From a virus (lineage: Duplodnaviria; Caudoviricetes): a stretch of 64,000 bases of DNA. Made by a program: the position numbers and the translations under genes. The stretch lies in IMG/VR virus record IMGVR_UViG_3300042522_001179, positions 183-64,182 of that record; one strand, written 5' to 3'. The notes beneath the pieces were generated by a model. The model did no database searches. It was not told the DNA's origin and saw nothing but the letters and a program-made list of their open reading frames with translations. Positions within the stretch are counted from its first letter, which is position 1. Each line of letters opens with the position of its first letter. This document shows, piece by piece, positions 1 to 64,000 of this stretch.

Positions 1-95
1 CCTTTTTGGTCCTATAAGGGGCCATTTCGAAGCAAAAAATTAAGTAATATTCAATCTTTGTGATGGTTTTACCTAGTTAGCCCAAGTTTTTACAC

Positions 96-121
96 AAAAA
101 AGCCGAGGTGTTATCCTCGGC
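96..121 (-). terminator. Rho-independent terminator
   Basis: On - strand GCCGAGG-ataaca-CCTCGGC followed by T6, just downstream of ORF 147..353(-). Confidence 0.8.
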
Positions 122-146
122 ATATCAACTTATGTTCTTCTTAGCT

Positions 147-353
147 TTAAAAAGTATTTCTTGCAGCTTCTGCAGCATTAATAGCTTTGGCATATTGCTC
201 CCAATCGGGTTTTTGGCGGGCTAATTCCCCCCTGGAACCCTGAATAAAAGTACGTACTTCAATTGGACTGGCTCCCGAGTCAACCATTTCCTCTGCTTTG
301 GCTTTAATTGCCTTTAAAGCAACAATTCGTTGGGCTCTATCGTTTGCTTCCAT
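147..353 (-). CDS. hypothetical protein (68 aa)
   Basis: ATG ORF with helical composition, followed by a terminator. Confidence 0.6.
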   Translation of the reverse strand: MEANDRAQRIVALKAIKAKAEEMVDSGASPIEVRTFIQGSRGELARQKPDWEQYAKAINAAEAARNTF

Positions 354-482
354 TGTAAAAAATTAGTTTTTGCCCTAATTGGACGTTAAACTTCAGCAAT
401 GTTCTTAGTCTATAGCATCTATTTTTCGCATAACACCACGTAAAATACAAATATCAAGAATTTAGTAAGCAAATAGTTTCTA

Positions 483-2300
483 ATGGCGTTAGCACCGGCC
501 GATTTTTACGCATATAGCCGTGCCACTGGAACTCCAGTCCCAGAAGATCCTGAAGAAAGGGCGCAGATGGCGCCTGCTGTACTTGAATTTCGCCGCAATC
601 AACTCAAAGCCCCGCAACAAGAGTCAAATCTACTTGCCTCCATTGGTACAGCCGCCCTGGGCCTTGGTGCTTTAGCTGGTGGTGTGTTGGGCGCGCGTAA
701 TTTGATGCGTCGTGGAGCACAAATTCCTAAAGGTCCTAATAAATCTGCAACTGCTGGCGTCCGCCAAGGTGATCTTTCGGAAATGGCGCAGGGTGTGCGA
801 GAAGCTGCAGCTGTACCTTTAAAATTTGCCGCTTCCGAACCTGCTCCTTCCAAAGTTGTTGCTCGTAGCGTCATGCCTACTGAGCAAGAATCTTTTGAAG
901 TGTTCAATCGTCAATTACAACAAGCAATTCCAGAACCAACTGCGCAAGAAATTGATTTCAGCAACGCACCTTCCCGCTATACGCAAGGATCTCCACGTTT
1001 TGGGTACGGTAAAACATATCGTCCTGATCCAAAAGATATTAACGAAAGAATCCTTGGACCTGTATCCCAAGAACTTGCGGAAGCTCGTCGTGTAGACGCA
1101 ACCCAACGCTTGCTTAACGCTGCCAAACAACGACAAGAAGATTTTGGTTTAACAAACCAGGCATTAGGTGCTTTGCAGTCAGGCGAAGACCAAATGACAG
1201 GACGCATCAAGAATGCGTTACAACGAAACGAAGATATTGATATTGGTCGTATTGATTTTGCAGAAGACCAAGTCAAAGTACGGCAAGGTATTCCATTAGA
1301 GCAGGCAACTCCTCCCCAAGCCGCTGGCTACGTACCAGACCATGCAATCAATACTGTTGCCGCTAGTATGCCAGATGGTTTGCCCTTGGATCAAGCTGAA
1401 GGTGGCGGACGGATTGACGCTTTAGTTGAACAAGGTAAACGTTACTTGCGCGCTCAGGAAGTTGATCTTGATTACGACTACACAACTGAGAACCTGGCGC
1501 AAACAAGACAAGTTAATGATCGAATTGCACGTGCAACAGCTTTAAAAAATACCGCCGAGCGCATCCTTCAACAAGAGGTAAGTGGACCTTCGTTAATTGA
1601 CACGGCACGTGAGGTCTCAAGTAATCAACGCGCTCAACTCAACGCACAAGGCTTTGCAGGAGAAGCACTAGAACGTCAACTTCTCCAAAATATGCGCGGT
1701 AACTTCCCAGAAGGTCAGGCAGTAATGCAACCTTTAAAAGAACAAACTGCACGCATTAACCGTGTGGGAATGCCAAGTGAGATCTTGGTACGGGAAAACA
1801 TTGGTTCTGTGGAGCCCCTGCGTCAAGGCGATCCAGAACGTGTAAGTAAACCAGCCTCACAACAAGCTGGTTATTCGGGTGGTATCCGTGGCATGGGACG
1901 CATTACCCGGGAAGACATTGAACCAGAAGGTGGTGGTTTAGGTGTTTATGGCTTAGAACCTAAATATGCTTCTGGCGCCGTGCGTAAACGTGGTGAGTTT
2001 GGTGAGTCTGAATATGGCGAGTTGGGATACGAATATTCTTCTGCTGCTGAACGTCGCCCTACCGAGTTGGTAAGTAAAACAGACTTAGAAAATTTACGTG
2101 ATCCGTACTCAACGCTGTCCAACGAACAACTCGGAGAGTTGTCTATGTACGGCAACGAGACCGATGCCTACAATGCACAACGGCAACTTACCAAACGTGC
2201 ATCGATAGATGTGTCAAGCAAATTGAGAACGCTACAATTATCAAATAAACCTAAGGAAGCAGAAGGTTTCCTTACTCGTTTCAAGCAAAACTTACTGTGA
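483..2300 (+). CDS. hypothetical protein, possible internal virion protein (605 aa)
   Basis: Long ORF; Gly/Ala hydrophobic stretch near N-terminus (IGTAALGLGALAGGVLG); TAAAAT box at 441. Confidence 0.75.
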   Translation: MALAPADFYAYSRATGTPVPEDPEERAQMAPAVLEFRRNQLKAPQQESNLLASIGTAALGLGALAGGVLGARNLMRRGAQIPKGPNKSATAGVRQGDLSEMAQGVREAAAVPLKFAASEPAPSKVVARSVMPTEQESFEVFNRQLQQAIPEPTAQEIDFSNAPSRYTQGSPRFGYGKTYRPDPKDINERILGPVSQELAEARRVDATQRLLNAAKQRQEDFGLTNQALGALQSGEDQMTGRIKNALQRNEDIDIGRIDFAEDQVKVRQGIPLEQATPPQAAGYVPDHAINTVAASMPDGLPLDQAEGGGRIDALVEQGKRYLRAQEVDLDYDYTTENLAQTRQVNDRIARATALKNTAERILQQEVSGPSLIDTAREVSSNQRAQLNAQGFAGEALERQLLQNMRGNFPEGQAVMQPLKEQTARINRVGMPSEILVRENIGSVEPLRQGDPERVSKPASQQAGYSGGIRGMGRITREDIEPEGGGLGVYGLEPKYASGAVRKRGEFGESEYGELGYEYSSAAERRPTELVSKTDLENLRDPYSTLSNEQLGELSMYGNETDAYNAQRQLTKRASIDVSSKLRTLQLSNKPKEAEGFLTRFKQNLL

Positions 2301-2527
2301 TGACCAAAGAAAAAAAGAAAGATAAAAAATGGATTCAAGGCGCTGATATTAAAGAAGGCGCCTTCACTGCCAAAGCTAAGCGTAAAGGTATTACCTCTGC
2401 TCAGCTTCAAGAAAACGTATTGTCTGATCCAGATAAGTACGATGAGAAAACCGTCAAGCAAGCACGGCTGCGTCAAACCTTGGTAGGATTACACAAGAAG
2501 AAAAAAGAAAAACAAACTGAGGGTTAA
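2297..2527 (+). CDS. small basic phage protein
   Basis: Lys-rich, KKWIQGADIKEGAFTAKAK motif typical of small phage proteins; stop/start overlap with upstream gene. Confidence 0.7.
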   Translation: MMTKEKKKDKKWIQGADIKEGAFTAKAKRKGITSAQLQENVLSDPDKYDEKTVKQARLRQTLVGLHKKKKEKQTEG

Positions 2528-3090
2528 TGGCTAAAGATTCACGCCTGGACCTAGGCCGATATATTAATTACGCAAAAGACCCGTTTACAAAAAAACGGCA
2601 GCTTAACTTTGATGAGCTGTTTCAATCACAGGCCAGCGAAGGGCAATATCCCTGGAATCCATCGCGCTTTACACAAAGCGATCTATTGCGCAAGATGATG
2701 ACGCGCAAGCTTCAACTTAATCCAGGTTTGAATTTTGTTGGAGAAACTGCAGAAGAGTACGAAGTCTTTGCCAATATAGGTAGATTTAAACGTGTTGAAG
2801 ACTATGATTTTCAAAACGGCAGGGCATTAACGTCGCAACGCCCAGAAGATCAACCTGGCTATGACGCCCTTTGGTTGAGTGTTTACCAACTCAGTCCTAC
2901 CATCCCTGGAGAAAAAAAAGCAAAAAATCCAATGCCACGTGCTTCTAACCCAGATCCCAAAGGCTTGCTCATGAAAGCAGCAGAGCGCCGCGTAGATAAC
3001 GAAGTCAAGGGAAATACTTCTGTTGCGGAATTGCTTAGTAAATCAAAAACGCCTGGACATTCAGACGTAAGAAAGTTAAACGTAGGTTGA
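2527..3090 (+). CDS. hypothetical protein (187 aa)
   Basis: TAATG-coupled ORF. Confidence 0.7.
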   Translation: MAKDSRLDLGRYINYAKDPFTKKRQLNFDELFQSQASEGQYPWNPSRFTQSDLLRKMMTRKLQLNPGLNFVGETAEEYEVFANIGRFKRVEDYDFQNGRALTSQRPEDQPGYDALWLSVYQLSPTIPGEKKAKNPMPRASNPDPKGLLMKAAERRVDNEVKGNTSVAELLSKSKTPGHSDVRKLNVG

Positions 3091-3120
3091 GTACAATAAA
3101 GAAAAGAATTTGACAATACA

Positions 3121-3708
3121 GTGAGATTAGCTGGCGTTGCTAAAGGGTTAACCAAGGCAGACCTTAAATCGGTTGCCGGTAGCGTTGGTGCTGGCAGTGC
3201 ACTTGCTGGTGGTTTTGGTTTGATGGCAGGTGGGCCAGCCTTAGGTGTTGCATCTGCTGCAACTGATTTTGCCCTGGCCTATCCATTGACCCTGGCTGCA
3301 AGGGCTGCAAGACCTGGTAAATATCGGACCGTAATTAACGAAACCGGAAAACAAGTTACCGAACATGTTCCTTCAAGATTAGAAGGAGCAGCAAACTTAA
3401 TTGGTTCTATTATTTCTCCTGTTGCTGCTGATCTTGTAATGGGTGGCGGGATGGCACGACAAGTAGAACCTACGGCCATGTCACAAGATCAAACGATCAT
3501 GCATCAAATGATGCAACGTGCCGCCGTAAATGGCATGGAAGTTCCCCAAGAAGTTGCTCCTTATACTCAATATCAAACCGCCGGCTTACCTAATCGCAAT
3601 CAATTTCTCAACAACTACATTTACCCGCCTGTAGCGGGTACAGAAGTTGAACTTCCTGATGCTGTAAAACGTGCATTACAACGTACTGGCCTGGAGCTGG
3701 GACTATGA
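3121..3708 (+). CDS. Gly/Ala-rich putative virion/membrane-interacting protein
   Basis: Glycine-zipper-like hydrophobic segments; TACAAT box at 3092. Confidence 0.65.
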   Translation: MRLAGVAKGLTKADLKSVAGSVGAGSALAGGFGLMAGGPALGVASAATDFALAYPLTLAARAARPGKYRTVINETGKQVTEHVPSRLEGAANLIGSIISPVAADLVMGGGMARQVEPTAMSQDQTIMHQMMQRAAVNGMEVPQEVAPYTQYQTAGLPNRNQFLNNYIYPPVAGTEVELPDAVKRALQRTGLELGL

Positions 3709-4610
3709 ACGTATTACAGGCGTTAGCAAAAGGTGCCAAGACAACTGAACGTCTTCAGCGTGAGTTTGAAATAGATAGTCTTTCAATTGTCCCTGGAACA
3801 AGAGGGGCTAAATCTTTTCGTGAGGGGATTCAAGCAGAAGGAATTAGTGCACGTCAAACTCCGGCTCAATTTGCAGGAGCCTATGCAGCTCGCGTAGTTA
3901 CTGACCTTACCAACGACGGCACGCGGATGCTGTTGTGGCGTAGCAACCATCCCAACGCAATTGCTGATATGGTAGGCGGCGCTGCTATTGGTAAACAAGC
4001 AGCAAAAGAAATGGGACCACTTAAAACTGGTCTTATTAACCTTGCAGCCCTTGGCCCTGGCATTGCCGTTGCTGGTGCATATGACCTGACTAATGTTGGT
4101 GAAATGTTCCGCCCCAAAGGCTTTGCTCAGAATTATTCACCAGAAGGAGCTGATGATCGCCGGCAAACAGAGCAGCCAGTACAAGAAGGATTTGAACGGT
4201 TGTTCCTGGGGCGCACAGGCCAGCCTTTGAAATACGAAACTGCCAAACAAGATATTCCTAGCCTTACACCCGAACGTTATGGTAACTACATGCGTTCTTA
4301 TTATCAAGACAACGGTCTTTTTGGCATCATTAAAGCAACTCCTGAAAATCTCCAAGGAGTACCGGAAGTTCGTTTGATGAACTATCCCGTTACTATTCCT
4401 TCTGCTCTTGGTGTTCTTGGTGGTGCTGCCGCTGCTGGTGTAGCAGCACGTTCCACTCAAGGTCCTGGGCGCTTCCGTAAATCAGCTATTGCAGGACTTG
4501 CTGGTTCTCTTGGTGGCATTCTTGCAGGTAATGTAGCCAACGAAGTTGTTGCCGCCGGTAATCGCCCAAGGCTGCCAACGACTGCTGAATACGAAAGTAT
4601 GCAGTACTGA
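3705..4610 (+). CDS. Gly/Ala-rich putative virion protein (301 aa)
   Basis: ATGA-coupled; C-terminal hydrophobic Gly/Ala hairpin. Confidence 0.7.
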   Translation: MNVLQALAKGAKTTERLQREFEIDSLSIVPGTRGAKSFREGIQAEGISARQTPAQFAGAYAARVVTDLTNDGTRMLLWRSNHPNAIADMVGGAAIGKQAAKEMGPLKTGLINLAALGPGIAVAGAYDLTNVGEMFRPKGFAQNYSPEGADDRRQTEQPVQEGFERLFLGRTGQPLKYETAKQDIPSLTPERYGNYMRSYYQDNGLFGIIKATPENLQGVPEVRLMNYPVTIPSALGVLGGAAAAGVAARSTQGPGRFRKSAIAGLAGSLGGILAGNVANEVVAAGNRPRLPTTAEYESMQY

Positions 4611-4642
4611 TAGAATCTATTTTATAAGAAACATTTTTAATA

Positions 4643-5488
4643 ATGGCTGTATATTCAGATCCCTGGTCGTCGCCTGTACAGGCACCTTACAGTACGTTAA
4701 ATTACAATACTTCTACGCCTACTTCGCAAGATTTTCTCGCCAGGGCACGCGAAAAAGTAACAGAAAAAATGCGTGGTGGTAAAAAAGTTTTAGAAGGTGC
4801 TGTTCAACAAGGTGGCGAGCTTCTCCAGGGACTTGCCAATCGCCCTGGCCTTGGTCGCGCCGCTTTCATTGGAGGTATGGTCCCCGGGGCTATGACCGCT
4901 GCTTCTGAAGCCGCCGCAGGGCGTTCACTAGGAGCAGGCGTTGCTCTTGGTGCAGGAGCCCTCACATCTGGTCTGGGTACCGCTCTACTGAAAACAAATA
5001 ATCCTCTAGCAAAACTTGCTGGTGGTGCGTTAATGCTTGGCGGCACTGTTATCCCTGGTATGGTCGCTAGTGGCGCAGAAGCTATCCGTCAAGAAGTAAC
5101 TGATCGTCCAACGGAAGGCAAAGGTGACTTTCAGACCGAAGTTGCACGCATGAAGCAACTCGCTGGTGTGGGCCTTGAGTTAGGGCGCAATGAACTTGCA
5201 ATGCGCACAAATAATATCGTTGATTTAACTCAACGTTTAAATCAAGTTGATATTGAACAACAAAAAGCTGAATATCCAATTCTTGCAAAAATGAAGAACG
5301 ACGAGTTAATTCGTTCTCAGTCGATGCTTAACTCCCAGAACAATGCTTACATGCAGCAGATGGTCCTTGGGACGGCCAGCAACCTTGTCTTAGATGCCCA
5401 GCGGGAGCGTGGTGCTCTTGCCCGTCAATACATCGCTTCTAGCCCCTACAACGTAGTACTAGCGGCTCCCAACGTTTCGATTGGTTGA
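4643..5488 (+). CDS. putative internal virion/ejection protein (281 aa)
   Basis: Gly/Ala hydrophobic middle plus Gln-rich coiled-coil C-terminus; TAGAAT box at 4611. Confidence 0.65.
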   Translation: MAVYSDPWSSPVQAPYSTLNYNTSTPTSQDFLARAREKVTEKMRGGKKVLEGAVQQGGELLQGLANRPGLGRAAFIGGMVPGAMTAASEAAAGRSLGAGVALGAGALTSGLGTALLKTNNPLAKLAGGALMLGGTVIPGMVASGAEAIRQEVTDRPTEGKGDFQTEVARMKQLAGVGLELGRNELAMRTNNIVDLTQRLNQVDIEQQKAEYPILAKMKNDELIRSQSMLNSQNNAYMQQMVLGTASNLVLDAQRERGALARQYIASSPYNVVLAAPNVSIG

Positions 5489-5964
5489 TCATGGCATATT
5501 CCTTCGATCCCAAACTGCCTTTCCTAGGTGGAATTGCAGGCCTCAATCTTCCCGGCTCTACAGGAACCACTGATTCTGCTTTTGGTGGGATGTTGAATGT
5601 GGCACCACTGACTCCGAGTTTTACTGGCACACAACCAGGAGCAACTAATCCTTATCCACAGGGAAGCAACGAAAGCATGTTGTGGATGATGAATAAAATG
5701 CAAAGAGATACCGAAGAGCGTGGTGATCTCAAATACAATACTTTGTATGACAAGATTTCCAAGCAGCGTCAACAAGAAGCGCGTGAAGCCTTTGGCTGGA
5801 AAATGTTAGGACAAGGCTTAAATGCAATTCAGTCTACGGGACAAGCTCTTGCAACAACTTTATACAATCCGGCTAGTGTTGAAATCACATCTAGGACTCC
5901 TGGCTTGCTTGCCAACATCTACGCCCAAGATCTAGCTGGTGCGCGTAGAAAATATATCAGCTAG
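5485..5964 (+). CDS. hypothetical protein (about 157 aa)
   Basis: ORF continuing the operon; likely ATG at 5491. Confidence 0.65.
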   Translation: MIMAYSFDPKLPFLGGIAGLNLPGSTGTTDSAFGGMLNVAPLTPSFTGTQPGATNPYPQGSNESMLWMMNKMQRDTEERGDLKYNTLYDKISKQRQQEAREAFGWKMLGQGLNAIQSTGQALATTLYNPASVEITSRTPGLLANIYAQDLAGARRKYIS

Positions 5965-6063
5965 GTATAATAAGGGAATAGGCAATGGCAATTTCTAATC
6001 CGGCAAATTATCTTACGCCGACCACGTCTTCTTTTTTTGCCGCTCACTAAACCCGCAGGTGCC

Positions 6064-6447
6064 ATGATAGATCCCGGAACAGCTACAGTAATTGCAGGAG
6101 GAGCTTCCCTACTTGGTAGCGGAATCGGCGCGGCTGGCGGTAAGAATGCAGGTAATCAAGCAAGGGCTGCTGCACGAGAACAAGCTTTAGCAGTTCAGCA
6201 AGCCGGACGTGAGGCGCCCATTGCTAATTTTGGTTTTGATGTAGCTGGTAAAAAATTTGATACTTTATTTGGTGGTCCAGCGGACCGCTTTAATCTTGCT
6301 CAAGATACCGCACTGCAAGGCGCCTTGGTAACAAACCCAGGTTCTTATGGCTCAATTGATGCGCGCAGAGATGCATTGCGTCGAAATGTAGAACTTTTTG
6401 GTGCACGCACCCCTGGCTATGGAGCCGCCTTTAACAGGTTTGTGTAA
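6064..6447 (+). CDS. putative DNA pilot/ejection protein (start uncertain: ATG 6064, or ATG 5985 with a frameshift)
   Basis: MIDPGTATVIAGGASLLGSGIG N-terminus resembles podophage ejection proteins; see finding on the T7 run. Confidence 0.6.
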   Translation: MIDPGTATVIAGGASLLGSGIGAAGGKNAGNQARAAAREQALAVQQAGREAPIANFGFDVAGKKFDTLFGGPADRFNLAQDTALQGALVTNPGSYGSIDARRDALRRNVELFGARTPGYGAAFNRFV

Positions 6448-6476
6448 TCTAAAATAAATTCAACGCACTAAATAGA

Positions 6477-7130
6477 ATGGCAAAAAATAAACCTGACAAA
6501 AATATTTATGAAAGCATTCTTAATGCAGGGCAAAACACTGGGCCAGGAGTAAACCTATCTAGTGATCAATTTGAACAGTTATTAAACCGATCCTCGCCAT
6601 ACGGAGGTAGTTTTGGTACTGGCTCAAGCGCAGGCGCTGGTTCAATGCTTGGAATCCAAGCGGGTAGAAAAGCACTACAAGACATCACAAAAGGATACGG
6701 ACGGTTTGGAAAACAAGATGCAGCAGATTTGTTTGGAACCTTAGAGTCTCAAATTAGACGCGGTGCCATTTCCACTGATTTAGCAGCAGAAGAATATTTA
6801 AATGCCGCAAGATTTGGCAACGTTAAAAACGCTTTTAGCAAAGCGGAAAAACTTGCCACAATGGATCAAGGCTTTGTTGATCCTTCTAAGTATCAAAGGT
6901 ATCAACCCTTTATGCAGTTAAATGCCCAACAGCTTTTGGGACGCAACCTGAGTGAAGGCGAGTTAAATGCTTATACAGAAGCATTCCGTGGCATGGGTAT
7001 TTCCAAGCCTGCAGATGTTTCTGCTGCTTTTGGTAATATGCTTTTGAGTACTCCAGAAGCACGCAGTCGTGAAGTAGTTGTGAGTAAAGGGCTATTCGAC
7101 AGAACGCCTAATTTGAATCTTGCAATGTGA
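6477..7130 (+). CDS. hypothetical protein (217 aa)
   Basis: ATG ORF with TAAAAT box at 6450. Confidence 0.7.
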   Translation: MAKNKPDKNIYESILNAGQNTGPGVNLSSDQFEQLLNRSSPYGGSFGTGSSAGAGSMLGIQAGRKALQDITKGYGRFGKQDAADLFGTLESQIRRGAISTDLAAEEYLNAARFGNVKNAFSKAEKLATMDQGFVDPSKYQRYQPFMQLNAQQLLGRNLSEGELNAYTEAFRGMGISKPADVSAAFGNMLLSTPEARSREVVVSKGLFDRTPNLNLAM

Positions 7131-7161
7131 ATTTTTAATTTTATAATATAAAAAAATAGCC

Positions 7162-7860
7162 ATGCCAAAAAAAACAGCACAACAACTCCTCCAAAGCTTT
7201 GGAGGTACAATTACCCAAAACGAGCTGGAACAATTTGAAAACGCCGGCTATGACATTGATAAAGCAAAAAACTATGCCAAGAATACCGGTGGCGTAAGTT
7301 TTAACTCTAACGCTCAAACGTATTATTCTGCAGGTGGCGCCGCTGGGGCTGCTACGACTGCGGCTGCTGCGGCTGCTCCACCTCCTAGTGGAAATACAGA
7401 TGGCCTGTATAGCTTTGACGGCCAGTTCATGTCACAGGATGAGTTTAATTATAAGGCTGCGTATGGCCTTAGCGAACTCAACGGACAAATTCAATCAAAT
7501 TTACAAACTTTAATAAACCAAGGCAGTGCTAATGTTGCAAATATTTCCGCTAACGCGCAGATGTATGGTTATACCACGCAAGCTAATGCGCAAAAATACG
7601 TAGCAGATAAAGCAGGTGAATCCGCAAAAGATGTTGCAAATATACAGGCACAAAACAATATCAATCTTCAGGCAATTGTTAATGCAGGCCTGCAAGACGT
7701 TGCAAAAATCCAAGGCGAAACATCACGTGATGTAGAAAAAACACGTGGTGAATTTGGCGTCAAACAAGAGGAAACACGCCAGCGAGGTTCTCGTGACATT
7801 GCACGCATTGGCGGTGAAGCAGGTATTTACCAAGGCTTGCTGGGTGCATTTAATTTTTAA
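7162..7860 (+). CDS. putative DNA pilot/ejection protein
   Basis: Gln/Asn/Ala helical repeats (ANVANISANAQ...KDVANIQAQ...DVAKIQGE) like DNA pilot tube proteins. Confidence 0.55.
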   Translation: MPKKTAQQLLQSFGGTITQNELEQFENAGYDIDKAKNYAKNTGGVSFNSNAQTYYSAGGAAGAATTAAAAAAPPPSGNTDGLYSFDGQFMSQDEFNYKAAYGLSELNGQIQSNLQTLINQGSANVANISANAQMYGYTTQANAQKYVADKAGESAKDVANIQAQNNINLQAIVNAGLQDVAKIQGETSRDVEKTRGEFGVKQEETRQRGSRDIARIGGEAGIYQGLLGAFNF

Positions 7861-7915
7861 TTGATATAATTTAAAAATAGCTTTTGCTATACTTTAAGAA
7901 ACCTTTGAGGTGCTC

Positions 7916-8221
7916 ATGTCCAAGACTCCTACTGCTACCCCTACAAGCGGGTATACCTCTGGTGCGTACTACCAGCAATTAGTTACTCAATCTAAGTCTG
8001 AAGATCCGGCTGTAAAAGCTGCAGCTATTAAAGAATTAAATGATATTGATAAAGAACAATATCAATCTCAATATGGTCCCAAGTCTTTTGATATTGGTGA
8101 GTTCGAAGGTCTCCTGAGCCGCCTGGAAGGTTCCAAGATGCGTCAAAAGCGTCAAGAAAGCGTTGAAGGTCGCCGTGGCACCATGACGCAAGGTCTTGCT
8201 AGCATGATGACGAACTTCTGA
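7916..8221 (+). CDS. hypothetical protein
   Basis: GAGG RBS before ATG 7916. Confidence 0.65.
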   Translation: MSKTPTATPTSGYTSGAYYQQLVTQSKSEDPAVKAAAIKELNDIDKEQYQSQYGPKSFDIGEFEGLLSRLEGSKMRQKRQESVEGRRGTMTQGLASMMTNF

Positions 8222-8223
8222 TA

Positions 8224-8406
8224 ATGCAAGCTTCTGCCGCGCCAAAGACTGAGCCCACTGAAAGTTCAGATCTTAACTTATATAAAAAAGCGGCAGAAGT
8301 TGCTTATCAATTTGCCAAAAAACGTTCCGAAAAAGAACTTGATACCACTGAGGAATCTTTTGGCTCAGATGAAAAAAAGAACCGGGACAGTAGTTTAAAT
8401 GTCTAA
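8224..8406 (+). CDS. hypothetical protein (60 aa)
   Basis: ATG ORF immediately after the upstream stop. Confidence 0.55.
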   Translation: MQASAAPKTEPTESSDLNLYKKAAEVAYQFAKKRSEKELDTTEESFGSDEKKNRDSSLNV

Positions 8407-8680
8407 TTCTGCTAACACTGATTCGGATTATTCCGAAGATCCGTTTTCGTGGCTTTTCGACGAAGATAAAGCCACGAAAGCCGCTGGAGTTGCTAAGATC
8501 TATCAAGATGTCTCCGTTGGCTCTTCCAAGGAGAAAATGCAAGAGCAAGGAGAACAAGAACGTGAAACCATCGCGCTCGGCGCAGAAGAGCAACGCAAGT
8601 CCGCAGAGCAGGCCCAGGAGTTCGGTGAGAGGGACGAATCACGCGATTACTCCCAGGCCCAGCGAGCTTATCGATATTGA
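8399..8680 (+). CDS. hypothetical acidic helical protein (93 aa)
   Basis: Overlap-coupled ATG ORF. Confidence 0.65.
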   Translation: MSNSANTDSDYSEDPFSWLFDEDKATKAAGVAKIYQDVSVGSSKEKMQEQGEQERETIALGAEEQRKSAEQAQEFGERDESRDYSQAQRAYRY

Positions 8681-9167
8681 GGTTTTTAAAACCTGGATCG
8701 ATAATCTGGATAGTGCAGCTGAAGAAGCTTACCTCTCCTTTTGTAAAGACAACAACTCTGTTATTGAATGTTTCCTTTATGCCAGGTTTCTTGGTTATGA
8801 AGGAAGCATTGTGGCGTGTGACCTATGGGTAAACAGCGAATTTGAAAAACCTGATCATAGAAAAGTTCTTCTCAATGAAATTGAGGAGATGCAGGAAGAT
8901 ATTCGCAAGTTACGCCAAGCTGTCGAGGATGATATCGTCAAGCGAGATGCGGGAGTCGCCAGGATTGCCAGCATGCAAAAAGAACTTCGTGGAACTATTG
9001 CTCAATTAGATCTTTTCACTTCTTCTAGGGACCGCAAAGGCTTGCTAATGGCTGGAGCTGATCGTGCAATTCGTGAGTTAGTTTTCATTTTTAAAGATGA
9101 TCCTATTGAGATTCCACTGCATGAAGCTTCGATGAGTGTTTGGGCTCGCATGCAGCTAGAAGAATAG
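8625..9167 (+). CDS. hypothetical protein, candidate terminase small subunit
   Basis: GGAG-ttcg-GTG start at 8625; helical/coiled-coil; lies shortly upstream of terL (function is positional inference only). Confidence 0.45.
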   Translation: MRGTNHAITPRPSELIDIEVFKTWIDNLDSAAEEAYLSFCKDNNSVIECFLYARFLGYEGSIVACDLWVNSEFEKPDHRKVLLNEIEEMQEDIRKLRQAVEDDIVKRDAGVARIASMQKELRGTIAQLDLFTSSRDRKGLLMAGADRAIRELVFIFKDDPIEIPLHEASMSVWARMQLEE

Positions 9168-9197
9168 TAATCATAAAATAAACAAAAGATCAAAACA

Positions 9198-9491
9198 ATG
9201 TCTGCTTCTACAGATATCCCTGAACTTGCTGGACGGATGCCAAACATTGTCCGCGAGCTTCAGCGTACCCGCATGGGCCTTGGCCCTAGTCAAAACGTTG
9301 CTGGTGCGAGTGATATCGCCAGTACAGCAAAAGCAATGTTTGGTACCACTCCCCCAAATACTGAGGTAAATGGCAAACAAAATGCCCCCGCAGCTCCTGG
9401 CGCACTTCAAAAAGACGGAAGCGAAGAAAGCGGACGGCTCGCAAATGAACGACAAGGAAAAACACAAGGCCGCTTTGGAAAAGGCGCGTAA
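9198..9491 (+). CDS. hypothetical protein (97 aa)
   Basis: ATG with TAAAAT box at 9174; 3' part overlaps the 9370 ORF. Confidence 0.55.
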   Translation: MSASTDIPELAGRMPNIVRELQRTRMGLGPSQNVAGASDIASTAKAMFGTTPPNTEVNGKQNAPAAPGALQKDGSEESGRLANERQGKTQGRFGKGA

Positions 9492-9519
9492 GTTTAAAGA
9501 GTCACGCTCCAATAAATAA
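9370..9519 (+). CDS. small basic protein MANKMPPQLLAHFKK... (49 aa, below ORF-track cutoff)
   Basis: GAGG RBS (tGAGGtaaATG); Lys-rich; read from the sequence. Confidence 0.65.
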   Translation: MANKMPPQLLAHFKKTEAKKADGSQMNDKEKHKAALEKARKFKESRSNK

Positions 9520-9548
9520 GTTAGTATTAACTTAACTGCAGACATAGA

Positions 9549-11075
9549 GTGCCTTCTTATCTTCATCTTGCTTACAGGCGTAACGCACGTGTTGCCTCCA
9601 AGAATTACAAAGTAAGAGAAAATAAGAACGAGGATTCACTCCAGCGTGCACGGGATGACTTCGGTTACTTTTGCGAGTACGTAGCCGATAAACCTCCAGC
9701 GGAACATCACAAGGAGTGGCACCGCAAGTTTGTAACAGATCAAGATAGCTCCTGTCTAATCAAGATTGCTGGCCCTAACGTTGACCTGCTTGCTCCTCGT
9801 GGCTCAGCAAAAAGTACAGTGCTCGGCCTGTTGACAGCCTGGGCCATTGGGATCCATACAACTGCCAAGCTTCCTCTTCAGATTCTTTACCTTTCTTACA
9901 CCGTTGATATTGCACGTTCTAAGTCTGCAACCATCAAACGAATCATTGAAAGTAAGCGATATCAAGAAGTTTTTCCAACAGTACGCCTTCTTAAAAACGT
10001 AACCAGTAATGAGTATTGGTCTATTGACCATAAGTTTGCTGGTATTGACGTAACGGGTGACGAGCAATTCACACTCTGTGCGGCAGGCTTGAAAGGTTCA
10101 GTGACCTCTAAGCGTTCGCACCTGGTGATGATTGATGACGCCATCAAATCAGCCGCTGATATTGCAAACCCTGACATCAGAAAAATGATGCAGGACAACT
10201 GGAACGCGGTGATTGCACCAACGATGTTTGAAGGGGCACGCGCCATCTGCCTTGGTACTCGCTTCAGACATGATGACATTCACTCCACCACGTTCAACGA
10301 ACAAAACAATTGGCAGCAGATTATTCTGTCTGCAATTCACAATGATCCCAAGACTGGTGAGGAGATGTCCTATTGGCCAGAGATGTGGTCATTGGAGTAT
10401 CTAAAAGAGAAGAAACGACAGGCACCTATTGCTTTTTCCTTCCAGTACATGAATCAAATTATCAGGCAAAACGAACTGTCGTTGGCACCTGAATTGATTG
10501 TCAAGGCTGAAATCTCTACAGAGTTTGATGCTCTTGGTATTGGCGTTGACTTGTCTGCTGGCATCAAGGAAAAGAACGATTACACAGTTATGATTCTTGG
10601 TGGTCGCATTGGCGACCGCATCCATATTATTGATTACCGACGTATTCGCGTAATGGGTAATTTGGAAAAACTAGATGCTATGAAGGAGCTTCTCAATGAT
10701 TGGTCTATTCTTGGTCGTGATGACGGTGGCAATTACTTCCCTACTTATTCAACTTGCGATATATGGTCCGAAGCTGTTCAATACCAAGCATCGCTAGAAG
10801 CAGATTTCAAACGTGTTTGCTTAAGCAATGAAGGACTGTATAACTTAATCTGGCACCCCGTCAAAGGATTCCGCGCAGATAAGTTGGCACGTTTCCGTGG
10901 GATTATTGGTATGTTTGAAGACCGAAAGATTATCTTTAATCGCTACCGTAATTTCACTGCAATGTTTGAAGAGCTAACTAACTTTGGCGTTAGTAGTCAC
11001 GATGACTGTGTTGATGCGTTAGTGTGGCTGGTCACAGGTCTTGCACGCAAAGGTCAATTGCAACTTGATTACTAA
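9549..11075 (+). CDS. terL: terminase large subunit
   Basis: Walker A-like APRGSAKS, Walker B LVMIDD, coupling motif GTR, RNase H-like nuclease GIGVDLS...NDYT...HDDCVDAL. Confidence 0.95.
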   Translation: MPSYLHLAYRRNARVASKNYKVRENKNEDSLQRARDDFGYFCEYVADKPPAEHHKEWHRKFVTDQDSSCLIKIAGPNVDLLAPRGSAKSTVLGLLTAWAIGIHTTAKLPLQILYLSYTVDIARSKSATIKRIIESKRYQEVFPTVRLLKNVTSNEYWSIDHKFAGIDVTGDEQFTLCAAGLKGSVTSKRSHLVMIDDAIKSAADIANPDIRKMMQDNWNAVIAPTMFEGARAICLGTRFRHDDIHSTTFNEQNNWQQIILSAIHNDPKTGEEMSYWPEMWSLEYLKEKKRQAPIAFSFQYMNQIIRQNELSLAPELIVKAEISTEFDALGIGVDLSAGIKEKNDYTVMILGGRIGDRIHIIDYRRIRVMGNLEKLDAMKELLNDWSILGRDDGGNYFPTYSTCDIWSEAVQYQASLEADFKRVCLSNEGLYNLIWHPVKGFRADKLARFRGIIGMFEDRKIIFNRYRNFTAMFEELTNFGVSSHDDCVDALVWLVTGLARKGQLQLDY

Positions 11076-11113
11076 TTCTAAAATAAATAAAGAAAAATCA
11101 AAACTTTATACCA

Positions 11114-11407
11114 GTGGGTCCTGAATATCTCGCCCTTGGCCTAACAGCTCTTGTCTCCGCATTTACCGGGGGTAGCTGGGTGGCCAATAAAATACTAGAC
11201 CGTCAACAAGAGCGTCTTCAAGGTGCTCACGACTATATCGGTTCACAAAAAAGAAGGATTGATATTTTGGAAGATCAAATCAATCGCATGCCTTTGGAGT
11301 ATGTATTGAAAGTTGACTTCCTCAGAGAAATCAAAGAAATGCATGATAACTTTAAGCAGATCAACAATAAGCTTGATAAGCTAATGGAAAAGCTTTTGGA
11401 AAAATGA
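11114..11407 (+). CDS. membrane-anchored coiled-coil protein
   Basis: N-terminal TM helix then coiled coil ending INNKLDKLMEKLL. Confidence 0.65.
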   Translation: MGPEYLALGLTALVSAFTGGSWVANKILDRQQERLQGAHDYIGSQKRRIDILEDQINRMPLEYVLKVDFLREIKEMHDNFKQINNKLDKLMEKLLEK

Positions 11408-11586
11408 GTTACATCTTGGAGGTCCAGGAGGACGAAAACGGAGATCAATACATCACGCTACCCGATGAGGTTGTTGACGAGCTTGGCTGGCAGGAAGGGG
11501 ATATTCTCAACTGGGACGTAAAAGGAAATGGAATCATTCTGCATAAAGTCAACGATTGCTCTGGTTACGAAGTAATAGAAGAGTAA
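11404..11586 (+). CDS. AbrB/MazE/SpoVT-like DNA-binding protein
   Basis: YITLPDEVVDELGWQEGDILNW matches the swapped-hairpin pattern. Confidence 0.75.
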   Translation: MSYILEVQEDENGDQYITLPDEVVDELGWQEGDILNWDVKGNGIILHKVNDCSGYEVIEE

Positions 11587-11609
11587 AATAGAAGCAAAGA
11601 GAGATTCAG

Positions 11610-11960
11610 ATGTCTTATCAAGTGGTAAAAGGCGAAAGTAACGTTCCCGGGGCAGCTGGTAACTTAAGGCCCGGCGGCTTACTGGCAGCTGGTATTCCCG
11701 TTGGACAAGACCCGCGCCTTCCCATGTCCCAGGCAGATTTTCAGCATTATATGGGCGGAGTAAAACTAGACCGTCTTCTGGGACCCATTCAAGAGCAGCG
11801 GGGCCTTCAGCGATTTCACGAGATAATGCGGCAAGGTGTCCCCGGTGCTTCCATGCCTGGAGGGGGAGGAACGCCTATGGGTAATGCTGGTTTTTACATG
11901 GGCCCTCAGCTTGGGCAAATGACACCACCTGCTGGGTTCCAGAACAAAACAGTTTCTTGA
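11610..11960 (+). CDS. hypothetical Gly/Pro-rich protein
   Basis: ATG with TAAAAT box at 11584. Confidence 0.6.
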   Translation: MSYQVVKGESNVPGAAGNLRPGGLLAAGIPVGQDPRLPMSQADFQHYMGGVKLDRLLGPIQEQRGLQRFHEIMRQGVPGASMPGGGGTPMGNAGFYMGPQLGQMTPPAGFQNKTVS

Positions 11961-11995
11961 TTTATTGTTAGTATTACTAAAACAGAGGAGCAATA

Positions 11996-14314
11996 GTGGC
12001 TGACGCTGTAAGTCGACTTAAGGAAATCATTAATTCTTATCTTGAAAAAGATGGGAGCGTTGGCGTCGACACAGGTATCATTGCTTCTCATATTGCGCAG
12101 ATGAAACTTTTTGGCATTCGCCAAGGGGTTGAATTTTTCCCATCTCAAGATAACTTTGGTGCACAACGCAAAGATTTTATCGACCGCGTACTGAAGTACA
12201 ACAAGATGGATATCCGCCTGGATTCCATTTGGGAATACTTTTTGTGTGACGGAAAGGGTCTTTTTTACATCCGTCCCACCAAATTTAACTACCGTCTCTA
12301 TTACTTCCGCGCTCACGAATATCGCTCGTATTACAACGTAGATGGTGAGCTAGATGAAGTGGTCATCATCTACAGCTATAAAGTCCGCAAGGGCTTTGGG
12401 TTGAATGACACGATCAACATTAAGAGCATCACTGGCTCGGCTGTAACAGGCGATCAGGGTGCAAAGCGCTACATTAGACTTTCCATTAAAGCCGACGAAA
12501 TTGAAGAAACCCATTCGGAAGGTGAAATGTCATTTGACATGCCCTCCTATGCGGTACCAGGGAAAACTAAAACGTTTAAAAATACATTAGGTTTTATTCC
12601 TTGCGTTGAGATCTTTAATAACCCAAAAGGTTTCTCTACGGAAGGCGTTGGCGACTTTGATTCAATGGCCAACCATATCATCATTCACGATGAAATGGTT
12701 CGTACGATGCGTAAGAACGTACAGTTCTTTGGTAACCCAACATTGCTTTCGTCACGTCCTAAGACGGACCTTATGGAAGCTGGAGGTGATACCACTATTC
12801 AGCGTCCATCTATTGCAGCAAACTCTGGCTTCAATAGTCCCAGTGCATTAAGCCGGTCGACGTTTAAGTCTGATCCAATTAGTCGTGGAGTTGACGGTAC
12901 CATCCGCGTACCACGCGTCATTGCCAACCTGGAGCCAAATGACCGTGTTGGGTACATCGTCCCAGATGCTATCACTGGTGACCAAAATGCATTTGCACGT
13001 CAGTACCGAGAAGAGATTCGTACTGCTCTTGGCGGTGTTGATGAACTTTCAATTTCTGCTGGTGTAACGGCAACTGAATACAAGTCGTTGTTTGGACGTG
13101 TTTCTGCAACTTCAAAGAAAAAAGCAAATGCTATTTATACTCATGGCATTTGTCGTTGCCTTGAATTAATTATTTATCAAGAAGAGCAACTTTTCAAAAA
13201 CACCCTGGCACAAGCAGCCGGACTTGAGAAGCCTGTTTCACCTTCCAAAGACTCATCTGAAGAAGAAGTTGCTGCATATGAAGATGCACTTAAGCAGCAC
13301 AACGATAAAGTTAAACAGTTAATGATGGCTTGTGTTCAGGCTCAACAGATTCCGCCTGGAGTTATGGGCTTGATTCCTGACGGGGATGTCACAATGTTGT
13401 GGCGCTGGTTAGGTCCTGTGTACGAAGATTCGACACAAGATATTCTCAACAACTCCATCGTGGTACGAAATCTGCAAGAATTAGGTGTTGATAGCATTGA
13501 AGCACTGAAATACCTCTTCCCGTCTAAGACGGATGAGGAACGGGCCGAGATGTTATCTGGGTTCCCGTTCAGGATGGTTAACGAATTGCAGAGTGCTTAC
13601 TCTCAGTTTGCCAAGCTAGTGGGGGGAATGATGCAGACGCCCCACCCGCAATCACCGGATCTTCCGATGGCTGCGGATCCAAGATTGGATTTAACCCCGT
13701 ATCTGTATCGAACGTTAGAAGCTTTACAAAAGGAGATGAGTTATGCAGGACGCTACCGTCCAGTCGATCCCACAGATGAGCCCCGCACAGCCGTCAGTAG
13801 CCCCGAGCAGCTACGTGACAGCAGCGGCTCCGGCGCCCAGCAGCTACCAAGCGGCTCCGGTGGCGTACCAAGTGGGGACCGCTTACCCCCAAGCGATTCC
13901 TCAAGCGAATATCAGCTACCAATCCGCCCCTATTCAGTACGCCCCCCAATCCCAACCGGCGGAAGCACCGGCGGGGAATCCTTGGGAATCGGCGTTCAAC
14001 AAGGTGGTGAACCTGCTGAGCGCACCAGTTCAATCCCCGTTCCAGGGTCAACCGTCAGCTCCGACGACCTATACCCCGGCCAATTACGGACAAGCCCAAA
14101 GCCCGGCTACTTGGAACTCGGCAGCCCCGACCTCATTAACCAGCCCGGCCTCATCGCCCAGCTATTCCCAAACTTCGTCGAGTCCTTCCTTAGCGGACGT
14201 GGCGGACTACCTGGGTCTGAGCCAGGAAAGCCGAGTAGTGATCGACGCGTACGGGGTGGAAGCTCCGGCCCTGCTAAACCAGTACGCCCTTCAACTCGAA
14301 GGAATGCTCGATAG
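11996..14314 (+). CDS. portal protein with a long low-complexity C-terminal extension
   Basis: GAGGAG RBS; position between terL and scaffold/capsid; NTLGFIPCVEIFN and FFGNPTL segments resemble SPP1-type portals. Confidence 0.8.
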   Translation: MADAVSRLKEIINSYLEKDGSVGVDTGIIASHIAQMKLFGIRQGVEFFPSQDNFGAQRKDFIDRVLKYNKMDIRLDSIWEYFLCDGKGLFYIRPTKFNYRLYYFRAHEYRSYYNVDGELDEVVIIYSYKVRKGFGLNDTINIKSITGSAVTGDQGAKRYIRLSIKADEIEETHSEGEMSFDMPSYAVPGKTKTFKNTLGFIPCVEIFNNPKGFSTEGVGDFDSMANHIIIHDEMVRTMRKNVQFFGNPTLLSSRPKTDLMEAGGDTTIQRPSIAANSGFNSPSALSRSTFKSDPISRGVDGTIRVPRVIANLEPNDRVGYIVPDAITGDQNAFARQYREEIRTALGGVDELSISAGVTATEYKSLFGRVSATSKKKANAIYTHGICRCLELIIYQEEQLFKNTLAQAAGLEKPVSPSKDSSEEEVAAYEDALKQHNDKVKQLMMACVQAQQIPPGVMGLIPDGDVTMLWRWLGPVYEDSTQDILNNSIVVRNLQELGVDSIEALKYLFPSKTDEERAEMLSGFPFRMVNELQSAYSQFAKLVGGMMQTPHPQSPDLPMAADPRLDLTPYLYRTLEALQKEMSYAGRYRPVDPTDEPRTAVSSPEQLRDSSGSGAQQLPSGSGGVPSGDRLPPSDSSSEYQLPIRPYSVRPPIPTGGSTGGESLGIGVQQGGEPAERTSSIPVPGSTVSSDDLYPGQLRTSPKPGYLELGSPDLINQPGLIAQLFPNFVESFLSGRGGLPGSEPGKPSSDRRVRGGSSGPAKPVRPSTRRNAR

Positions 14315-14747
14315 CGCCGTAGCCTGGGGCCACCGCGCACAAAATCTGATTGCTGGTTATGCCGACTATGCAGTCAACGCACACAACCTGCTTGCCGGTT
14401 ATGCCGACTTTGCAGTTGCTGAGCATACCGAAAATCTGGCTTACAACGAAATCCTGACCAACCCTGACGTTCTTAGCGATTACACGCTGAAGTTCTTTGG
14501 TCCTGAGGGTCCGTACCCCGTGTACGAAAATGAAGCTCAACTGGCAACCCGTGGTTATCCCACCGCTCCGGTTCAAGCTAACTACGGCAACTTCCCCGCT
14601 CCTCCTTCTGCTGCTGCTCCTCAGCAACCTGAAAACTTCTGGGGCAGCTTTAAGCAACAAATGGATACGAGCCCTGAAAATGCTTGGCGTCTTCTGAACT
14701 ACGCCCAGCCCAACGTGGTTGCAAACAAACTGTTTGTGATGGAGTGA
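13743..14747 (+). CDS. putative capsid scaffolding protein
   Basis: AAGGAG RBS before ATG 13743; Pro/Ala/Gln-rich; upstream of the major capsid gene. Confidence 0.7.
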   Translation: MQDATVQSIPQMSPAQPSVAPSSYVTAAAPAPSSYQAAPVAYQVGTAYPQAIPQANISYQSAPIQYAPQSQPAEAPAGNPWESAFNKVVNLLSAPVQSPFQGQPSAPTTYTPANYGQAQSPATWNSAAPTSLTSPASSPSYSQTSSSPSLADVADYLGLSQESRVVIDAYGVEAPALLNQYALQLEGMLDSAVAWGHRAQNLIAGYADYAVNAHNLLAGYADFAVAEHTENLAYNEILTNPDVLSDYTLKFFGPEGPYPVYENEAQLATRGYPTAPVQANYGNFPAPPSAAAPQQPENFWGSFKQQMDTSPENAWRLLNYAQPNVVANKLFVME

Positions 14748-14751
14748 GGCA

Positions 14752-15294
14752 ATGCGCCCTCTTCTTAAGTACGGTGTGCCTGCCGCTGCTGGTTTAGCAA
14801 CTGGTGGGTACGCCCTTTCTCAAGGTGAAGATCCAGGCTCTGCTGTACTCGCCGCAGGTGCCGGTGCTCTTGGCGGTGCGGCTGGCTTACTTGGAGCTCG
14901 TCTAGCTGGTAAATATTCCCCTGGACTGGTTTCCAAGGTTCAAGATTCCGCATTGCTTCCTTTGGCTGAAAAAATGGAGCAAGCGGCTGAACGAATTCCT
15001 AGTAAATCAGGAATTCGCTCTGGTCTAATGCAGGCAGCTTTCACTCCTGTCGAAAGAGCTGCAAATGTTGTTTTGAAGCCATCTCAAGAAAGGATGGCAG
15101 GTAAGATTGCCGCTGCAGGTTTAGTACCGGCTTCTGCACTTGCTGCTGGCCTAGGTGGCACTGCGCTTGGTGCTATCCCTGGCGCAATGGGTATCCCTGG
15201 TTTCCAGCAACAACAGTACGTGGATCCTGAACAATATGGCTCAAGTAACACGATGGGTGCACGTGCATCCACGACTACAGCGCAGTACATGTAA
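14752..15294 (+). CDS. Gly/Ala-rich hydrophobic protein
   Basis: GAGG RBS; glycine-zipper-like segments. Confidence 0.65.
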   Translation: MRPLLKYGVPAAAGLATGGYALSQGEDPGSAVLAAGAGALGGAAGLLGARLAGKYSPGLVSKVQDSALLPLAEKMEQAAERIPSKSGIRSGLMQAAFTPVERAANVVLKPSQERMAGKIAAAGLVPASALAAGLGGTALGAIPGAMGIPGFQQQQYVDPEQYGSSNTMGARASTTTAQYM

Positions 15295-15395
15295 TTGAAT
15301 AAATTACGGCCTGCTAAAATTTGTGTTAGATAAGACATATAAATGTCTGAATCTTTCACCCGATAAATTCCTGCGACACTGGAGGATAAAGTAAA

Positions 15396-16565
15396 GTGTT
15401 CATTGATAACGACTTTCCAAAGATTTTGGGCGCGGAACTCTACCGTCCCCACCCTGCGTACATCGCTGAGATGGCAGTGGAGCCTGTGGTTGTCCACGAC
15501 TTCACTCGTCAGCCTGGTCAAACCGTCCAGTTAGACCGCTACAAGTTCTGGGGTACCCCTGGTACTAAGGACAGCCGTGAGCGTATTGCCGACCAAACCA
15601 TCGGTACCGCTAATAGCCGTAACATCACCAAGGAAAAAGTTCTGGTGGTGCTTAAGGAATACACCGGTCCTGCGGACCCCGGCGATCCCACCCAGCCCAG
15701 CACTTTTAAAATTGCTCGGGAGACGTTGATCACCGCTCAGCGCCTGCTGCTGGACTCTGGGAACCTTAACATGTTCCACCAGTCCATCGGTAGCCTGACG
15801 CTGCTTGATGACTACCGTCGTTGGCGCGACCGCGTCTTTATTGACGAACTGGCCAAAGCCGAAGCTAACGGTGTTGCTTCCTCTACCCAAGGTGGTTACT
15901 ACTTCCCCGGCGGTAAAGTTAAGGACGCCTCTGGTCGTGTATCCTACACCCAGGCTCAGTACGAAGCTCAAGTGCAACAGTTCCAGGTGCGTACCGACCT
16001 GCTGACCGTTGTTAAGGATCTGCGTAAGCGCAACGTGCCGACCTTCGCTGATGGTCTGTATCGTTGCATTTGCGATCCTACTTTCATGATGCACCTGCGT
16101 CGTGACCCCGACTTCCGTGAGATCGCTCGTTACTCTGGTAACCCCGGCCAAGGCATGTACATGGGCAACCCCATGCTGCCTAACAACGCCAGCTTCTACC
16201 AGGGCCCCCAAGCCGGCCAAGGTTACTTCCTGGCTGGTGAACCTGTCATGCCCACCGGCGTGCAGTTTGAAGGCGTCAAGTTCTTCGAGTCGACCAACTT
16301 CCCGACCAAGAGCATCACTGCTGACCTTAACATTGGCGGTAGCTCCAACTACACTTCTTACGAAGTTGCTCAGGGTTACTTCTTCGGTCCTCAGGCCATT
16401 GGCGTGGGTATCGGCGGCCCCAATGCTCAGGTGCTGATTAACAACAACGACGACTTCAGCCGTTTTATCATCCTGATTTGGCAACTGTACGCTGGCTTCG
16501 AGATCCTGAACAAAGATTTCGTGACCACCGCCTTCAGCTTCCTGCAAGACGACGGCATCATCTGA
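15396..16565 (+). CDS. major capsid protein
   Basis: GGAGG RBS; strong C-ending codon bias of a highly expressed gene; DFTRQPGQTVQL and YRCICDP...L..DPDF patterns of HK97-fold capsids; position after scaffold. Confidence 0.9.
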   Translation: MFIDNDFPKILGAELYRPHPAYIAEMAVEPVVVHDFTRQPGQTVQLDRYKFWGTPGTKDSRERIADQTIGTANSRNITKEKVLVVLKEYTGPADPGDPTQPSTFKIARETLITAQRLLLDSGNLNMFHQSIGSLTLLDDYRRWRDRVFIDELAKAEANGVASSTQGGYYFPGGKVKDASGRVSYTQAQYEAQVQQFQVRTDLLTVVKDLRKRNVPTFADGLYRCICDPTFMMHLRRDPDFREIARYSGNPGQGMYMGNPMLPNNASFYQGPQAGQGYFLAGEPVMPTGVQFEGVKFFESTNFPTKSITADLNIGGSSNYTSYEVAQGYFFGPQAIGVGIGGPNAQVLINNNDDFSRFIILIWQLYAGFEILNKDFVTTAFSFLQDDGII

Positions 16566-16596
16566 TAACAATAAATAAATTACTTAGGAGAAATAA

Positions 16597-17394
16597 ATGA
16601 CCTATTTATCTTCCAAAAAAATCTACCCGGGTAACTGGGCAGAGCCTCTGAACGGTTGGTACAAGAACATTGATGCTTCTGCTGATGGCGTCAATGATGG
16701 TTCCAAGGGCGGCCCCACTTCGGTGCTGGCTACCCCTGGCTACCGTTATTTCCAGCAGCGTGGTTACGTGGCCGTTACCGCCACCTCTGGCACTCCTGTT
16801 GCTACCGGCAACGTGATCATTCCTTCGCCTTACCGCCAGGATGACACCCGTACCGACATCACTGGCATGGTGATCTCTGGTACCACCGTCCAGCCTTCTT
16901 TTGTGTATCGCACCGCCATCTCCGTTGCTTCTGGCTGGGGTGATGGTCGCGTGGCTTCCGGTGTGTATGCCGCCACTGGTAACATCATCTCCTTCGGTCG
17001 CGACTCCAGCGGCCCCACTGCCGCTTCTGGCGTTGGCGAAGGCGTGATTCAAGCCAACCTGACCTCCACTGTGTCTGGTGACGCCGCCACCAAGATTTAC
17101 TTCGCTGGTGGTAACCAAGCCTTTGGTACCAATCCGTTCATCACTACTACCGGCGCTCCTGGCGTCTCCGGTGGTGTGTGCTACTACGCTGCTACCACTG
17201 GCGTCACTCTGAAAGTGTTTGCCAAAGGTGCTGCTAACGACACCTCTACTTCCGGTGGTTTCTACATCTCGACCGCTGATGCTGCTGCTGGCCGCACTGG
17301 TTATCTGGTTGTGGAAGTGTGCTACATCCAGCCTGATGATGCCCCTGGTTATGAGGACATCGATGGCTACCTGACTGGCCGCACTGTTAGCTGA
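16597..17394 (+). CDS. virion structural protein (capsid decoration-like)
   Basis: AGGAG RBS; same high-expression codon bias; beta-rich Gly/Thr/Ala composition; directly after the capsid gene. Confidence 0.7.
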   Translation: MTYLSSKKIYPGNWAEPLNGWYKNIDASADGVNDGSKGGPTSVLATPGYRYFQQRGYVAVTATSGTPVATGNVIIPSPYRQDDTRTDITGMVISGTTVQPSFVYRTAISVASGWGDGRVASGVYAATGNIISFGRDSSGPTAASGVGEGVIQANLTSTVSGDAATKIYFAGGNQAFGTNPFITTTGAPGVSGGVCYYAATTGVTLKVFAKGAANDTSTSGGFYISTADAAAGRTGYLVVEVCYIQPDDAPGYEDIDGYLTGRTVS

Positions 17395-17432
17395 TTAGGT
17401 TAATATAAGACCAGAGAGAAAATCTGGTCTTT

Positions 17433-17846
17433 ATGATTCTTCATCAGCATAAAAAAACAGGCGCTCGCGTCAAGATTGTAAGTGAATGGGACAATGGCGA
17501 TTGGTTCATGGTCGAAGATCAGGACGGTCGCCTTTACACTGCTTACAAAACCGAACTTATCCCTGACGAGCAGGCTACTAAAAAAGTGACTGCTCTTCAA
17601 GTCAAAGATAAGGCGGCACAAGAAGAGCCACGGACCTTCCCCCCAGACCACCGTTTGAATATCAACTCGGCCACCGCCCAAATGATCGCAGATCATATTA
17701 AAGGCATTGGACTGAAGACTGCCCGAGAGATCAAAGATCTACAGATGTCCTTATCGGGTGAGAGATTTAACAGCCTCGAGCAGTTAAAGCAAATCAAAAG
17801 GGTTGACTGGGATTCCGTACTTGCTGCCGACCTAGTCCGCGTTTAA
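17433..17846 (+). CDS. helix-hairpin-helix (ComEA-like) DNA-binding protein with SH3-like N-terminus
   Basis: LNINSATAQMIADHIKGIGLKTA...FNSLEQLKQIKRV. Confidence 0.8.
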   Translation: MILHQHKKTGARVKIVSEWDNGDWFMVEDQDGRLYTAYKTELIPDEQATKKVTALQVKDKAAQEEPRTFPPDHRLNINSATAQMIADHIKGIGLKTAREIKDLQMSLSGERFNSLEQLKQIKRVDWDSVLAADLVRV

Positions 17847-17860
17847 CTTATCTCCTATTA

Positions 17861-17885
17861 GCCCCTGGGAAACCAGGGGTTTTTT
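17861..17885 (+). terminator. Rho-independent terminator
   Basis: GCCCCTGG-gaaa-CCAGGGGT followed by a T-run. Confidence 0.9.
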
Positions 17886-17912
17886 AGTCTTAAAATTAAA
17901 AATAAAAGAATA

Positions 17913-18587
17913 ATGGCAGGCATTTCATTCTTAGGAAATATTGGCAGTACCGGAACCTCCACTGGTCCCCATGGTCATATATACGTAAGAGATCTTGGTA
18001 CGGGAAAACACATTGACCCAAGTACTATTCGCAGTGCATTAACTGGTTTACGTATTGGCGAGCAAAGGGTTCCTGCAATTATCAAAAATGAGAAAGGGCA
18101 ATTAGTTTTAAATCCAGCTTCCAACGTAGCTGTTACATCTAAATTTGGTCCTCGCACCGCACCTACTGCTGGGGCATCTTCTTTCCACCAAGGGGAAGAC
18201 TGGGCCCTTCCCGAAGGAACGCCTGTATACATGGAAGGTGCAGGCAAATTTACACCTCTTGCTAACCAAGGGGGTTACGGAAATCTGGCAACATTTAAAA
18301 CGGGAGATAACAAATACGAAGTTGGTATTGGACACATGGCAAGCCTTGGCAAGGCTGCCGAATTTGCAAGTAATCAAACGCCAACGTCCAACGCACAAAA
18401 CACTGGATCCAATATGGATTCTTTTGTGCAAGCCATGATGTATGGGGCATCCCTGGTACAACCCAAACAAAAGACTTTACAACAATCAATGTTTGAACAA
18501 ATGGCAGCTTCTGCCATGGCCCCTAGACGTAGCTTGGCTCAAGAAATGTTGGAACAATACATCAACTCAAATCCCTACCAAGGTTAA
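17913..18587 (+). CDS. M23/LytM-type peptidase, circularly permuted
   Basis: GSTGTSTGPHGH at N-terminus; FHQGEDW, GGYGN and IGHM motifs downstream. Confidence 0.75.
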   Translation: MAGISFLGNIGSTGTSTGPHGHIYVRDLGTGKHIDPSTIRSALTGLRIGEQRVPAIIKNEKGQLVLNPASNVAVTSKFGPRTAPTAGASSFHQGEDWALPEGTPVYMEGAGKFTPLANQGGYGNLATFKTGDNKYEVGIGHMASLGKAAEFASNQTPTSNAQNTGSNMDSFVQAMMYGASLVQPKQKTLQQSMFEQMAASAMAPRRSLAQEMLEQYINSNPYQG

Positions 18588-18636
18588 GTTTTAAGGGATT
18601 CTTTGCATTTATAATTGAAAGATACGCAAGTTAGAA

Positions 18637-19098
18637 GTGCAGTTATCTGACTTTGACAAAAGTAGGGTCAGGTATCACCTGGGCTATTTCACGGTCTCTG
18701 TTCCGGCGGGCGATTACGCACGTCTGGAAGAGGCCCTGAACACTGTCCCGGATTCGTACTTCTACGATAAAATCACAATTCAAATTGGCCGTTGTGATAC
18801 CGCCGAGAAAAAGACTGAGGTTGCCACCTCGCCTTCTACTCGACTTGAAAGTATTGCTGGCGACGTTGACCGTACTATTCGGTCGAGTAATGCCAAGGAA
18901 GCGTTAAAAGTTTGGGATGAGATTTATCTCTACGAAACAAATCGTTTGGCTGGCATTCTTTACGTCCCTAACTACAAGGATCCGTTCCAGGCTCGTTACC
19001 GTTACGAACGCTCTGGTGCTGAATTTATCCAGGCATTACCTGGCCCTGCCGACACAGCTGTTGGCTCACGTCTTTATTTACATGAGGTTTGGAGGTAA
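18637..19098 (+). CDS. putative head-tail adaptor/head completion protein
   Basis: 153-aa helical protein (DKSRVRYHLG) in the structural module; positional inference. Confidence 0.5.
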   Translation: MQLSDFDKSRVRYHLGYFTVSVPAGDYARLEEALNTVPDSYFYDKITIQIGRCDTAEKKTEVATSPSTRLESIAGDVDRTIRSSNAKEALKVWDEIYLYETNRLAGILYVPNYKDPFQARYRYERSGAEFIQALPGPADTAVGSRLYLHEVWR

Positions 19099-19100
19099 TT

Positions 19101-20144
19101 ATGAACCCGGCACTTCTTCGCGGTATTTCTGCTATTCCAGGATTAGCAAGTCGTTTTGGTGGTAGTGCTGCAGGGCTTACCTTACGACAGGCTACACCTG
19201 CTGCCGGTGCCTTACTTAATCGAGGCATGTCTGCGGCTCAACTTGCTGGTGGCGGTATCCTTGGAGCCCTCGGCACTGCGTTATCTCTTGGTGGAGATAC
19301 AGCACAAAAACCACAGTGGGGTGCAATCCCTCCCAAAGATAAGCGAGGTGAGTCTTACCGTGACGCTGAGCTGCGTTTAGGGAACCGTGGTGGCAGTGGC
19401 GGTAATGCCGGTTATTCAGTTGCTCCTACCCAAGGTCAGCAAGGTTCCTACTCCCCTGCCGCCGAACGTGCATACCAGCAAGAAGCATCACGCGTTGCTC
19501 AGCTTACCGCACAAGATCCTGAGCTTCAGCGTTACGAACTTGCACGTGCCGGTGCCAAGACCCAAGAAGAAATGAATGCCGCCCGTGATATTGGCATGCA
19601 AATCTGGGCACAAAAACACGGTGGTCTTGCAGGTAAAGTAAAGCCTGGTCAGTCAGGTTACGACGCAATTCAAGGCACTATTAACGCAGGTGCCATGGGG
19701 CAACCTACTGAGATGGGTGCATTTGCTGGTGCCCAACCTTCTAGTTTGCTTTTTAACCCCTCTAATCCGCTTGCAACTGCACCTCCGACCGGACCTGTTG
19801 ATTACACAACGGTTGCACCTTCTGCATTCACCGGCGCAACTGGTCTTGGAGCTGAGTCCAGCTACTTTGGTGGCGCAGCCAACCAACAGCAAGCTAAGAT
19901 GTTTACTCGGTTCCAAGATGCAGCCCCTGGCGGTACGCCCCTGCAGACCGGCATGAATGCATTGCTTGCTCCTGGCAGCGTTCCCGCACCGATGGCTTCT
20001 TACCAAGGCGCTCAAGGTCTTTCGCCTGTTGGTACCAGCTTAACTCCTGACGCAAATGCGTACGCTTCAAGTCTGGCATCAGATAAAGCCCAAGCACAAG
20101 CTGAAGAGTTTAAAAAGAAACTGTTAAGCGCACAATCCAAATAA
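19101..20144 (+). CDS. Gly/Ala/Gln-rich putative virion protein
   Basis: GGAGG RBS before ATG 19101. Confidence 0.7.
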   Translation: MNPALLRGISAIPGLASRFGGSAAGLTLRQATPAAGALLNRGMSAAQLAGGGILGALGTALSLGGDTAQKPQWGAIPPKDKRGESYRDAELRLGNRGGSGGNAGYSVAPTQGQQGSYSPAAERAYQQEASRVAQLTAQDPELQRYELARAGAKTQEEMNAARDIGMQIWAQKHGGLAGKVKPGQSGYDAIQGTINAGAMGQPTEMGAFAGAQPSSLLFNPSNPLATAPPTGPVDYTTVAPSAFTGATGLGAESSYFGGAANQQQAKMFTRFQDAAPGGTPLQTGMNALLAPGSVPAPMASYQGAQGLSPVGTSLTPDANAYASSLASDKAQAQAEEFKKKLLSAQSK

Positions 20145-20148
20145 ATAT

Positions 20149-20211
20149 CTGGCATTGCACAGCATGTAAGCCCAGCCAACTGGACACAGATCTTTGATCT
20201 ATGGGTGCCAG
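20149..20211 (+). ncRNA. putative structured RNA leader (multi-branch cloverleaf)
   Basis: CTGGCATT/GGTGCCAG closing stem with inner CCAG/CTGG and AGATC/GATCT hairpins in an intergenic gap. Confidence 0.5.
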
Positions 20212-20229
20212 TGTAGTTGCTTTAAACCA

Positions 20230-20346
20230 ATGATTCTCTGTCCTAAGTTTGTTAAACGTACTTTGACCTATCTGGCTACGGCCCTTGCGCTGCAAACCGT
20301 ATTTATCCCTGGTCTCAAAGCAAGTTCAAACTGGGTAGGAGAATAA
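20230..20346 (+). CDS. 38-aa signal-peptide-like small protein MILCPKFVKRTLTYLATALALQTVFIPGLKASSNWVGE
   Basis: ATG..TAA ORF filling the gap before 20357; basic n-region, hydrophobic h-region, LKA cleavage-like site. Confidence 0.6.
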   Translation: MILCPKFVKRTLTYLATALALQTVFIPGLKASSNWVGE

Positions 20347-20356
20347 GGTAAATACC

Positions 20357-21052
20357 ATGAGTACTGGACGCATTGGAACCCTAAAACCGGAAGACCGCGC
20401 CGCTGTATTTCAATCAGCGCAACGTCTTGGCTTGAACCCCTACGAATTTGGTGCGCTTATTCACCAAGAGTCTGGGTTCAGACCTAATGTTTACGGTGGG
20501 GCTGGTGGTAACTATTATGGCCTAATTCAATTTGGCGGCCCAGAACGTGCAAAATATCTAGATAAAAATAAGCTAGGTAATTACACAATTGCAGAACAGC
20601 TGCCAGCTGTAGAAAGATTCCTTACTGACCGTGGTTATAAGCCTGGTCAAATGGGCATTGATCGTGCATACGCGACGATCTTAGGTGGAAATCCAAACGT
20701 AAATCTTAATGCCAAGGATTCGTTTGGCACTTCTGTTGCAAGTTCTTTGCCGAAGTTTAAAGAAGGTGGTGCTCTTTACAAGGCTGCGCAAGCAACCCTA
20801 GGAGATCCGCTAACTCAGCAAACTTCTACTCCTGCATCCACCTCTGGTACACCAGCTAAAAGTTCTATTGATCCCCAGGCTTTGCTTGGTATGTTCATGG
20901 GACAAATGCTGGCAGGCGGTAATCAAAACATCAATCAAAAATTGTTGTCCCTTATGTCTCCTTCCGCGAGTCAAATGGACAGGGATTTATTTGATGCTGA
21001 GTATTACACGCCAGTAAGTCCTTTCTTGGCACAATTAACTGGTCGACAGTAA
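20357..21052 (+). CDS. lytic transglycosylase/lysozyme-like protein
   Basis: ALIHQESGFRP (catalytic Glu) and YYGLIQF motifs of the SLT fold. Confidence 0.8.
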   Translation: MSTGRIGTLKPEDRAAVFQSAQRLGLNPYEFGALIHQESGFRPNVYGGAGGNYYGLIQFGGPERAKYLDKNKLGNYTIAEQLPAVERFLTDRGYKPGQMGIDRAYATILGGNPNVNLNAKDSFGTSVASSLPKFKEGGALYKAAQATLGDPLTQQTSTPASTSGTPAKSSIDPQALLGMFMGQMLAGGNQNINQKLLSLMSPSASQMDRDLFDAEYYTPVSPFLAQLTGRQ

Positions 21053-21090
21053 TACCGCTAAAATAAGTGTAATAGCCTAGGAGAAAACAA

Positions 21091-21867
21091 TTGGCCTCTA
21101 CTAGTACAAACAAGCAACCCCTGTTGGTTGACCGTCCTTTATTTGATTCTGTTCGCGTAACTACGCAGACAGTTGGCAGTCAGGCCGGTAACACTGTCTT
21201 TGTTCAAGGGGGCCAATCTCCTTCGATCTTGGTCGATATGGATGCGACCTTTAGCGAAGATAACAATAATGGTGGCGTTGTTGATTCTGTCACAATCATC
21301 AGAAACGACAAGTACCGTGACGCTGATTACACAATTAGTAGCGGCACTTCTGGCACTGTAATTGCACTGACCAGTGGTCAGCAAGTCTTTATTCAGAACA
21401 CGGGTGTTCTTGGCACTGCAGCCATGAGTGGCTATGGTTACTACACTTATACCGGCGTCGCTACATTGACCGGTATTAATACCAGTTTAATTTTCTCTGG
21501 TGGCACAACAAGTGGTTTCACTTACAACGGTGTTGCATATAACCAACCTGCTGTAACTTTTGTTTTTTACCATACTCGTAATACCACTACGCCTATTCCG
21601 GCTTCAGGTGATTACCGTGTACTGTTCACTAAAACAGTCCCTGCAGGCAGTGGTCAAGTCGACTGCTCTGACGTGATGCCTGCCCTTGCCGTTCCTACGG
21701 CACAAGCAGGTAATACTACCGGCCTCGGTCCCACAGCACCCCTCCGCAACAAAGGGGTTTACCTGGAACGTGGCGACCGGATTTATGTGGGTGTTTTTGC
21801 GGAAGGTCCGAACATCTCTGGTTATACTCCTGGCGCTCACATTTACGCACAAGGCGGATTCTTCTAA
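21091..21867 (+). CDS. virion structural protein (beta-rich)
   Basis: AGGAG RBS, TTG start; Thr/Gly-rich. Confidence 0.65.
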   Translation: MASTSTNKQPLLVDRPLFDSVRVTTQTVGSQAGNTVFVQGGQSPSILVDMDATFSEDNNNGGVVDSVTIIRNDKYRDADYTISSGTSGTVIALTSGQQVFIQNTGVLGTAAMSGYGYYTYTGVATLTGINTSLIFSGGTTSGFTYNGVAYNQPAVTFVFYHTRNTTTPIPASGDYRVLFTKTVPAGSGQVDCSDVMPALAVPTAQAGNTTGLGPTAPLRNKGVYLERGDRIYVGVFAEGPNISGYTPGAHIYAQGGFF

Positions 21868-21870
21868 ACC

Positions 21871-23331
21871 ATGTCGCCCAAGCAGGGTGATCTCTTTGGC
21901 AACTTTAGTCAAAGGATTGAATTTAAACCAGCCGCTATTAAGCCCATAACCACGGAATTTTCTCGTGGTGCAGTACCCAACTCCATTGTTGCAATGGATA
22001 GGGAATCTGCCTGGGCAAGATGGCGACGTGGATATGAACTTGCTGTAACAGTAGGCATTCAACGGGGTTTGACGTTCCCGTTCCGTTACACAATGCCAAC
22101 ACCACCAGGTACGGAAGTGCACCCTGGTAATCAGCCCTTGATCGTAGGTGTTGTACAAGGGTTTCCAACGTCGAATAGAGAATTTGGTATTCATTGGACC
22201 GGTTGTCGCGTTGGTGCACTTCTGCGTTTTGATAACGTATTTGATTCCACTGGTACCAGGGCAAGCGTTGCTTCTATTACTGAAGACGCAGATAACTGGT
22301 ACGTACAGCTTGCCGGCACCTGGAATGTCAGCAACCCTCTCCCAGCCCCTCTCTACGTGCCTCCTGTGGGCAGTAATGCGGCACTCAAACCTCTGAACGG
22401 CGAGATCATTGAAGACCGCCTTCTAGAGGCTGGTGGGACGCCTTTGACAAGTGATACGTTAAACTTGGCTACAAATAAAAAATATGGCTACGTTCAAGCA
22501 TTGCTGCTAGATGTGAATGGTACGTCTGGTGTTCTTACGCTAAAAAAAGCAGGATCTTTTGAGTCAACTCCTGATGGCGTATTTATTACTCCAGCAAGTC
22601 GTCCTCCTGCCATCGGCAGGTTCCTGACACTTGGCACTAGATACGCATGTACTTGCCAGGATTTCAGCCGTCGCAGTTATGCTTATTTCCGTGACATGTT
22701 GGGCAGCTCCACAAAGAGATTTCCTTACACAAGGCCATCCTCCTTGAAGTATGGGCGTCATGAGTTAATTACAGATGCAAATGGAAACATAAACAACAAC
22801 GCAGATACCGATATAAATGTCAACAGGCGTTTAGAGCTTACATTTGAATCCGTAGACAATCCTGGTTTATTCAGGGATTTTGGCGGACGATATTTGCGAA
22901 ATGTGCCAAGCGTAGGTGCAGCAGAAGGCCCTGGTACATTTGTTGACTACAAGGCCGTAGATAATCAGATCGTTAGCTTTGATGACTACTGGACTCCATT
23001 GTTAGACGAGATGCGATATTGCAAACATATTTACGCATTACGTTTTCAAGAAGGAATCATTCTCCCTGAGCCATCCGATGTACCTATTGATATGGACGAA
23101 GGCATGGTTAGGTGGGAACAAAAGCTTGTCAATGAGTCAAGCGTAATGAAGAAACATTCTGAGTACATGGATTCTATAAATGGCCTTAAGTACATGGACC
23201 TTCCTCCCAGTAATTTTCAGTCTCCTCAAATGCTTCCAATGATGCAAAAACTTTTGAACGTACCGGCTAGTTTTATCAAGCGTGCTAATTTTGAAATACA
23301 GCGCAAAGACGGAGCATTTACAAGTGGCTGA
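21871..23331 (+). CDS. hypothetical protein with a split SWIM-like Zn finger
   Basis: YACTCQDF ... RYCKHIYA motif halves about 120 aa apart. Confidence 0.65.
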   Translation: MSPKQGDLFGNFSQRIEFKPAAIKPITTEFSRGAVPNSIVAMDRESAWARWRRGYELAVTVGIQRGLTFPFRYTMPTPPGTEVHPGNQPLIVGVVQGFPTSNREFGIHWTGCRVGALLRFDNVFDSTGTRASVASITEDADNWYVQLAGTWNVSNPLPAPLYVPPVGSNAALKPLNGEIIEDRLLEAGGTPLTSDTLNLATNKKYGYVQALLLDVNGTSGVLTLKKAGSFESTPDGVFITPASRPPAIGRFLTLGTRYACTCQDFSRRSYAYFRDMLGSSTKRFPYTRPSSLKYGRHELITDANGNINNNADTDINVNRRLELTFESVDNPGLFRDFGGRYLRNVPSVGAAEGPGTFVDYKAVDNQIVSFDDYWTPLLDEMRYCKHIYALRFQEGIILPEPSDVPIDMDEGMVRWEQKLVNESSVMKKHSEYMDSINGLKYMDLPPSNFQSPQMLPMMQKLLNVPASFIKRANFEIQRKDGAFTSG

Positions 23332-23545
23332 TTTTGGAGATGTAATTGAAACTAAATATGTGTTGTCTGAAAACCAATTAGATACCAGTGCCTTTGGCAA
23401 CAGCACTGTGTATTACAGCGGCAACCCTATTGTTTATTCTCCAGGTGATGTAGTCAATCTTCCTTACACAGTTGATGAATTGTCGACAATGGAAGCAGTA
23501 GGCTTGGCTTGGGCTGCATACGCAAGTGGTATTGAACCTGCATAA
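23324..23545 (+). CDS. hypothetical protein
   Basis: GGAG RBS then GTG overlapping the upstream stop. Confidence 0.6.
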   Translation: MADFGDVIETKYVLSENQLDTSAFGNSTVYYSGNPIVYSPGDVVNLPYTVDELSTMEAVGLAWAAYASGIEPA

Positions 23546-23574
23546 AAAAACGACTCCGTATTACCGGAGCCGTT
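23544..23574 (-). terminator. Rho-independent terminator between convergent genes
   Basis: - strand AACGGCTCCG-gtaata-CGGAGTCGTT followed by a T-run. Confidence 0.7.
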
Positions 23575-23592
23575 GCTTACCTCTTCAGGAGA

Positions 23593-23835
23593 TCAAGAAG
23601 CAATAGCGAGCTTTTCTTGTTTGGCAAGATGCTTGCGTACTGCGTTAACGTTCCATAGGTAGCCATCCCGTGAACGAGTGCAGGCAAAAGCCGCGAAATG
23701 CGGACCGAGCTTTAGGGTGCCATTGTCGCGGTACTTGAAGAGCGTCTTGCGGTCGATACCGAGGAGTTCTTCCGCACGCTGGACGGAGACCCATCCTTGG
23801 TTTTTTGCCATGACTTGAACAGGGCGTTTACTCAT
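23593..23835 (-). CDS. excisionase/MerR-like HTH DNA-binding protein
   Basis: WVSVQRAEELLGIDRKTLFKYRDNG HTH pattern; true start may be ATG 23811. Confidence 0.75.
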   Translation of the reverse strand: MSKRPVQVMAKNQGWVSVQRAEELLGIDRKTLFKYRDNGTLKLGPHFAAFACTRSRDGYLWNVNAVRKHLAKQEKLAIAS

Positions 23836-23837
23836 CC

Positions 23838-23865
23838 ACAGTAGCTGGTGTCAAGCCCGTGTCAA
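23838..23865 (-). promoter_or_regulatory. sigma70-like promoter with a duplicated TTGACAC
   Basis: - strand TTGACA-N16-TACTGT; second TTGACA inside the spacer. Confidence 0.45.
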
Positions 23866-23946
23866 CCAGTTTAATAAAAATTTTATCTCTTTATTTTTGG
23901 CTTAACAGATAGGTGAAATTAAAATAAGATAACGGCAATTAAATAC

Positions 23947-24315
23947 ATGTTTTGCAACGAGCACGAGCCCCTTGCTTTGCTAGTTGAATTAACGCCAAAA
24001 CTTGCCAAGAAACGTTTTCGAGATGAAATTTATAAATCCTGGAACCATTGCTGTGGTTACTGTGGAGAGCCGGCAACAAGCTTAGATCATATAGTGCCCC
24101 GGTTTAAATCTGGATCTTCTAATCGCTATAATCTTTTGCCTGCTTGCAGGCGGTGTAACACCAACAAAGCCAGTGAAAAAATGCAAGAATGGTATTTAAA
24201 GCAGTCTTTTTTTGATGCCTTAAAACTTGAAAAAATTACCAACTGGATGCAGCAAGATACACTAGAATTACTACCCTGGAAGCCCAGGCTTGACGATAAA
24301 AATTTTGCTGCGTAA
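23947..24315 (+). CDS. HNH endonuclease
   Basis: CGYCG...LDHIVPRFKSG...NLLPACRRCNTNK. Confidence 0.9.
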   Translation: MFCNEHEPLALLVELTPKLAKKRFRDEIYKSWNHCCGYCGEPATSLDHIVPRFKSGSSNRYNLLPACRRCNTNKASEKMQEWYLKQSFFDALKLEKITNWMQQDTLELLPWKPRLDDKNFAA

Positions 24316-24318
24316 CCA

Positions 24319-27285
24319 ATGGCAACTTATAACACAACCACAAAAACCTGGACGCCTTTTTCTTACGACACAAATCAAAAAACAGACTACACTGCCGAAG
24401 CTTTTGTATCTCAGTACCCAGATAAAACAGCAGCTGATTTTGCGTCTACCTATCCGGCAGACAGACCAACCAACTTAGCAACCACGCAGAAGTTCTTTGT
24501 CAAGTTTAAAGATAACGGTAAAGTCGATGAAATAAAAATTCAAGACACGGATCCTGGTGAAAACTGGAAAAAATATGAATTAAGGGCGGGCAAGGAAATA
24601 GGTGATTATAATTTTGAATTTCCAAATGGTGATAATGACAATCGCAAACAAGCATTAAAAGCTGCAAGAGATCAATTAGATACTAACAACACTACAAACA
24701 ACAACAATGCTTCGGCAAATGCTCAAGATATCACAAATCGCACAACTGCAGCAACTCAGTACAATGCGACACAACTTACAAATCGCAACAATGCAGCGGC
24801 ACAGTTAAATGCTCAAAATCAATTAACAAAAAACAAAAATACAGCCATTAATAATTTTAGCTCTTCGCTTATTTCATTAGCGTCTACTACTCAAGGTGGA
24901 GACTATATAAACAAACTAAAAGCTTTAGATGATAGCACTTTGCGAAGTGCCGGATTGACTGACGCAGAAATCTCAACTGTATTTAATGCAGCAAAAGGTT
25001 CTTTTGATACTTTTTATTTAAATGAAAAAGTGACTCCTTGGGACGCGGTTTCCCAGGGTGTTCAGCCTCCTACTGGTGGATTTAATGCGACTTATTATCA
25101 AACACAATACCCAGGCGCATTAAGCGAATGGAATGCTGCACAAGCAGTGAATGTTAACGGGCGTGTTTTTAAAAACTTAGATATTACTGCTCGTTACGAT
25201 CAAAACACTTATCTTTTGCAGCATTACACAAACGTAGGCAGGCACGCTGGATACCGTGGAAACGAGGCGTTGGAATCCCAACAAGTATCTAGTTATTCCG
25301 AAACACTTACTGATTACGAAAAACAAATATATAGAGATCAAGTTTTAGGTATTACCACGCAAGATGGGAAAGAGGTCATTGACCTTGATATGCCTGAGTA
25401 TGACGAAGAAGGAAAGTTAATAAATGCACCAGATATAAATACTGGATTTGAGCAGGCACTAGGACAGTTGTTTGGCTCAGAAACAGCTAAGCAAGAAAAG
25501 AAACTTCAATTGCTTGCTCAAGATGTTTTGCAAGAGTCGATTAAAGAGCTTAAAAAAGCCAAACAAAAAGAAGCCGATTTAATGACGCTAAACAATCTAC
25601 CTGGATATAGCGAAATTGCAAACATGCATACTACTCTTTCTAATTCACTTTTAGGTGACGCCTCTTTTGGTGGCATGCTTGGTTTCATTGATCCTAATAG
25701 AACAATGCAAAAAGGGCTTGAGCAAGATATTAAAAACCTTACTGGCACCTCCTCTAATTCAACAATTTACAACTGGCAAAAATGGTTTGACGATACGTTG
25801 ACCAAACGGTATGAAGAATTTGAGTTAGAAATGGCCAAGCGTACCCCAGAAGAAATTCAACAGTTCCAAGATCAAGCTAAAAAAGACCTGGAAGAATACA
25901 ACGAAAAAGTCAAAAGTGATCCCAGTGCAACAAAGCCTTTGCTTATTGAACAAGCTGAAAAATACAATTTAGACATAAACAATGTGGATCAATTTAAAGA
26001 ATTGTTGTCGAAAACTGATCAAGATTCGCAAAAACAATTTGTAACCAGTTTTATCAATGGCTACCTTAAGCCTCGTTTTGATCAATCAAAATCCATGGAT
26101 GAGTTTATTAGTTACTTAGACGTAAAAGAAGAAGAGCAAAATATTTTTCAATCGCAATCTGTTATTAATAAATTAAAGCAAGTTGCAGAGCTTAGGAGTA
26201 ATGCATTGCTTAGTTTTTATAAGGCAGCTGAAGCTGCTAAAAAAAGTTTTGACGTTGATTTTTATTTGGATCCTGTAGGTAAATCTACAAAAGATTTGAC
26301 GGTAGAGCAAAAATTAGTTTATGAAAAACAAAAAGATATTGTTGATTCAGATTTTGAAGCTGCCAAAAAAGGAACCAGTTCTAATGGAGTAAATTGGGCG
26401 ACAGAAGCTTATCGCTATGGTTACGAAGGTAACTACAAAACAGATGCAAAAGCGTTTGCTAAGTTACATTATCAAGTCCTTGGTTCAACTGGGCAGCTTA
26501 AAGATGCCGAAGGAAAATCAATTGTTCTAGACCCAGCGGAAAATATTCTTAATTACAATGAGCTGCAAAATAAAATTTCAGAAATCACAAAAGAACTTGT
26601 TATACGTCAAGATTTGTATGGAGACACTGCTTTTATGCAATTTGTTACGCCAGAAGAATTTGCAGATTCTGTCTTGGGATCTATTAGTCCAGAAGAAAAC
26701 AAAGAAGAATGGGAAAAGATTGTTAAGCAACTTGGGCTTGAGGGAGAACAGGCTACTGTTGACAACGTAAAACAATATTTAATTGATTCTTTTAGAACAG
26801 AAGAAGCACTTAAAATCCGAGAAGCCATTAAGTACTTAAACGAACAAAAACAAGCCTTGGATCAACAGACCCTTGGTGCGACTTACATTGAAAGAGAAGA
26901 TGACGTAAAAGAAGCCAATGCAGAACCCGAAACTCAGCTGTACCAAATTTTTCAATCTGCTGGTTACAAGGGGACAGAGGATGATTTTTATACAAACTTT
27001 ATGCCCGATGTAGACAGAGAGGATCAAGCATTACTTGGCAAGGCTATGTCGGGAGGAAACTTGTTTACGTCTTTAAATCTTTCTGATCCTCTTAGTGCCT
27101 TTAATAGTATTGCAGGTTTAATGGACGAGCCAGATGAACCAACTGCAAAAAGTTCATCGACTAGCAATGCAAAATCTTCTTATTTTAATATGTTTAGTGG
27201 GGATGAAGACGAGTTTTTAACTCAATCAAAAAGCGCTCAATCTATCCTTGGTGAATTTACGTCAATGTTTAAAGGATTTAGCTGA
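24319..27285 (+). CDS. large hypothetical protein, likely virion-associated (988 aa)
   Basis: Long ORF; Asn/Gln/Thr-rich N-terminus, helical body. Confidence 0.75.
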   Translation: MATYNTTTKTWTPFSYDTNQKTDYTAEAFVSQYPDKTAADFASTYPADRPTNLATTQKFFVKFKDNGKVDEIKIQDTDPGENWKKYELRAGKEIGDYNFEFPNGDNDNRKQALKAARDQLDTNNTTNNNNASANAQDITNRTTAATQYNATQLTNRNNAAAQLNAQNQLTKNKNTAINNFSSSLISLASTTQGGDYINKLKALDDSTLRSAGLTDAEISTVFNAAKGSFDTFYLNEKVTPWDAVSQGVQPPTGGFNATYYQTQYPGALSEWNAAQAVNVNGRVFKNLDITARYDQNTYLLQHYTNVGRHAGYRGNEALESQQVSSYSETLTDYEKQIYRDQVLGITTQDGKEVIDLDMPEYDEEGKLINAPDINTGFEQALGQLFGSETAKQEKKLQLLAQDVLQESIKELKKAKQKEADLMTLNNLPGYSEIANMHTTLSNSLLGDASFGGMLGFIDPNRTMQKGLEQDIKNLTGTSSNSTIYNWQKWFDDTLTKRYEEFELEMAKRTPEEIQQFQDQAKKDLEEYNEKVKSDPSATKPLLIEQAEKYNLDINNVDQFKELLSKTDQDSQKQFVTSFINGYLKPRFDQSKSMDEFISYLDVKEEEQNIFQSQSVINKLKQVAELRSNALLSFYKAAEAAKKSFDVDFYLDPVGKSTKDLTVEQKLVYEKQKDIVDSDFEAAKKGTSSNGVNWATEAYRYGYEGNYKTDAKAFAKLHYQVLGSTGQLKDAEGKSIVLDPAENILNYNELQNKISEITKELVIRQDLYGDTAFMQFVTPEEFADSVLGSISPEENKEEWEKIVKQLGLEGEQATVDNVKQYLIDSFRTEEALKIREAIKYLNEQKQALDQQTLGATYIEREDDVKEANAEPETQLYQIFQSAGYKGTEDDFYTNFMPDVDREDQALLGKAMSGGNLFTSLNLSDPLSAFNSIAGLMDEPDEPTAKSSSTSNAKSSYFNMFSGDEDEFLTQSKSAQSILGEFTSMFKGFS

Positions 27286-27557
27286 TGTCCGATAAAGCAC
27301 GTAAAGCTGCTTCTGCAGCAAAAATACACAAAGATTCCATGGAATGCAACAAGCCCCGACACGACGTGCAAGGCGGTAAGAAATCTGTTGTGAAAGCATG
27401 TGAAGGTGGCCAAGAAAAAATTGTGCGCTTTGGTGACGCCAACATGGAAATTAAACGAGACAACCCAGAGCGCCGCAAGAACTTTCGCGCAAGACACAAC
27501 TGCGACGAGCCCAAGAGCAAATTAACGGCTGGCTACTGGTCGTGCAAAGCCTGGTAA
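27285..27557 (+). CDS. conserved small basic phage protein
   Basis: KIVRFGD...NPERRKNFRARHNC...TAGYWSCKAW, a motif I recognise from many uncultured phages. Confidence 0.75.
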   Translation: MSDKARKAASAAKIHKDSMECNKPRHDVQGGKKSVVKACEGGQEKIVRFGDANMEIKRDNPERRKNFRARHNCDEPKSKLTAGYWSCKAW

Positions 27558-27593
27558 TTTGAGCTAGGCTGCTGACGTTGTTACCTCAACGCC

Positions 27594-27719
27594 ATGGCAA
27601 AACCCAAGTCAACCTCTTTGGTAAAAATTGAAGCCAAGCCCAAGCTCACCCGTCAAGGCGATGGCAAGCACTCCAAGCCCAGCCATGGACGCAAGTTGAG
27701 CAGGGGTCAGGGCAAGTAA
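27594..27719 (+). CDS. 41-aa basic protein ending RGQGK (below ORF-track cutoff)
   Basis: MAKPKSTSLVKIEAKPKLTRQGDGKHSKPSHGRKLSRGQGK; TRQG...RGQG pattern of small phage proteins. Confidence 0.7.
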   Translation: MAKPKSTSLVKIEAKPKLTRQGDGKHSKPSHGRKLSRGQGK

Positions 27720-27762
27720 TCTAAATTAGTGTGTATGATTGGGAGTAACGATAGTTGCTCCC

Positions 27763-28422
27763 ATGTCAGATTTTAGTGAAGCAGTACGCCTCATTTGCAA
27801 GCATGAGGGGTTTAATGAAAAGGCTTATGCAGATCCCGTAACCGAAACAGAGCCTTACACAATTGGTTTTGGTACACAGTTTTACCCAGACGGAGAACCG
27901 GTAAAACGTGGACAGTACTGCACAAAACACAAAGCTATGGAATATCTGTACCATGAGCTTGCGGTAATTGATCAAAACCTGGAAAAGTTAAATCTTGGTT
28001 TAGATACTTACATGCGACAGGCATTGCTTTCGTTTATTCATTCGGTTGGCTGGGAGTCTTTTCTTTACAGTGCAATTCCAGACCTCGTTGAAATTGAAGA
28101 CTGGCCTGGTGCGGTCAAAGAAATAAATCAGTGGATCTATGACTACTACCATAATGTTGTTGGCGGGATGGTAGAGCGCCGTCGGGAGGAAGTGGATCTG
28201 TTTCTTAAAGATATTAAAACTGTTCCCCGCGAGGCTACTGATCTTTTGTTAGCTGCTTTCCGTACCTACACTGCTGCGCCCCACGAAGTCAAGGCAATCA
28301 GAAAATTGGAAGAAAGCACAAGTCCCTACGACCTTGCTCAGTTTGCTAATAATTTTAAGCTTAGTCAAAATCCCTGGAGCGAAGCCACCCATGAAGAGGT
28401 AGACGCTATCTTTAATGTGTAG
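27763..28422 (+). CDS. phage lysozyme (GH24-like) with C-terminal extension
   Basis: ICKHEGF..KAYADP....YTIGFG and GMVERRREEVDLF. Confidence 0.88.
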   Translation: MSDFSEAVRLICKHEGFNEKAYADPVTETEPYTIGFGTQFYPDGEPVKRGQYCTKHKAMEYLYHELAVIDQNLEKLNLGLDTYMRQALLSFIHSVGWESFLYSAIPDLVEIEDWPGAVKEINQWIYDYYHNVVGGMVERRREEVDLFLKDIKTVPREATDLLLAAFRTYTAAPHEVKAIRKLEESTSPYDLAQFANNFKLSQNPWSEATHEEVDAIFNV

Positions 28423-28446
28423 ACTTAGAATACTTTTATTGACCCA

Positions 28447-28755
28447 ATGAAGGAATCAATGGCACGTTCGGTAGAACCACAGCATTTTGAGCTTCCATTG
28501 GAACTTCAATTTGCCATGCGTAAGGCCGAATTACAGGCCGAAGAGATGACCTGGGATGAGTTGTACTCAGCCCTTCTGAATCTTTACCATCAACGGTTAA
28601 TGGAATGGCAAGCAGTCAAGGAAATCTTGGCGGATGAAAACATTGATATTGACTTTGGACATCCAACCGATATCGAGTTAGCACAACTTGCCGCCGCCTG
28701 CATTGCAGACGACGACGAAGAAGATGATGAAGACGAATATTTTCAGCCTTTCTGA
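28447..28755 (+). CDS. nblA: NblA-like phycobilisome degradation protein with acidic tail
   Basis: ELPLELQFAMRKAELQAEEMTWDELYSALLNLYHQRLMEWQAVKEIL fits the NblA pattern L.LEQ.F......V..MS..Q....L..LY.Q. Confidence 0.7.
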   Translation: MKESMARSVEPQHFELPLELQFAMRKAELQAEEMTWDELYSALLNLYHQRLMEWQAVKEILADENIDIDFGHPTDIELAQLAAACIADDDEEDDEDEYFQPF

Positions 28756-29276
28756 GCTGATTCGTCAAGTTCAATAAGGCGGTTTAGATACCACTGAGCT
28801 TTCTTCAGTGACTCTACGCCGCCTTTTTGGCGTTCACGCCATTGATACTTGACACAGTTGCCCTTGAGGTAGCCACGGTACTCCTCTGGGGTCAGCTGAG
28901 CTTCAATTGCTTCGATGCATTCGATTGCACCAGAGGCATAGTGAGGGGGATGATTGACCAAGTCAACCGGTTCTTCCACTTGCAGCAAAGTGGGTTTTGC
29001 CCATGGCACAGGACAAACCCCATCTTTACAACCGGTATTTTCTTCTACTGGAGCGAAGAAATCTTTCCAGTCCTTTAGCGCATCAGTCCCTTGCGGCGCA
29101 GGGATAGATTTTTTTCCTTCTCGGGCACTGCTTCCAGCTCCAGCACCAACGCTTTCGGCTTGGGAGAAGAGGTCGGGTACCGGGAAAGTGCTTCCTCCAT
29201 TGAGGGGATCAGCCCCGTCGTTCCGGGCCGTCCGCCCTCGATTGCCAGATTTGTCCTCGGCCTGTCGTCCTGACAT
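28743..29276 (-). CDS. DUF3310 (T7 gp1.7-like nucleotide kinase family) protein
   Basis: DLVNHPPHY..GAIECIEAI...GYLKGNCVKYQWR...KGGVESLKKAQWYL. Confidence 0.85.
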   Translation of the reverse strand: MSGRQAEDKSGNRGRTARNDGADPLNGGSTFPVPDLFSQAESVGAGAGSSAREGKKSIPAPQGTDALKDWKDFFAPVEENTGCKDGVCPVPWAKPTLLQVEEPVDLVNHPPHYASGAIECIEAIEAQLTPEEYRGYLKGNCVKYQWRERQKGGVESLKKAQWYLNRLIELDESAQKG

Positions 29277-29431
29277 GCAACTAATCCTCTGTTGTACATG
29301 TCATACAATGGTACATCATTTTCCTCATTGGCGAGAGGTGCACCAAATGTCTCAAGAGACAAGCAACGACACATCACTTCGTCGTAAACGTTTTGATCCC
29401 AAAACGGATCGGAGTCCATGTATTGATGCAT
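29075..29431 (-). CDS. hypothetical protein overlapping the DUF3310 gene
   Basis: ATG ORF occupying an otherwise empty 29277-29431 interval. Confidence 0.55.
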   Translation of the reverse strand: MHQYMDSDPFWDQNVYDEVMCRCLSLETFGAPLANEENDVPLYDMYNRGLVACQDDRPRTNLAIEGGRPGTTGLIPSMEEALSRYPTSSPKPKALVLELEAVPEKEKNLSLRRKGLMR

Positions 29432-29496
29432 GATATAAAACCTTTGTGTTGGCTCTAGTACAATATTATCACGGACATTGTGGGCTAAATATTAAA

Positions 29497-29802
29497 ATGC
29501 AGCGACGTGGAGTAACCACTGGCAGCTCTGGTGCTGAGCTTAGTGATCTTAACCCTGAGCACAGTTATGACATTGACGTTCGGCGCCTGGATCCAGAAGA
29601 ACGTCAAGTTGCTGAACGTTCAAACGCAGCACAGCCTGGGATTGCAAAATATTTTCGTGCAGCTAAAGCAGCCGGTAAATTTCAACAATCAAGCCAAATA
29701 AATGAACTCACTTCAGCCTATCGAGGTGACAGGATAGGCCGAGGTGGGAGCACTAATTATGCAGACAAACCTACCGATCAATTCGGCAAATATTTTGTCT
29801 AA
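29497..29802 (+). CDS. hypothetical protein
   Basis: ATG after TACAAT box at 29459. Confidence 0.6.
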   Translation: MQRRGVTTGSSGAELSDLNPEHSYDIDVRRLDPEERQVAERSNAAQPGIAKYFRAAKAAGKFQQSSQINELTSAYRGDRIGRGGSTNYADKPTDQFGKYFV

Positions 29803-30386
29803 GCCTTAGGAAGCACAACTTCTTTTTGTTGGTTCTGATACTTACCCTTACGGTCTTGATAAGTAACATCGCAGGGGTTGCCGCGATAGAACAGCAGTTG
29901 CGTAACGCCTTCATCTGCGTAAACGCGATTAAACAACCCAGTGCAGTTGCTGATTTCTAAGGTCAGGTAACCTTCCCACCCAGACTCCGCAGGGGTGATG
30001 TTGACCAGGATCCCAGACCGTGCGTAGGTTGATTTACCGACCGCAACAACGGTCACATCCCTGGGCAGCTTAAGCCGTTCTTGCGCCACGCCAAGGCAGT
30101 AACCGTAGGGAGGCAGCAGGAAGTACTGGCCTTTCTCGTCCTCCAGTAATTCGGCAGGAGTAAGAATTGTCTCATCAAACGCTTTGGGATCGCAATCACC
30201 CTTTTGAATGCGGCCAAAAATCAAGCATTGCTTGGGCGACAAGCGGATGTCGTAACCATATGAGCTAAGGCCATAGCTCAAGATACGGCGCCCATCTTCT
30301 TCGCTGACAAGGCGATCCTGGAACGGCGTAATCATTTCTTCCGTTTCTGCCAGGTGCTTGATTTCGCGGTCGCAAAGAATGCTCAT
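29799..30386 (-). CDS. dcd: dCTP deaminase
   Basis: SYGLSSYGYDIRL, GKSTYARSG, GWEGYLTLEISN, YQDRKGKYQNQ. Confidence 0.95.
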   Translation of the reverse strand: MSILCDREIKHLAETEEMITPFQDRLVSEEDGRRILSYGLSSYGYDIRLSPKQCLIFGRIQKGDCDPKAFDETILTPAELLEDEKGQYFLLPPYGYCLGVAQERLKLPRDVTVVAVGKSTYARSGILVNITPAESGWEGYLTLEISNCTGLFNRVYADEGVTQLLFYRGNPCDVTYQDRKGKYQNQQKEVVLPKA

Positions 30387-30419
30387 GGGTCGTTTCAATC
30401 GTTTATCAGTATATCGAAC

Positions 30420-31007
30420 TTAGGCAAGCACTCGTCCTTTTTCGCTGTAAATGTCAATAAATTTCTGGGTGGCCGCAGCGGAATCATTCATTGGTTGCAA
30501 GTACACCAAGAAGGATGTGCACGTTTTGTGGACTGTCACACCAGTGCTTGAATTTCGGAACAATCTTGGCGGTGTTTTTAAAATGCACATAGGAAAGTCA
30601 AAGATCCTTTGGTCATATCGGATCATTTCCAAGCAGTTTGTAAAGTACAAGCCTTGTTCAATGCTTCCGTTCAACCAATTGCCGTACAGTTTTTTGAACC
30701 AGAGGGCATGAGAAGAAATCAAAGTGGGAGACGTAGCTCTTGTTTTTTTCCACCTATCATTTTTCTTGTCCCAGAAGTAGGTGCCACTTGGAGGAAATAA
30801 GTAGACCTTGCCGAACCAGTCCTGACAGTTGATGGCATCATCCTGTGGAGTGTAATACTTATCAGCATTGACATATTCGTTTGCCACCTTGGAACTGGCA
30901 ACATCTAGATCAATGTTTCCAAGTAGTGCGTGAGCAGCCTGCACCAAGTCTTTGTTGGTGATCAGCTCAATGTCTTCAACACTTTTTCTAATGTCTGGAA
31001 TTGACAT
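30420..31007 (-). CDS. phage Dam-like DNA methyltransferase homologue with a degenerate catalytic motif
   Basis: IDLDVAS...YYTPQDDAI..DW.GKVYLFPPS (NPPY expected); TTG start. Confidence 0.7.
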   Translation of the reverse strand: MSIPDIRKSVEDIELITNKDLVQAAHALLGNIDLDVASSKVANEYVNADKYYTPQDDAINCQDWFGKVYLFPPSGTYFWDKKNDRWKKTRATSPTLISSHALWFKKLYGNWLNGSIEQGLYFTNCLEMIRYDQRIFDFPMCILKTPPRLFRNSSTGVTVHKTCTSFLVYLQPMNDSAAATQKFIDIYSEKGRVLA

Positions 31008-31393
31008 CAGTCCTCCGAGACACTGTTGTAATCCACTTCAAAATACCGAATTCCTTCTTGATCATTAATTACGTAACCAGCTTTTTCCGTTGGATCAATT
31101 TTTTGTGCGGCCTCAAGAATACGCCGAAAACTTTCTGCAAGGTCACCATTATTACCTTGCTCACACTCTTCTTGGGCACTGTGGATTTCTTTGAGTGTCC
31201 AAAAGAACATGGAGCGTTCTTTGTTGTCAGGCTGGAACACCATTACGCCTGGGCCTTCATGCTCCCAGAATTGGCAATACTGTTGTCCCATGTCGCCAAG
31301 GATTAACCGCACTGTTGCGTTCAGCATGCGTGCCTTGGTTTGATCCATATCAGGACCAATGGTTGCCGCAATTAATTTTTCACGCCTGCTCAT
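31007..31393 (-). CDS. hypothetical protein (128 aa)
   Basis: Coupled ATG ORF in the - strand operon. Confidence 0.7.
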   Translation of the reverse strand: MSRREKLIAATIGPDMDQTKARMLNATVRLILGDMGQQYCQFWEHEGPGVMVFQPDNKERSMFFWTLKEIHSAQEECEQGNNGDLAESFRRILEAAQKIDPTEKAGYVINDQEGIRYFEVDYNSVSED

Positions 31394-31850
31394 GATTTAA
31401 TAAATGCTGTCGGTTTAACGAATCAAGAAGTTTTGGTAAGGGTTGATAGATGACTACAAGCTTACCAAGGTTTCCACGTTTTTTTACAAGCTTGCCCCTT
31501 TCATCCCTTAGCTTATCAAATTCACCTGACCGAATCAAATATTCGGCTACACAACGCAAGCGACGTTTAAGGGGCAATTCTGCTAACGGAAATTTACCAC
31601 AGATTGTATCTGGTTGCATGTTTTTGAATGCCAAACGCAATCGATTTGCCAATGTCATATTGGAATTGGCATCTTCCTCTTCGTAGTTCCTGATGATTTC
31701 CAGGTAACGCCTAAGGCATTTATCATCAAACGAGCCACTGGGCGGTAAAAAATCATTTACTTGCAACACCACAGAAGAAGGCAGCAAGGCTTCATGGTTC
31801 TTAATGGTGATGGAATCAATGTCAACTCCCTCTAAACGATGTGTTCTCAA
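31380..31850 (-). CDS. hypothetical protein, possible winged helix
   Basis: Coupled ORF with a basic helical C-terminus. Confidence 0.65.
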   Translation of the reverse strand: MRTHRLEGVDIDSITIKNHEALLPSSVVLQVNDFLPPSGSFDDKCLRRYLEIIRNYEEEDANSNMTLANRLRLAFKNMQPDTICGKFPLAELPLKRRLRCVAEYLIRSGEFDKLRDERGKLVKKRGNLGKLVVIYQPLPKLLDSLNRQHLLNHEQA

Positions 31851-32257
31851 GGTAACGGCCCCCGATCAACAAGCGTATACATATCAGTTCTTCTGAAATC
31901 AAGCTGAGTAACTTCTTTATTTTTGGCAAATGAAGCTACTAATTGATTCCACGGAATTCGAATAACCGCTTTTTTGGCAGGATCTGGAGTGACATTGACA
32001 TAGTGGATGCCCTCAGTCCAGCCTTTACCTGGGTTTTTTTTGCCGGAAGAAATCCAATTTCTAATGGTTTGGTCAGAGATCCCAAGTCGTTGGGCACATT
32101 CTTCTGTCGATACGTACTCATCGGCAAAAGCCTCTGGATTGACTATGTCAGTTTCTTCATTGGCATAGCGTGCATGCCACATAGATGCAAGGATATTTCT
32201 TATACCCTTTAATTCTTTGGCAATGTCTTCAAGGCTTTTACGTAGTCCGTACTGCAT
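31847..32257 (-). CDS. excisionase-like HTH protein
   Basis: YVSTEECAQRLGISDQTIRNWI. Confidence 0.8.
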   Translation of the reverse strand: MQYGLRKSLEDIAKELKGIRNILASMWHARYANEETDIVNPEAFADEYVSTEECAQRLGISDQTIRNWISSGKKNPGKGWTEGIHYVNVTPDPAKKAVIRIPWNQLVASFAKNKEVTQLDFRRTDMYTLVDRGPLP

Positions 32258-32309
32258 ACCAACATATCTTCTGTTTAAATGCTAATCTATAGGAAAATAA
32301 TTTGCGATC

Positions 32310-32615
32310 ATGGAAGATCAAATTCCCCCCAGCCAAGTGCCAAGTCAACCGGCAGTAGAAGGTCAAATCACAGCAGGGATGATTGCTGAAATGAAAGCAC
32401 GGGCCCGGGAGCTTGCTGTACAACAAACCATTGCCCAACGCGCCGCCATGCAGGATCAACAACAATTACCTCAAATTGTTTATGTAAAACGCAATTTAAC
32501 TGTTGCTGAAATTCTATTAACGCTTTTGCTTGCTTGTGGAATTGTTACCGGTGTCCAGTGGTCCTGGAACATTGCAAGTAATGTTTTGCCTCGCGTTGAG
32601 ATTAAAGTGCGTTGA
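32310..32615 (+). CDS. hypothetical membrane protein
   Basis: C-terminal TM helix ILLTLLLACGIVTGV. Confidence 0.65.
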   Translation: MEDQIPPSQVPSQPAVEGQITAGMIAEMKARARELAVQQTIAQRAAMQDQQQLPQIVYVKRNLTVAEILLTLLLACGIVTGVQWSWNIASNVLPRVEIKVR

Positions 32616-32658
32616 ATAAAGCAACTTATAATTAAATGAGGAATTGCGGTAAAAATGG

Positions 32659-32961
32659 GTGGCGAATAGACGCATTACAGAGCTTCCTGCCATTAATGGA
32701 CTAGACATTAACGAGCAAGATTTACTGACTTTGGTCCATGTGTTTGAAGTGGACCCAACTTTACGCAATAAAAAAATTACCTTTGTACAACTAAAGGACT
32801 ATTTAAATCAATACTATGCCAAGGCGAGCATAGGCGCCGAAAAAACAATTGCAACTGCAACAACTCCTGGGACAAAAGGAGAAATTTGCTGGGATGCAAA
32901 TTACATTTATGTTTGTATTGCAACAAACACTTGGAAGCGAACCGGACTTTCTTCTTGGTAA
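32659..32961 (+). CDS. small tail-fibre-associated protein
   Basis: MANRRITELPA N-terminus and GTKGEICWDANYIYVC..TNTWKR C-terminus, both typical of phage fibre modules. Confidence 0.7.
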   Translation: MANRRITELPAINGLDINEQDLLTLVHVFEVDPTLRNKKITFVQLKDYLNQYYAKASIGAEKTIATATTPGTKGEICWDANYIYVCIATNTWKRTGLSSW

Positions 32962-32978
32962 ATAAATCCTGAAATACA

Positions 32979-35900
32979 ATGGCATACGGAACTCTTAAGG
33001 TTGATAACATCACATTTACCAGTAGTGGTGTTGACAAGACAATCACCGTTTCCGGTATTGTCACAAATATTTCTGGTAATATTACCGTTACCGGCACGAT
33101 TCAAGGTGCTGTTGTTGTTGGCACTACAACTGTTTCTGGTGCTTTGGTTACTGGCAACGCCGGTGCATTTGGCACGTTAACAGGAAACACCGCAGGTTTC
33201 ACAACAATAACTGGCACAACCGTTACAGGTACAACTATTAATGCACAGTCCGGTGTTTTTACTGCGCGGCTTTCAGGTGCAACTGTAACTGGCAATGCTG
33301 GTGTATTTGACACGCTAACAGGCAACACCGCAGGTTTCACAACAATTACAGGAACAACCGTTACGGGTACTACGGTTAATGCGGTATCTGGTAACTTTGC
33401 AACACGGCTTTCGGGCGCAGTTATAACTGGCGATACCGCAGGTTTTACCACAGTAACTGGCGTTACCATTACAGGCATAACTGTTAATGCAGCATCTGGC
33501 AACTTTACAACACGGCTTTCGGGCGCAACTATAACAGGTGATGCCGGTGAATTCAGTACTTTAACAGGCAACACCGCAGGCTTTACAACAATTACGGGAG
33601 TAACCGTTACAGGTATTACGGCAAATTTTGCAACCGGTAATTTTGTTTCTTTAACGGGGACTACGACAACAGGTACAAACGCAAACTTCACAACAGGTAC
33701 ATTTTCTACCAGTGTCAGCGGTTTAACCGTAGTTGGTACGACTGGTACATTTACTTCTTTAACGGGGACTACTACTCAAGGCACTACAGCATCTTTTACT
33801 ACTGGTACATTTACTTCTTTAACAGGAACTACCGCTCAAGGCAGTACAGCAAATTTTGCAACTGGCACATTCACTTCTTTAACAGGGACTACAACAACAG
33901 GAACTACTGCCAATTTTGTAAGCGGTAATTTCACAACTCAAATTTCTGGTGCAGCAATTACGGGTAACACCGCAGGATTTACCACGGTTACTGGAATAAC
34001 CGTAACGGGAATTACTGCTAATTTTGTAAGCGGTAATTTTACAACGCAGCTTTCGGGCGCTACTATTACCGGAAATACAATTCTTGGAAGCAATATTAAT
34101 GGTGTATCTGGAACTTTTGATGCTCAAGTAAGCGGTACAACCGTTCTTGGTACCACAGGTACATTTACTGCTTTAACTGGTACTACAACAACAGGTACAA
34201 ACGCAAACTTTACTACTGGTACATTCTCCACTCGCGTCAGTGGTTTAACTGTAGTAGGTACGACTGGCACATTTACTTCCTTAACCGGAACCACAACAAC
34301 AGGTACAAACGCAAACTTCACAACAGGTACGTTTTCTACCCGCGTCAGTGGTTTAACCGTAGTTGGCACTACGGGCACATTTACTGCTTTAACCGGAACC
34401 ACAACAACAGGTACAAACGCAAACTTCACAACAGGTACGTTTTCTACCCGCGTCAGTGGTTTAACCGTAGTTGGCACTACGGGCACATTTACTGCTTTAA
34501 CTGGTATTACAACAACAGGTACAAACGCAAACTTTACTACTGGCACATTTTCTACTCGTGTCAGCGGTTTAACTGTAGTAGGTACTACAGGTACATTTAC
34601 TTCTTTAACTGGGACCACTACTCAAGGCACTACGGCATCTTTTACAACCGGTACATTTACTACAATTACAGGTCAAAACTTTAAAAACACAAATCCCAAT
34701 AATGTGTTTTTTGGATTAAACGCTGGAAATGCAATTACGACAGGCTCTTCTAGTGTTGGTGTTGGTATTAGTAGTTTAAGTGGCTGTACATCCGGCTCTT
34801 TTAATGTTGCAGTTGGGCACGAAACACTTAGCGCAAATACCACCGGAGACGGTAACGTCGCTATTGGATATCGCGCCCTTGCAAGCGCAACAGAGTCTTA
34901 TCAAAGTGTTGCAGTTGGCCATCTAGCCATGGAGTTGGCGGCAGCAGGCACCGCTTATAACGTTGGAGTAGGACACGCTGCTTTAAAATATGCACTTGAT
35001 GCGGGCAGTGTTGCGGTTGGACATACTGCAGGAGAAAACCATACAACAGGCGGTCCTATAACTGCAATTGGTTTTAATGCAGCTTACAGTTCTACATCAG
35101 CAGCTGGTATAACCGCTATTGGTACAAACGCCCTTTACTTTAATACTACGGGCTCTGATAATATTGCAATTGGCCTTAGTGCTGGTTACGGTATTACGAC
35201 AGGCTCTAGAAATACTGGTATTGGATGTAGTGCCATAGTAGGCGGTATTACACAAACAACAGATGTAATTGGAATTGGGTACAATAGTTTAACTTTTAAC
35301 GCGGCGTCATTCCTTATTGCAATTGGAAACAGTTCGTTAGTCAATAATTCAACTGGTATTGAAAATATAGCCATTGGTCATAATACCCTCTCTAGCAATA
35401 CAGAGGGAGCTGGCAATCTTGCAATTGGTAATGGTGCTATAGCAAGTTCTGTTACAGTAGATAAGAACCTTGCCATAGGTTCGTATGCATTAACTTATGC
35501 GCTAAGTGGCAGGAATACAGCAATTGGCTATTTTGCTCTTAACAACAATACAACTGGAATATCCAATATTGCCCTCGGTACAGAGTCGGTGTATTTTAAT
35601 ACGACAGGCTCTAGAAATATAGGAATAGGCGACCAGGTTTTAACGACTAGTACTACTGCAAATGATAATACGGCAGTTGGTCATACTAGTTTGTTCGCTA
35701 ATACCATAGGCAGTGGCAACATTGCTATTGGCTCTTTTGTTTTAGATGACAATACAACAGGCAACTTTAATATTGGTGTGGGCGTTAATGCGCTTACCAG
35801 TAATACTATCGGTAGCGGAAATATTGCCATTGGCGCTAATGCCCTTGGAACAAATACCACTGCTAACACTAACGTTGCCATTGGAAACAGCTCGTTAAAT

Positions 35901-37268
35901 GTTAATACGACCGGTGCCAGTAACATTGCTATTGGATTTAATGCGTTAAGCGCCAATACAGTTGCTAGTGACAACATTGGAATTGGAAGAAATGCGTTAC
36001 TTGTTAATACAACAGGCGTTAACAATATCGCTATCGGCACGGCTGTCTTAGACGCAAACAGTACAGGTACCGCTAATATTGGAATTGGATTTTCTGCTTT
36101 AGGCGCTAACTCAATTGGTAGCGGTAACGTAGGTATTGGAAGTAACGCACTACTTGGCAATACTACAGGCACCAACAATATTGCGATTGGCAGTAGTGCA
36201 GTTGATGCAAATACCATTGGCATTAACAATATTGGCATTGGCCTTAATGCCTTGGGTGCTAATACAACGGGAAATAATAATATTGCACTTGGCAATAATA
36301 CATTGCTTGCTAATACTATTGGAAGTGGTAATGTTGCCTTAGGCAATACAACCCTCGACTCGAACACCACCGGAAGTAATAATATTGCCATAGGCGCTGA
36401 GGCTTTAAACACTAATTCATCCGGTACTGATAATATTGCAATTGGCAAGAGCGCATTATTTACTGCTACCACTGCTATTAACAATATTGCGATTGGCACT
36501 AATGCGCTTAGTGGCGTGACCACTGGTGGCAGTAATATTGGCATTGGTCCATCTGCACTTCTTGTCAATACAATTGGAGTCAACAATATTGCACTTGGTA
36601 ATAGTGCAGTTGATGCCAATACAACAGGCATACAAAACATTGGTATTGGCGTCAATGCATTGGGAGCCAATACTGTTGGTACAAATAATGTCGCAATTGG
36701 TAACGCGGCCCTTGATGTTAATACAACAGGCATTAGCAACGTTGCCATCGGCTCTGATGCTCTTGGCTCTAACACTATTGCTTCTGGAAATACGGCGGTT
36801 GGGAGCCTGGCGGGTAACACACTTACAACCGGTGTAAACAACACATGTTTAGGAAATAACGCTCAGGCTTCTGCGGCAACTGTTACGGGTGAATTTACCC
36901 TTGGAAACGCAGATATTGTCAACTTGCGTTGTGCTGACACAACAATTTCTACATTGTCTGATCGGCGTGATAAAACAAATATTAAAGACCTGCCTTATGG
37001 TGTAACGTTTATCCAAGCGCTTCGCCCTGTTCAATTTGATTGGGCTACTAGAGATGGGTCAAGAAAAGGAAGAAAAGACTTTGGTTTTATTGCCCAGGAG
37101 CTGGATCAAGTTGAAGAAACTTTTGATTGCAGGGAATATACACGGCTTGTTCACAAAGACAATCCAGAAATCTGGGAGGCTGATCCCATGAAAACGTATC
37201 CAATCCTGGTCAAGGCCGTGCAAGAACTTTCCGAACGTGTTGCGTTCTTAGAAAACAACATAAAGTAA
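32979..37268 (+). CDS. tail fibre/spike with Thr-Gly repeats, beta-helix repeats and C-terminal intramolecular chaperone (peptidase S74-like)
   Basis: NTTG..NIAIG..AL repeats; SDRRDKTNIKDL...LRPVQFDW...FGFIAQEL chaperone motif. Confidence 0.9.
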   Translation: MAYGTLKVDNITFTSSGVDKTITVSGIVTNISGNITVTGTIQGAVVVGTTTVSGALVTGNAGAFGTLTGNTAGFTTITGTTVTGTTINAQSGVFTARLSGATVTGNAGVFDTLTGNTAGFTTITGTTVTGTTVNAVSGNFATRLSGAVITGDTAGFTTVTGVTITGITVNAASGNFTTRLSGATITGDAGEFSTLTGNTAGFTTITGVTVTGITANFATGNFVSLTGTTTTGTNANFTTGTFSTSVSGLTVVGTTGTFTSLTGTTTQGTTASFTTGTFTSLTGTTAQGSTANFATGTFTSLTGTTTTGTTANFVSGNFTTQISGAAITGNTAGFTTVTGITVTGITANFVSGNFTTQLSGATITGNTILGSNINGVSGTFDAQVSGTTVLGTTGTFTALTGTTTTGTNANFTTGTFSTRVSGLTVVGTTGTFTSLTGTTTTGTNANFTTGTFSTRVSGLTVVGTTGTFTALTGTTTTGTNANFTTGTFSTRVSGLTVVGTTGTFTALTGITTTGTNANFTTGTFSTRVSGLTVVGTTGTFTSLTGTTTQGTTASFTTGTFTTITGQNFKNTNPNNVFFGLNAGNAITTGSSSVGVGISSLSGCTSGSFNVAVGHETLSANTTGDGNVAIGYRALASATESYQSVAVGHLAMELAAAGTAYNVGVGHAALKYALDAGSVAVGHTAGENHTTGGPITAIGFNAAYSSTSAAGITAIGTNALYFNTTGSDNIAIGLSAGYGITTGSRNTGIGCSAIVGGITQTTDVIGIGYNSLTFNAASFLIAIGNSSLVNNSTGIENIAIGHNTLSSNTEGAGNLAIGNGAIASSVTVDKNLAIGSYALTYALSGRNTAIGYFALNNNTTGISNIALGTESVYFNTTGSRNIGIGDQVLTTSTTANDNTAVGHTSLFANTIGSGNIAIGSFVLDDNTTGNFNIGVGVNALTSNTIGSGNIAIGANALGTNTTANTNVAIGNSSLNVNTTGASNIAIGFNALSANTVASDNIGIGRNALLVNTTGVNNIAIGTAVLDANSTGTANIGIGFSALGANSIGSGNVGIGSNALLGNTTGTNNIAIGSSAVDANTIGINNIGIGLNALGANTTGNNNIALGNNTLLANTIGSGNVALGNTTLDSNTTGSNNIAIGAEALNTNSSGTDNIAIGKSALFTATTAINNIAIGTNALSGVTTGGSNIGIGPSALLVNTIGVNNIALGNSAVDANTTGIQNIGIGVNALGANTVGTNNVAIGNAALDVNTTGISNVAIGSDALGSNTIASGNTAVGSLAGNTLTTGVNNTCLGNNAQASAATVTGEFTLGNADIVNLRCADTTISTLSDRRDKTNIKDLPYGVTFIQALRPVQFDWATRDGSRKGRKDFGFIAQELDQVEETFDCREYTRLVHKDNPEIWEADPMKTYPILVKAVQELSERVAFLENNIK
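34150..34610 (+). repeat. 108-nt (36-aa) tandem repeat, about 4 copies, inside the tail fibre
   Basis: GTTGTFT(A/S)LTGTTTTGTNANFTTGTFSTRVSGLTVV units; copies starting at 34281 and 34389 are nucleotide-identical. Confidence 0.9.
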
Positions 37269-37310
37269 AACAAAAAAACTGTTATAATACATTTAGTAAG
37301 TTTTTTCGCA

Positions 37311-37622
37311 ATGGCTTTTATTAATGCGATTGGGGCAACCAAGGCTCTTTCTAAAGCAATCCCCACTGTTAAAACCAACGGTAAAGTTAAAAAATGGGAT
37401 TTAACTGTTGTTTATTCTTGTGGTGGTTTAACTAAAGATTTTAGCCGCGAGGTTGATGTTGAGTATTTAGATAAAGAGCCTAGCGATTTTACAAAAGCTG
37501 AGTTGCTGGGCCTTTGCAATACCGTACATTTGGATATGGTGTTTGATAGTTTTTACGGCAGCATGACCAGTGCGCCCACCGAAAATAAAGTTACTGATTT
37601 TGACATTACTTCGCTGAGCTGA
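37311..37622 (+). CDS. hypothetical protein (possible fibre-associated)
   Basis: ATG with TATAAT box at 37283. Confidence 0.65.
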   Translation: MAFINAIGATKALSKAIPTVKTNGKVKKWDLTVVYSCGGLTKDFSREVDVEYLDKEPSDFTKAELLGLCNTVHLDMVFDSFYGSMTSAPTENKVTDFDITSLS

Positions 37623-37632
37623 AGTATTTACG

Positions 37633-38238
37633 GTGAATCGATTTAAGCAGAGGCTCCAGCATTTAAAGCGTCCGATAAAGAATGTTTTAGATGTTGGAGC
37701 GTATAGGGGTGATTTCGCGCGGGTAATCCAAGAAGTTTTTCCTACTGCAAAAATTAAATGCATTGAAGGCGACGAAAGGCAGGCTTCATTTCTTGAAACA
37801 TTTGACACAGATTTTTATCTGCTTGGGCGTAAAACTAAGCAGGTAGATTTTTACACACTGCCAGAAAATTGTTGTACAACTGGCAGTTCTATCTATAAAG
37901 AAAATACGATTCATTACCAAGAACCCTTGGTGATTAAAAAATGGTGTTATGCATTAGATGATTTGCATTTCCCTTCGTTTGATTTAATTAAACTTGATGT
38001 ACAAGGAGCCGAGCTTGATATTTTAAAAGGAGGTAAAAAATACTTGGCCGAGACCAAGCCTACTTATTTACTTCTTGAAACATCAGTACAGCAATACAAT
38101 CAAGGGGCACCCCTGGCTGGAGAAGTGATTTCATACCTTAATAAAAAAGGCTATAACTTACGCGATGTTATTGATGTGCTTTATGATCAAAGCAATCAAT
38201 TACTACAGGTTGATTTCCTGTTCGAGTGTGACACCTAA
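37633..38238 (+). CDS. FkbM-family methyltransferase
   Basis: VLDVGAYRG and DLIKLDVQGAELDILKGG. Confidence 0.9.
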   Translation: MNRFKQRLQHLKRPIKNVLDVGAYRGDFARVIQEVFPTAKIKCIEGDERQASFLETFDTDFYLLGRKTKQVDFYTLPENCCTTGSSIYKENTIHYQEPLVIKKWCYALDDLHFPSFDLIKLDVQGAELDILKGGKKYLAETKPTYLLLETSVQQYNQGAPLAGEVISYLNKKGYNLRDVIDVLYDQSNQLLQVDFLFECDT

Positions 38239-39154
38239 GCAACCTAAAGGCGGAACAGAAATCCTGGTCGAAACACTTAGGCAGAACCTGGATTTCACTG
38301 GAATCAACTTGATTGTATCTGTTTGCAAGCCTGAATTAATTGTACCTGGCAAAAAGAATATTTTATTACAAGAGTTAAGCTATGACCAGGAAAATGTGCA
38401 GGGAATGCGGAGCCCTTCTTTTGTAGACGCCATTGATTGTTTCATTTATGACTCCCACTGGTGCTATGAAAAATTTAGAGAAAAATTAAATACGCCGCCT
38501 TGGAAATCTACTGTAATCAAAAATGCAACCACTTCTTTTGAGGTAAAGCCAAAACCAAAGGAAAAGCTAAAGCTTATCTACACGTCTACTCCATGGCGAG
38601 GGTTGCATGTATTGCTACGTGCTTTTCAAATATTAAATCGGAACGATATTGAACTAGATGTTTATTCATCTACAACTATTTATGGCCCAGCTTTTGCAAA
38701 ATCTGTAGAAGGAAAGTTTGATTCTTTATTTGAAAATTTACGCAATACGCCTGGGATTAATGTCATGGGTTATGCTTCAAATGACAAAATCCGCGCCGCT
38801 TTGCAAGATGCGCATATTTTTGCGTATCCAAGTGTTTTTGAAGAGACTTCTTGTATTTCAGCAATTGAAGCAATGTGCGCTGGTTGTCAAGCAGTCGTAA
38901 CAAACTATGGTGCTTTATTTGAAACGTGTGGTGAATACGCTGAATTTGTAACTTATGACAACAACCACGAAAGGCTTGCTCATAATTATGCCAAGGTACT
39001 GAGCAGAGTGATCGACAATTACTGGTACCCTGGAAACCAAGCTATACTTACGGAACAGACAACGTTTTACAACAAGAATTGGACATGGCAAAAAAGATTA
39101 TCCCAATGGCAGCAGTTACTCAAAAAAATAAAAACAAACCAAGACGTGTTTTAA
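38228..39154 (+). CDS. GT4-like glycosyltransferase
   Basis: KGGTE, LIYTSTPWRGL, FAYPSVFEETSCISAIEAMCAG; GTG start inferred. Confidence 0.88.
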   Translation: MTPKQPKGGTEILVETLRQNLDFTGINLIVSVCKPELIVPGKKNILLQELSYDQENVQGMRSPSFVDAIDCFIYDSHWCYEKFREKLNTPPWKSTVIKNATTSFEVKPKPKEKLKLIYTSTPWRGLHVLLRAFQILNRNDIELDVYSSTTIYGPAFAKSVEGKFDSLFENLRNTPGINVMGYASNDKIRAALQDAHIFAYPSVFEETSCISAIEAMCAGCQAVVTNYGALFETCGEYAEFVTYDNNHERLAHNYAKVLSRVIDNYWYPGNQAILTEQTTFYNKNWTWQKRLSQWQQLLKKIKTNQDVF

Positions 39155-39798
39155 TTGGTACTCCGGCATTAGACGGACGAGTTGATGCCTGGTACTCGTA
39201 CGCTCTACATGAAATTGGCAAACAAAGTTTGTTAAACAACATTGATGTAAATATTATTTTGCTGTCGTATGAAAGCATTTTACCAATGGCTCGCAACCAA
39301 ATTTTAACGGCGGCTATTGAAGGAGATTTTGACTCTCTCGTTTTTATTGATTCAGATGTTTATTGCGATCCACAGGCTTTTATCTCAGTTGTCACAGATA
39401 CTTTTGACGTTGTTGCAATCCCAACGGTTAAAAAAACTGACATTGAAAGTTACGATATTAAACCAAAAGAAAATTTTGAAATCAAAGATGGGTATTTGAC
39501 TGTCGATTGGGTAAGCACTAGTTGTTTGAAGTTAAGCAAAAAAGTATTAAAAGATCTTGCTAACAACAGTAACCAGACAATGTTTCGGGGAAATGCGTTG
39601 TACAACATTTGTCAATACGATTTTATGAATGAGAATTTTATGGGAGAAGACGTGTATTTGTGCAATAAAATTAAAAGACTTGGTTACGAGATTTGGGTTA
39701 GCACTGCATCTACTTGTATGCACATTGGACCTAAAGTGTATAAAGGAGATTTTAAAAAAGTGTTAGAAAATGTCAATCAAATTAACGGAGGCAGCTGA
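39085..39798 (+). CDS. GT-A fold glycosyltransferase-like protein
   Basis: VLIGTP, ARN, LVFIDSDV (DxD), GEDVYLC. Confidence 0.8.
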   Translation: MAKKIIPMAAVTQKNKNKPRRVLIGTPALDGRVDAWYSYALHEIGKQSLLNNIDVNIILLSYESILPMARNQILTAAIEGDFDSLVFIDSDVYCDPQAFISVVTDTFDVVAIPTVKKTDIESYDIKPKENFEIKDGYLTVDWVSTSCLKLSKKVLKDLANNSNQTMFRGNALYNICQYDFMNENFMGEDVYLCNKIKRLGYEIWVSTASTCMHIGPKVYKGDFKKVLENVNQINGGS

Positions 39799-40882
39799 AT
39801 ATTTCAAAAAAGAGCAACATCAGATTGACTCTTGGAACTGGCTGCAAACACAAATTGATTCTGAAATTTTAGAAAAATTTGCAATCAAATACCGGACTTC
39901 GCCAACGGCACCTGTTAAATATGCAAATACATGGGAAGGTGTTCTTGCTGCCGCAAAGGAAGCAGGCGCAAAATATCCGGAATGTGTAGCTGCCCAATGG
40001 GCCCTGGAGTCAAACTGGGGCAAAGATACTTCGGGCACGTATAACTACTACGGCCTTAAAGGATCTGGTACAACAGTTAATACTCAGGAATTTATTAACG
40101 GTCAATGGGTAACAATTAAAGCTGGGTTTATTGACTTTCCAGATCTTTACACCTGCACTTGCTACTTAGTTGATCGGTGGTACAAAGACTACGGTACATA
40201 CAAAGGTGTTAATCGGGCCACAAGCAGGAATAATTGCGCCAATTTATTGGTTGCCGAAGGTTACGCTACAGATCCCGGCTATGCAACAAAATTAATCCAG
40301 ATCATGGATAAGCAACTTGGTGCACCAGGTGGCAGTACAGCAGATGCGACAACGTCTAAAACTTTGTCCGTGCCTTATTTTTATCAGCTTGACAACCAAT
40401 CTGGTACAGGATACCGCGAATGTTTTTCGTCGAGTTGCGCAATGATTTCGGCTTACTACGGCAAAGTCAAATCTGATGATGAGTACAATAAAATTCGCGC
40501 TAAGTACGGAGACACTACGGATAAAGACGCTCAGCTAGCAGCTCTGCGATCCTTGGGACTTAAAGCGACTTTTATTACAAACGGTAATGCCGCATTACTA
40601 GAAAATGAAATTCGCAACGGAAAGCCAGTGGCTGTTGGCTGGTTGCATCAGGGCAATGTAAACTATCCTGCTGGTGGCGGGCACTGGACCTGTTGCGTTG
40701 GTTTTGCAGCTGATTACTTTGTGCACAACGATCCAAATGGTGAGGCAAATATGGTGAATGGAGGGTACGTCAGTAACTCTGCTGCGCGTGGCAAAGATGT
40801 AAAATACAGCCGTAAAAATTGGCTGCGTCGTTGGGAGTGCGACGGTAACAACACAGGTTGGGCAATTATTGTATCAAAGTGA
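39770..40882 (+). CDS. endolysin: GH73 glucosaminidase plus C39-like peptidase
   Basis: AAQWALESNWG..NYYGLK..GYATDPGY; VPYFYQLDN..ECFSSSCAM..GGHW..HNDP. Confidence 0.88.
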   Translation: MSIKLTEAAEYFKKEQHQIDSWNWLQTQIDSEILEKFAIKYRTSPTAPVKYANTWEGVLAAAKEAGAKYPECVAAQWALESNWGKDTSGTYNYYGLKGSGTTVNTQEFINGQWVTIKAGFIDFPDLYTCTCYLVDRWYKDYGTYKGVNRATSRNNCANLLVAEGYATDPGYATKLIQIMDKQLGAPGGSTADATTSKTLSVPYFYQLDNQSGTGYRECFSSSCAMISAYYGKVKSDDEYNKIRAKYGDTTDKDAQLAALRSLGLKATFITNGNAALLENEIRNGKPVAVGWLHQGNVNYPAGGGHWTCCVGFAADYFVHNDPNGEANMVNGGYVSNSAARGKDVKYSRKNWLRRWECDGNNTGWAIIVSK

Positions 40883-41040
40883 AACGTAATAAAAATTTAA
40901 AAATTCGCGTCAACATGTGTTGGGAAGTTGGCGACGAAAAAAAATGCGTAACCCTCAGCAAAGAAGAGGCTTACGCAACTAAAAAATGGGTGGAAGACAA
41001 CAATGGTGTTGTGTTCTGGACTCAGGTGTTGCCTAATTGA
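40879..41040 (+). CDS. small hypothetical protein
   Basis: GTGA-coupled ORF. Confidence 0.45.
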   Translation: MKRNKNLKIRVNMCWEVGDEKKCVTLSKEEAYATKKWVEDNNGVVFWTQVLPN

Positions 41041-41205
41041 TCAGCGTTGCTTGGCGCGACCAATCACTAAACCACCAATTTCAATTAACTTGTACAACTT
41101 ACGCGCAACTCGATCATCTTTAGGAGTTGGTGTTAAAGCGCAAATTGCTGAACATGCCGCATGGATGGCAAGAGCAACTTCAAAGTACTTGTTAAGGTGT
41201 TCCAT
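41041..41205 (-). CDS. 54-aa holin-like membrane protein (below ORF-track cutoff)
   Basis: MEHLNKYFEVALAIHAACSAICALTPTPKDDRVARKLYKLIEIGGLVIGRAKQR; TPTPKDD motif of small phage holin-like proteins; next to the endolysin. Confidence 0.7.
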   Translation of the reverse strand: MEHLNKYFEVALAIHAACSAICALTPTPKDDRVARKLYKLIEIGGLVIGRAKQR

Positions 41206-41232
41206 GGTCCTGTCTAATTTTTATCATTCTAT

Positions 41233-41655
41233 CTATAGTTTTCTCATAAGCATAAAGCTACGTTCGTTTGGATCGTAATTCCAAACAAAATCTTCGTGTT
41301 TAGAAAACCAGCCGTAATACATACGTGCTTGTTTTTCTGGTTTGACTGATGCACAACGCAGGCAAATTACGTCGTTAATTTCAATTTCTTGTAGCCATTC
41401 TTTTACCTTGCGTAAGCCAATAGCTAATGTCCTTGGTCCTTCTTTACCTGTCATAGATAAATTCAACTGACGCACCCGTTTGTTTTTGCGAAGCTTGGCC
41501 CAGTCGTTTAGTTGCCTGCGGCTTTTGCTGATTGCTAAGCTTGCAAGCCACACGTATCCGTTGTTGATATCTAGCCATGGCGTCAGTCTCATCTGAAGCC
41601 AATAACCATTTGCTATAGCTTTCGTAAATATCTTTGATTTTCTTTTGGGGATCAT
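41233..41655 (-). CDS. hypothetical protein (140 aa)
   Basis: ATG ORF, basic. Confidence 0.6.
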   Translation of the reverse strand: MIPKRKSKIFTKAIANGYWLQMRLTPWLDINNGYVWLASLAISKSRRQLNDWAKLRKNKRVRQLNLSMTGKEGPRTLAIGLRKVKEWLQEIEINDVICLRCASVKPEKQARMYYGWFSKHEDFVWNYDPNERSFMLMRKL

Positions 41656-41658
41656 TCA

Positions 41659-41793
41659 TTAATCCTCGTAAATACGACATTCCCTAGCCCAGGGATTTTG
41701 CTCACAGTATATTTCAAAATTTGTATGAGTGCTAGGTACGTTGATTTGACAACGTTTAAACAGCTTACAGATAAGCCAATTATAAAAACGCAT
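41659..41793 (-). CDS. cp12: CP12-like mini-protein (44 aa, below ORF-track cutoff)
   Basis: MRFYNWLICKLFKRCQINVPSTHTNFEIYCEQNPWARECRIYED; C-terminus matches CP12 FE.YC..NP.A.ECRIY.D; start coupled to the upstream stop. Confidence 0.75.
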   Translation of the reverse strand: MRFYNWLICKLFKRCQINVPSTHTNFEIYCEQNPWARECRIYED

Positions 41794-42716
41794 CATGGCC
41801 TGGTAATTAAAGGACTAAAGATTTCGGGCAAAGCATCTCCTGGGCTTCTTTCACGTTGCCAAGCCTCGGTCCATTCAATTCGAGAATGTTCATGAACAGA
41901 ATTATAATCGTAAGACTCCGAAGGTTCAATAATAAATTTATCCTTAGGCGCCTCTGGAGTATCGAAGCCAATTAACCACACTGAATTTTCTGAAATTGTA
42001 ACGGTGACTCCATCAGCAATAGTAGCTTCTGTAAAAGTAAAGCCGTTGAATCCAGGTGGTATTGTGTAGTTTACATCAAAAAGAGGACCAATAACAATAG
42101 TGGTTCCTGTGTTGATTTGATTTTCTTGTACTAAAAAGTCTCCATCAGTATCCTCTAAAAGGATAAACATTTCAGTTGTTGATATTTCAACAACAATTCC
42201 AAGACTGTAATCAAGTTGTTCGTTGCGTGTGCTTGAAACACAAATTAAATAACTGCCAGGTTGCAAGGCAAAATAAAGATCATTGCCTTTATCGATTGAA
42301 TATCTGTTAAATTCGTTGTACAGGTTAGAACCTGCACCCATAACATTTCCTAGATAGGGATAGTATGGATTTCCATCTAATGAGGTAGCTAATTCACTAT
42401 CCGCTTGGAAAATCATGCGCCCTTGAATGGGCGTTAAATTTAAATCGTACGCAGAAACTTGGATATAGTTAGGACGAGGATCTCCTTTACGTGTAACAAT
42501 CCACGCAGGAACTTCCAAGTTTATTTGAAACCAGTGGTTGTACGTCCCTCCACCAAAGCCACCGTTTGAATATTGATTTGTATCTGCACGGCCGACAACT
42601 TTATTGACAGGCCCTAATGAGCCTGTCAAATAACGAAGTGAAGTTTGGTTAAAACTTCCAAGAAGTAATGGATTCTGACGCGTTCTTTGCCGTTGAGACT
42701 GAGATGAGCGTGTCAT
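41793..42716 (-). CDS. hypothetical beta-rich protein (307 aa)
   Basis: Long ORF; LQPGSYLICVSS resembles a PPC-like beta-sandwich. Confidence 0.65.
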   Translation of the reverse strand: MTRSSQSQRQRTRQNPLLLGSFNQTSLRYLTGSLGPVNKVVGRADTNQYSNGGFGGGTYNHWFQINLEVPAWIVTRKGDPRPNYIQVSAYDLNLTPIQGRMIFQADSELATSLDGNPYYPYLGNVMGAGSNLYNEFNRYSIDKGNDLYFALQPGSYLICVSSTRNEQLDYSLGIVVEISTTEMFILLEDTDGDFLVQENQINTGTTIVIGPLFDVNYTIPPGFNGFTFTEATIADGVTVTISENSVWLIGFDTPEAPKDKFIIEPSESYDYNSVHEHSRIEWTEAWQRERSPGDALPEIFSPLITRP

Positions 42717-42736
42717 TCAATATAAATATTATCGTT

Positions 42737-43411
42737 TTATTCATTGTACTCGGGGGGTTCTTTAACATACAAAGGGTCTGTTATGGCCATTTTGTAATTT
42801 TGTTTTAAGACTGGATCAATTGTTTTATGGTTTAGAAGACGACGATTAAAAAGCATCAAACGCTCTGCGTTGAATTTGGTTTCAAACGGTGAGATAGTTT
42901 GTGGTGGCATGTTGCGATTCCAGCTGGAAACCAAGTGAAGTGGGTTACAACAAGCTTTGTTTCCACACAGTCTGGTAACGGGCATAGACCCAACATCTCC
43001 CCATGCACATTGGTATACAGCTTTATGCATGTTTAGATTTTCAGATTTTTGCTTGCTATAACCTGAACGATAGGAGGGCAAGCAAATGCGCTTGGGCGTT
43101 TTGTCGCCGCTGCCAGTGATCGGCCAGCATTCCTGGGGAGAGTTGACCGTGACTGTGTTCCAAAGGTTTGCGTACTTGGCTTTGTAGTCCGCATGTAGGT
43201 AGCTCACGTCAAAGCCGCAAACATTACTGAGGATTTTGTGAACACATTCGTAACACCAGTGTTTGGATGAGTCTCGGATGAGATGACCGTGAGCACAGGG
43301 GTAGCCCCGATAGTAACCGTGAGACTCAAGAATCTCATTACTGAGATTGTGAATATTTTCCAAATAACGAAACTGAGGAATCTCAGTGGTGCTTGCAATA
43401 AGACGGGCCAT
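42737..43411 (-). CDS. Zn-binding HNH/His-Cys endonuclease-like protein
   Basis: PCAHGH..WCYEC, ECWP, HKAVY, VTRLCGNKACCNPLHL. Confidence 0.7.
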   Translation of the reverse strand: MARLIASTTEIPQFRYLENIHNLSNEILESHGYYRGYPCAHGHLIRDSSKHWCYECVHKILSNVCGFDVSYLHADYKAKYANLWNTVTVNSPQECWPITGSGDKTPKRICLPSYRSGYSKQKSENLNMHKAVYQCAWGDVGSMPVTRLCGNKACCNPLHLVSSWNRNMPPQTISPFETKFNAERLMLFNRRLLNHKTIDPVLKQNYKMAITDPLYVKEPPEYNE

Positions 43412-43413
43412 GG

Positions 43414-43785
43414 TCAGAAGAGTTCAGATTTGGGACAGTAGTTGTAAACAGTCGGTCCTGGTGTGCGTTTCTTTTGATACGCAGTAGACAAGGTCAGTTC
43501 CAGGCGGTTGTCTTTCTCTGGGTTTGACTCCGCATGGATCACGTCCCCACCAGTGGGTTCCTTGCCCGTCTGGAGGTACCAGACGAGCCTGTGGGCCAGG
43601 TATCGATCTCCGTTAACGCAAACCTTGTAGAAGCCTGTGATGGGGTCATAGGTGCCAGCAGGGTCTCCAACCCTCCGATGCCTGTGGGCCATGCACCATT
43701 CCAGTCCAGAAGGAGTCTTGGAAGAGAGCTTGAGACGTTTGCGGAGCCACCAAAGCTCGGGAAAGGGCTTGTAATTCCGTGCCAT
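43414..43785 (-). CDS. HNH homing endonuclease-like protein
   Basis: YLAHRLVWYLQTG...VIHAESNPEKDNR. Confidence 0.75.
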   Translation of the reverse strand: MARNYKPFPELWWLRKRLKLSSKTPSGLEWCMAHRHRRVGDPAGTYDPITGFYKVCVNGDRYLAHRLVWYLQTGKEPTGGDVIHAESNPEKDNRLELTLSTAYQKKRTPGPTVYNYCPKSELF

Positions 43786-43929
43786 GTGCAGACTTTGGGC
43801 CTTTTTCAGACAATACCCCCTACTTTAATCTTTATATAGGTTAAATCACAAAGATTCCTGGTTTTGTGATTTGTCCTAGAAGGGTTTGAAAGTGGGGGGT
43901 ATTGTCTGTTTTTCCCGCAATCTCTGCAC
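43786..43929. repeat. long imperfect inverted repeat (about 145-nt hairpin)
   Basis: CAGACAATACCCCC/GGGGGTATTGTCTG, AAATCACAAA/TTTGTGATTT and GTGCAGA/TCTGCAC nested arms. Confidence 0.85.
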
Positions 43930-44059
43930 CGACACCTTGGTCTCGCCTTGAGACACCAGTTGTACCAATGCTTTTTAGCCTTCAGTATTTGCTGTAGTAC
44001 AAATATACCCTGCAGAGTTACTCCGTCTTACCCTGGTCTCATCTTGAGATTGTTGTCAC

Positions 44060-44091
44060 AAAAAGAAAGCCCCGCCAAAGCAGGGCCTTTT
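44060..44091 (-). terminator. Rho-independent terminator
   Basis: - strand GGCCCTGC-tttg-GCGGGGCT then TTCTTTTT, downstream of the GT4 gene. Confidence 0.75.
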
Positions 44092-44106
44092 AACTCACCT
44101 TGAGTC

Positions 44107-45363
44107 TCAAACGGGAGTAAACGCTTTGGACCCTTTTTTCTTTTTGTTTTTTTTCTTGACGTTTTCTTTGTCTGCGGCTTCTTCTCCCAGCACCTCTTGG
44201 AACGCCTCATCAAATTGAGAGGCGACCGTATCCCAGTCAAATGCTTCGTCAGTAGCCCTCTCGTAACAGGCTTGCGCCACGGCATCCAGCTCGTTACGGT
44301 TCTCGTACAGCTCCACCAGGATTTCAGTTAGATGCTCTACGGAGGGGCATGGCATCTCCCGACCGTAGTTTGTATCTACGTCTACGTGATCGCAACGGAT
44401 CAATTTGCCGTAGCCATCAAAAATTTCTTTACAAGACGTGTGGTCTGGCACTACTTGAGCCACTTTGCATGCGGCATGTTCAAAGTTAACAAGTCCCCAG
44501 CCTTCGCCTTTGCAAGTGTTGACGCCTACATCAACTGCGTTATAGATGTCATTTAGCATCTCAACGTTTACGTTTGGCGGCGATTGCGTGTTTGTGGTCA
44601 TAATAATGCGACCGTTTGGATCTAACCCATTACGCATCATTTCCCGACCAAAGACTGGCATTACATCCCACCCTTGATCTTTCAATCCCATGTGGAGATA
44701 CAGTTGAACATCTGGACGACCCACCGCAAACCGTGCGAAAGCAGCAATCGTGATATCAATGCGCTTGCGGAATTGATTTCGATTTCCGTTAAACACAATA
44801 AAGATATCCTCGCGCAGGCCCAGCCGTTTACGCGCTTCTGCTTTTGACTTGGGTGCGAATTGACCCGTGGTGACACCGTGGGGAATCACAGTGATTGGAC
44901 GTTCAACGCCCCCTTTAATTGCTTCAAGTGCACCAAATTCCGTGTAGCAGATTGCACTATCCCATTCATTAGCAGTATCTGCTAGAGCACCATGCCAGCC
45001 GTAGCTATCCATGGGGAAATACCCCACAAACTTAAAGCCAATATTTTTTTTTAAATCGGCAATACGTTTGTATTGTTCATTGATAATCCAAATGTCATTC
45101 ATTGTGAAAACAATATCCGGACGTTCGCGCTCTACAACTTCGCAAATGCGCTCTTCTCCAAACGGTGCTTGTTGGAACCGATTAGAAGACGGATACATTT
45201 TGTAGTCGTCTTGCAGGGGTGTTGGATCACCCCACCAGTTGTGACCCAAGACCACAATTTCGTACTTATCTTTTAGTCGACTAAGGACATTTTCTGTGAC
45301 ACGGGCAAATCCCGTCATAGCAACAATGTCACCACACCAAAGAAGCTTAGGTTTTTTACTCAT
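44107..45363 (-). CDS. GT4-family glycosyltransferase
   Basis: TGFARV, VIPHGV, NRNQFRKRID, GEGWGLVNFEHAAC. Confidence 0.9.
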   Translation of the reverse strand: MSKKPKLLWCGDIVAMTGFARVTENVLSRLKDKYEIVVLGHNWWGDPTPLQDDYKMYPSSNRFQQAPFGEERICEVVERERPDIVFTMNDIWIINEQYKRIADLKKNIGFKFVGYFPMDSYGWHGALADTANEWDSAICYTEFGALEAIKGGVERPITVIPHGVTTGQFAPKSKAEARKRLGLREDIFIVFNGNRNQFRKRIDITIAAFARFAVGRPDVQLYLHMGLKDQGWDVMPVFGREMMRNGLDPNGRIIMTTNTQSPPNVNVEMLNDIYNAVDVGVNTCKGEGWGLVNFEHAACKVAQVVPDHTSCKEIFDGYGKLIRCDHVDVDTNYGREMPCPSVEHLTEILVELYENRNELDAVAQACYERATDEAFDWDTVASQFDEAFQEVLGEEAADKENVKKKNKKKKGSKAFTPV

Positions 45364-45386
45364 TAATTTGAGATACTCTCAAATAA

Positions 45387-45746
45387 CTATACAGAAGTTG
45401 AAGGAGTTATTGACCTGCAAAGCTCACGTTTTTCCGCAGTTTTTGCTTTGAGTTTTGTTTTTAAAAATTCAGCCGCTTTATGCGTATTAGTTGTATCCCC
45501 GCAGGTATACAAATCAATTGCTGCATATCCAATTTCGGGCCATGTATGGATAGATGCATGTGACTCTGCCAGCAATGCTAGTAGCGTTACACCTTGTGGT
45601 TTAAATTGTTCGCCAATAATCCTAAGAATTGTCGCATTAGACATTCGGAGCGCTGTTTCTAACAACTCCTGTAGTTGGGCGTAATCATCCAGGATCTCCG
45701 CGTCACAGTCGTAGAGATCCAGGATTAAGTGGCGGCCATTAGACAT
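45387..45746 (-). CDS. speD: S-adenosylmethionine decarboxylase proenzyme
   Basis: GRHLILDLYDC, FKPQGVT..LLAESHASIHTWPE, DLYTCG. Confidence 0.93.
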   Translation of the reverse strand: MSNGRHLILDLYDCDAEILDDYAQLQELLETALRMSNATILRIIGEQFKPQGVTLLALLAESHASIHTWPEIGYAAIDLYTCGDTTNTHKAAEFLKTKLKAKTAEKRELCRSITPSTSV

Positions 45747-48387
45747 CTTCTAATTCAAGCTCATCCTCCATTGTCGCACTACCATCTGCCTTTAGATCTA
45801 CACCGTAGAATTCTTTGTACTTTTCTTTATCAGATGCGACTTCTACAATGGAAGGCCAGCTTTCGTATTTCGAGCTGGACTCTCGCACTGCCACATTGAT
45901 TACACGCATGCCCCTGGTATTGCGTTTGCAGTATACATTGATTCCCAATTGGTGAGTGCAGATGTCAATAAATAGGGGTTCAAAACGACAGCGCGACATG
46001 ATGCCAACGTTGCAGTTACGACAGAACTCTGCATAGCTGGCATACAACCATTTGTCTTTGTTGGCATAAAAATTAGTAAGCCCCGCCGGTGCACTCCTGG
46101 TAAATCCAACAGCAGTACTGACGTTTACATCAAACACAACTTTATGTTCCATCCAGTCCAGGATTGGGTTAGACCGTAGGGTCTGCATCTTGCTGAACTT
46201 TTTGAAGAACGGCACCTTGTTTGACGTATCCATCAAGTAGTCACGCATATCTTCTTCATTCATATCCAGCAGCCAGTTCACCAATCCGGGCAGCAAGTGA
46301 GCAAACTCACCCTGCGGATCACCTTTGGAATTGAACTTAATCAATTCTTTTTGTTCATTAGGCCCGCCCTGGAAGGGGCGGTCAAAAGGAATGGTGAGAC
46401 GACGACGTGACAAACCAGATGTGTAGTCGGTGGTTTGAATTGCCTCGTTGGCAGTAACGATGACAACACCCTTGAACTGGAATGGCTCTTGATTCTCATT
46501 TTGATACTTGCGCTCAGAACGAATCCAGTCATTACCAGTGATTGCCTTTAGCCGTGATACGGAGCCACCCCAACGGTCTGCATCTTGGAACAGCAGCAGC
46601 TTTTTGCCCATGTAGCTTGCGGCTTCAAAACGGTTTTTCTCCAGATTTTCAAAGTCTGTTGAATAAACGTTCTTGCGTCCAACTAATGCCACGGCCAGGT
46701 TTGCATAAGTTGATTTACCAGATTTACCTGGGCCGACGATCTCAACAAACTTTTGAATTTCGTAACGTCCCAGAAGTGTTGCCCGCAGCCATGCCCGCAG
46801 GACTTGCGTACGCTCCCAGCTATCGTGCTGCGTATGCTTCAGCCATTTAATAATATCTTCACATGTGGCGGCAGGGTTGTACTCATAGGGCATCTGCTGG
46901 GTCAGATAAAAATCCCTTGTAAAAGGCAACAGTTCTTTTGTGTCCACGTCCAGGACACCATTTAAGAACAGCAAGTAGCTGCCGCCGTCGTACCAATCTT
47001 TGAAGTAAAGCGTGGATTGTAGGTGCTCATACATGTCACCCATCATTTTAGAGTTGAAACCAGTTTTGACCAGATCAGGCATTGCCTTCAACTTGGCACG
47101 GATATCGCCATACATTTCAATCTTGCTTAACGGTGACCAAAGACCAGGCCCTTCGTGCTGATACATGAAAAATTGCCCGTGCACCAAGCTATACAGCAGG
47201 TTCCCCTGGTACATTTGCAAGAGCATATCCGCAATCACATCAGATGATGCGTTCCGTACTTGTTGGTCTTTGCCTTGTTTTTCCGTTTTTTCAGTCTCCA
47301 GTTGACGCTGCTGCCTCGGTTTCCGAGTCGGCTTCTTACCTACAGCAGGAGCAGTTTCTTCAAGTAGTGCCATTACTTCCAAGTCCGGTTCAATCGATTC
47401 CAACAGAGTGGACACATGTTCAAGTGTCGCATCATCAACATTCATCGCCTTATAGTCCTGAGAAGGCTTCCAACCCTGCTCACGAGCCACATGAATCAGA
47501 GAGCCAAGACCACGACCACCCCCTTTACTGAAGGAGCGCCACCGTTTTTGGCACTCACCATCACGGTATTTTTCTGATTGCTTAGACCATTCGTCCCATT
47601 CATCCAACAGGGATTCATCCAATGAATGGAGCGTCTGGCCGACCGTAATCCAGATGTCGTAATCATCTGCAGCTTCCGGAGGCATCCCCCATGTTGCCTC
47701 CACAGCCAGCTGCATGTCGCGTTCCAGGTCAACCTTGGACTGCACCACAAAACCAGGACCAACAACCCTAGTAGTTTCCTGGGCCGGAACTCCCTGCTTG
47801 ACATTTTTATTAATGATCTCAGTCAGTAACCAGTCAGGGAAATCAGGCAGGCTATCCACCCACTCAAACCCTTGATCAGGCGCAGTAAAGTACCCATCCG
47901 TCTCAGGGTGCAGACCCATTAACACGCCTTGGTGCTTACACCAAAGGATCTCAAGCTTCTCTTTATTTCCTTCAGCGTGCCAAGTGTATTTGTTACGGAT
48001 GAAATGCTTCTGTTTGTCGCGGGGCAACTTGTACAGTTTGCGTTCGCGCCCAGGCTTACCACTTTGAATGGTCAGCGTTTTTGGTAAAGCTTCATTGAAC
48101 TCCAGAGAGGAGATAGAAGTGATGAGGTCGTAAACAGTTGGCCCGTCAACGTCAACCCATACGAAGCCGTAAGGATTGTTATAGGCGGGCCCACCAAGAA
48201 GGCCAATCGCTTTGCAAGTTCCATTTAAGATTTCTTCTTCAATTTCACGGACGCTGAATGGTTTGTTTTGCCAGCCGGTCGTGTAAGGGTCTTTGTTGGC
48301 GCCCAGGGGGGTGAGCGGCCAGTCGATAGGAATGTATTCGAGCTTGATTTCGCCCGGTTTGAGGGCCTGCTGGTTCTTGCTGGTCAT
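45739..48387 (-). CDS. primase-helicase (Prim-Pol N-terminus, PriCT-2, D5/P4-type SF3 helicase)
   Basis: WVDVDG, YDIWITVGQTLH...WDEWSKQSEKY, Walker A GPGKSGKST, LKAITGND. Confidence 0.92.
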   Translation of the reverse strand: MTSKNQQALKPGEIKLEYIPIDWPLTPLGANKDPYTTGWQNKPFSVREIEEEILNGTCKAIGLLGGPAYNNPYGFVWVDVDGPTVYDLITSISSLEFNEALPKTLTIQSGKPGRERKLYKLPRDKQKHFIRNKYTWHAEGNKEKLEILWCKHQGVLMGLHPETDGYFTAPDQGFEWVDSLPDFPDWLLTEIINKNVKQGVPAQETTRVVGPGFVVQSKVDLERDMQLAVEATWGMPPEAADDYDIWITVGQTLHSLDESLLDEWDEWSKQSEKYRDGECQKRWRSFSKGGGRGLGSLIHVAREQGWKPSQDYKAMNVDDATLEHVSTLLESIEPDLEVMALLEETAPAVGKKPTRKPRQQRQLETEKTEKQGKDQQVRNASSDVIADMLLQMYQGNLLYSLVHGQFFMYQHEGPGLWSPLSKIEMYGDIRAKLKAMPDLVKTGFNSKMMGDMYEHLQSTLYFKDWYDGGSYLLFLNGVLDVDTKELLPFTRDFYLTQQMPYEYNPAATCEDIIKWLKHTQHDSWERTQVLRAWLRATLLGRYEIQKFVEIVGPGKSGKSTYANLAVALVGRKNVYSTDFENLEKNRFEAASYMGKKLLLFQDADRWGGSVSRLKAITGNDWIRSERKYQNENQEPFQFKGVVIVTANEAIQTTDYTSGLSRRRLTIPFDRPFQGGPNEQKELIKFNSKGDPQGEFAHLLPGLVNWLLDMNEEDMRDYLMDTSNKVPFFKKFSKMQTLRSNPILDWMEHKVVFDVNVSTAVGFTRSAPAGLTNFYANKDKWLYASYAEFCRNCNVGIMSRCRFEPLFIDICTHQLGINVYCKRNTRGMRVINVAVRESSSKYESWPSIVEVASDKEKYKEFYGVDLKADGSATMEDELELEDV

Positions 48388-48569
48388 GCTCGCTTCTGTT
48401 CCTTGAGTTCTACTTTAAAGTCTCGCGTGGGGTAGTACGTTTCTTTTGTCACAACAAATGCATGAAGATGCATAACGGTGGGCAGACAAAAACAGTCCCC
48501 GTCCGCCGCATTATCCATGAGGCTACGGAGCGTATTTATCCACTCACCAATGGCCACGGGAATGTCCAT
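48384..48569 (-). CDS. small hypothetical protein
   Basis: ATGA-coupled to the primase gene. Confidence 0.6.
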   Translation of the reverse strand: MDIPVAIGEWINTLRSLMDNAADGDCFCLPTVMHLHAFVVTKETYYPTRDFKVELKEQKRA

Positions 48570-48638
48570 TGGGTTGGAGATGAGACTTTTATTATCCTAC
48601 GGGCACCAATCCACGCTGCCCTCAAATAATCCTATAGA

Positions 48639-48812
48639 TTACTTGGACTCTTCAGTCCCAGACTGGGATTTCTTAATTTCTTCATCCCATTCTTTCATGA
48701 TCTGATTGTAGGAATCCACTGGATCCCTACCAGTCTCAATACAAGACGAGGTTGCAACAGACCAGGCGATGCGCTTGCGTCGTTCTAAGGGATTATCAGT
48801 ATTCCAGGGCAT
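48639..48812 (-). CDS. 57-aa hypothetical protein (below ORF-track cutoff)
   Basis: MPWNTDNPLERRKRIAWSVA...; starts 3 nt after the nuclease stop. Confidence 0.55.
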   Translation of the reverse strand: MPWNTDNPLERRKRIAWSVATSSCIETGRDPVDSYNQIMKEWDEEIKKSQSGTEESK

Positions 48813-48815
48813 GGC

Positions 48816-49670
48816 TCAGATCAGATCAGGGTCGTACACATTGCAATGTTCGATCTGTTTGTAGTACTCTTCTACTACTTTCAACCAGTCTCCCCTCAAG
48901 GAATCCAGAAACTTCCTGGAGATCTTAAAGACTTGTGTACGTACAGGTGTCGACACCAAGATGGCTGCTTGCTGAACCCGCATACCAAGAGTCTGCTCAA
49001 TACCTAGGTCATAAGCAGCGAGTTGCTTACAGGTCTTTTTGAATTTCATGTGACCTCCCAAGAGATCGCGCCATTCAACCGACCCTTTCTCCAGGTCTTT
49101 GGGCCACTTGCGACTGTATGGCTTGACACTGGTCTTCAAGTCGGCAAGCGTCAGTTTATTTCCTACGACACCAATGATGTCAGGCGAACCAACCCAAGCC
49201 CTGCCCTCATCATCGTGGGCCCACACCCTGCCGATACCATCTTCTGATAATGTGAATTGATGTTTGTCCAGCAGAGGAGTCTCTGCCCATAGCACCTCGT
49301 CAAACTGATCGAGGATACCTGGCATCCCAGCCCAAAATTCTTGGTACTCCTCAGCAATGTCAGGGTTCTTGTCCCCTTTTAGGTAGCACTCCATGCCATA
49401 GTGGATAGCAGTTCCACGTTCGGCAGCAGCTTCCTTTACGCCTGGATTGTTCTTACTCCACATCTCCAGCTTCCGTTTGTTTGCTTCGGATGCTGTCTCT
49501 GAAATAATTGTAGTTACACTGGGCGCCGGCCCTGTTACAAACGGGGTATGGTAGTGTCGCTTTCCGTTGATTGTAATACGGGCGGGGCGGCTGTTCAGCT
49601 CCCGCATCAACTCTGGTTGCTCTTGATATTTCAGCGACCATGGGTCGCTTGATTCCAGTTTAGCAACCAT
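48816..49670 (-). CDS. PD-(D/E)XK exonuclease
   Basis: PSVTTII, AAERGTAIH, E..L, GSPD, LADLKTS, QLAAY; start at ATG 49670 inferred. Confidence 0.88.
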   Translation of the reverse strand: MVAKLESSDPWSLKYQEQPELMRELNSRPARITINGKRHYHTPFVTGPAPSVTTIISETASEANKRKLEMWSKNNPGVKEAAAERGTAIHYGMECYLKGDKNPDIAEEYQEFWAGMPGILDQFDEVLWAETPLLDKHQFTLSEDGIGRVWAHDDEGRAWVGSPDIIGVVGNKLTLADLKTSVKPYSRKWPKDLEKGSVEWRDLLGGHMKFKKTCKQLAAYDLGIEQTLGMRVQQAAILVSTPVRTQVFKISRKFLDSLRGDWLKVVEEYYKQIEHCNVYDPDLI

Positions 49671-49755
49671 TAACGGTTTTGTATATTGTTTATAAGATAG
49701 CGCATTTGCCAACCGTTTGGCTGTAGATTTCAAATAGTTCTGCGTGTAATTCCCC

Positions 49756-49848
49756 ATGAAAGGGTTTGAAATCTCTATTGGCACAGTCCTTGGCGCAATC
49801 CTCGTGCTAACCATTGTTGATATCTACATCATCTTTGGCTCTCACTGA
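49756..49848 (+). CDS. 30-aa single-TM peptide
   Basis: MKGFEISIGTVLGAILVLTIVDIYIIFGSH; TGATG-coupled to the next ORF. Confidence 0.5.
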   Translation: MKGFEISIGTVLGAILVLTIVDIYIIFGSH

Positions 49849-49997
49849 TGACCAGCAACCTCACCCGGTTCTACCTAGAAGAGGAGTTTGAGTACGTCGC
49901 CAAGGCTCCCGTCATCGACGTAGAAACTACGGAAGCTGACGAGGTTGAGCAAAAGCTCAAAGATCAAGATATTATTTATACACGCGTTGACTTGTGA
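49848..49997 (+). CDS. 49-aa acidic protein
   Basis: MTSNLTRFYLEEEFEY...; TGATG-coupled at both ends. Confidence 0.6.
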   Translation: MTSNLTRFYLEEEFEYVAKAPVIDVETTEADEVEQKLKDQDIIYTRVDL

Positions 49998-50740
49998 TGT
50001 CCAAAGCACCACCCATTGAGATGATCGGTACCATGGTCCTTAACGGGGCCGATGATCTGTGGAATCATTTTGCAAGTATTGATCATCCCCTCAAACGTTA
50101 TGTCATCATTGATAACTCTATGGGCAAGTACCCCGCAGTGCGGGGCACCATCGAACAAATCAAACAGGACAAACCTGAGCATATTGATGAAGTTGTAATA
50201 CTTCAAAACAATTTGAACGTCGGTTTCTCTGGTAGCGTCAATCAAATTGTTCGTCAGAATACCGACTGTTCATATTGGTGCATCTTTTCGGTGGATTGGC
50301 ATCCACGCCCAGGTGAGCTAGCCAAACTGGCAGAGCGTCTTACCAAACCATTCACTCAGTTTCTATGCGACGAAACAATGAGTGGATATTCGGCTATGGT
50401 ATTTAAGCCCCAACTAATTCAAAAGGTTGGGCTAATGGACGAAAACTTTTTTCCCGCATACTTCGAGGACAATGATCATCGGTATCGCATGGAACTTACT
50501 GGGCTCTCATGGGATTACTTTCAGATGGCCTTTGACCACAAAGTTAGCAGCACCTTGCACAGCAATGAGCAATTCAAAAACCGAAACAATGTCACATACC
50601 ACAACAACGGAATGTATTACCTTGAAAAATGGGGAGGATTCCCTGGAAACGAACGATACAAACATCCTTTCAACAGCAAAGCCCCAGTCTCCCACTGGAG
50701 CTATGATCCAAAACGAAGCGAGCAACAGCGATGGATTTGA
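49997..50740 (+). CDS. GT2-like glycosyltransferase
   Basis: VIIDNS, NVGFSGSVN, VGLMDENFFPAYFEDND. Confidence 0.88.
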   Translation: MSKAPPIEMIGTMVLNGADDLWNHFASIDHPLKRYVIIDNSMGKYPAVRGTIEQIKQDKPEHIDEVVILQNNLNVGFSGSVNQIVRQNTDCSYWCIFSVDWHPRPGELAKLAERLTKPFTQFLCDETMSGYSAMVFKPQLIQKVGLMDENFFPAYFEDNDHRYRMELTGLSWDYFQMAFDHKVSSTLHSNEQFKNRNNVTYHNNGMYYLEKWGGFPGNERYKHPFNSKAPVSHWSYDPKRSEQQRWI

Positions 50741-51576
50741 GTCTTTACGGCGGGACGGGTATTATCGGCACTTATTTCAACGGTTTGTACGCTTGCAATA
50801 ACATCCCACGCAACCAGCTTGAACCCCTGGGTGACGAGGTACTGTACTTAATCAGTACAACAGATAACACTACGTTCAAAGAAAATCCGTTTGTTGACGT
50901 AGATACTAATCTTGTGCAGCTTTTGCACAGGCTGGAAGCATGCCGTCGTGTTGGAATCAAGACATTTAACTTTGTAAGCAGTTGGTTTGTTTACGGCTCT
51001 AGTTACAACTGCCCCAATGAAGAAGCCATCTGCGATCCCAAAGGGTTTTATTCCGTCACCAAGTATGCCGCAGAGAAGCTTTGCCGCACATACTGCACTG
51101 CCCATGGAATCAACTACCGCATCCTGCGTCTAGGCAATGTTTATGGCCATGATGGTTACGGTGATTACAGGCGCCATGCTTTGCATTACCTGATTAGGCA
51201 ACTGAAGTGGGACCGGGATATTAATGTTTACATCAATTTATCTCGCGACTACATCCATATCTTGGATACCTGTCGTGCCATTGACTTGATCTGCAGGCAA
51301 GGCATCCTTAACTCCACGTACAACATTGGCACAGGCATTGCAACACGCCTAGGCGATTGCCTGGACCAAGCCAAAGACTTACTTAAATCCAAAGCGTGTG
51401 TCCTTCGTTCCAATGTTCCTTGTGACTATGACCAAGCAATTAGATTTTCTTTGGACTGTGGCCGTCTTTTTAGGTTAGGATTTGAACCACAGATTGCCAT
51501 CCAACAAGGCATCACAGATTTATGTCTAAATCGAAAGTTCTGTACTCCGGACCCTACTTTGATGGAGCAGAAGTAG
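50731..51576 (+). CDS. NAD-dependent epimerase/dehydratase
   Basis: GGTGIIG, SSWFVYG, YSVTK, LRLGNVYG, RDYIHILD. Confidence 0.9.
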   Translation: MDLSLYGGTGIIGTYFNGLYACNNIPRNQLEPLGDEVLYLISTTDNTTFKENPFVDVDTNLVQLLHRLEACRRVGIKTFNFVSSWFVYGSSYNCPNEEAICDPKGFYSVTKYAAEKLCRTYCTAHGINYRILRLGNVYGHDGYGDYRRHALHYLIRQLKWDRDINVYINLSRDYIHILDTCRAIDLICRQGILNSTYNIGTGIATRLGDCLDQAKDLLKSKACVLRSNVPCDYDQAIRFSLDCGRLFRLGFEPQIAIQQGITDLCLNRKFCTPDPTLMEQK

Positions 51577-52778
51577 AGGCTGCTATCAAGACGCTTGAGA
51601 AAGGTGTCTGGTACCCAGCCGGTAAAGAGGTTGAAAAGTTTGAACGTCAGTTTTCAAAACGATTCAACTTCAAAGAATCTTTGATGGTCAACAGCGGTAG
51701 TTCCGCTAACCTTGTCATGGTTGCTGCCCTTAAGGCGTACTATGAATGGCCTGATGGCGCTGAAATTATTGTCAGTGTTGTTGGCTTCCCCACTACTGTC
51801 AACCCCATCATTCAAAATGGACTGACCCCCAAGTTTGTCGACATCACCTGGAGTGATCTAAACTGGGACCTTGATGAGGTTGAAGATGCAATCACAGACA
51901 AAACGGTGGCTGTATTTAGTAGTCCTGTTTTGGGGAACAGCTATGACATGGATCGTCTGGTCGATATTTGTGAACGCCGTCAAGTCAAGCTCATTGCTGA
52001 TAACTGCGATTCACTAGGTTCCCGCTGGAATGATCTGTACCTAACAGAGTATGCAGTAGCTGCATCTTGTTCTTTTTATCCTGCACACCACATCACTACC
52101 CTTGAAGGTGGCATGGTGTCTTCTGGTAATCCAGAGCTCATTCGTTTAGCTCGCCAGTTTGCCTGGTGGGGACGCGACTGCTATTGCGTTGGTGCTTGCA
52201 ACATGCTTGCCAACGGCAGTTGCAACAAGCGGTTTGATAAGTGGCTCGAGGATTACGATTGCGTGGTCGACCACAAGTATGTGTTCAGCCAGATTGGTTA
52301 CAACCTAAAGCCTTTGGATCTGCAAGGTGCAGTTGGTCAAGTTCAATTACGCAAGTTTGATGAAATCCACGACTTACGTCGTGATAATTATTCTTTTATC
52401 AAAGAATGTTTTGAAGGCTTCCCTTCTGAAGTACGTGTGATTGACGAAAAGCCACAAGCTGAAACGTCATGGTTTGGTGTGCCAATTGTATGTGACAATC
52501 CTAAAGTGAAGCATGCACTTCAGCAGTATCTCGAAAAGAATGGTATTCAAACGCGCAATTATTTTGCTGGTAATCTACTACTGCATCCAGCTTACAAGCA
52601 TCTTGGCAATCCCAAAGATTATCCAAATGCATACGAAGTACTGAAACGCGTATTTTTCCTTGGTACTTCCCCTACCTTGATTGATAGCGACTTGAATTAC
52701 ATTAAGAAAATCCTTCAAGACTTCATGGCAACTGCCCCTATTGGTCTCGATGGATACAGCTCTGCTTTTGTTATGTAG
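51522..52778 (+). CDS. rfbH: RfbH/DdhC-like CDP-4-keto-6-deoxyglucose 3-dehydratase (DegT superfamily)
   Basis: VNSGSSANL, DNCDSLG, SFYPAHHITTLEGG (His in place of the PLP Lys), Cys cluster WGRDCYC..C......C. Confidence 0.85.
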   Translation: MSKSKVLYSGPYFDGAEVEAAIKTLEKGVWYPAGKEVEKFERQFSKRFNFKESLMVNSGSSANLVMVAALKAYYEWPDGAEIIVSVVGFPTTVNPIIQNGLTPKFVDITWSDLNWDLDEVEDAITDKTVAVFSSPVLGNSYDMDRLVDICERRQVKLIADNCDSLGSRWNDLYLTEYAVAASCSFYPAHHITTLEGGMVSSGNPELIRLARQFAWWGRDCYCVGACNMLANGSCNKRFDKWLEDYDCVVDHKYVFSQIGYNLKPLDLQGAVGQVQLRKFDEIHDLRRDNYSFIKECFEGFPSEVRVIDEKPQAETSWFGVPIVCDNPKVKHALQQYLEKNGIQTRNYFAGNLLLHPAYKHLGNPKDYPNAYEVLKRVFFLGTSPTLIDSDLNYIKKILQDFMATAPIGLDGYSSAFVM

Positions 52779-52835
52779 TTTATTTAAAAGCCAATGCCCA
52801 TTACCTTTATACTTAAAGCACCAACCGAATCCCAA

Positions 52836-53042
52836 ATGGCTTTATCTAATCAAGTTAAGCAAGCTATTGATGATGCATCCGTTAATTTGCGAGAGGCATT
52901 AGCCTTTGCTGCACGCACGGAACATCCTGTTGTAATCAGCAGCTTGACTGAAATTCTCATTCGCTTAGACTCCCTGGAGCAAATGGAAGAGCTGATGGAT
53001 AAATTTGGTAAACCCAAAGACATTCCTACTTCCTTTGGCTAA
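52836..53042 (+). CDS. hypothetical protein
   Basis: ATG with TATACT box at 52808. Confidence 0.65.
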   Translation: MALSNQVKQAIDDASVNLREALAFAARTEHPVVISSLTEILIRLDSLEQMEELMDKFGKPKDIPTSFG

Positions 53043-53196
53043 ATACTCAGAGGAAGATCGACTTGCCGATTACTTTTGGAAGCTGGAAAGTGTAATGCCC
53101 CAGCCTCCAAGCAATTGGGCTGTTAATGCAAAACCATGTAAGTGGCTTAAACTAATAAAAGAAAGAAATAGTAAAGCCTCTGATGGCACAAGATGA
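53035..53196 (+). CDS. small hypothetical protein
   Basis: TTG overlapping the upstream stop. Confidence 0.4.
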   Translation: MAKYSEEDRLADYFWKLESVMPQPPSNWAVNAKPCKWLKLIKERNSKASDGTR

Positions 53197-53464
53197 TAGC
53201 AAATACTCCAAGCCGGAATTGCGCGAGAGTATTAAAGATCGTGTAATGGCTGGATCTAAAGGTGGTAAGCCGGGCCAATGGAGTGCACGCAAGGCTCAGC
53301 TTGTTGCTCAGAAGTATGAAGATGCAGGTGGTGGGTACAAGGGCGGTAAAGGTGATAGCCAAAAATCTTTAGAGAAATGGGGCAAAGAAAAATGGCAGAC
53401 CAAAGACGAGTACGAGAAACGCGGTAAGGCTAAAGCTGCAGCCAAGAGATATAAAGATGGCTGA
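53183..53464 (+). CDS. basic protein, N-terminal half of a widespread family (DUF5872-like)
   Basis: KPELRE.IK....GSKGGKPGQWSARKAQL....Y...GGGY. Confidence 0.75.
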   Translation: MAQDDSKYSKPELRESIKDRVMAGSKGGKPGQWSARKAQLVAQKYEDAGGGYKGGKGDSQKSLEKWGKEKWQTKDEYEKRGKAKAAAKRYKDG

Positions 53465-53663
53465 CAAAGCAATTCAATCTGGATATACCAAGCGTTACCT
53501 GCCAGAGAAAGCATGGGCCTCATTGTCTAAAGAAGAACGTGAGGAGACTGACCGTAAGAAACGCGCTGGCAGTAGAGAAGGAAAACAATTTGTACCCAAC
53601 ACTGAAACAGCAAAGAAAGCTGGTAAAGCAGCCCGTGCATCCAAACGTTATAAAGATAAATAA
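53457..53663 (+). CDS. basic protein, C-terminal half of the same family
   Basis: RYLPEKAWASLS.EE..ETDRKKR.GSREGKQFVPNT. Confidence 0.75.
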   Translation: MADKAIQSGYTKRYLPEKAWASLSKEEREETDRKKRAGSREGKQFVPNTETAKKAGKAARASKRYKDK

Positions 53664-53687
53664 CTCACGTATACTTAATAAAGATTC

Positions 53688-53891
53688 GTGATCATCATGG
53701 AAAAGAAAAAAGCTATTCCCCCCAAGAAAGCTGTGCCTCCCGCAAAAGGTAAAGCCGCTCCTCCCGTGAAAGGCAAGCCTGCTCCCCCTGTCAAAGGCAA
53801 AGGTGGCGCAACTGATAAGCAAGCGGAAGCCCGCGAAAAGTTTAAAGAGATGATCGCCAAGAAAAAAGCGGACGCTGCCAAAAAGAAATAA
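53688..53891 (+). CDS. Lys/Pro/Ala-rich small protein
   Basis: PPxKGK repeats; TATACT box at 53670. Confidence 0.65.
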   Translation: MIIMEKKKAIPPKKAVPPAKGKAAPPVKGKPAPPVKGKGGATDKQAEAREKFKEMIAKKKADAAKKK

Positions 53892-53901
53892 GGTATCGCG
53901 C

Positions 53902-53997
53902 TATACTTTCAGTGCTCAATACACACGTCTCGTCCCGTAGGTATTGGCGGTAAGTAGTTAGTCTCAGATCTCGGCTTGAGCAACCGAGATTTTTTTG
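53902..53997 (+). ncRNA. putative small RNA with its own -10 box and terminator
   Basis: TATACT 53902; CAATAC/GTATTG hairpin; terminator ATCTCGG-cttgagcaa-CCGAGAT followed by a T-run. Confidence 0.45.
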
Positions 53998-54008
53998 TTA
54001 TAATTCTG

Positions 54009-54255
54009 AGTGATAGAGGCCAGGTCCCTGTGCGCGTTAGGCACATAGCCTAGAAGGCGACACACCTGGTCCATCACACAACCCATACTGCTTTGTTGGT
54101 ATGGCGCAGCGCATGGACCGGAAATTTCCAGTCGTTGCGTTTGCGTACAACACCCCTCATGCCTAGCTTGATAACGAGGACGGCTTTACACCGGGCGCAC
54201 GGGCTTGCAGGCATCCTCACTCAGTTATCAATGACGCACAAACCGAGGGGTCACT
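54009..54255 (+). ncRNA. large structured, pseudoknotted ncRNA of unknown family
   Basis: TATAAT at 53999; about eight complementary stems covering most of the interval; no credible ORF. Confidence 0.65.
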
Positions 54256-54326
54256 CAACCGGTAGTCCAGTGGCAGGACACCCCGACAAGGGAGTTAGAT
54301 AGTTGGTTCGATTCCAACGCGGTTGC
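54256..54326 (+). tRNA. tRNA-like element 1 (degenerate anticodon arm)
   Basis: Acceptor CAACCG/CGGTTG, U8A9, D arm GTCC-AGTGGCA-GGAC, T arm GTTGG-TTCGATT-CCAAC; anticodon arm only about 4 bp with a 5-nt GACAA loop. Confidence 0.7.
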
Positions 54327-54327
54327 T

Positions 54328-54402
54328 CGCCTGGTCCGAGACAATTGGATAGTACGGCTGCTGCGCTGCAGGGCGATGTAGGTTCGAATCCTACCCAGGT
54401 GC
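54328..54402 (+). tRNA. tRNA-like element 2 (degenerate D and anticodon arms)
   Basis: Acceptor CGCCTGG/CCAGGTG, T arm GTAGG-TTCGAAT-CCTAC, D-loop-like AATTGGATA, CTGC-tgcgct-GCAG hairpin. Confidence 0.65.
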
Positions 54403-54431
54403 TTTAGAGTGAGCAGACTCAAGCAAATCAA

Positions 54432-55088
54432 ATGAGTTACCTCAATCACAACCTGCCTACGTTTACGTGTTACATCCGAAACGAGTTCCTATACAACCAC
54501 AAACAAGGCCATGGCGAGGTGACGTTGTGCGATGTCCACTCAGTGGCCTCTCTGGAGAAGCGCGTCCCTTTATTTGAAGTCTTCCTGGAGAATGGTGTCA
54601 ACTGGACAAGGCGTCCAATCCACGCTCTCTGCTGGAAGCCAGGTGCCCCTAAGCCCGAATTAAATGAGTGCATGTGGTGGGATTGTTTCTCTCCGTATAT
54701 CGATGTGCAGGTTAGGTCACGCCTCTCAAATTTACGTGCGCAGCTGATCAACTTCAAAGGGGAGAAGAAAGGCGGCATCTACATGTTCACCCTTGACTGG
54801 TCATGGGAATCTAAATCAACTCTTAATACAAACTTCAGCGAAACACCTGAGCACAAGTGTGCGCATTTCTTCCGGATGGATGATGGCAACTTCTATGCAT
54901 ATCCCAATAACCGAGTCATTTGGTACGACGACGCCTGGCTTAAGAACCGTATTGAAAAAAACCCTGGCTACGAGATTGACTTGACTGAGTACAGCGTAGA
55001 GAACTCACGGATGATTGAGACGTCCAACCATTTTATATACGAGACAACAGCCACAGGTGAACAGGATTTACAGTTAGTTTTGGAATAG
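54432..55088 (+). CDS. conserved phage hypothetical protein (218 aa)
   Basis: MSYLNHNLP...EHKCAH...GNFYAYPNNRV; aromatic-rich globular ORF. Confidence 0.75.
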   Translation: MSYLNHNLPTFTCYIRNEFLYNHKQGHGEVTLCDVHSVASLEKRVPLFEVFLENGVNWTRRPIHALCWKPGAPKPELNECMWWDCFSPYIDVQVRSRLSNLRAQLINFKGEKKGGIYMFTLDWSWESKSTLNTNFSETPEHKCAHFFRMDDGNFYAYPNNRVIWYDDAWLKNRIEKNPGYEIDLTEYSVENSRMIETSNHFIYETTATGEQDLQLVLE

Positions 55089-55100
55089 TAGTACCTGGCT

Positions 55101-55352
55101 TTGGTGCCAACTTCCAAAGAAAAACTCCAGCGCAATCGGCAAAAGTTTCTTGAGTACAAGAAGACTTTAAATTGCCAGCACTGTGGGTTGAATGATCATC
55201 GTGTCCTTGAGTTCCACCACGTTGGTGATAAGGACCATAACATATCAAATATGGTTAATCACGGATACGGCTGGCGCCGCATCGAAGAGGAAATAAAGAA
55301 ATGTATTCCTCTATGCTGCAACTGCCATAGGTTAGAACACTGGGTTAATTAA
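55101..55352 (+). CDS. small HNH endonuclease
   Basis: CQHCG...LEFHH...EEIKKCIPLCCNCHRLEH. Confidence 0.85.
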   Translation: MVPTSKEKLQRNRQKFLEYKKTLNCQHCGLNDHRVLEFHHVGDKDHNISNMVNHGYGWRRIEEEIKKCIPLCCNCHRLEHWVN

Positions 55353-57421
55353 CGTCCAATAATACTGCCAGCGTTGAAACGGTTTAGTAAGTTTTGGAAA
55401 CCAGATCCAGCTTTATCCCACCAAGGGCGACCTACAGTACGAGTACCAGCCACTGATCCATAGGGTACTTGAACAGGCTTACCGTTGAGAATAGCCGTTC
55501 CCATGCGTGGTTGAATAGTTGGTGTAGGCCCTGTATAAGTTGAATTAGGACTGGCGGGCTGGTTACGAGTAATCCAATCCTTTCCTGTTTGACCTTTATA
55601 TGCACGGTTCAAGGCCTCACTGGTTTCAATAATACCAAGTCCAGCAAGAGCTCCAGCAGCAACAGGTAGTCCGCCACCAACAATAGCTGCAGGCCTGGCG
55701 TATCCAGCCGCGCGTAAACCTTGCAATGCTTTAGCGGTACCTCCACCAACAGCAGAACCAACTGCTGTGTTAACCGCAGCAGTAGTTCCTGCTTGCTGGT
55801 AATCACCACGAGCTAAAGCGTCAATTACCGCAGGGTCCATAGCGGTTCCAATAGCACCTGCAGCTAAGCCACCTAAACCTAACCCTTGAATTGGTTTTGA
55901 TTGTTCAACTAAATTTGCAACTCTTTTATCTAATAGTTTGTTTGCGGCTTGTGGCCGCAATTTATCTCTATTAATAATGAGTTTACTTACACCTTCTTGT
56001 GATTTTCCAAAAGGATCCAAAGGATCTACTGGTGTTGAATACGTGTCAAGTTCTTGAATATTACTTGCGTTATAGCGAGGATATACATATTTAAATAGTT
56101 TATCAAACTCGTCTACTTTAAAAGGTGAGTAACTTGCTTTATCAGAAGGAGGTAAAATACCTAACTGACGCAAGTCCGTTTTACTTGCAAAAGAACCAGA
56201 TGGGCTTATGCCTTGTCCTTGTGCAGGGAATCGACTTACTTTTCCTGCAATGGCTTCGGTCGGAGGCGTAGAAGGCTCTCCAACATTTGGAACAAGACGC
56301 GCAAAACGTTCAATTGCTTGAGACGTTGTTATGTTTTCCGCTTTTGCAAGTGCCTCTAAGTTTTCTTGTAGAATGTCTCCTGGTTTTTTATTTGAACTAA
56401 ACCTTTCTTTTGTAGGTGTTTCTTTCTTGCTTTGATAGACAAAAGGCAAACCACGTTCCGCAAGTAACGCTTGCAAATCGCCAGTAGTCAGTTCTCCTCT
56501 TGCGCCAATCAAGTCTTTTCTAAAATGCATATCTCCGCTACTTCTAAGACCCCAAGAAGGACCGGTGCCAGGTCCCAACTCTTCATATTGTTTAAACCGC
56601 GCCCTTGGGTCTACTGTTAAATAATCTTTTTCAGTGTCAGCCGGGTTATCTATTTTAATACTTCCTGTATATAAATACTCTGCTTCTTTAGAAGGATCTG
56701 CATTAATGCGGGACACATAGATTGAAGGATTAGTCCCGGCCAGTCTTTGCCCTTGCCCCCAGTTGCCTTCTGCATAAGTATATTGTGGCGCGCCTGTGTT
56801 TCCCCAAATATAACCAGCAGTTTGCCCTGGTATTTTTGCAGATAATGTATCTATTTTACGTCCAAGTCTAGCTGTTTCAGCGTTCCATCCTTCTGAGCTT
56901 TCAAATTGATTGATTGTTTTGCCTAGCTTATCTCCCAAGATTTCTGCATAATCTTGTGCAAAACGCGCAGAGTTTGGACCAGGTGTAACTGTGAGGGCTT
57001 GTATATCACCCTCGGGGAAGATTGTTTTGTTTGCAACAGCCTGTTGGTAAGAGCCTAGCTCTGAACTAGGTACACCTGGTTTTGAAGTTAAATACTCCGG
57101 ATAAAACTTTTCAGTTTGATATAGATTTTCGTTTTTAATGTTTTTATCAAATACGCGACTGGTTGCAATACTTTGGCTTAAGGGAATAATAGGAACAAGT
57201 GTTTTATTTGCAAGCACTCCACCACGAGAAGTATCAAACAAACCTGGGCCAGCACCGGGAAACATCCGTTGCGCTTCTTGTTGTTTAATTTTTGCCGTGT
57301 CTTCAAGCAGGTTTTGGAAAGGGAGAAAGGCTCCAGCAGGCGCAGCCAAACCAAAAGCACCTACGCCGCCAAGTGTTTGTAGTGCCTGTTTCTGTTCTTC
57401 TGTTAATTTTTTATCAGCCAT
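55349..57421 (-). CDS. hypothetical protein with Gly/Ala hydrophobic C-terminal region (690 aa)
   Basis: Long ORF, TAATG-coupled to the Dps-like gene. Confidence 0.7.
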   Translation of the reverse strand: MADKKLTEEQKQALQTLGGVGAFGLAAPAGAFLPFQNLLEDTAKIKQQEAQRMFPGAGPGLFDTSRGGVLANKTLVPIIPLSQSIATSRVFDKNIKNENLYQTEKFYPEYLTSKPGVPSSELGSYQQAVANKTIFPEGDIQALTVTPGPNSARFAQDYAEILGDKLGKTINQFESSEGWNAETARLGRKIDTLSAKIPGQTAGYIWGNTGAPQYTYAEGNWGQGQRLAGTNPSIYVSRINADPSKEAEYLYTGSIKIDNPADTEKDYLTVDPRARFKQYEELGPGTGPSWGLRSSGDMHFRKDLIGARGELTTGDLQALLAERGLPFVYQSKKETPTKERFSSNKKPGDILQENLEALAKAENITTSQAIERFARLVPNVGEPSTPPTEAIAGKVSRFPAQGQGISPSGSFASKTDLRQLGILPPSDKASYSPFKVDEFDKLFKYVYPRYNASNIQELDTYSTPVDPLDPFGKSQEGVSKLIINRDKLRPQAANKLLDKRVANLVEQSKPIQGLGLGGLAAGAIGTAMDPAVIDALARGDYQQAGTTAAVNTAVGSAVGGGTAKALQGLRAAGYARPAAIVGGGLPVAAGALAGLGIIETSEALNRAYKGQTGKDWITRNQPASPNSTYTGPTPTIQPRMGTAILNGKPVQVPYGSVAGTRTVGRPWWDKAGSGFQNLLNRFNAGSIIGR

Positions 57422-57981
57422 TAACCGTTCCGCAATGTAGCTTTAACAAACCAAGCAGCCTTAAAAGCTTGACCACACAGCTCAGCCATATAGTTTTGAA
57501 TATCAATGGCCCCTACCTTGGCGGCAATAGGCTCAAGCTTCTTGGCTTTCATGCCAAGCTCCTCAAGGTTCTTGTAGTACACACCAAGCATGTCAGTGCC
57601 CTTGTAGGAAGTTACAGTTTGGATAGGAGGAGCTGCATCTTTAAGCCCACTACCACACATAGGAAGTAAATAATCCATGCTGCGAATAAACTCAGCAAGG
57701 GTATCAAACTGTTCAAGGTGCGTTTCATATTGATCTTTCAGGAATGCGTGGACGCCAAGGAAGTTACCGCCCTCGTAGTTCAGGTGGATAAGATGTGACT
57801 GTGTCTCCAGCTCCTTGAGGTAAGCACACAGAGAGATGCATTGCTGGATGAATGCACCTACATCACCACCAGCCTTGGACTTGGCAGGAGCTTTGGGTTT
57901 GTCCTGGGGCTGAGGAACGGGTTGAACCTGAGGGGTTTCAGTCACCTGGTACTGCTGAGGGGCAGGGGTATACATAGTCAC
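57421..57981 (-). CDS. dps: Dps/ferritin-like protein
   Basis: SHLIHLNYEGGNFLGVHAFL..QY......DTLAEFIR matches Dps H..HW...G..F...H......Y......D..AER. Confidence 0.8.
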   Translation of the reverse strand: MTMYTPAPQQYQVTETPQVQPVPQPQDKPKAPAKSKAGGDVGAFIQQCISLCAYLKELETQSHLIHLNYEGGNFLGVHAFLKDQYETHLEQFDTLAEFIRSMDYLLPMCGSGLKDAAPPIQTVTSYKGTDMLGVYYKNLEELGMKAKKLEPIAAKVGAIDIQNYMAELCGQAFKAAWFVKATLRNG

Positions 57982-58016
57982 ATGGCAATAGTACTAGTTT
58001 ATCAGTTATTAACGCC

Positions 58017-59336
58017 TCATCTCGATACCTCTTCCCAATCCATAGATGCAAGTACATCAGAACCAGATTGTGCACTACTACATGCCAAAGTTAATTCTGT
58101 AGCTGTACCCGTGAGACCATTACGTTCCAGTTGGAAAGCAAACAACGCTTCTTTCAAGATGTCAACAACAGTAGATCCTTGGTTGGAACCATTGGCAAAA
58201 CCACTGGCAAGGATGCGTCCTGTACCAATCGTAAAAGATGTACCAGTGATGTTGTATTCAACGGAAGAAGAAGCTCCAGTGGTATTCCATGATCCGGCTG
58301 AGGTTGTGCCACCAACAATAACTTTCCAGTTGTAGTCTGAGTTGTTGGTAATCCCCATGATTGATAACGCAGTCAAGATAACGATTGCGTCAAGACGGGT
58401 TGATTTAAGACGGATAGAAACTACAGGATATTCAGTAGAAGCATTTGTTAAATCACGCGGAGATGCAACTGGAGTTCCAATGGCAGACTGTGCACCACGT
58501 AATTCATATCCCCCTTCAGACAAGACGGTTGAGCAAACTTGTTTTAACGTACTGCTGCTTGCCGTTGTTCCAACATTAGTAATTTCATAACGCAACGGCA
58601 AGGATGCCGTTGTTATATAGGTGGATGTAATTAAGTTGGCGTGATGGAATGAATGACAATGGATAAATGCACCATTGATTACAAACCCTGCACGCACGGT
58701 GCCAAGACCAAGCCATTCAATATCAAACCAAAGGATCTGCGCTTTGCTGATATCAAGGGTAAAACCAGACGGCCCGTTGCCATCTAGTTTATCAATGTTC
58801 CAGTTGGCTTGAGCTACTCGTGTTTCAGCAAGACTTCCACTTACAGAGCTACGCTCAACAAATGCCGGCTCTGTAGTACCACTGACTTCCAGGTACATAC
58901 CGTTGGCTGCACCGTAGTAACCAACACGCTGTCGTAAGTTCGCCTTTGCAGCATTCATTACAAAGGTTGACATGAACAACAGGGATTTCCCTGGTTGATA
59001 TGAACAAACCTTGTTGGTTTCCCTGATGATCTCAGAGCCAGATGCGGTAGTTACATTGAGATCAACAAGACCTTCGTTTGCATTGAATGCGTATGTAGCG
59101 CCAGTACCACTAGATGTAGACCACAAACCATTGTCGTTATAACGATGGCTTGAGTCGAATAAAGTCAGAGGTGCTGATACACGTGTGCGTCCAAAAGCAT
59201 CACCTGCCATACCAGCGGGTTGTACATAAGTACTTGAGCCACTTGCAGTGACAACCTCTAGGGGATGCCCACTGCAAGTCTGCACTTTTTCTACGTGATA
59301 TAGATTTTCGTTCTGGGGATCTCTGTATAACGGCAT
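58017..59336 (-). CDS. virion structural protein (beta-rich, 439 aa)
   Basis: DAFGRTRVSAPLTLFDS...YQPGKS...WLGLG, a pattern I recognise from cyanophage structural proteins. Confidence 0.7.
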   Translation of the reverse strand: MPLYRDPQNENLYHVEKVQTCSGHPLEVVTASGSSTYVQPAGMAGDAFGRTRVSAPLTLFDSSHRYNDNGLWSTSSGTGATYAFNANEGLVDLNVTTASGSEIIRETNKVCSYQPGKSLLFMSTFVMNAAKANLRQRVGYYGAANGMYLEVSGTTEPAFVERSSVSGSLAETRVAQANWNIDKLDGNGPSGFTLDISKAQILWFDIEWLGLGTVRAGFVINGAFIHCHSFHHANLITSTYITTASLPLRYEITNVGTTASSSTLKQVCSTVLSEGGYELRGAQSAIGTPVASPRDLTNASTEYPVVSIRLKSTRLDAIVILTALSIMGITNNSDYNWKVIVGGTTSAGSWNTTGASSSVEYNITGTSFTIGTGRILASGFANGSNQGSTVVDILKEALFAFQLERNGLTGTATELTLACSSAQSGSDVLASMDWEEVSR

Positions 59337-59360
59337 TGTTTTGACATATATTTTTCTATT

Positions 59361-59576
59361 TTACTTCTTGCTATTCCAGGTATCTCTAAGATGACCATAA
59401 TCCCTGGGCTCAGTTACAGGCACCTTAACATCTTTACAGACATCGCAAGTTCCTGTATGCCAAGTTGAACAGTGATTCAACGGGCCAATGTACTCCTCTG
59501 CTTGGTACCAATTACCATGCTGCATGCCACACATGTGACAAACCCAGGCTGGATACTTACTTTGTGCCATAACCAT
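59361..59576 (-). CDS. small Zn-finger protein
   Basis: WVCHMCG...TWHTGTCDVC...VTEPRDYG; AAGGA RBS. Confidence 0.65.
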   Translation of the reverse strand: MVMAQSKYPAWVCHMCGMQHGNWYQAEEYIGPLNHCSTWHTGTCDVCKDVKVPVTEPRDYGHLRDTWNSKK

Positions 59577-59928
59577 TTCCTTGCACCAAGTCAGCAAACT
59601 CTTTAGCTTGTTCATATTCTTTTTTAACTACCTCTAGGTTATAGTTTACGGCTGCAACTAAGGCTTCATACAGATCTTTACCTGGTAATTCGTTTGCAAA
59701 TTCTGCAAGAGTATCTGCAAAATAATCTTGAGCTTGCCTCTTAAGTTTTTCTGTTGTTGTGTTGTTCATTGCAGTTGCAAGTGTTGGGAATGCCTTGGCT
59801 GTGTCATGTAGATTCTCACGTGACTGTTTTGAAACTAACGGCGTGTTAATTTCTGCAACAACCCGATTCTTCTTATACCACTCTTGCCATTGCGAAATGA
59901 CATCTATAGGTTCGTGAGGGTGATCCAT
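59557..59928 (-). CDS. hypothetical protein
   Basis: ATG 59928 just after a terminator. Confidence 0.6.
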   Translation of the reverse strand: MDHPHEPIDVISQWQEWYKKNRVVAEINTPLVSKQSRENLHDTAKAFPTLATAMNNTTTEKLKRQAQDYFADTLAEFANELPGKDLYEALVAAVNYNLEVVKKEYEQAKEFADLVQGNGYGTK

Positions 59929-59935
59929 AGTTAAA

Positions 59936-59965
59936 TAAAAAACGCCCCACGAGTGTGGGACGTTC
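59936..59965 (-). terminator. Rho-independent terminator
   Basis: - strand AACGTCCCAC-actc-GTGGGGCGTT followed by a T-run. Confidence 0.8.
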
Positions 59966-59979
59966 AATCATAGTAAGAA

Positions 59980-60276
59980 TTAAGAGACTACTACTGTTTC
60001 TTTCGAAACATTTTGGGTTTCTTCTAGAAACTTTTCGATAGCTGCAATACGTTCAAAGTACAAGTCCCGGCAAGTAGGGCCAGCCTCTGTCATGCAGAAG
60101 CGTTCCCACAGTCCCGTATAGGTGTGATTGGTAGGTTGGTACACCTGATAGATGTGCTCAAGAAAGTCAGCCTTCTGCTGTTCCTTGGTAACGTCCCAAG
60201 ACTGAAGTTGTTCCTTGAGCCAAGGCGTATCAAAAGCACCAGTCGTATTTAGTTTTTTAAGAAGCTCTTCATTCAT
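59980..60276 (-). CDS. hypothetical protein
   Basis: ATG overlapping the upstream stop. Confidence 0.6.
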   Translation of the reverse strand: MNEELLKKLNTTGAFDTPWLKEQLQSWDVTKEQQKADFLEHIYQVYQPTNHTYTGLWERFCMTEAGPTCRDLYFERIAAIEKFLEETQNVSKETVVVS

Positions 60277-60466
60277 TGGAGTCAACTGCTGTGATGGAGG
60301 TAAAGACACCCTTGATGCTAGGGCTTGCTTCAAACAAAAGGTCGTCTACTTCATCTTGTAATGCAATTGCAATATCTTGCGGGGTGCGACCAGTGAAGCT
60401 GTCGTATTCAACTTCAAGGTCAACCGCAAAGGATACGGTTAGCTTAGGCACAGCAGTGAGAACCAT
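60269..60466 (-). CDS. small acidic hypothetical protein
   Basis: ATG ORF in the - strand cluster. Confidence 0.6.
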   Translation of the reverse strand: MVLTAVPKLTVSFAVDLEVEYDSFTGRTPQDIAIALQDEVDDLLFEASPSIKGVFTSITAVDSNE

Positions 60467-60491
60467 TTCTGGAATGGAGGACCCAACTACT

Positions 60492-60749
60492 TTACAGTAA
60501 TCTCTCTAAAGAGTGCACTTGATTACGTTGATAGTAACCAAGTCGTTCTTGAATAATTTGTGTGTAATTGATAGCAGCATCAACCATTTCAGTTGCATCC
60601 ATAGACGCAGCTAGGTTTTCATTTGCCAGCATGGCAGCCGTTAATACGGTAACCTGCCACTCCAGCTTGGTACCGATCAATGCAGGAATGGGTGTCCCGT
60701 CCTGAGTAAAACCTGCTAGCAATTCAACCAGCTTGTTTGCATCAGTCAT
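60492..60749 (-). CDS. hypothetical protein
   Basis: ATG ORF. Confidence 0.65.
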   Translation of the reverse strand: MTDANKLVELLAGFTQDGTPIPALIGTKLEWQVTVLTAAMLANENLAASMDATEMVDAAINYTQIIQERLGYYQRNQVHSLERLL

Positions 60750-60785
60750 GGAACACCCGTAGTAGTTATCTAATTGTATGGCAGT

Positions 60786-61079
60786 TTATTTTTCTGCCTT
60801 GACCATGTGATACCAATAGGCACGAGCTGCGTTCTGATGGAAGCGCTTACCAAACAAAAGCTTAAGACGTTTTTGCTCCAGCTCATCAACTTCCGTCACG
60901 TTGTACGGAAGAACTTCTTCGCCATCATTAAGGCCAGAAATTTCAAGAGTGTTTATTTCCAGCTGCAGATTAAAATCATCTACAGCGTGGTTGTGACAAC
61001 TCATCTTGATGTGAGCATCTTCTAGATCCGTGGGAGCTTCAATCTTTTGATAGAAGGTCTCCGGGATATTCGGATGCAT
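60786..61079 (-). CDS. hypothetical protein
   Basis: Likely start MHPNIPETFY at 61079, overlapping the upstream gene by 41 nt. Confidence 0.6.
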   Translation of the reverse strand: MHPNIPETFYQKIEAPTDLEDAHIKMSCHNHAVDDFNLQLEINTLEISGLNDGEEVLPYNVTEVDELEQKRLKLLFGKRFHQNAARAYWYHMVKAEK

Positions 61080-61740
61080 CCAATTCCACCCTTGGCTCTG
61101 AGTAGATGCGGCTGGTGCGTACCGCGTATTCTTGAGTGACTTTGACTCCGAATGGGAGTTGCTGACCGGTTTGGTACGCATTGCGGATGGCATCGAGATT
61201 TGGGAGTACTTCGTGTTTAGTTTTGGGTTCGGTCCTTTCGGCAAGGACCTCCCCTGACATTGAACGTACCACAATTTGCTTGGTTGTGGTGGTCTCTTGC
61301 TCAATGCAATAGAGCTGTCGCTCCTCAGAGTTCCAAAACTCCGGATCGGAATTGATCTCAACAGTAAGATCTTTCTTTTTGCTTAAGGCAAATTGATAGT
61401 TCCTACCCTGAATCTTATTAGACTCTTGCGGTAAAGAACGTCGCAACCAACCTAGCAAACCCTTGAGGGACCGCAGCTGGGATTCGTGGTGACGCTTGGC
61501 TTGTGCAATGAGGTCCCCTTCCTTCTTGATGCGCTCAAGAGCATCCTCATGGGCCGCCATAGCGTAATAGATACGGTCGACCTTCTCTGAACGGAGAGAG
61601 GCACAGGCCTCCAGCTCAGCTTGCGCCAGCTCTTGGGACTCAGGAGTGAGGAGAGGAAGACTGCGTTCCAGGGCACCATAGTGCTCGTAGAGTTTGAGGA
61701 TGTTGAGATCCTTAAGCTTAACCTGTGTGATTTGAGTCAT
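61039..61740 (-). CDS. siphovirus Gp157-like coiled-coil protein
   Basis: EKVDRIYYAM...IKKE...AKRHHESQLRSLKGLL and DAIRNAYQTGQQLPFGV. Confidence 0.65.
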   Translation of the reverse strand: MTQITQVKLKDLNILKLYEHYGALERSLPLLTPESQELAQAELEACASLRSEKVDRIYYAMAAHEDALERIKKEGDLIAQAKRHHESQLRSLKGLLGWLRRSLPQESNKIQGRNYQFALSKKKDLTVEINSDPEFWNSEERQLYCIEQETTTTKQIVVRSMSGEVLAERTEPKTKHEVLPNLDAIRNAYQTGQQLPFGVKVTQEYAVRTSRIYSEPRVELDASEYPGDLLSKD

Positions 61741-61743
61741 GAC

Positions 61744-61863
61744 CTAGATGTTTTGGAATTTGGATTGAAGCTTGTTTAATGCAAAGGCTAACAAAGCCGC
61801 GGCTGCTGTCCAAAGAATATCTTTTAGTACTGGAAGTACAGCAGATGCAAATGCTTCAAACAT
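61744..61863 (-). CDS. 39-aa hydrophobic peptide (below ORF-track cutoff)
   Basis: MFEAFASAVLPVLKDILWTAAAALLAFALNKLQSKFQNI. Confidence 0.55.
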   Translation of the reverse strand: MFEAFASAVLPVLKDILWTAAAALLAFALNKLQSKFQNI

Positions 61864-61883
61864 GAGTTGAGTGTGTAGGTAGT

Positions 61884-61910
61884 AGTCAGTTTTACGTCAT
61901 GACCAGGACG
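61884..61910 (-). promoter_or_regulatory. compact H-type pseudoknot in a 5' leader
   Basis: - strand CGTC-ct-GGTCA-t-GACG-taaaac-TGACT. Confidence 0.5.
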
Positions 61911-61915
61911 TTGGA

Positions 61916-62257
61916 TCAAACTTCCTTGATCAACAGTTCTTTAATAAGTTTTATTTCATCCATTAAGTCTTGGCGACTATACATTGTGATTGGATCATAC
62001 GAACGTTCTTCAACTTTTTCAGGGGCTTCAGTCTTCTGGATGACACGAGCATCATCACTGGCATTGTACGTAACAGACTCGTACATCTTCCAGATGATGT
62101 CGTGAGGCCACCCATCAAGGTTTACATTTTGTTCCAGGGATACTCGAATAAGAGCATGCATTGTCCTGAAAAGAAACCTGGCTTTATCTTCAAAGATCTC
62201 AACGTAGCGATTTTCGTCAAGGCCGTAAGTGTCAATCGACATAGCAGTCAAGAGCAT
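61916..62257 (-). CDS. hypothetical protein
   Basis: ATG ORF. Confidence 0.6.
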   Translation of the reverse strand: MLLTAMSIDTYGLDENRYVEIFEDKARFLFRTMHALIRVSLEQNVNLDGWPHDIIWKMYESVTYNASDDARVIQKTEAPEKVEERSYDPITMYSRQDLMDEIKLIKELLIKEV

Positions 62258-62423
62258 TGGTTAGTGATTCGATGATAAAGGATTTTTGTCCTTCTTCACC
62301 AAGGTTTGTCCAGTATTCAAGATCTGGATCTGCATCATCCCACTCAATGCGGATGATGCAACCACCATCTTCTTGGTTAATTACCTCCACTTGTAACTTC
62401 TCAACCCAACTGAGAAAGCTCAT
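62232..62423 (-). CDS. small hypothetical protein
   Basis: ATGA-coupled ORF. Confidence 0.6.
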   Translation of the reverse strand: MSFLSWVEKLQVEVINQEDGGCIIRIEWDDADPDLEYWTNLGEEGQKSFIIESLTNALDCYVD

Positions 62424-63361
62424 TTCTTTTTGACAGCAGACTGCAGTTGTGGCAATGCAGTACCAGGGAATGGTACATAGCCTGCCTCCATCATATTGAA
62501 AAACAAATCCCAGGCATGCCCTTGGTTAAACACTTCCTTTGGTTTGTACGTACGCCAATGAGTCAGCGGAGCCTGAGCACCAGACTTGGTGTGCAGCAAT
62601 ACAAACTTGCCTTCACTGATATGGTCCTGGGGCGGGGCATACCACCATGCCACACACTTGTCAGGCGTACCACTGGGCAATGCATTACGCACTTCAGTAC
62701 GCTTGCACAGCAGCTCACGGTATTTATGGAACCAAGTCAGGTGGATGCACCAGGGTTTGAATCCTTCAATCTCTTGTTGGAATAACGAAACATTAAGAAG
62801 TTGACGCTGAAAGGACCCACATGAGCAGTAAGGTTCAGGAGTGCTGGCCTGAACACCGGAGGCGTTTTCCTCCAACTCAGACTCCAAGTCAATTGGCCGA
62901 GTCGGACTCCGAAGCCCATCCGGCGCAACCAGATGTCCCAGATCCGTCTGGTCATTCTGGAGGAGGGCAACGACTTTGCTGGGGTCTGACAGATGAATGA
63001 ACTTGTCTGCCCAGTGTTGTTGGAGCTTGGCATTGGAAGTCAGGTGTCCGAGTGCGTGTGAATAGTTCCAGCCCTTAAACATAACGTAAGCATTGTTATG
63101 CCATACACTAGGGCCACGGTAATTAGGACCAAGGTAAGAAAAGAAGTCTTTGAGTCGGTGAGTATACTGCTGGAACGCTGTCTTGATCAACGTCCGTTCG
63201 TAAGCCTGCTCACTACCATCACAACGCACCACAACACAATTGTCATCTCGCAGATAAATGCCAGAGATTTCGGTGTCATCAAAGTCTGCATACGCACGAC
63301 GAATGTTGGACCGTGAATAGATGAGGGCTTGGGCTGAGTTGAGTTCGGTTTGGAGTTGCAT
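62420..63361 (-). CDS. SWIM Zn-finger domain protein
   Basis: YCSCGSF...PWCIHL. Confidence 0.7.
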   Translation of the reverse strand: MQLQTELNSAQALIYSRSNIRRAYADFDDTEISGIYLRDDNCVVVRCDGSEQAYERTLIKTAFQQYTHRLKDFFSYLGPNYRGPSVWHNNAYVMFKGWNYSHALGHLTSNAKLQQHWADKFIHLSDPSKVVALLQNDQTDLGHLVAPDGLRSPTRPIDLESELEENASGVQASTPEPYCSCGSFQRQLLNVSLFQQEIEGFKPWCIHLTWFHKYRELLCKRTEVRNALPSGTPDKCVAWWYAPPQDHISEGKFVLLHTKSGAQAPLTHWRTYKPKEVFNQGHAWDLFFNMMEAGYVPFPGTALPQLQSAVKKK

Positions 63362-63375
63362 GAGTCTGAGTTGAG

Positions 63376-63579
63376 TTAGATGAAGAGATCAGCGTCCTGG
63401 TCCCTGTCGTGAAGTGTATCACGATACTTGGTCCGCTTGTAGGCCAAGCGTGCCATCCGATACGTTCCGTAAAGAACGCCAGCCCAGCATACAGGACTAC
63501 CAATGGCCAAGGCAACCACTCCTGCTATGGCAGCAGTTGCGGCACCGTCCTTGATTGCAGCTTTTTCTTCAGGTTTCAT
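63376..63579 (-). CDS. small membrane protein
   Basis: Hydrophobic AATAAIAGVVALAIG segment. Confidence 0.6.
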   Translation of the reverse strand: MKPEEKAAIKDGAATAAIAGVVALAIGSPVCWAGVLYGTYRMARLAYKRTKYRDTLHDRDQDADLFI

Positions 63580-63658
63580 TTGTGATTGTTAATACATTTT
63601 GAAGTTTTGATCTAGGGTTTACTATAGATGTAACCTATGGGTGCCAACTGAATAAACC

Positions 63659-63919
63659 ATGGAAGAAATCAAATACGTACCATTAACTAAATTTCAAATT
63701 GAACCAACGCTTGATGATAAGTTTTGGCTAGAAAAAATCAAACGATCAATTGAAGATTGCAATTCAGTAAGTACCTTAAAAGAAATGGCGACCTTGCTTG
63801 CGCAGATCGCCACTCAACGTCAAGGTGTGATTAGGGGATTAGTACAAGACATGTTTATCTTTAACAACGTTGCCGTTAATGAAGAAGACTTGTCTAATCC
63901 TCAAGTCAAATCAGAGTGA
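63659..63919 (+). CDS. second, divergent NblA-like protein
   Basis: PTLDDKFWLEKIKRSIEDC..VSTLKEMATLLAQIATQRQGVIRGLV: NblA-like two-helix pattern. Confidence 0.5.
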   Translation: MEEIKYVPLTKFQIEPTLDDKFWLEKIKRSIEDCNSVSTLKEMATLLAQIATQRQGVIRGLVQDMFIFNNVAVNEEDLSNPQVKSE

Positions 63920-64000
63920 CGTGTCCTCACCCGTAAGTGCATCACGAGAAGGTAGTGCTTTAACCTCCACAGCATCCATGGTGCGAGACACAGGAAGGAT
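63911..64000 (-). CDS. 3' end of a gene truncated by the window edge
   Basis: Open frame ...SRTMDAVEVKALPSRDALTGEDTSL* running off the window. Confidence 0.45.
   Translation of the reverse strand: MLPVSRTMDAVEVKALPSRDALTGEDTSL

Follow-up and report, generated by a model that had tools for sequence, protein, structure and literature searches.

A candidate orphan abiF-type antitoxin RNA adjoining a tRNA-like element in a freshwater cyanophage

A promoter-driven island of structured noncoding RNA

The window analyzed here, a 64,000-nt stretch of viral DNA, harbors at positions 54009-54255 a structured, conserved noncoding sequence located downstream of a good promoter. This 247-nt region consists of four independent hairpin modules, denoted A, B, C and D, and is not the single large pseudoknotted RNA that the first-pass annotation had proposed. 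The four separable modules are followed by two tRNA-like elements (TL1 and TL2), and the region is best explained as the leader of an island of small noncoding RNAs that is transcribed from its own promoter in an S-EIVl-like freshwater cyanophage. The features of the island are listed below.

53967..53996, plus strand, terminator-like hairpin with a T-run at the end of the upstream gene, read from the sequence
53976..54004, plus strand, sigma-70-type promoter, TG-extended TTGAGC-17-TATAAT, matching the consensus at 10 of 12 positions
54010..54077, plus strand, module A hairpin, from a flank-anchored search and covariation
54082..54105, plus strand, module B, a small hairpin, stem CCAUAC...GUAUGG and loop UGCUYUG, from the MFE structure
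54105..54146, plus strand, module C hairpin, core CYGGAAAUKUYCRG conserved, outer helix variable
54150..54255, plus strand, module D, abiF-type RNA, from model R1 and covariation
54168..54231, plus strand, 64-nt hairpin inserted in the abiF terminal loop, from the alignment with S-EIVl
54256..54326, plus strand, tRNA-like element TL1, from ARAGORN, Rfam and covariation
54328..54403, plus strand, second tRNA-like module TL2, from copies in relatives

The TATAAT box at 53999-54004, already noted in the first-pass annotation, is indeed part of a promoter, with TTGAGC 17 nt upstream and the TG extension; the promoter scan found 1 site where 0.4 were expected. The -35 element is nested within the loop of the terminator-like hairpin, which was not called by the terminator scan because its loop is 9 nt long and the scan allows a maximum of 8. 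The same hairpin-plus-promoter arrangement is present in relatives as well. Transcription is predicted to start at about 54010-54012. Short metatranscriptome contigs (163-365 nt, from four studies) that map to 54023-54283 and are confined to the region hint at expression, and those from two of the studies start at 54023 and 54030, a weak hint on the position of the 5' end. Being assembled, these RNA contigs show neither the strand nor the true ends of a transcript, and DNA carry-over is possible; the zero coverage of the flanking ORFs (53600-53800 and 54338-54800) does not imply that those genes are silent.

The extensive pairing of the region holds up against shuffled sequences: its MFE is -94.8 kcal/mol (z -3.84), and only 1 of the 200 shuffles folds equally well. 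The MFE structure itself, however, comprises four separate domains and shows no long-range pairing. In particular, the AGTGA/TCACT helix that was thought to close the entire RNA is absent from this structure and is not retained in relatives with differing 5' ends, and TCACT turns out to be the flank of host AbiF RNAs, which have no AGTGA-like partner.

The modular architecture is most apparent in related phages, in which the modules are shuffled, swapped or omitted, and the pieces A, B/C, D, TL1 and TL2 each match different subsets of relatives. In three relatives, the promoter is immediately 5' of TL1, and in two others, a short version of A is combined with another module and D. In yet another relative (L047) and in RNA contigs, extra modules are inserted at the C/D joint, two of the contigs carrying 107 additional letters precisely at this point (54144/54148). 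The gene located 3' of the RNA varies between relatives as well and is often encoded on the opposite strand. The 218-aa ORF of the window, which matches phrog_3704, a family labeled 'ferredoxin', comes next after the RNA in just 3 of the 17 relatives compared, so that the suggested functional link to this protein is lost; the suggested link to the small HNH protein found no support.

Modules A, B and C each represent a genuine, conserved motif. Module A has the layout GAUAGAGG - 6-8 bp helix - CYCUG - variable inner hairpin - YAC - helix - UCCAUC. A search with the flanks alone yielded 29 instances (21 distinct sequences), of which 19 distinct sequences form all 6 pairs of the helix and one forms 5 of 6, the remaining one being a false positive. 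The helix GGCCAGGT/ACCTGGTC, found at 54018/54064 exactly where it had been placed earlier, covaries in the 20 phage copies, with 97.7% of the alignment cells paired and 5 compensatory pairs, a level not reached in any of 500 shuffles. The two helices previously drawn inside it, TGTGC/GCACA and GCCT/AGGC, are 70.3% paired, no better than shuffles, and the inner hairpin TAGGC/GCCTA fits the data better (95.5% paired; 6/500 shuffles). Module A matches no Rfam family and is found also in the tRNA clusters of T4-like cyanophages, such as S-RIM8. Among 401 genomes of the host family (here and below, the likely family, that of a Vulcanococcus genome), the module A pattern matched 8 genomes, against 4 control matches, with the helix present in none, and we therefore read these matches as chance. 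Module B shows a compensatory change (CCCUAC/GUAGGG) in its copies in L047, L050, L011 and L025. Copies of module C with differing but still pairing outer helices are present in nine relatives.

An abiF-type module abutting tRNA-like elements

Judging from its sequence and covariation, module D is an abiF-type RNA (Rfam family RF03085) with a 64-nt hairpin inserted in the loop. It consists of an outer stem (54153-54158 with 54245-54250, CCCCUC/GAGGGG), an inner stem (54160-54162 with 54236-54238, UGC/GCA), one unpaired A between the two, single-stranded CAAACC (54239-54244) between the stems on the 3' side, and the 3' flank UCACU (54251-54255). In an alignment of 21 phage and host sequences, 95.8% of the cells in these stems are paired and 7 of the 9 pairs are compensatory, which was matched by 0 of 500 shuffles; the ACCCCTC/GAGGGGT helix of the first-pass annotation is hence real. 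The CAAA of the 3' bulge is invariant in 21/21 of the aligned sequences. One of the two crossing helices that were proposed to make up a pseudoknot, ATGCCT/AGGCAT, shows no compensatory change, is equaled by 500/500 shuffles, and overlaps, with its 5' strand, the covarying inner stem of the abiF fold. The other, TTGATAAC/GTTATCAA, does exist and is part of the insert, together with GAGGA/TCCTC and CCG/CGG. The hairpin that it closes carries compensatory changes relative to S-EIVl, where GAGAA/TTCTC and CTGT/ACAG are found, and three other phages have different hairpins at the same position.

The conserved 11-nt terminal loop CUCUCAACGAU is absent in the window and is replaced by CUAGCU, the 64-nt hairpin and AUGAC; the loop is retained in the relatives L011, L050, L025 and L038. 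Rfam provided no useful match in the window: RF03085 was matched neither at the gathering score (37 bits) nor at E <= 10, and GOLLD, ROOL and manA, the large phage RNAs cited in the first-pass annotation, had no Rfam match there either. The same four relatives, however, match RF03085 at 49.7-53.1 bits immediately 5' of TL1, and Rfam searches of 15 relatives returned matches to tRNA and abiF only. Because module D is an abiF-type RNA, the region does not belong wholly to an unknown family, as had been thought.

Two models connect the window copy to the canonical RNAs. Model R1, an abiF model built without window-type copies, yielded a single match in a search of both strands of the 64-kb window, full-length at 54150-54255 (38.2 bits, E 4.4e-8). 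Model R2, built from host copies only, recovers 14 copies in phages, among them the S-EIVl orthologue, which is 87.6% identical over window positions 54149-54325 and 86.9% identical over module D alone. With default filters, R2 does not match the window copy, and with filters off, it recovers a 17-nt fragment (10.1 bits); we attribute this miss to the long insert because the filters-off run loses the S-EIVl copy, too.

The 3' end of module D, 54255, directly adjoins the start of TL1 at 54256, so the earlier observation that the RNA ends exactly where a tRNA-like fold begins is correct. This juxtaposition recurs among the phage copies. The abiF motif ends 5-6 nt 5' of TL1 in 15 loci and abuts tRNA-Arg(TCT) in four T4-like loci and tRNA-Ala in one, so that abutment on a tRNA or tRNA-like element was observed in 20/20 examined phage copies of this first set. 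Among 116 further viral contigs, ARAGORN identified a tRNA at most 25 nt away in 65, and 45 of these 65 are tRNA-Arg(TCT); an element with an acceptor and a T arm starts 0-12 nt (mostly 4-9 nt) downstream of the abiF core in 83 of the 114 non-truncated contigs.

TL1 itself cannot decode. It has acceptor, D and T arms, but in place of the 5-bp anticodon stem and 7-nt loop of a tRNA, its 'anticodon' arm is a 3-bp stem with a 5-nt loop, GACAA. ARAGORN reports it as 'tRNA-???' with a 2-nt anticodon, and the best Rfam match is to tRNA-Sec only, scoring 16.9 bits where the threshold is 47. The cloverleaf is nevertheless maintained across 27 distinct copies (93.8% paired, 8 compensatory pairs), with C1-G72 invariant, and the TL1 signature has 0 matches in 201 host-family genomes. 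TL2, which was not called by ARAGORN, has the acceptor stem CGCCTGG/CCAGGTG and the T arm GTAGG-TTCGAAT-CCTAC; its 11 distinct copies follow TL1, or come directly after the abiF RNA (in two relatives), or stand alone behind their own promoter-like site. Given that the 3' end of a promoter-driven noncoding RNA abuts a tRNA-like fold, release by RNase P is plausible. In this respect, the maturation route suggested in the first-pass annotation survives, without the one large RNA that was supposed to be its product.

Missing toxin, putative function and alternatives

The abiF RNA, also known under the names AbiFr and RCd22-type antitoxin, is the type III antitoxin that binds and blocks the HEPN RNase toxin AbiF (Abi_2). 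As described for AbiF systems, the RNA blocks the HEPN active site (PMC13064643, PMC12737573). No toxin gene was detected in the phage. Abi_2 was not found at E <= 1 in the window genome (0/1) or in related phage genomes (0/5, namely, four that are at least 92% complete and the complete S-EIVl), and the PADLOC AbiF/AbiD models had no match among the 60 ORFs of the window. Abi_2 is present in 2 of the 73 distinct viral records tested from among the 116 further contigs; because many of these records are fragments, absence from the rest is weak evidence, and the five T4-like records searched, 4-41% complete, are uninformative on absence.

In cyanobacteria, the toxin is present but sparse. Of 401 cyanobacterial genomes, 31 have Abi_2 above the cut-off, and the same holds for 18 of the 401 genomes, fewer than 5%, sampled from the picocyanobacterial host family. 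At 9 of the 14 best host-family Abi_2 loci, an RNA whose flanks are those of module D lies upstream, with the form ACACCC..A GGC ..CCGG hairpin.. GCC CAAACA GGGGGG TCACTC. These host RNAs, too, interrupt the terminal loop, in their case, with a small CCGG hairpin. In 151 host-family genomes, RF03085 reached the gathering score 0 times; its one weak match adjoins an Abi_2 gene.

The virus probably uses its copy of the abiF antidote to disarm the AbiF defense of the host. Specifically, the reading that we favor, and deem on balance the likelier account, is that module D is an orphan antitoxin decoy that would keep host AbiF silent, RNase P being the enzyme that generates the 3' end of the decoy. 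The phage would transcribe the island from its own sigma-70-type promoter; RNase P would cut at the 5' end of TL1, freeing a leader that ends in the abiF module; and the freed RNA would occupy host AbiF once host transcription stops and the host antitoxin RNA decays. With AbiF occupied by the phage RNA, abortive infection would not be triggered. Among the observations that count against a decoy are these: the window copy lacks the conserved loop, falls below the Rfam score and is missed by R2, and in the host family, the canonical RNA does not reach the gathering score in any of the genomes searched and AbiF itself is rare.

An unlikely alternative is that the leader is passive, the modules being spacers or stabilizing hairpins of the tRNA-like transcript and the abiF-like piece a host-derived relic that does not act in trans. 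Such a role would fit the free gain and loss of modules among close relatives, some of which have none before TL1, and the loss of the conserved loop and of the Rfam score in the window copy. It is harder to reconcile with the compensatory pairing, with the invariance of CAAA across two unrelated phage groups and the hosts, and with a canonical core that is identical letter by letter in more than 116 viral contigs, given that a relic would decay.

Somewhat less probable is that the phage encodes a complete RNA-protein toxin-antitoxin pair, serving superinfection exclusion or addiction, with a toxin too divergent for the Abi_2 models. Many ORFs in the window belong to no family, Abi_2 is found in 2 of the 26 viral records without a tRNA neighbor, and prophages, for example, in C. 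difficile, are described as carrying full AbiF systems (bioRxiv 2025.04.15.648962). However, this scenario calls for a toxin gene that neither the Abi_2 nor the PADLOC searches revealed in the window or, for Abi_2, in the five relatives; the gene that follows the RNA is not a constant one, and the T4-like phages place the abiF motif between tRNA genes.

It appears more doubtful still that the abiF-like fold, rather than neutralizing defense, recruits host AbiF or another RNase to process the precursor of the phage tRNA or tRNA-like element, or acts as a gate on the maturation of that precursor. For tRNA 5' maturation, RNase P is sufficient by itself, and AbiF would be a poor general processing factor because most of the sampled hosts lack it. 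The partners, moreover, are many different tRNAs and tRNA-like elements, even though the motif is always located 5' of a tRNA-type element, with tRNA-Arg(TCT) accounting for 45/65, and AbiF has been described as cleaving and processing its own noncoding RNA (PMC12737573). The original proposal, in which one large catalytic or structural RNA from an undescribed family is processed via the tRNA mimics and acts with the 218-aa protein or the HNH protein, is largely refuted and highly improbable, despite the low folding energy, the lack of an Rfam match in the window and the adjacent tRNA-like elements, because its domains occur separately and in other orders, neither the pseudoknot nor the inner helices covary, there is no long-range MFE pairing, module D falls in a known family, and the 218-aa ORF is rarely the neighbor.

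The orphan decoy reading can be extended, tentatively and with considerable reservation, to phage tRNA clusters and tRNA-like islands in general, which might be RNA-based counter-defense arsenals with decoys placed directly 5' of tRNA-type folds and released by the RNase P of the host; the abiF copy would then simply be the first of these modules to which a name can be given. Modules A, B and C may be stabilizers or further decoys; if A, B, C, TL1, TL2 and module E of the relatives were all decoys for undescribed RNA-binding defense effectors, a host system still to be discovered would lie behind each of these conserved modules.

AbiF is the proposed toxin-antitoxin ancestor of Cas13, and its RNA antitoxin was characterized only in 2025. 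If orphan abiF copies are phage-borne, they would represent a natural RNA inhibitor of AbiF and, following the PhiTE-ToxIN pair, the second and by far the more widespread example of antitoxin-RNA mimicry. The constant adjacency to a tRNA or tRNA-like element suggests a simple way in which a small RNA with defined ends could be produced with no nuclease of its own, and it fits with the view of phage tRNA clusters as anti-defense islands. The literature covered here contained no mention of abiF RNAs in cyanophages, or of orphan copies in phages generally, although an earlier description is possible. With S-EIVl and its host, Synechococcus PCCC-A2c, both available in culture and an assay for AbiF toxicity at hand in E. 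coli, the hypothesis is open to direct testing.

Comparison with known systems

With the RF03085 RNAs, module D shares the 6-bp outer stem, the unpaired A, the 3-bp inner stem, CAAAYC and a UCACU-like tail. It differs in having a 64-nt hairpin in place of the 11-nt loop, which goes with a score below that of Rfam, and in its genomic context: there is no abiF gene downstream or detected elsewhere in the phage, and the module is joined to a tRNA-like element, not to a terminator or a toxin ORF.

The presumptive mode of release has precedents. The species 1 and 2 RNAs of T4 are stable non-tRNA RNAs from a phage tRNA cluster, and in MALAT1-mascRNA, the 3' end of a noncoding RNA is made by RNase P at a tRNA-like fold. 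In each case, as proposed here, an RNA is freed by tRNA-processing enzymes at a neighboring tRNA or tRNA-like fold; these RNAs have other functions or none known, and contain no antitoxin module.

Phage tRNAs with anti-defense activity, such as the tRNA-Lys of T5 acting against PARIS and tRNA-Tyr acting against Septu and Retron-Eco7 (PMC13728456), likewise cast tRNA clusters as counter-defense arsenals. Those are, as described there, decoding tRNAs that replace cleaved host tRNAs, whereas the cyanophage island combines a non-decoding TL1 with an antitoxin copy; AbiF has 0 occurrences in that review. Closer in its target is the cos-site hairpin of the lactococcal phage sk1, which is described as inhibiting AbiF (Rince et al. 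2000, via PMC13064643 and PMC12184496). Both would be phage RNA or DNA hairpins countering AbiF, in the cyanophage putatively so, but the sk1 hairpin is, according to the review, unlike the AbiF noncoding RNA, which the cyanophage module resembles.

A further parallel is phage PhiTE, which is reported to escape ToxIN through a pseudo-ToxI RNA (PMC3475682). The toxins differ, ToxN in one case and the HEPN protein AbiF in the other, and so do the RNAs: ToxI consists of tandem repeats cut by the toxin, whereas module D is a single unit adjoining a tRNA-type element, with RNase P as the probable processing enzyme. Escape is a phenotype described for PhiTE and would be the predicted effect of module D. 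In both systems, however, the phage carries an RNA that resembles a type III antitoxin of the host without a detectable gene for the cognate toxin, the toxin is found in the host group (here, the likely host family), and the RNA is read as a means of escape from abortive infection.

Organization of the island

The window is nearly the whole of a 64,182-base IMG/VR virus record with an estimated completeness of 81%, and its nearest named relative is Synechococcus phage S-EIVl (87.6% identity over window positions 54149-54325). The non-coding stretch at 54009-54255 is present in 14 DNA runs, labelled as lake-water (13) and biofilm (1) metagenomes. The island and its surroundings comprise the following elements:

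53688-53891, + strand: small Lys/Ala/Pro-rich ORF, stopping just 5' of the island
53967-53996: terminator-like hairpin with a T-run
53976-54004: promoter TTGAGC-17-TATAAT with a TG extension (10/12 matches)
54010-54077, 54082-54105, 54105-54146 and 54150-54255: modules A, B, C and D
54256-54326: TL1, a tRNA-like element (ARAGORN 'tRNA-???', two-base anticodon)
54328-54403: TL2, a second tRNA-like element
3' of TL2: a 218-aa ORF (phrog_3704) and a small HNH

The Lys/Ala/Pro-rich ORF has a repetitive, KGKPAPPVKGK-like tail and matches no Pfam or PHROG family; in S-EIVl, as in other relatives, a comparable ORF lies 5' of the island. The loop of the terminator-like hairpin contains the promoter's -35 hexamer (53967-54004), an overlap that is conserved among relatives.

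The 247-nt region has a folding energy of -94.8 kcal/mol (z -3.84). A search with a 17-nt TL1 signature yielded 79 viral stretches, some of them chance matches within GC-rich coding sequence; 30 distinct true TL1 copies were left after removal of such coincidences. When pieces of the window were compared with the contexts of the TL1-signature loci, each piece matched a different subset, namely, 10 contexts for module A, 3 for B/C, 6 for D, 64 for TL1, and 5 for TL2, with the window's own copy included in each count. Among the contexts compared, one terminator-promoter unit is followed by varying combinations of modules:

Module combinations between the promoter unit and TL1 in viral loci related to the window
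L069, L048, L022: no module
L009, L031: short A, module E, D
L047: A, B, C, extra modules, D
L011, L050: A, B, other modules, minimal D

TL2 is a separate conserved module. Precisely at the C/D joint (54144/54148), two metatranscriptome contigs (X15 and X16) have an additional 107 letters. The first-pass annotation described the entire stretch as one large pseudoknotted RNA. However, the minimum-energy fold consists of four distinct domains without long-range pairs, and because the pieces occur in differing combinations among relatives, the 247 nt form a string of cassettes rather than a single fold.

Modules A, B, and C are genuine motifs, conserved and specific to phages. The outer helix proposed for module A has strong covariation support; in a flank-only anchored search that returned 21 distinct sequences, all six helix pairs are present in 19 and five in one, the remaining sequence being a false positive. 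The inner helices proposed within this module fare no better than shuffles, and a hairpin, TAGGC/GCCTA, fits the interior better. The suggested closure of the 5' and 3' ends by AGTGA/TCACT is absent from the minimum-energy fold and is not conserved among relatives; TCACT itself belongs to the host AbiF RNA.

Module E, which is not found in the window, begins with AAGUCC and has two hairpins, of which one carries a UUGAUCA loop and covarying stems. Copies occur at L009 (6633-6727, - strand) as well as in L031, L023, L032, L051, L008, L064, and L047, with a similar piece in the S-PM2 locus L004 (about 1420-1470). Module E is common to S-EIVl-like and T4-like cyanophages and matches no Rfam family.

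Part of the stretch is present in six RNA runs. In four RNA runs from four studies that were compared with the window, contigs of 163-365 nt lie on 54023-54283 and none over the neighbouring ORFs. Two of the RNA contigs begin at 54023 and 54030 with no loose ends, and one stops at 54247, followed by adapter. Because the contigs are assembled, these data hint only weakly at a discrete and abundant RNA. Past 54264, within TL1, the X16 contig continues into an A-rich tail that differs from the window and could reflect decay-intermediate tailing or an assembly artefact.

Assignment of module D to the abiF RNA family

The expectation that the RNA would prove new to Rfam held for the window, where no family matched at gathering scores and a search at E <= 10 returned nothing beyond noise and, for TL1, a weak tRNA-Sec-like score, but not for its relatives. 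In a scan of 15 of these, the abiF RNA family (RF03085) was matched in L011, L050, L025, and L038 at 49.7-53.1 bits (gathering score 37), directly 5' of TL1. Module D of the window keeps the outer stem, unpaired A, inner stem, CAAAYC bulge, and tail of the abiF RNA, with the 11-nt loop replaced by a 64-nt hairpin. Across 17 phage and four cyanobacterial copies, the abiF stems are 95.8% paired, with compensatory change in 7 of 9 pairs, and none of 500 shuffles equalled this. The crossing helix proposed earlier, ATGCCT/AGGCAT, shows zero compensatory change and was equalled by all shuffles; its 5' strand belongs to the inner abiF stem, which covaries, a U-A pair in the window being A-U in S-EIVl.

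A covariance model trained on 12 host and 9 phage copies, with the window type excluded, gave a single match when both strands of the 64-kb window were searched, at 54150-54255 (38.2 bits, E 4.4e-8). A second model, based solely on the 12 host RNAs, recovered 14 copies in phages, among them the S-EIVl orthologue (32.8 bits). It missed the window copy both with default filters and with filters off, which we attribute to the long insert because the filters-off search lost the S-EIVl copy, too. We identify module D as an abiF RNA.

tRNA-type folds adjoining abiF RNAs

TL1 retains the acceptor, D, and T arms (93.8% paired, 8 compensatory pairs, C1-G72 invariant), but because its 'anticodon' arm has only 3 bp and a GACAA loop, it cannot decode. 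It is also found within tRNA clusters of T4-like cyanophages, S-PM2 and S-RIM8 among them, and a search of 201 host-family genomes did not recover it.

The abiF motif ends 5-6 nt upstream of TL1 in 15 S-EIVl-like loci, the window included, and in five T4-like loci, it adjoins tRNA-Arg(TCT) (four) or tRNA-Ala (one). A search with the canonical 20-nt abiF core yielded at least 120 viral stretches, 116 of which are new loci. ARAGORN called a tRNA no more than 25 nt downstream of the core in 65 of the 116: tRNA-Arg(TCT) in 45, and Leu, Ile, Met, Lys, Tyr, Gln, Val, Thr, or TL1 in the others. With a descriptor of the acceptor and T arm, such an element was found to begin 0-12 nt downstream, mostly 4-9, in 83 of the 114 loci with a full flank, a set that takes in intron-bearing tRNA-Arg genes, minihelices, and TL2. 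Four of the other 31 (L293, L302, L317, and L339) were called as tRNA by ARAGORN, and L288 appears tRNA-like by eye. RNase P cleaves at the 5' end of tRNA-type folds; under this layout, such a cut would fix the 3' end of the abiF RNA a few bases past the outer stem.

Several of these neighbours are unusual. In eight viral contigs (L254, L255, L257, L278, L313, L314, L331, and L337), a tRNA-Arg-like gene downstream of the abiF core has an anticodon loop apparently interrupted by about 200 nt (acceptor-to-acceptor, about 276 nt), which suggests intron-bearing tRNA-Arg(TCT). Directly 3' of the abiF RNA, L322 and L335 have tRNA-like minihelices of 47-65 nt, made up of just an acceptor stem and a T arm, that look as if reduced to the part recognized by RNase P. 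A non-canonical tRNA-like element (GGGAGGCUAAGACAGCGCUAGG ... T arm), for which there is no ARAGORN call, recurs 3' of the abiF RNA in L239, L246, L271, L288, L310, and L323.

Toxin genes and a putative antitoxin decoy

No gene for the cognate toxin, Abi_2 (PF07751), was detected in the window genome at E <= 1 or in five related RNA-carrying phage genomes (four at least 92% complete, and the complete S-EIVl), and the PADLOC AbiF/AbiD models matched none of the 60 window ORFs of at least 110 aa. A 122-aa ORF at 23947-24315 (+) matches PADLOC HNH-type models (PDC-M01B, PtuB; best E 4.6e-10) and is probably a homing-type HNH nuclease, not a defence gene. For the Abi_2 search across the core-bearing loci, L293, L302, L317, L339, and L288 were grouped with the tRNA-fused set. 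Of the 26 records that remained, which have no neighbouring tRNA, two carry Abi_2, as do none of 50 further records, three of which overlap with the 26; overall, Abi_2 is present in 2 of 73 distinct viral records and in none of the nine that are at least 90% complete.

Host genomes were sampled starting from a cyanobacterial 16S primer. Among the cyanobacterial genomes sampled, Abi_2 scored above the cut-off in 31 of 401; in the family of a Vulcanococcus limneticus genome, it did so in 18 of 401. RF03085 lies upstream of the Abi_2 gene in three of the best 12 phylum loci, with visible variants in four others. In the Vulcanococcus-family sample, none of 151 genomes matched RF03085 at the gathering score, although a single weak match lies next to an Abi_2 gene; a descriptor search revealed a variant RNA upstream of the Abi_2 gene in nine of the best 14 family loci. 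This variant has an ACACCC start, CAAACA, a small CCGG hairpin in the loop, and a GGGGGG-TCACTC end; module D has an ACACCCC start, CAAACC, a hairpin in the loop, and a GAGGGG-TCACT end, and in phage L064, the loop of module D carries a CCGG hairpin as well. The phage RNAs are thus similar to the antitoxin subtype found in the likely host group.

A preprint describes the RNA of the abiF motif as a type III antitoxin that binds and neutralizes the Abi_2/AbiF HEPN RNase in cis and in trans (bioRxiv 2025.04.15.648962). Two further reports describe the HEPN active site as blocked by nucleotides of a single-stranded bulge of the abiF RNA and propose AbiF as the ancestor of Cas13 (PMC12737573, PMC13064643). 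For type III systems, work on ToxIN holds that when host transcription stops, the labile antitoxin RNA decays and the toxin fires (PMC13728456). The best explanation for module D, and one we consider reasonably probable, is that it is an orphan antitoxin decoy, for which we infer binding, release, and benefit. RNase P would release the abiF-module RNA at the 5' end of the tRNA-like fold, and the phage-supplied antitoxin RNA would keep the host toxin bound once host transcription stops.

Both the abiF RNA family and antitoxin mimicry as a principle are already known. In the literature searched, we found no earlier orphan phage abiF RNAs and no report of a systematic fusion of abiF RNAs to tRNA-type folds or of a long-insert variant. 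In the case of PhiTE and ToxIN, the phage reportedly supplies the antitoxin and keeps the toxin bound (PMC3475682). A hairpin of phage sk1 also inhibits AbiF but, unlike module D, does not resemble the AbiF RNA (PMC13064643).

What the first reader, a model, noticed from the sequence alone, without database searches (positions are those of the whole stretch)
54256..54425. Tandem tRNA mimics with intact acceptor/T arms but destroyed anticodon arms
Seen: two ~71-75-nt elements 1 nt apart keep 6-7-bp acceptor stems and perfect T arms (GGTTCGATTCC, GGTTCGAATCC). Element 1 has a canonical D arm but a ~4-bp stem with a 5-nt GACAA loop instead of an anticodon arm. Element 2 has an Arg-like D-loop sequence (AATTGGATA) that can alternatively fold as TCCGA-GACAA-TTGGA, again a GACAA loop, and a 6-nt-loop hairpin. 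Neither encodes CCA. A further hairpin (GCTT..GAGT/ACTC.AAGC) precedes ATG 54432. Known: RNase P, RNase Z and CCA-adding enzyme read the acceptor/T half, while anticodon nucleases (PrrC, VapC and others) read the anticodon loop. Inference: the asymmetric decay suggests selection for non-decoding roles such as processing signals, decoys or Y-RNA-like scaffolds.
Basis: partly seen in the sequence, partly recalled or inferred. Interest (0 to 1): 0.72.

Follow-up and report, generated by a model that had tools for sequence, protein, structure and literature searches.

The report
Non-decoding tRNA-like RNAs of cyanophages
Two tRNA-shaped genes in a freshwater cyanophage cannot read codons; the first belongs to a widespread, unannotated phage RNA family in which a small conserved hairpin replaces the anticodon arm, and here it directly follows a phage copy of a bacterial antitoxin RNA.

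Summary

- **Element 1 (54256-54326)** is not a decayed tRNA. It belongs to a conserved cyanophage RNA family with 83 distinct sequences in the loci I fetched. Carriers include S-PM2, S-RIM8, S-RIM32, S-CREM1, S-SZBM1, DSL-LC03 and S-EIVl, and none of these records annotates it.
- **Structure.** The acceptor, D and T arms are kept. The anticodon arm is replaced by a covarying 4-bp stem with a bulged A and a near-invariant GACAA pentaloop. 13 of 20 pairs show compensatory changes.
- **Distribution.** A pattern scan found it in only 2 stretches among the genomes of 185,579 bacterial and archaeal species, and both look like phage contigs.
- **Element 2 (54328-54402)** is a marginal tRNA-like element. 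It keeps only the acceptor and T helices and occurs in a narrow clade.
- **Context.** Both elements end a promoter-driven non-coding RNA operon (about 54012-54402). RNA-library contigs from four studies cover its 5' two-thirds but not the flanking genes.
- **Upstream neighbour.** An abiF-type antitoxin RNA motif (54150-54255) carrying a 62-nt insertion ends directly at element 1. No AbiF protein gene was found in 5 of 5 carrier phage genomes.
- **Adjacency rule.** In 16 of 16 related loci this motif abuts a tRNA or this tRNA-like RNA.
- **Best reading.** The elements act as tRNA-type processing sites. Element 1 probably also has a binding role of its own through the GACAA arm; its partner is unknown.

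The parts
53968..53996 (+). Terminator-like hairpin (TCTCGG / CCGAGA, 9-nt loop) followed by a run of 7 T. It ends the upstream gene block.
   Evidence: Read from the sequence. The scan did not list it because its loop limit is 8. The same arrangement appears in relatives in the alignment.
53976..54004 (+). Sigma-70-type promoter-like site: TTGAGC, 17-nt spacer, TG-n-TATAAT.
   Evidence: 10 of 12 matches with an extended -10. RNA-library contigs start at 54023-54030.
54012..54075 (+). 'GATAGAGG...TCCATC' structured motif, the first domain of the non-coding transcript.
   Evidence: 26 distinct instances in the fetched loci. RNAalifold predicts 15 pairs, 5 with compensatory changes. MFE z-score -4.4. 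No Rfam family matches.
54150..54255 (+). abiF-type RNA motif (flank, motif core 54153-54251, then the 4-nt spacer CACT) with a 62-nt hairpin inserted in its apical loop.
   Evidence: Model R2, built from relatives without the window, gives one hit in the whole window with filters off: 54.5 bits, E 4e-13. Relatives with the short form pass Rfam RF03085 at 44.8-53.1 bits against a cut-off of 37. Alignment A4 shows the homology.
54256..54326 (+). Element 1: GACAA-arm tRNA-like RNA, with acceptor, D arm, small arm and T arm.
   Evidence: ARAGORN calls it tRNA-???. R1 gives 85.1 bits. Family covariation is shown.
54280..54295 (+). Small arm of element 1: stem 54281-84 paired with 54290-92 and 54294, bulged A at 54293, GACAA loop at 54285-89.
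   Evidence: All 4 pairs covary across the family. The bulge is A in 80 of 83 sequences and the loop is GACAA in 77 of 83.
54328..54402 (+). Element 2: degenerate tRNA-like element with a 7-bp acceptor, a CCGA-GACAA-TTGG hairpin (54336-48), a second hairpin (54355-75) and a T arm (54378-94).
   Evidence: R1 gives 16.5 bits, E 0.0055. There are 6 distinct versions in relatives. The S-EIVl version shows compensatory changes in the acceptor (G-C to C-G at 7:66) and the T stem (T-A to C-G).
54401..54424 (+). Hairpin GCTT..GAGT / ACTC.AAGC. It overlaps the last 2 nt of element 2 and lies 7 nt before ATG 54432.
   Evidence: -8.3 kcal/mol, z-score -1.7, so not distinctive on its own.
54432..55088 (+). 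Downstream ORF of 218 aa, a conserved cyanophage protein of unknown function.
   Evidence: phrog_3704, E 8e-48. No match in Pfam, NCBIfam or PDB sequences. Homologues occur in T4-like cyanophages.

Best explanation
Element 1 is a working member of a cyanophage-specific family of tRNA-derived RNAs that cannot decode. I call it the GACAA-arm tRNA-like RNA.

Shown:
- It keeps the acceptor helix, D arm, T arm and the nucleotides of the tRNA elbow.
- A short covarying stem with a bulged A and a GACAA pentaloop stands in place of the anticodon arm.

Context in this phage:
- Elements 1 and 2 close a promoter-driven non-coding RNA operon.
- Its order is: GATAGAGG motif, a variable middle part, an abiF-type antitoxin-like RNA, element 1, element 2, then an mRNA.

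Inferred mechanism:
- The host's tRNA-maturation enzymes recognise the acceptor/T halves. These would be RNase P at the 5' ends, and RNase Z or exonucleases plus the CCA-adding enzyme at the 3' ends.
- Cutting there releases the upstream abiF-type RNA with a short defined 3' tail and separates the small RNAs from the downstream message.
- Element 1 is then a stable small RNA in its own right. Its GACAA arm is probably a GNRA-like fold with a flipped-out C, as in P22 boxB. It would be a sequence-specific contact for a protein or RNA that is still unknown.
- Element 2 serves only as a processing site.

The orphan abiF-type RNA is most simply read as a phage-made antitoxin mimic against host AbiF-type HEPN RNases. 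That is also inference.
For: Family and structure:
- BLAST found the element unannotated in S-EIVl, S-PM2, S-RIM8, S-RIM32, S-CREM1, S-SZBM1 and DSL-LC03.
- Pattern scans of viral contigs gave 55 of 79 loci and 117 of 119 loci holding it. These yield 83 distinct sequences.
- On 63 distinct sequences, 95.2% of cells are paired and 13 of 20 pairs change on both sides.
- 0 of 500 shuffles reach the observed pairing or covariation score. Slid controls reach at most 43.7% paired.
- There is one copy per genome in 5 of 5 phage genomes.

Not a decoder:
- No 7-nt loop and no U33.
- ARAGORN gives '???', or in relatives inconsistent His(atg) or Leu(caa) calls, or nothing at all.
- True tRNAs score 25-43.5 bits with R1, while family members score 58.6-99.

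Phage-specific:
- Only 2 stretches matched in the collection of one genome for each of 185,579 species. Both score 96 bits, and one sits in an array of tRNA-like hits.

Processing role:
- The abiF-type motif ends 4-5 nt before a tRNA or the tRNA-like RNA in 16 of 16 loci. Eight precede true tRNAs and eight precede the tRNA-like RNA.
- The same holds in the window and in S-CREM1, where the next gene is tRNA-Gly.
- In S-CREM1 the manA RNA also abuts tRNAs on both sides.

Expression:
- Short RNA-library contigs from 4 studies cover 54023/54030 to 54247/54264/54283 and none of the flanking genes.
- One contig bridges the junction between the abiF-type motif and element 1, reaching 54283.
- A promoter-like site lies at 53976-54004.

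Orphan antitoxin:
- The Abi_2 protein family has no match in 0 of 5 carrier phage genomes, two of them 100% complete, nor in 56 window ORFs.
- abiF RNA is the antitoxin of the AbiF RNase (PMC12373285, abstract; PMC12737573, passages).

GACAA loop:
- In P22 boxB it forms a GNRA-like pentaloop whose looped-out C touches the N peptide (PMC12550061, passages).
Against: - There is no direct evidence of cleavage, CCA addition or a stable 71-nt species.
- The RNA contigs end at 54247 (two studies, one followed by adapter sequence), 54264 and 54283, not at the predicted RNase P site 54255/54256. Contigs cannot show true ends.
- The 3' half of element 1 is covered only by a 39-nt match (54277-54315) to a contig of a relative. 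Element 2 has no RNA-contig cover at all.
- A true tRNA does the same job next to the abiF-type motif in 8 of 16 loci, so processing alone does not explain the conserved GACAA arm.
- S-PM2 and S-RIM8 carry the tRNA-like RNA but no canonical abiF motif.
- Only 16 of 100 loci have an abiF-type motif within about 450 nt.
- Of 118 distinct upstream contexts, 41 show no motif I could name.
- The first base is C in 88 of 96 sequences and the base before it is U in only 44 of 96. By recalled preference this is not the ideal RNase P context.
- Whether hosts of these phages have AbiF was not tested.
- Some family members pass Rfam's tRNA cut-off weakly, at 32-35.6 bits.
Confidence: 0.6

Rival explanations
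1. Anti-defence decoy. Element 1 is an uncleavable tRNA look-alike that binds and blocks a host nuclease or toxin that recognises tRNA shape, such as a HEPN, AbiF/Cas13-type or other anticodon nuclease. It would work alongside the abiF-type antitoxin mimic, with processing as a by-product.
For: - It is restricted to phages.
- It is single-copy and strongly conserved.
- It sits in the same transcript as an orphan antitoxin-type RNA.
- It lacks exactly the loop that anticodon nucleases cut.
- Activated Cas13a, a relative of AbiF, cuts tRNA anticodon loops (PMC12373285, discussion passage).
Against: - A decoy without the anticodon loop lacks the usual recognition site of such nucleases.
- It would have to compete with a very large pool of cellular tRNA.
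- No partner is known.
- S-PM2 and S-RIM8 carry it without a canonical abiF motif.
- Nothing here tests binding.
Confidence: 0.2
2. The RNA receives CCA and an amino acid and feeds or regulates a non-ribosomal pathway. Because its D arm is of the Glu/Gln type, candidates are glutamyl-tRNA synthetase, or glutamyl-tRNA reductase of the pigment pathway.
For: - The D stem GUCU/GGAC followed by A26 is the same as in phage tRNA-Gln and close to tRNA-Glu in alignment A5.
- The same D-arm pattern picked up two true tRNA-Gln(UUG) genes.
- The total length equals that of a tRNA with a 4-nt variable loop.
- From memory: the D helix is an identity element for E. coli GluRS, and cyanophages carry pigment genes.
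Against: - The discriminator base is not conserved: A 42, T 23, C 14, G 4 of 83.
- The first pair is C-G, not the pair of Glu or Gln tRNAs in A5.
- Pair 7:66 is not a standard pair in 50 of 63 distinct sequences.
- The anticodon, a major GluRS element by recall, is absent.
Confidence: 0.07
3. The elements are decaying tRNA pseudogenes without function.
For: - Element 2 is weak: 16.5 bits with R1.
- It is confined to a narrow clade, lost or truncated in relatives such as L022, and enlarged in S-EIVl.
- No RNA contig covers it.
Against: - For element 1, compensatory changes occur in three helices including the replaced arm, and the loops are near-invariant between distantly related phage groups.
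- For element 2, there are two compensatory changes between the S-EIVl version and the window group, in the acceptor and T stems.
- The background of GACAA hairpins is very low.
Confidence: 0.03
4. Element 1 is an unusual decoding or suppressor tRNA whose loop opens to 7 nt (N-GACAA-N).
For: - ARAGORN sometimes forces His(atg) or Leu(caa) calls on relatives.
- A few family members pass Rfam's tRNA cut-off.
Against: - The closing pair of the loop covaries (A-U 26, G-C 18, C-G 15 of 63), so it is a pair.
- Position 33 would be G, not U.
- The stem would be left with only 3 pairs plus a bulge.
- Different programs and different copies give different 'anticodons'.
Confidence: 0.03

Closest known systems
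Canonical tRNA (Rfam RF00005); closest decoders are phage tRNA-Gln(UUG) and tRNA-Glu
   Same: Acceptor helix, D arm (GUCY...GGAC), T arm with a TTCGATT loop, U8, A14, the GG of the D loop, the same overall length, and a position inside tRNA gene arrays of T4-like cyanophages.
   Different: - No 7-nt anticodon loop and no U33.
- A 4-bp stem with a bulged A and a GACAA loop instead.
- Pair 7:66 is not a standard pair in 50 of 63 distinct sequences.
- The discriminator is free.
- The window copy fails Rfam's cut-off.
Phage T4 'species 1' and 'species 2' stable RNAs (rnaC, rnaD), recalled rather than looked up
   Same: Small stable RNAs of unknown function encoded inside a phage tRNA cluster and matured with the tRNAs.
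   Different: I know of no sequence relation. The T4 RNAs are longer and are not cloverleaves with a GACAA arm. I did not compare them here.
mascRNA / MALAT1 and MEN-beta tRNA-like 3' elements of mammals, recalled
   Same: A tRNA-like cloverleaf with an abnormal anticodon arm sits directly 3' of a non-coding RNA. RNase P cutting at its 5' end makes the mature 3' end of the upstream RNA.
   Different: Those are eukaryotic and nuclear, with no relation by descent. Here the same role is inferred only from adjacency (16 of 16 loci).
abiF RNA (Rfam RF03085), the AbiFr / RCd22 antitoxin of the AbiF HEPN RNase. This concerns the RNA just upstream of element 1.
   Same: - Same outer stem, inner 3-bp stem, CAAAYC internal loop and loop ends.
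- Relatives pass the Rfam cut-off.
- S-CREM1's copy is in print (PMC9964418, Table 4 and passages).
   Different: - The window copy carries a 62-nt apical insertion and is missed by Rfam.
- No abiF gene lies beside it.
- It is always followed by a tRNA-shaped RNA.
- The library searches listed no paper, by title or abstract, on this adjacency. The S-CREM1 paper never uses 'tRNA-like'.
Bacterial Y RNAs (YrlA) with a tRNA-like domain, and the tRNA-like domain of tmRNA, recalled
   Same: Non-decoding RNAs that mimic the tRNA elbow and acceptor and are handled by tRNA enzymes.
   Different: - Y RNAs are circularly rearranged, with their ends in the Ro-binding stem, and lie next to rsr. No TROVE protein was found in 56 window ORFs.
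- tmRNA lacks a D stem and carries a reading frame. ARAGORN found no tmRNA.
P22 boxB RNA
   Same: A GACAA pentaloop on a short stem. In P22 it folds like a GNRA loop with the C flipped out to touch the N peptide (PMC12550061, passages).
   Different: This is a resemblance of one loop only. No N-like protein or nut-site context is known here.

Membership tests
tRNA (decoding) | Cloverleaf with acceptor, D and T arms and elbow nucleotides | tested here: met
   Element 1 has all three arms with covariation. Element 2 has only the acceptor and T arms.
tRNA (decoding) | 5-bp anticodon stem with a 7-nt loop, U33 and a readable anticodon | tested here: not met
   - Element 1 has a 4-bp stem, a bulged A and a 5-nt GACAA loop.
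- ARAGORN reports a 2-base 'anticodon'.
- Element 2 has two short hairpins with 5-nt and 3-6-nt loops.
tRNA (decoding) | Score at or above Rfam RF00005's gathering score of 29 bits | tested here: not met
   - The window has no match at gathering score.
- A near-identical copy in G002 reaches 32.9 bits, L123 32 and L161 35.6, so the family straddles the cut-off.
- True tRNAs score 53-74 bits.
GACAA-arm tRNA-like family (defined here, model R1) | R1 score well above that of true tRNAs, a small arm with a GACAA loop and bulged A, and a 7:66 mismatch | tested here: met
   - Element 1 scores 85.1 bits, though it was in the seed.
- Unseeded members such as L203 and L204 score 96 bits, while true tRNAs score 25-43.5.
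- Element 2 does not belong: 16.5 bits.
abiF RNA (RF03085), for the upstream neighbour | Rfam gathering score of 37 bits | tested here: not met
   The window copy is not found at gathering score or at E up to 10. The 62-nt apical insertion explains this.
abiF RNA (RF03085), for the upstream neighbour | Homology of both motif halves to copies that pass the Rfam cut-off | tested here: met
   Model R2, built from 11 relatives without the window, gives 54.5 bits and E 4e-13 as the only hit in the window. 7 of its 11 seed sequences are short forms, of which 6 were seen to pass Rfam.
abiF RNA (RF03085), for the upstream neighbour | Lies beside an abiF (Abi_2) toxin gene and neutralises it | tested here: not met
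   No Abi_2 match in 0 of 5 carrier phage genomes. Neutralisation cannot be tested with these tools.
Bacterial Y RNA (YrlA type) | Encoded next to an rsr (Ro/TROVE) gene, with the RNA ends in a Ro-binding stem | tested here: not met
   No TROVE domain in the 56 ORFs scanned. The ends of the element lie in the acceptor stem.
RNase P / RNase Z substrate | Cleavage at the first base and after the discriminator | not testable with these tools
   There is only indirect support from adjacency. The contig ends do not mark the site.

The most novel reading that the evidence does not exclude
Cyanophages carry an RNA-only counter-defence cassette that the host's own tRNA-processing enzymes mature. It holds an orphan abiF-type antitoxin mimic together with the GACAA-arm tRNA-like RNA. 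The latter would be a new kind of trans-acting inhibitor: an uncleavable tRNA look-alike whose GACAA arm locks onto a host tRNA-directed nuclease or toxin.
Probability: 0.2. Interest if true: 0.9.

Novelty: new variant of a known kind. Interest (0 to 1): 0.72.

Why it matters
- Phage tRNA genes are usually explained by codon usage or by replacing tRNAs that defence nucleases have cut. This tRNA-shaped gene cannot decode, yet it is kept with compensatory changes in very different cyanophages: T4-like myoviruses and the S-EIVl group. It occurs once per genome and is missed or mis-called by annotation tools.
- It offers a well-defined new RNA family to test in culturable systems such as S-PM2 and S-CREM1.
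- The locus also shows that cyanophage tRNA arrays act as launch pads for other small RNAs (abiF-type, manA, the GATAGAGG motif), which are cut out by tRNA processing.
- If the abiF-type RNA is a phage-made antitoxin, this would be RNA-based escape from an AbiF-type defence, the ancestor of Cas13, in ecologically important cyanobacteria.

Tried and rejected
- Rfam on the window: nothing useful. The mir-370 hit at 14.3 bits (E 8.6) is chance.
- The search of earlier findings by sequence, by words and by place: nothing on record.
- Supplement of Weinberg 2017, for the original abiF description: not readable here. The main text has no occurrence of the term. What it says about neighbours of abiF RNA therefore remains unseen.
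I could not ask whether picocyanobacterial hosts carry AbiF. A paper search for AbiF with Synechococcus found 0 papers.
- Integration site (attP) idea: rejected. The element is in lytic T4-like phages and is absent from host genomes.
- Pairing of base -1 with the discriminator, as in tRNA-His: 42 of 83, so no signal.
- The 24 loci without the family motif hold the same 17-mer by chance. By eye they are a coding-like group ('TACTGGGGCC...'), four unrelated hairpins (L043, L066, L071, L078) and a few single hits. I dropped them from all counts.
- L058 joins the 5' half of the element to another tRNA's 3' half. It was left out of the alignments.
- Type 'b' sequences with a 10-nt variable region, plus L049, were left out of A2. 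They and L114, L122 and L129 were left out of A3 because MAFFT misplaced their T stems. R1 still scores those tested at 71-86 bits.
- RNA-contig gaps over element 2 and the flanking genes, and the shared contig end at 54247: weak hints only.
- The downstream ORF gave no match in NCBIfam or PDB sequences.
Full report
**1. What the window is.** The window is almost all of a 64,182-base IMG/VR virus record, estimated 81% complete. Its genes are phage genes:
- a primase-helicase, an exonuclease, a terminase, lysozymes, a tail fibre and a virion protein;
- a Dps-like protein and sugar-modifying enzymes.

The nearest named phage around the finding is Synechococcus phage S-EIVl. DNA runs holding the stretch are listed as lake-water metagenomes, plus one biofilm metagenome.

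**2. The observation.** Both elements are as described.
- Element 1 (54256-54326) has a 6-bp acceptor helix plus a G.G mismatch at 7:66, a regular D arm and a regular T arm. CCCC-GACAA-GGG stands where the anticodon arm should be.
- Element 2 (54328-54402) starts 1 nt later. It has a 7-bp acceptor, a regular T arm, a CCGA-GACAA-TTGG hairpin and a second hairpin.
- Neither encodes CCA.
- ARAGORN reports only element 1, as 'tRNA-???' with a 2-base anticodon.
- Rfam reports nothing at gathering score and only a chance-level tRNA-Sec match in permissive mode.
- Both fold as cloverleaf-like shapes.

**3. Element 1 belongs to a family.**
- BLAST against 50,697 phage records found the element in S-EIVl, S-PM2, S-RIM8, S-RIM32, S-CREM1, S-SZBM1 and DSL-LC03. 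Nothing is annotated under the element in any of them; the single 'tRNA-Ala' label (H14) comes from the neighbouring gene at the end of the query.
- In S-PM2 and S-RIM8 it lies between tRNA-Thr and tRNA-Ala, and ARAGORN again says 'tRNA-???'.
- A scan of viral contigs for the 17-mer around the loop gave 79 loci, of which 55 hold the element.
- That scan fixes the loop by construction. I therefore ran a second scan fixing only the D arm and the T loop.
- Of those 119, 117 hold the element and 2 hold a true tRNA-Gln(UUG).
- In this free region the loop is GACAA in 111 of 117 (GATAA 2, AACAA 2, TGCAA 2). The stem under it changes freely: CCC/GGG, GCA/UGC, GCG/CGC, GUG/CAC and others.
- The two scans overlap. 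Together with the window and the named-phage loci they give 83 distinct element sequences.

**4. Covariation.** I aligned 64 sequences (63 distinct). Sequences with long variable regions and one chimera were left out; see Tried and rejected.
- 95.2% of cells form standard pairs, and 13 of 20 pairs change on both sides.
- None of 500 column shuffles reaches the observed pairing or covariation score.
- Sliding the partners by 1-3 columns gives at most 43.7% pairing.
- All four pairs of the small arm change on both sides. These are columns 27-40, 28-38, 29-37 and 30-36, with a bulged A at column 39.
- The D stem did not vary, but the search pattern had fixed it.
- Pair 7:66 is not a standard pair in 50 of 63 sequences. 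It is mostly G.A.
- The bulge is A in 80 of 83 sequences.
- The discriminator is free (A 42, T 23, C 14, G 4).
- CCA follows the discriminator in 2 of 83.
- The distance from position 27 to the T stem equals that of a normal tRNA with a 4-nt variable loop. The arm was therefore remodelled without a change in length.
- The D arm matches phage tRNA-Gln and tRNA-Glu best.

**5. Model R1 and distribution.**
- A covariance model of the family scores members at 58.6-99 bits and true tRNAs at 25-43.5 bits.
- Each of five phage genomes has exactly one copy.
- A pattern scan of one genome for each of 185,579 bacterial and archaeal species found 2 stretches. One is a 27-kb contig of a metagenome-assembled genome, where the match lies among several tRNA-like hits. 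The other is a 413-base contig.
- Both score 96 bits and look like phage DNA. The family is thus phage-borne and is not copied from a host gene present in those genomes.

**6. Element 2.**
- R1 gives 16.5 bits (E 0.0055), aligned only over the acceptor and T arm.
- The copy in relative G002 scores 20.4 bits with Rfam tRNA, below the cut-off.
- Six distinct versions exist in ten loci.
- Five of the six are near-identical. They include one compensatory change in the second hairpin (C-G to U-A).
- The S-EIVl version is 27 nt longer and lacks the GACAA hairpin. It keeps the acceptor and T helices through two compensatory changes.
- Several relatives lack element 2, and one (L022) keeps only its first bases.
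- Only 4 GACAA loops closed by four consecutive pairs occur on both strands of the window. Element 2's loop is therefore unlikely to be chance, but its conservation is shown only within a narrow clade.

**7. The surroundings change the picture.**
- Upstream lie a terminator-like hairpin (53968-53996) and a promoter-like site with an extended -10 (53976-54004). About 245 nt without a credible ORF follow before element 1.
- In relatives, Rfam finds the abiF RNA motif (RF03085, cut-off 37 bits) ending 4 nt before the tRNA-like RNA. Scores are L010 53.1, L024 49.7, L049 49.7 and L123 46.6 bits.
- The window has the same two motif halves, separated by a 62-nt hairpin inserted in the apical loop (alignment A4).
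- A model built from 11 relatives without the window finds exactly one hit in the window with filters off: 54150-54255, 54.5 bits, E 4e-13.
- abiF RNA is the antitoxin of the AbiF HEPN RNase, a type III toxin-antitoxin pair regarded as the ancestor of Cas13 (PMC12373285, abstract; PMC12737573, passages).
- The phage genomes with this RNA have no Abi_2 protein: 0 of 5, two of them complete. None was found in 56 window ORFs either. The RNA is therefore an orphan.
- An abiF sRNA has been reported in one cyanophage, S-CREM1, from an Rfam hit (PMC9964418, passages and Table 4). That paper has no occurrence of 'tRNA-like'.

**8. Adjacency rule.**
- Among 100 loci from the unbiased scan, 16 hold an abiF-type motif.
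- In all 16 the motif, with its 4-5-nt spacer, runs straight into a tRNA-shaped gene. Eight run into the tRNA-like RNA and eight into a true tRNA: Arg(UCU) five times, then Val, Gly and Leu.
- S-CREM1 follows the same rule: abiF, 4 nt, tRNA-Gly. There the manA RNA also touches tRNAs on both sides, and the unannotated tRNA-like RNA lies a few bases (0-6, depending on the call) after tRNA-Met.
- This is the strongest support for the idea that tRNA processing cuts out the neighbouring small RNAs, and that element 1 can supply that service.
- It also shows that a true tRNA can do the same. Processing alone therefore does not explain the conserved GACAA arm.
- S-PM2 and S-RIM8 have the tRNA-like RNA but no canonical abiF motif.

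**9. Expression.**
- Contigs from four metatranscriptome runs of four studies lie on 54023/54030 to 54247/54264/54283 and on none of the flanking coding sequence. A further 39-nt match to a contig of a relative lies at 54277-54315.
- Two contigs stop at 54247, one of them running into adapter sequence. One bridges into element 1.
- Contigs cannot prove ends, and RNA libraries can hold DNA. Still, short contigs confined to the non-coding stretch are what an abundant stable RNA would give.
- Nothing covers element 2.

**10. The GACAA loop.** In the P22 N-peptide/boxB complex, a GACAA pentaloop folds like a GNRA tetraloop with the C flipped out onto the peptide (PMC12550061, passages). That makes a specific protein or RNA contact a reasonable reading of the invariant loop. 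It is a resemblance only.

**11. Is it in print?** The following searches found no description of this tRNA-like family:
- 'cyanophage' with 'tRNA-like': 8 papers, seen as a listing, one of them read in passages;
- 'abiF motif' with 'tRNA';
- 'S-PM2', 'tRNA', 'ncRNA';
- 'AbiF', 'antitoxin', 'phage-encoded', 'decoy'.

Rfam 15 has no family for it. A large catalogue of candidate viral RNAs (PMC10690425) names five candidate RNAs that overlap ARAGORN tRNA calls, and none of the five is an undetermined call. I saw only passages of that paper, not its tables.

**12. Verdict.**
- Element 1 is a real, conserved, non-decoding tRNA-derived RNA of cyanophages. I hold this with high confidence.
- In this phage, elements 1 and 2 most likely act as tRNA-type processing sites for a non-coding operon that carries an orphan abiF-type RNA. 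This is moderate confidence and inferred.
- Element 1 probably has a further binding function through its GACAA arm, with the partner unknown.
- The comparisons with T4 species 1/2 RNAs, mascRNA, Y RNAs, tmRNA, GluRS identity rules and RNase P preferences are recalled, not looked up.

Noticed in passing
window 54012-54075; also L002 1659-1711, L009, L025, L146 and others: This looks like an undescribed structured motif of the form 'GATAGAGG - 6-bp stem - CNCUG - variable hairpin - YAC - stem - UCCAUC'. I found 26 distinct instances. In S-EIVl-like phages it lies at the 5' end of the ncRNA operon. In T4-like cyanophages it lies inside tRNA arrays, often touching a tRNA or the tRNA-like RNA. RNAalifold shows 5 covarying pairs, and Rfam has no match.
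   Followed up: partly
L102, L084, L095 and 24 other contexts, directly 5' of the tRNA-like RNA: Marine T4-like loci carry a pseudoknot-like hairpin, GGGGAC-AUAGGUAAA-GUCUCC-AAC-ACCUA-CCACAU. Its first stem covaries by eye (GGGAAC/GUUCCC, GUGGAC/GUCCAC, GAUAAC/GUUAUC). This accounts for 27 of 118 distinct upstream contexts. S-PM2-type loci instead have GGGRAGU-CCUCUAAY-ACUYCCC (4 of 118). Both loops recall the CUCUCAAC of the abiF loop, but Rfam's abiF model does not match them.
   Followed up: partly
window 54164-54225; L022, L114, L161, L063: The apical loop of the phage abiF-type motif tolerates insertions of at least three kinds: about 12, 45 and 62 nt. Each forms its own hairpin, while the stem and the CAAAYC internal loop stay constant.
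   Followed up: partly
L118, L146, L160, L087, L210 (S-CREM1): ARAGORN calls the same tRNA-like family 'tRNA-His (atg)' in some relatives and 'tRNA-Leu (caa)' in others, and gives no call in others. Automatic annotation may therefore carry false His or Leu tRNAs in cyanophages. In S-RIM8 the locus-tag number 027 is missing exactly where the element lies.
   Followed up: no
L203 (27-kb contig of a metagenome-assembled genome labelled Acidimicrobiaceae); L204 (413-base contig in a Clostridium assembly): Both hold a 96-bit copy of the cyanophage tRNA-like RNA. L203 also has several tRNA-like hits around it. They are probably phage DNA binned or assembled with bacterial genomes.
   Followed up: no
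L058 368-438: The 5' half of the tRNA-like RNA is joined to the 3' half of a different tRNA. This is either an assembly chimera or a recombination between array members.
   Followed up: no
window 49994-52778: A glycosyltransferase, a nucleotide-sugar epimerase and a DegT-type aminotransferase lie just upstream of the ncRNA operon. Two further glycosyltransferases and an FkbM methyltransferase lie at 37633-45363. This is a large sugar-modification gene set for a 64-kb phage.
   Followed up: no
G001 26561-26633, G002 34459-34531: The two complete relatives each carry one true tRNA-Leu(UAA) far from the ncRNA operon. No true tRNA was found in the window or in S-EIVl.
   Followed up: no
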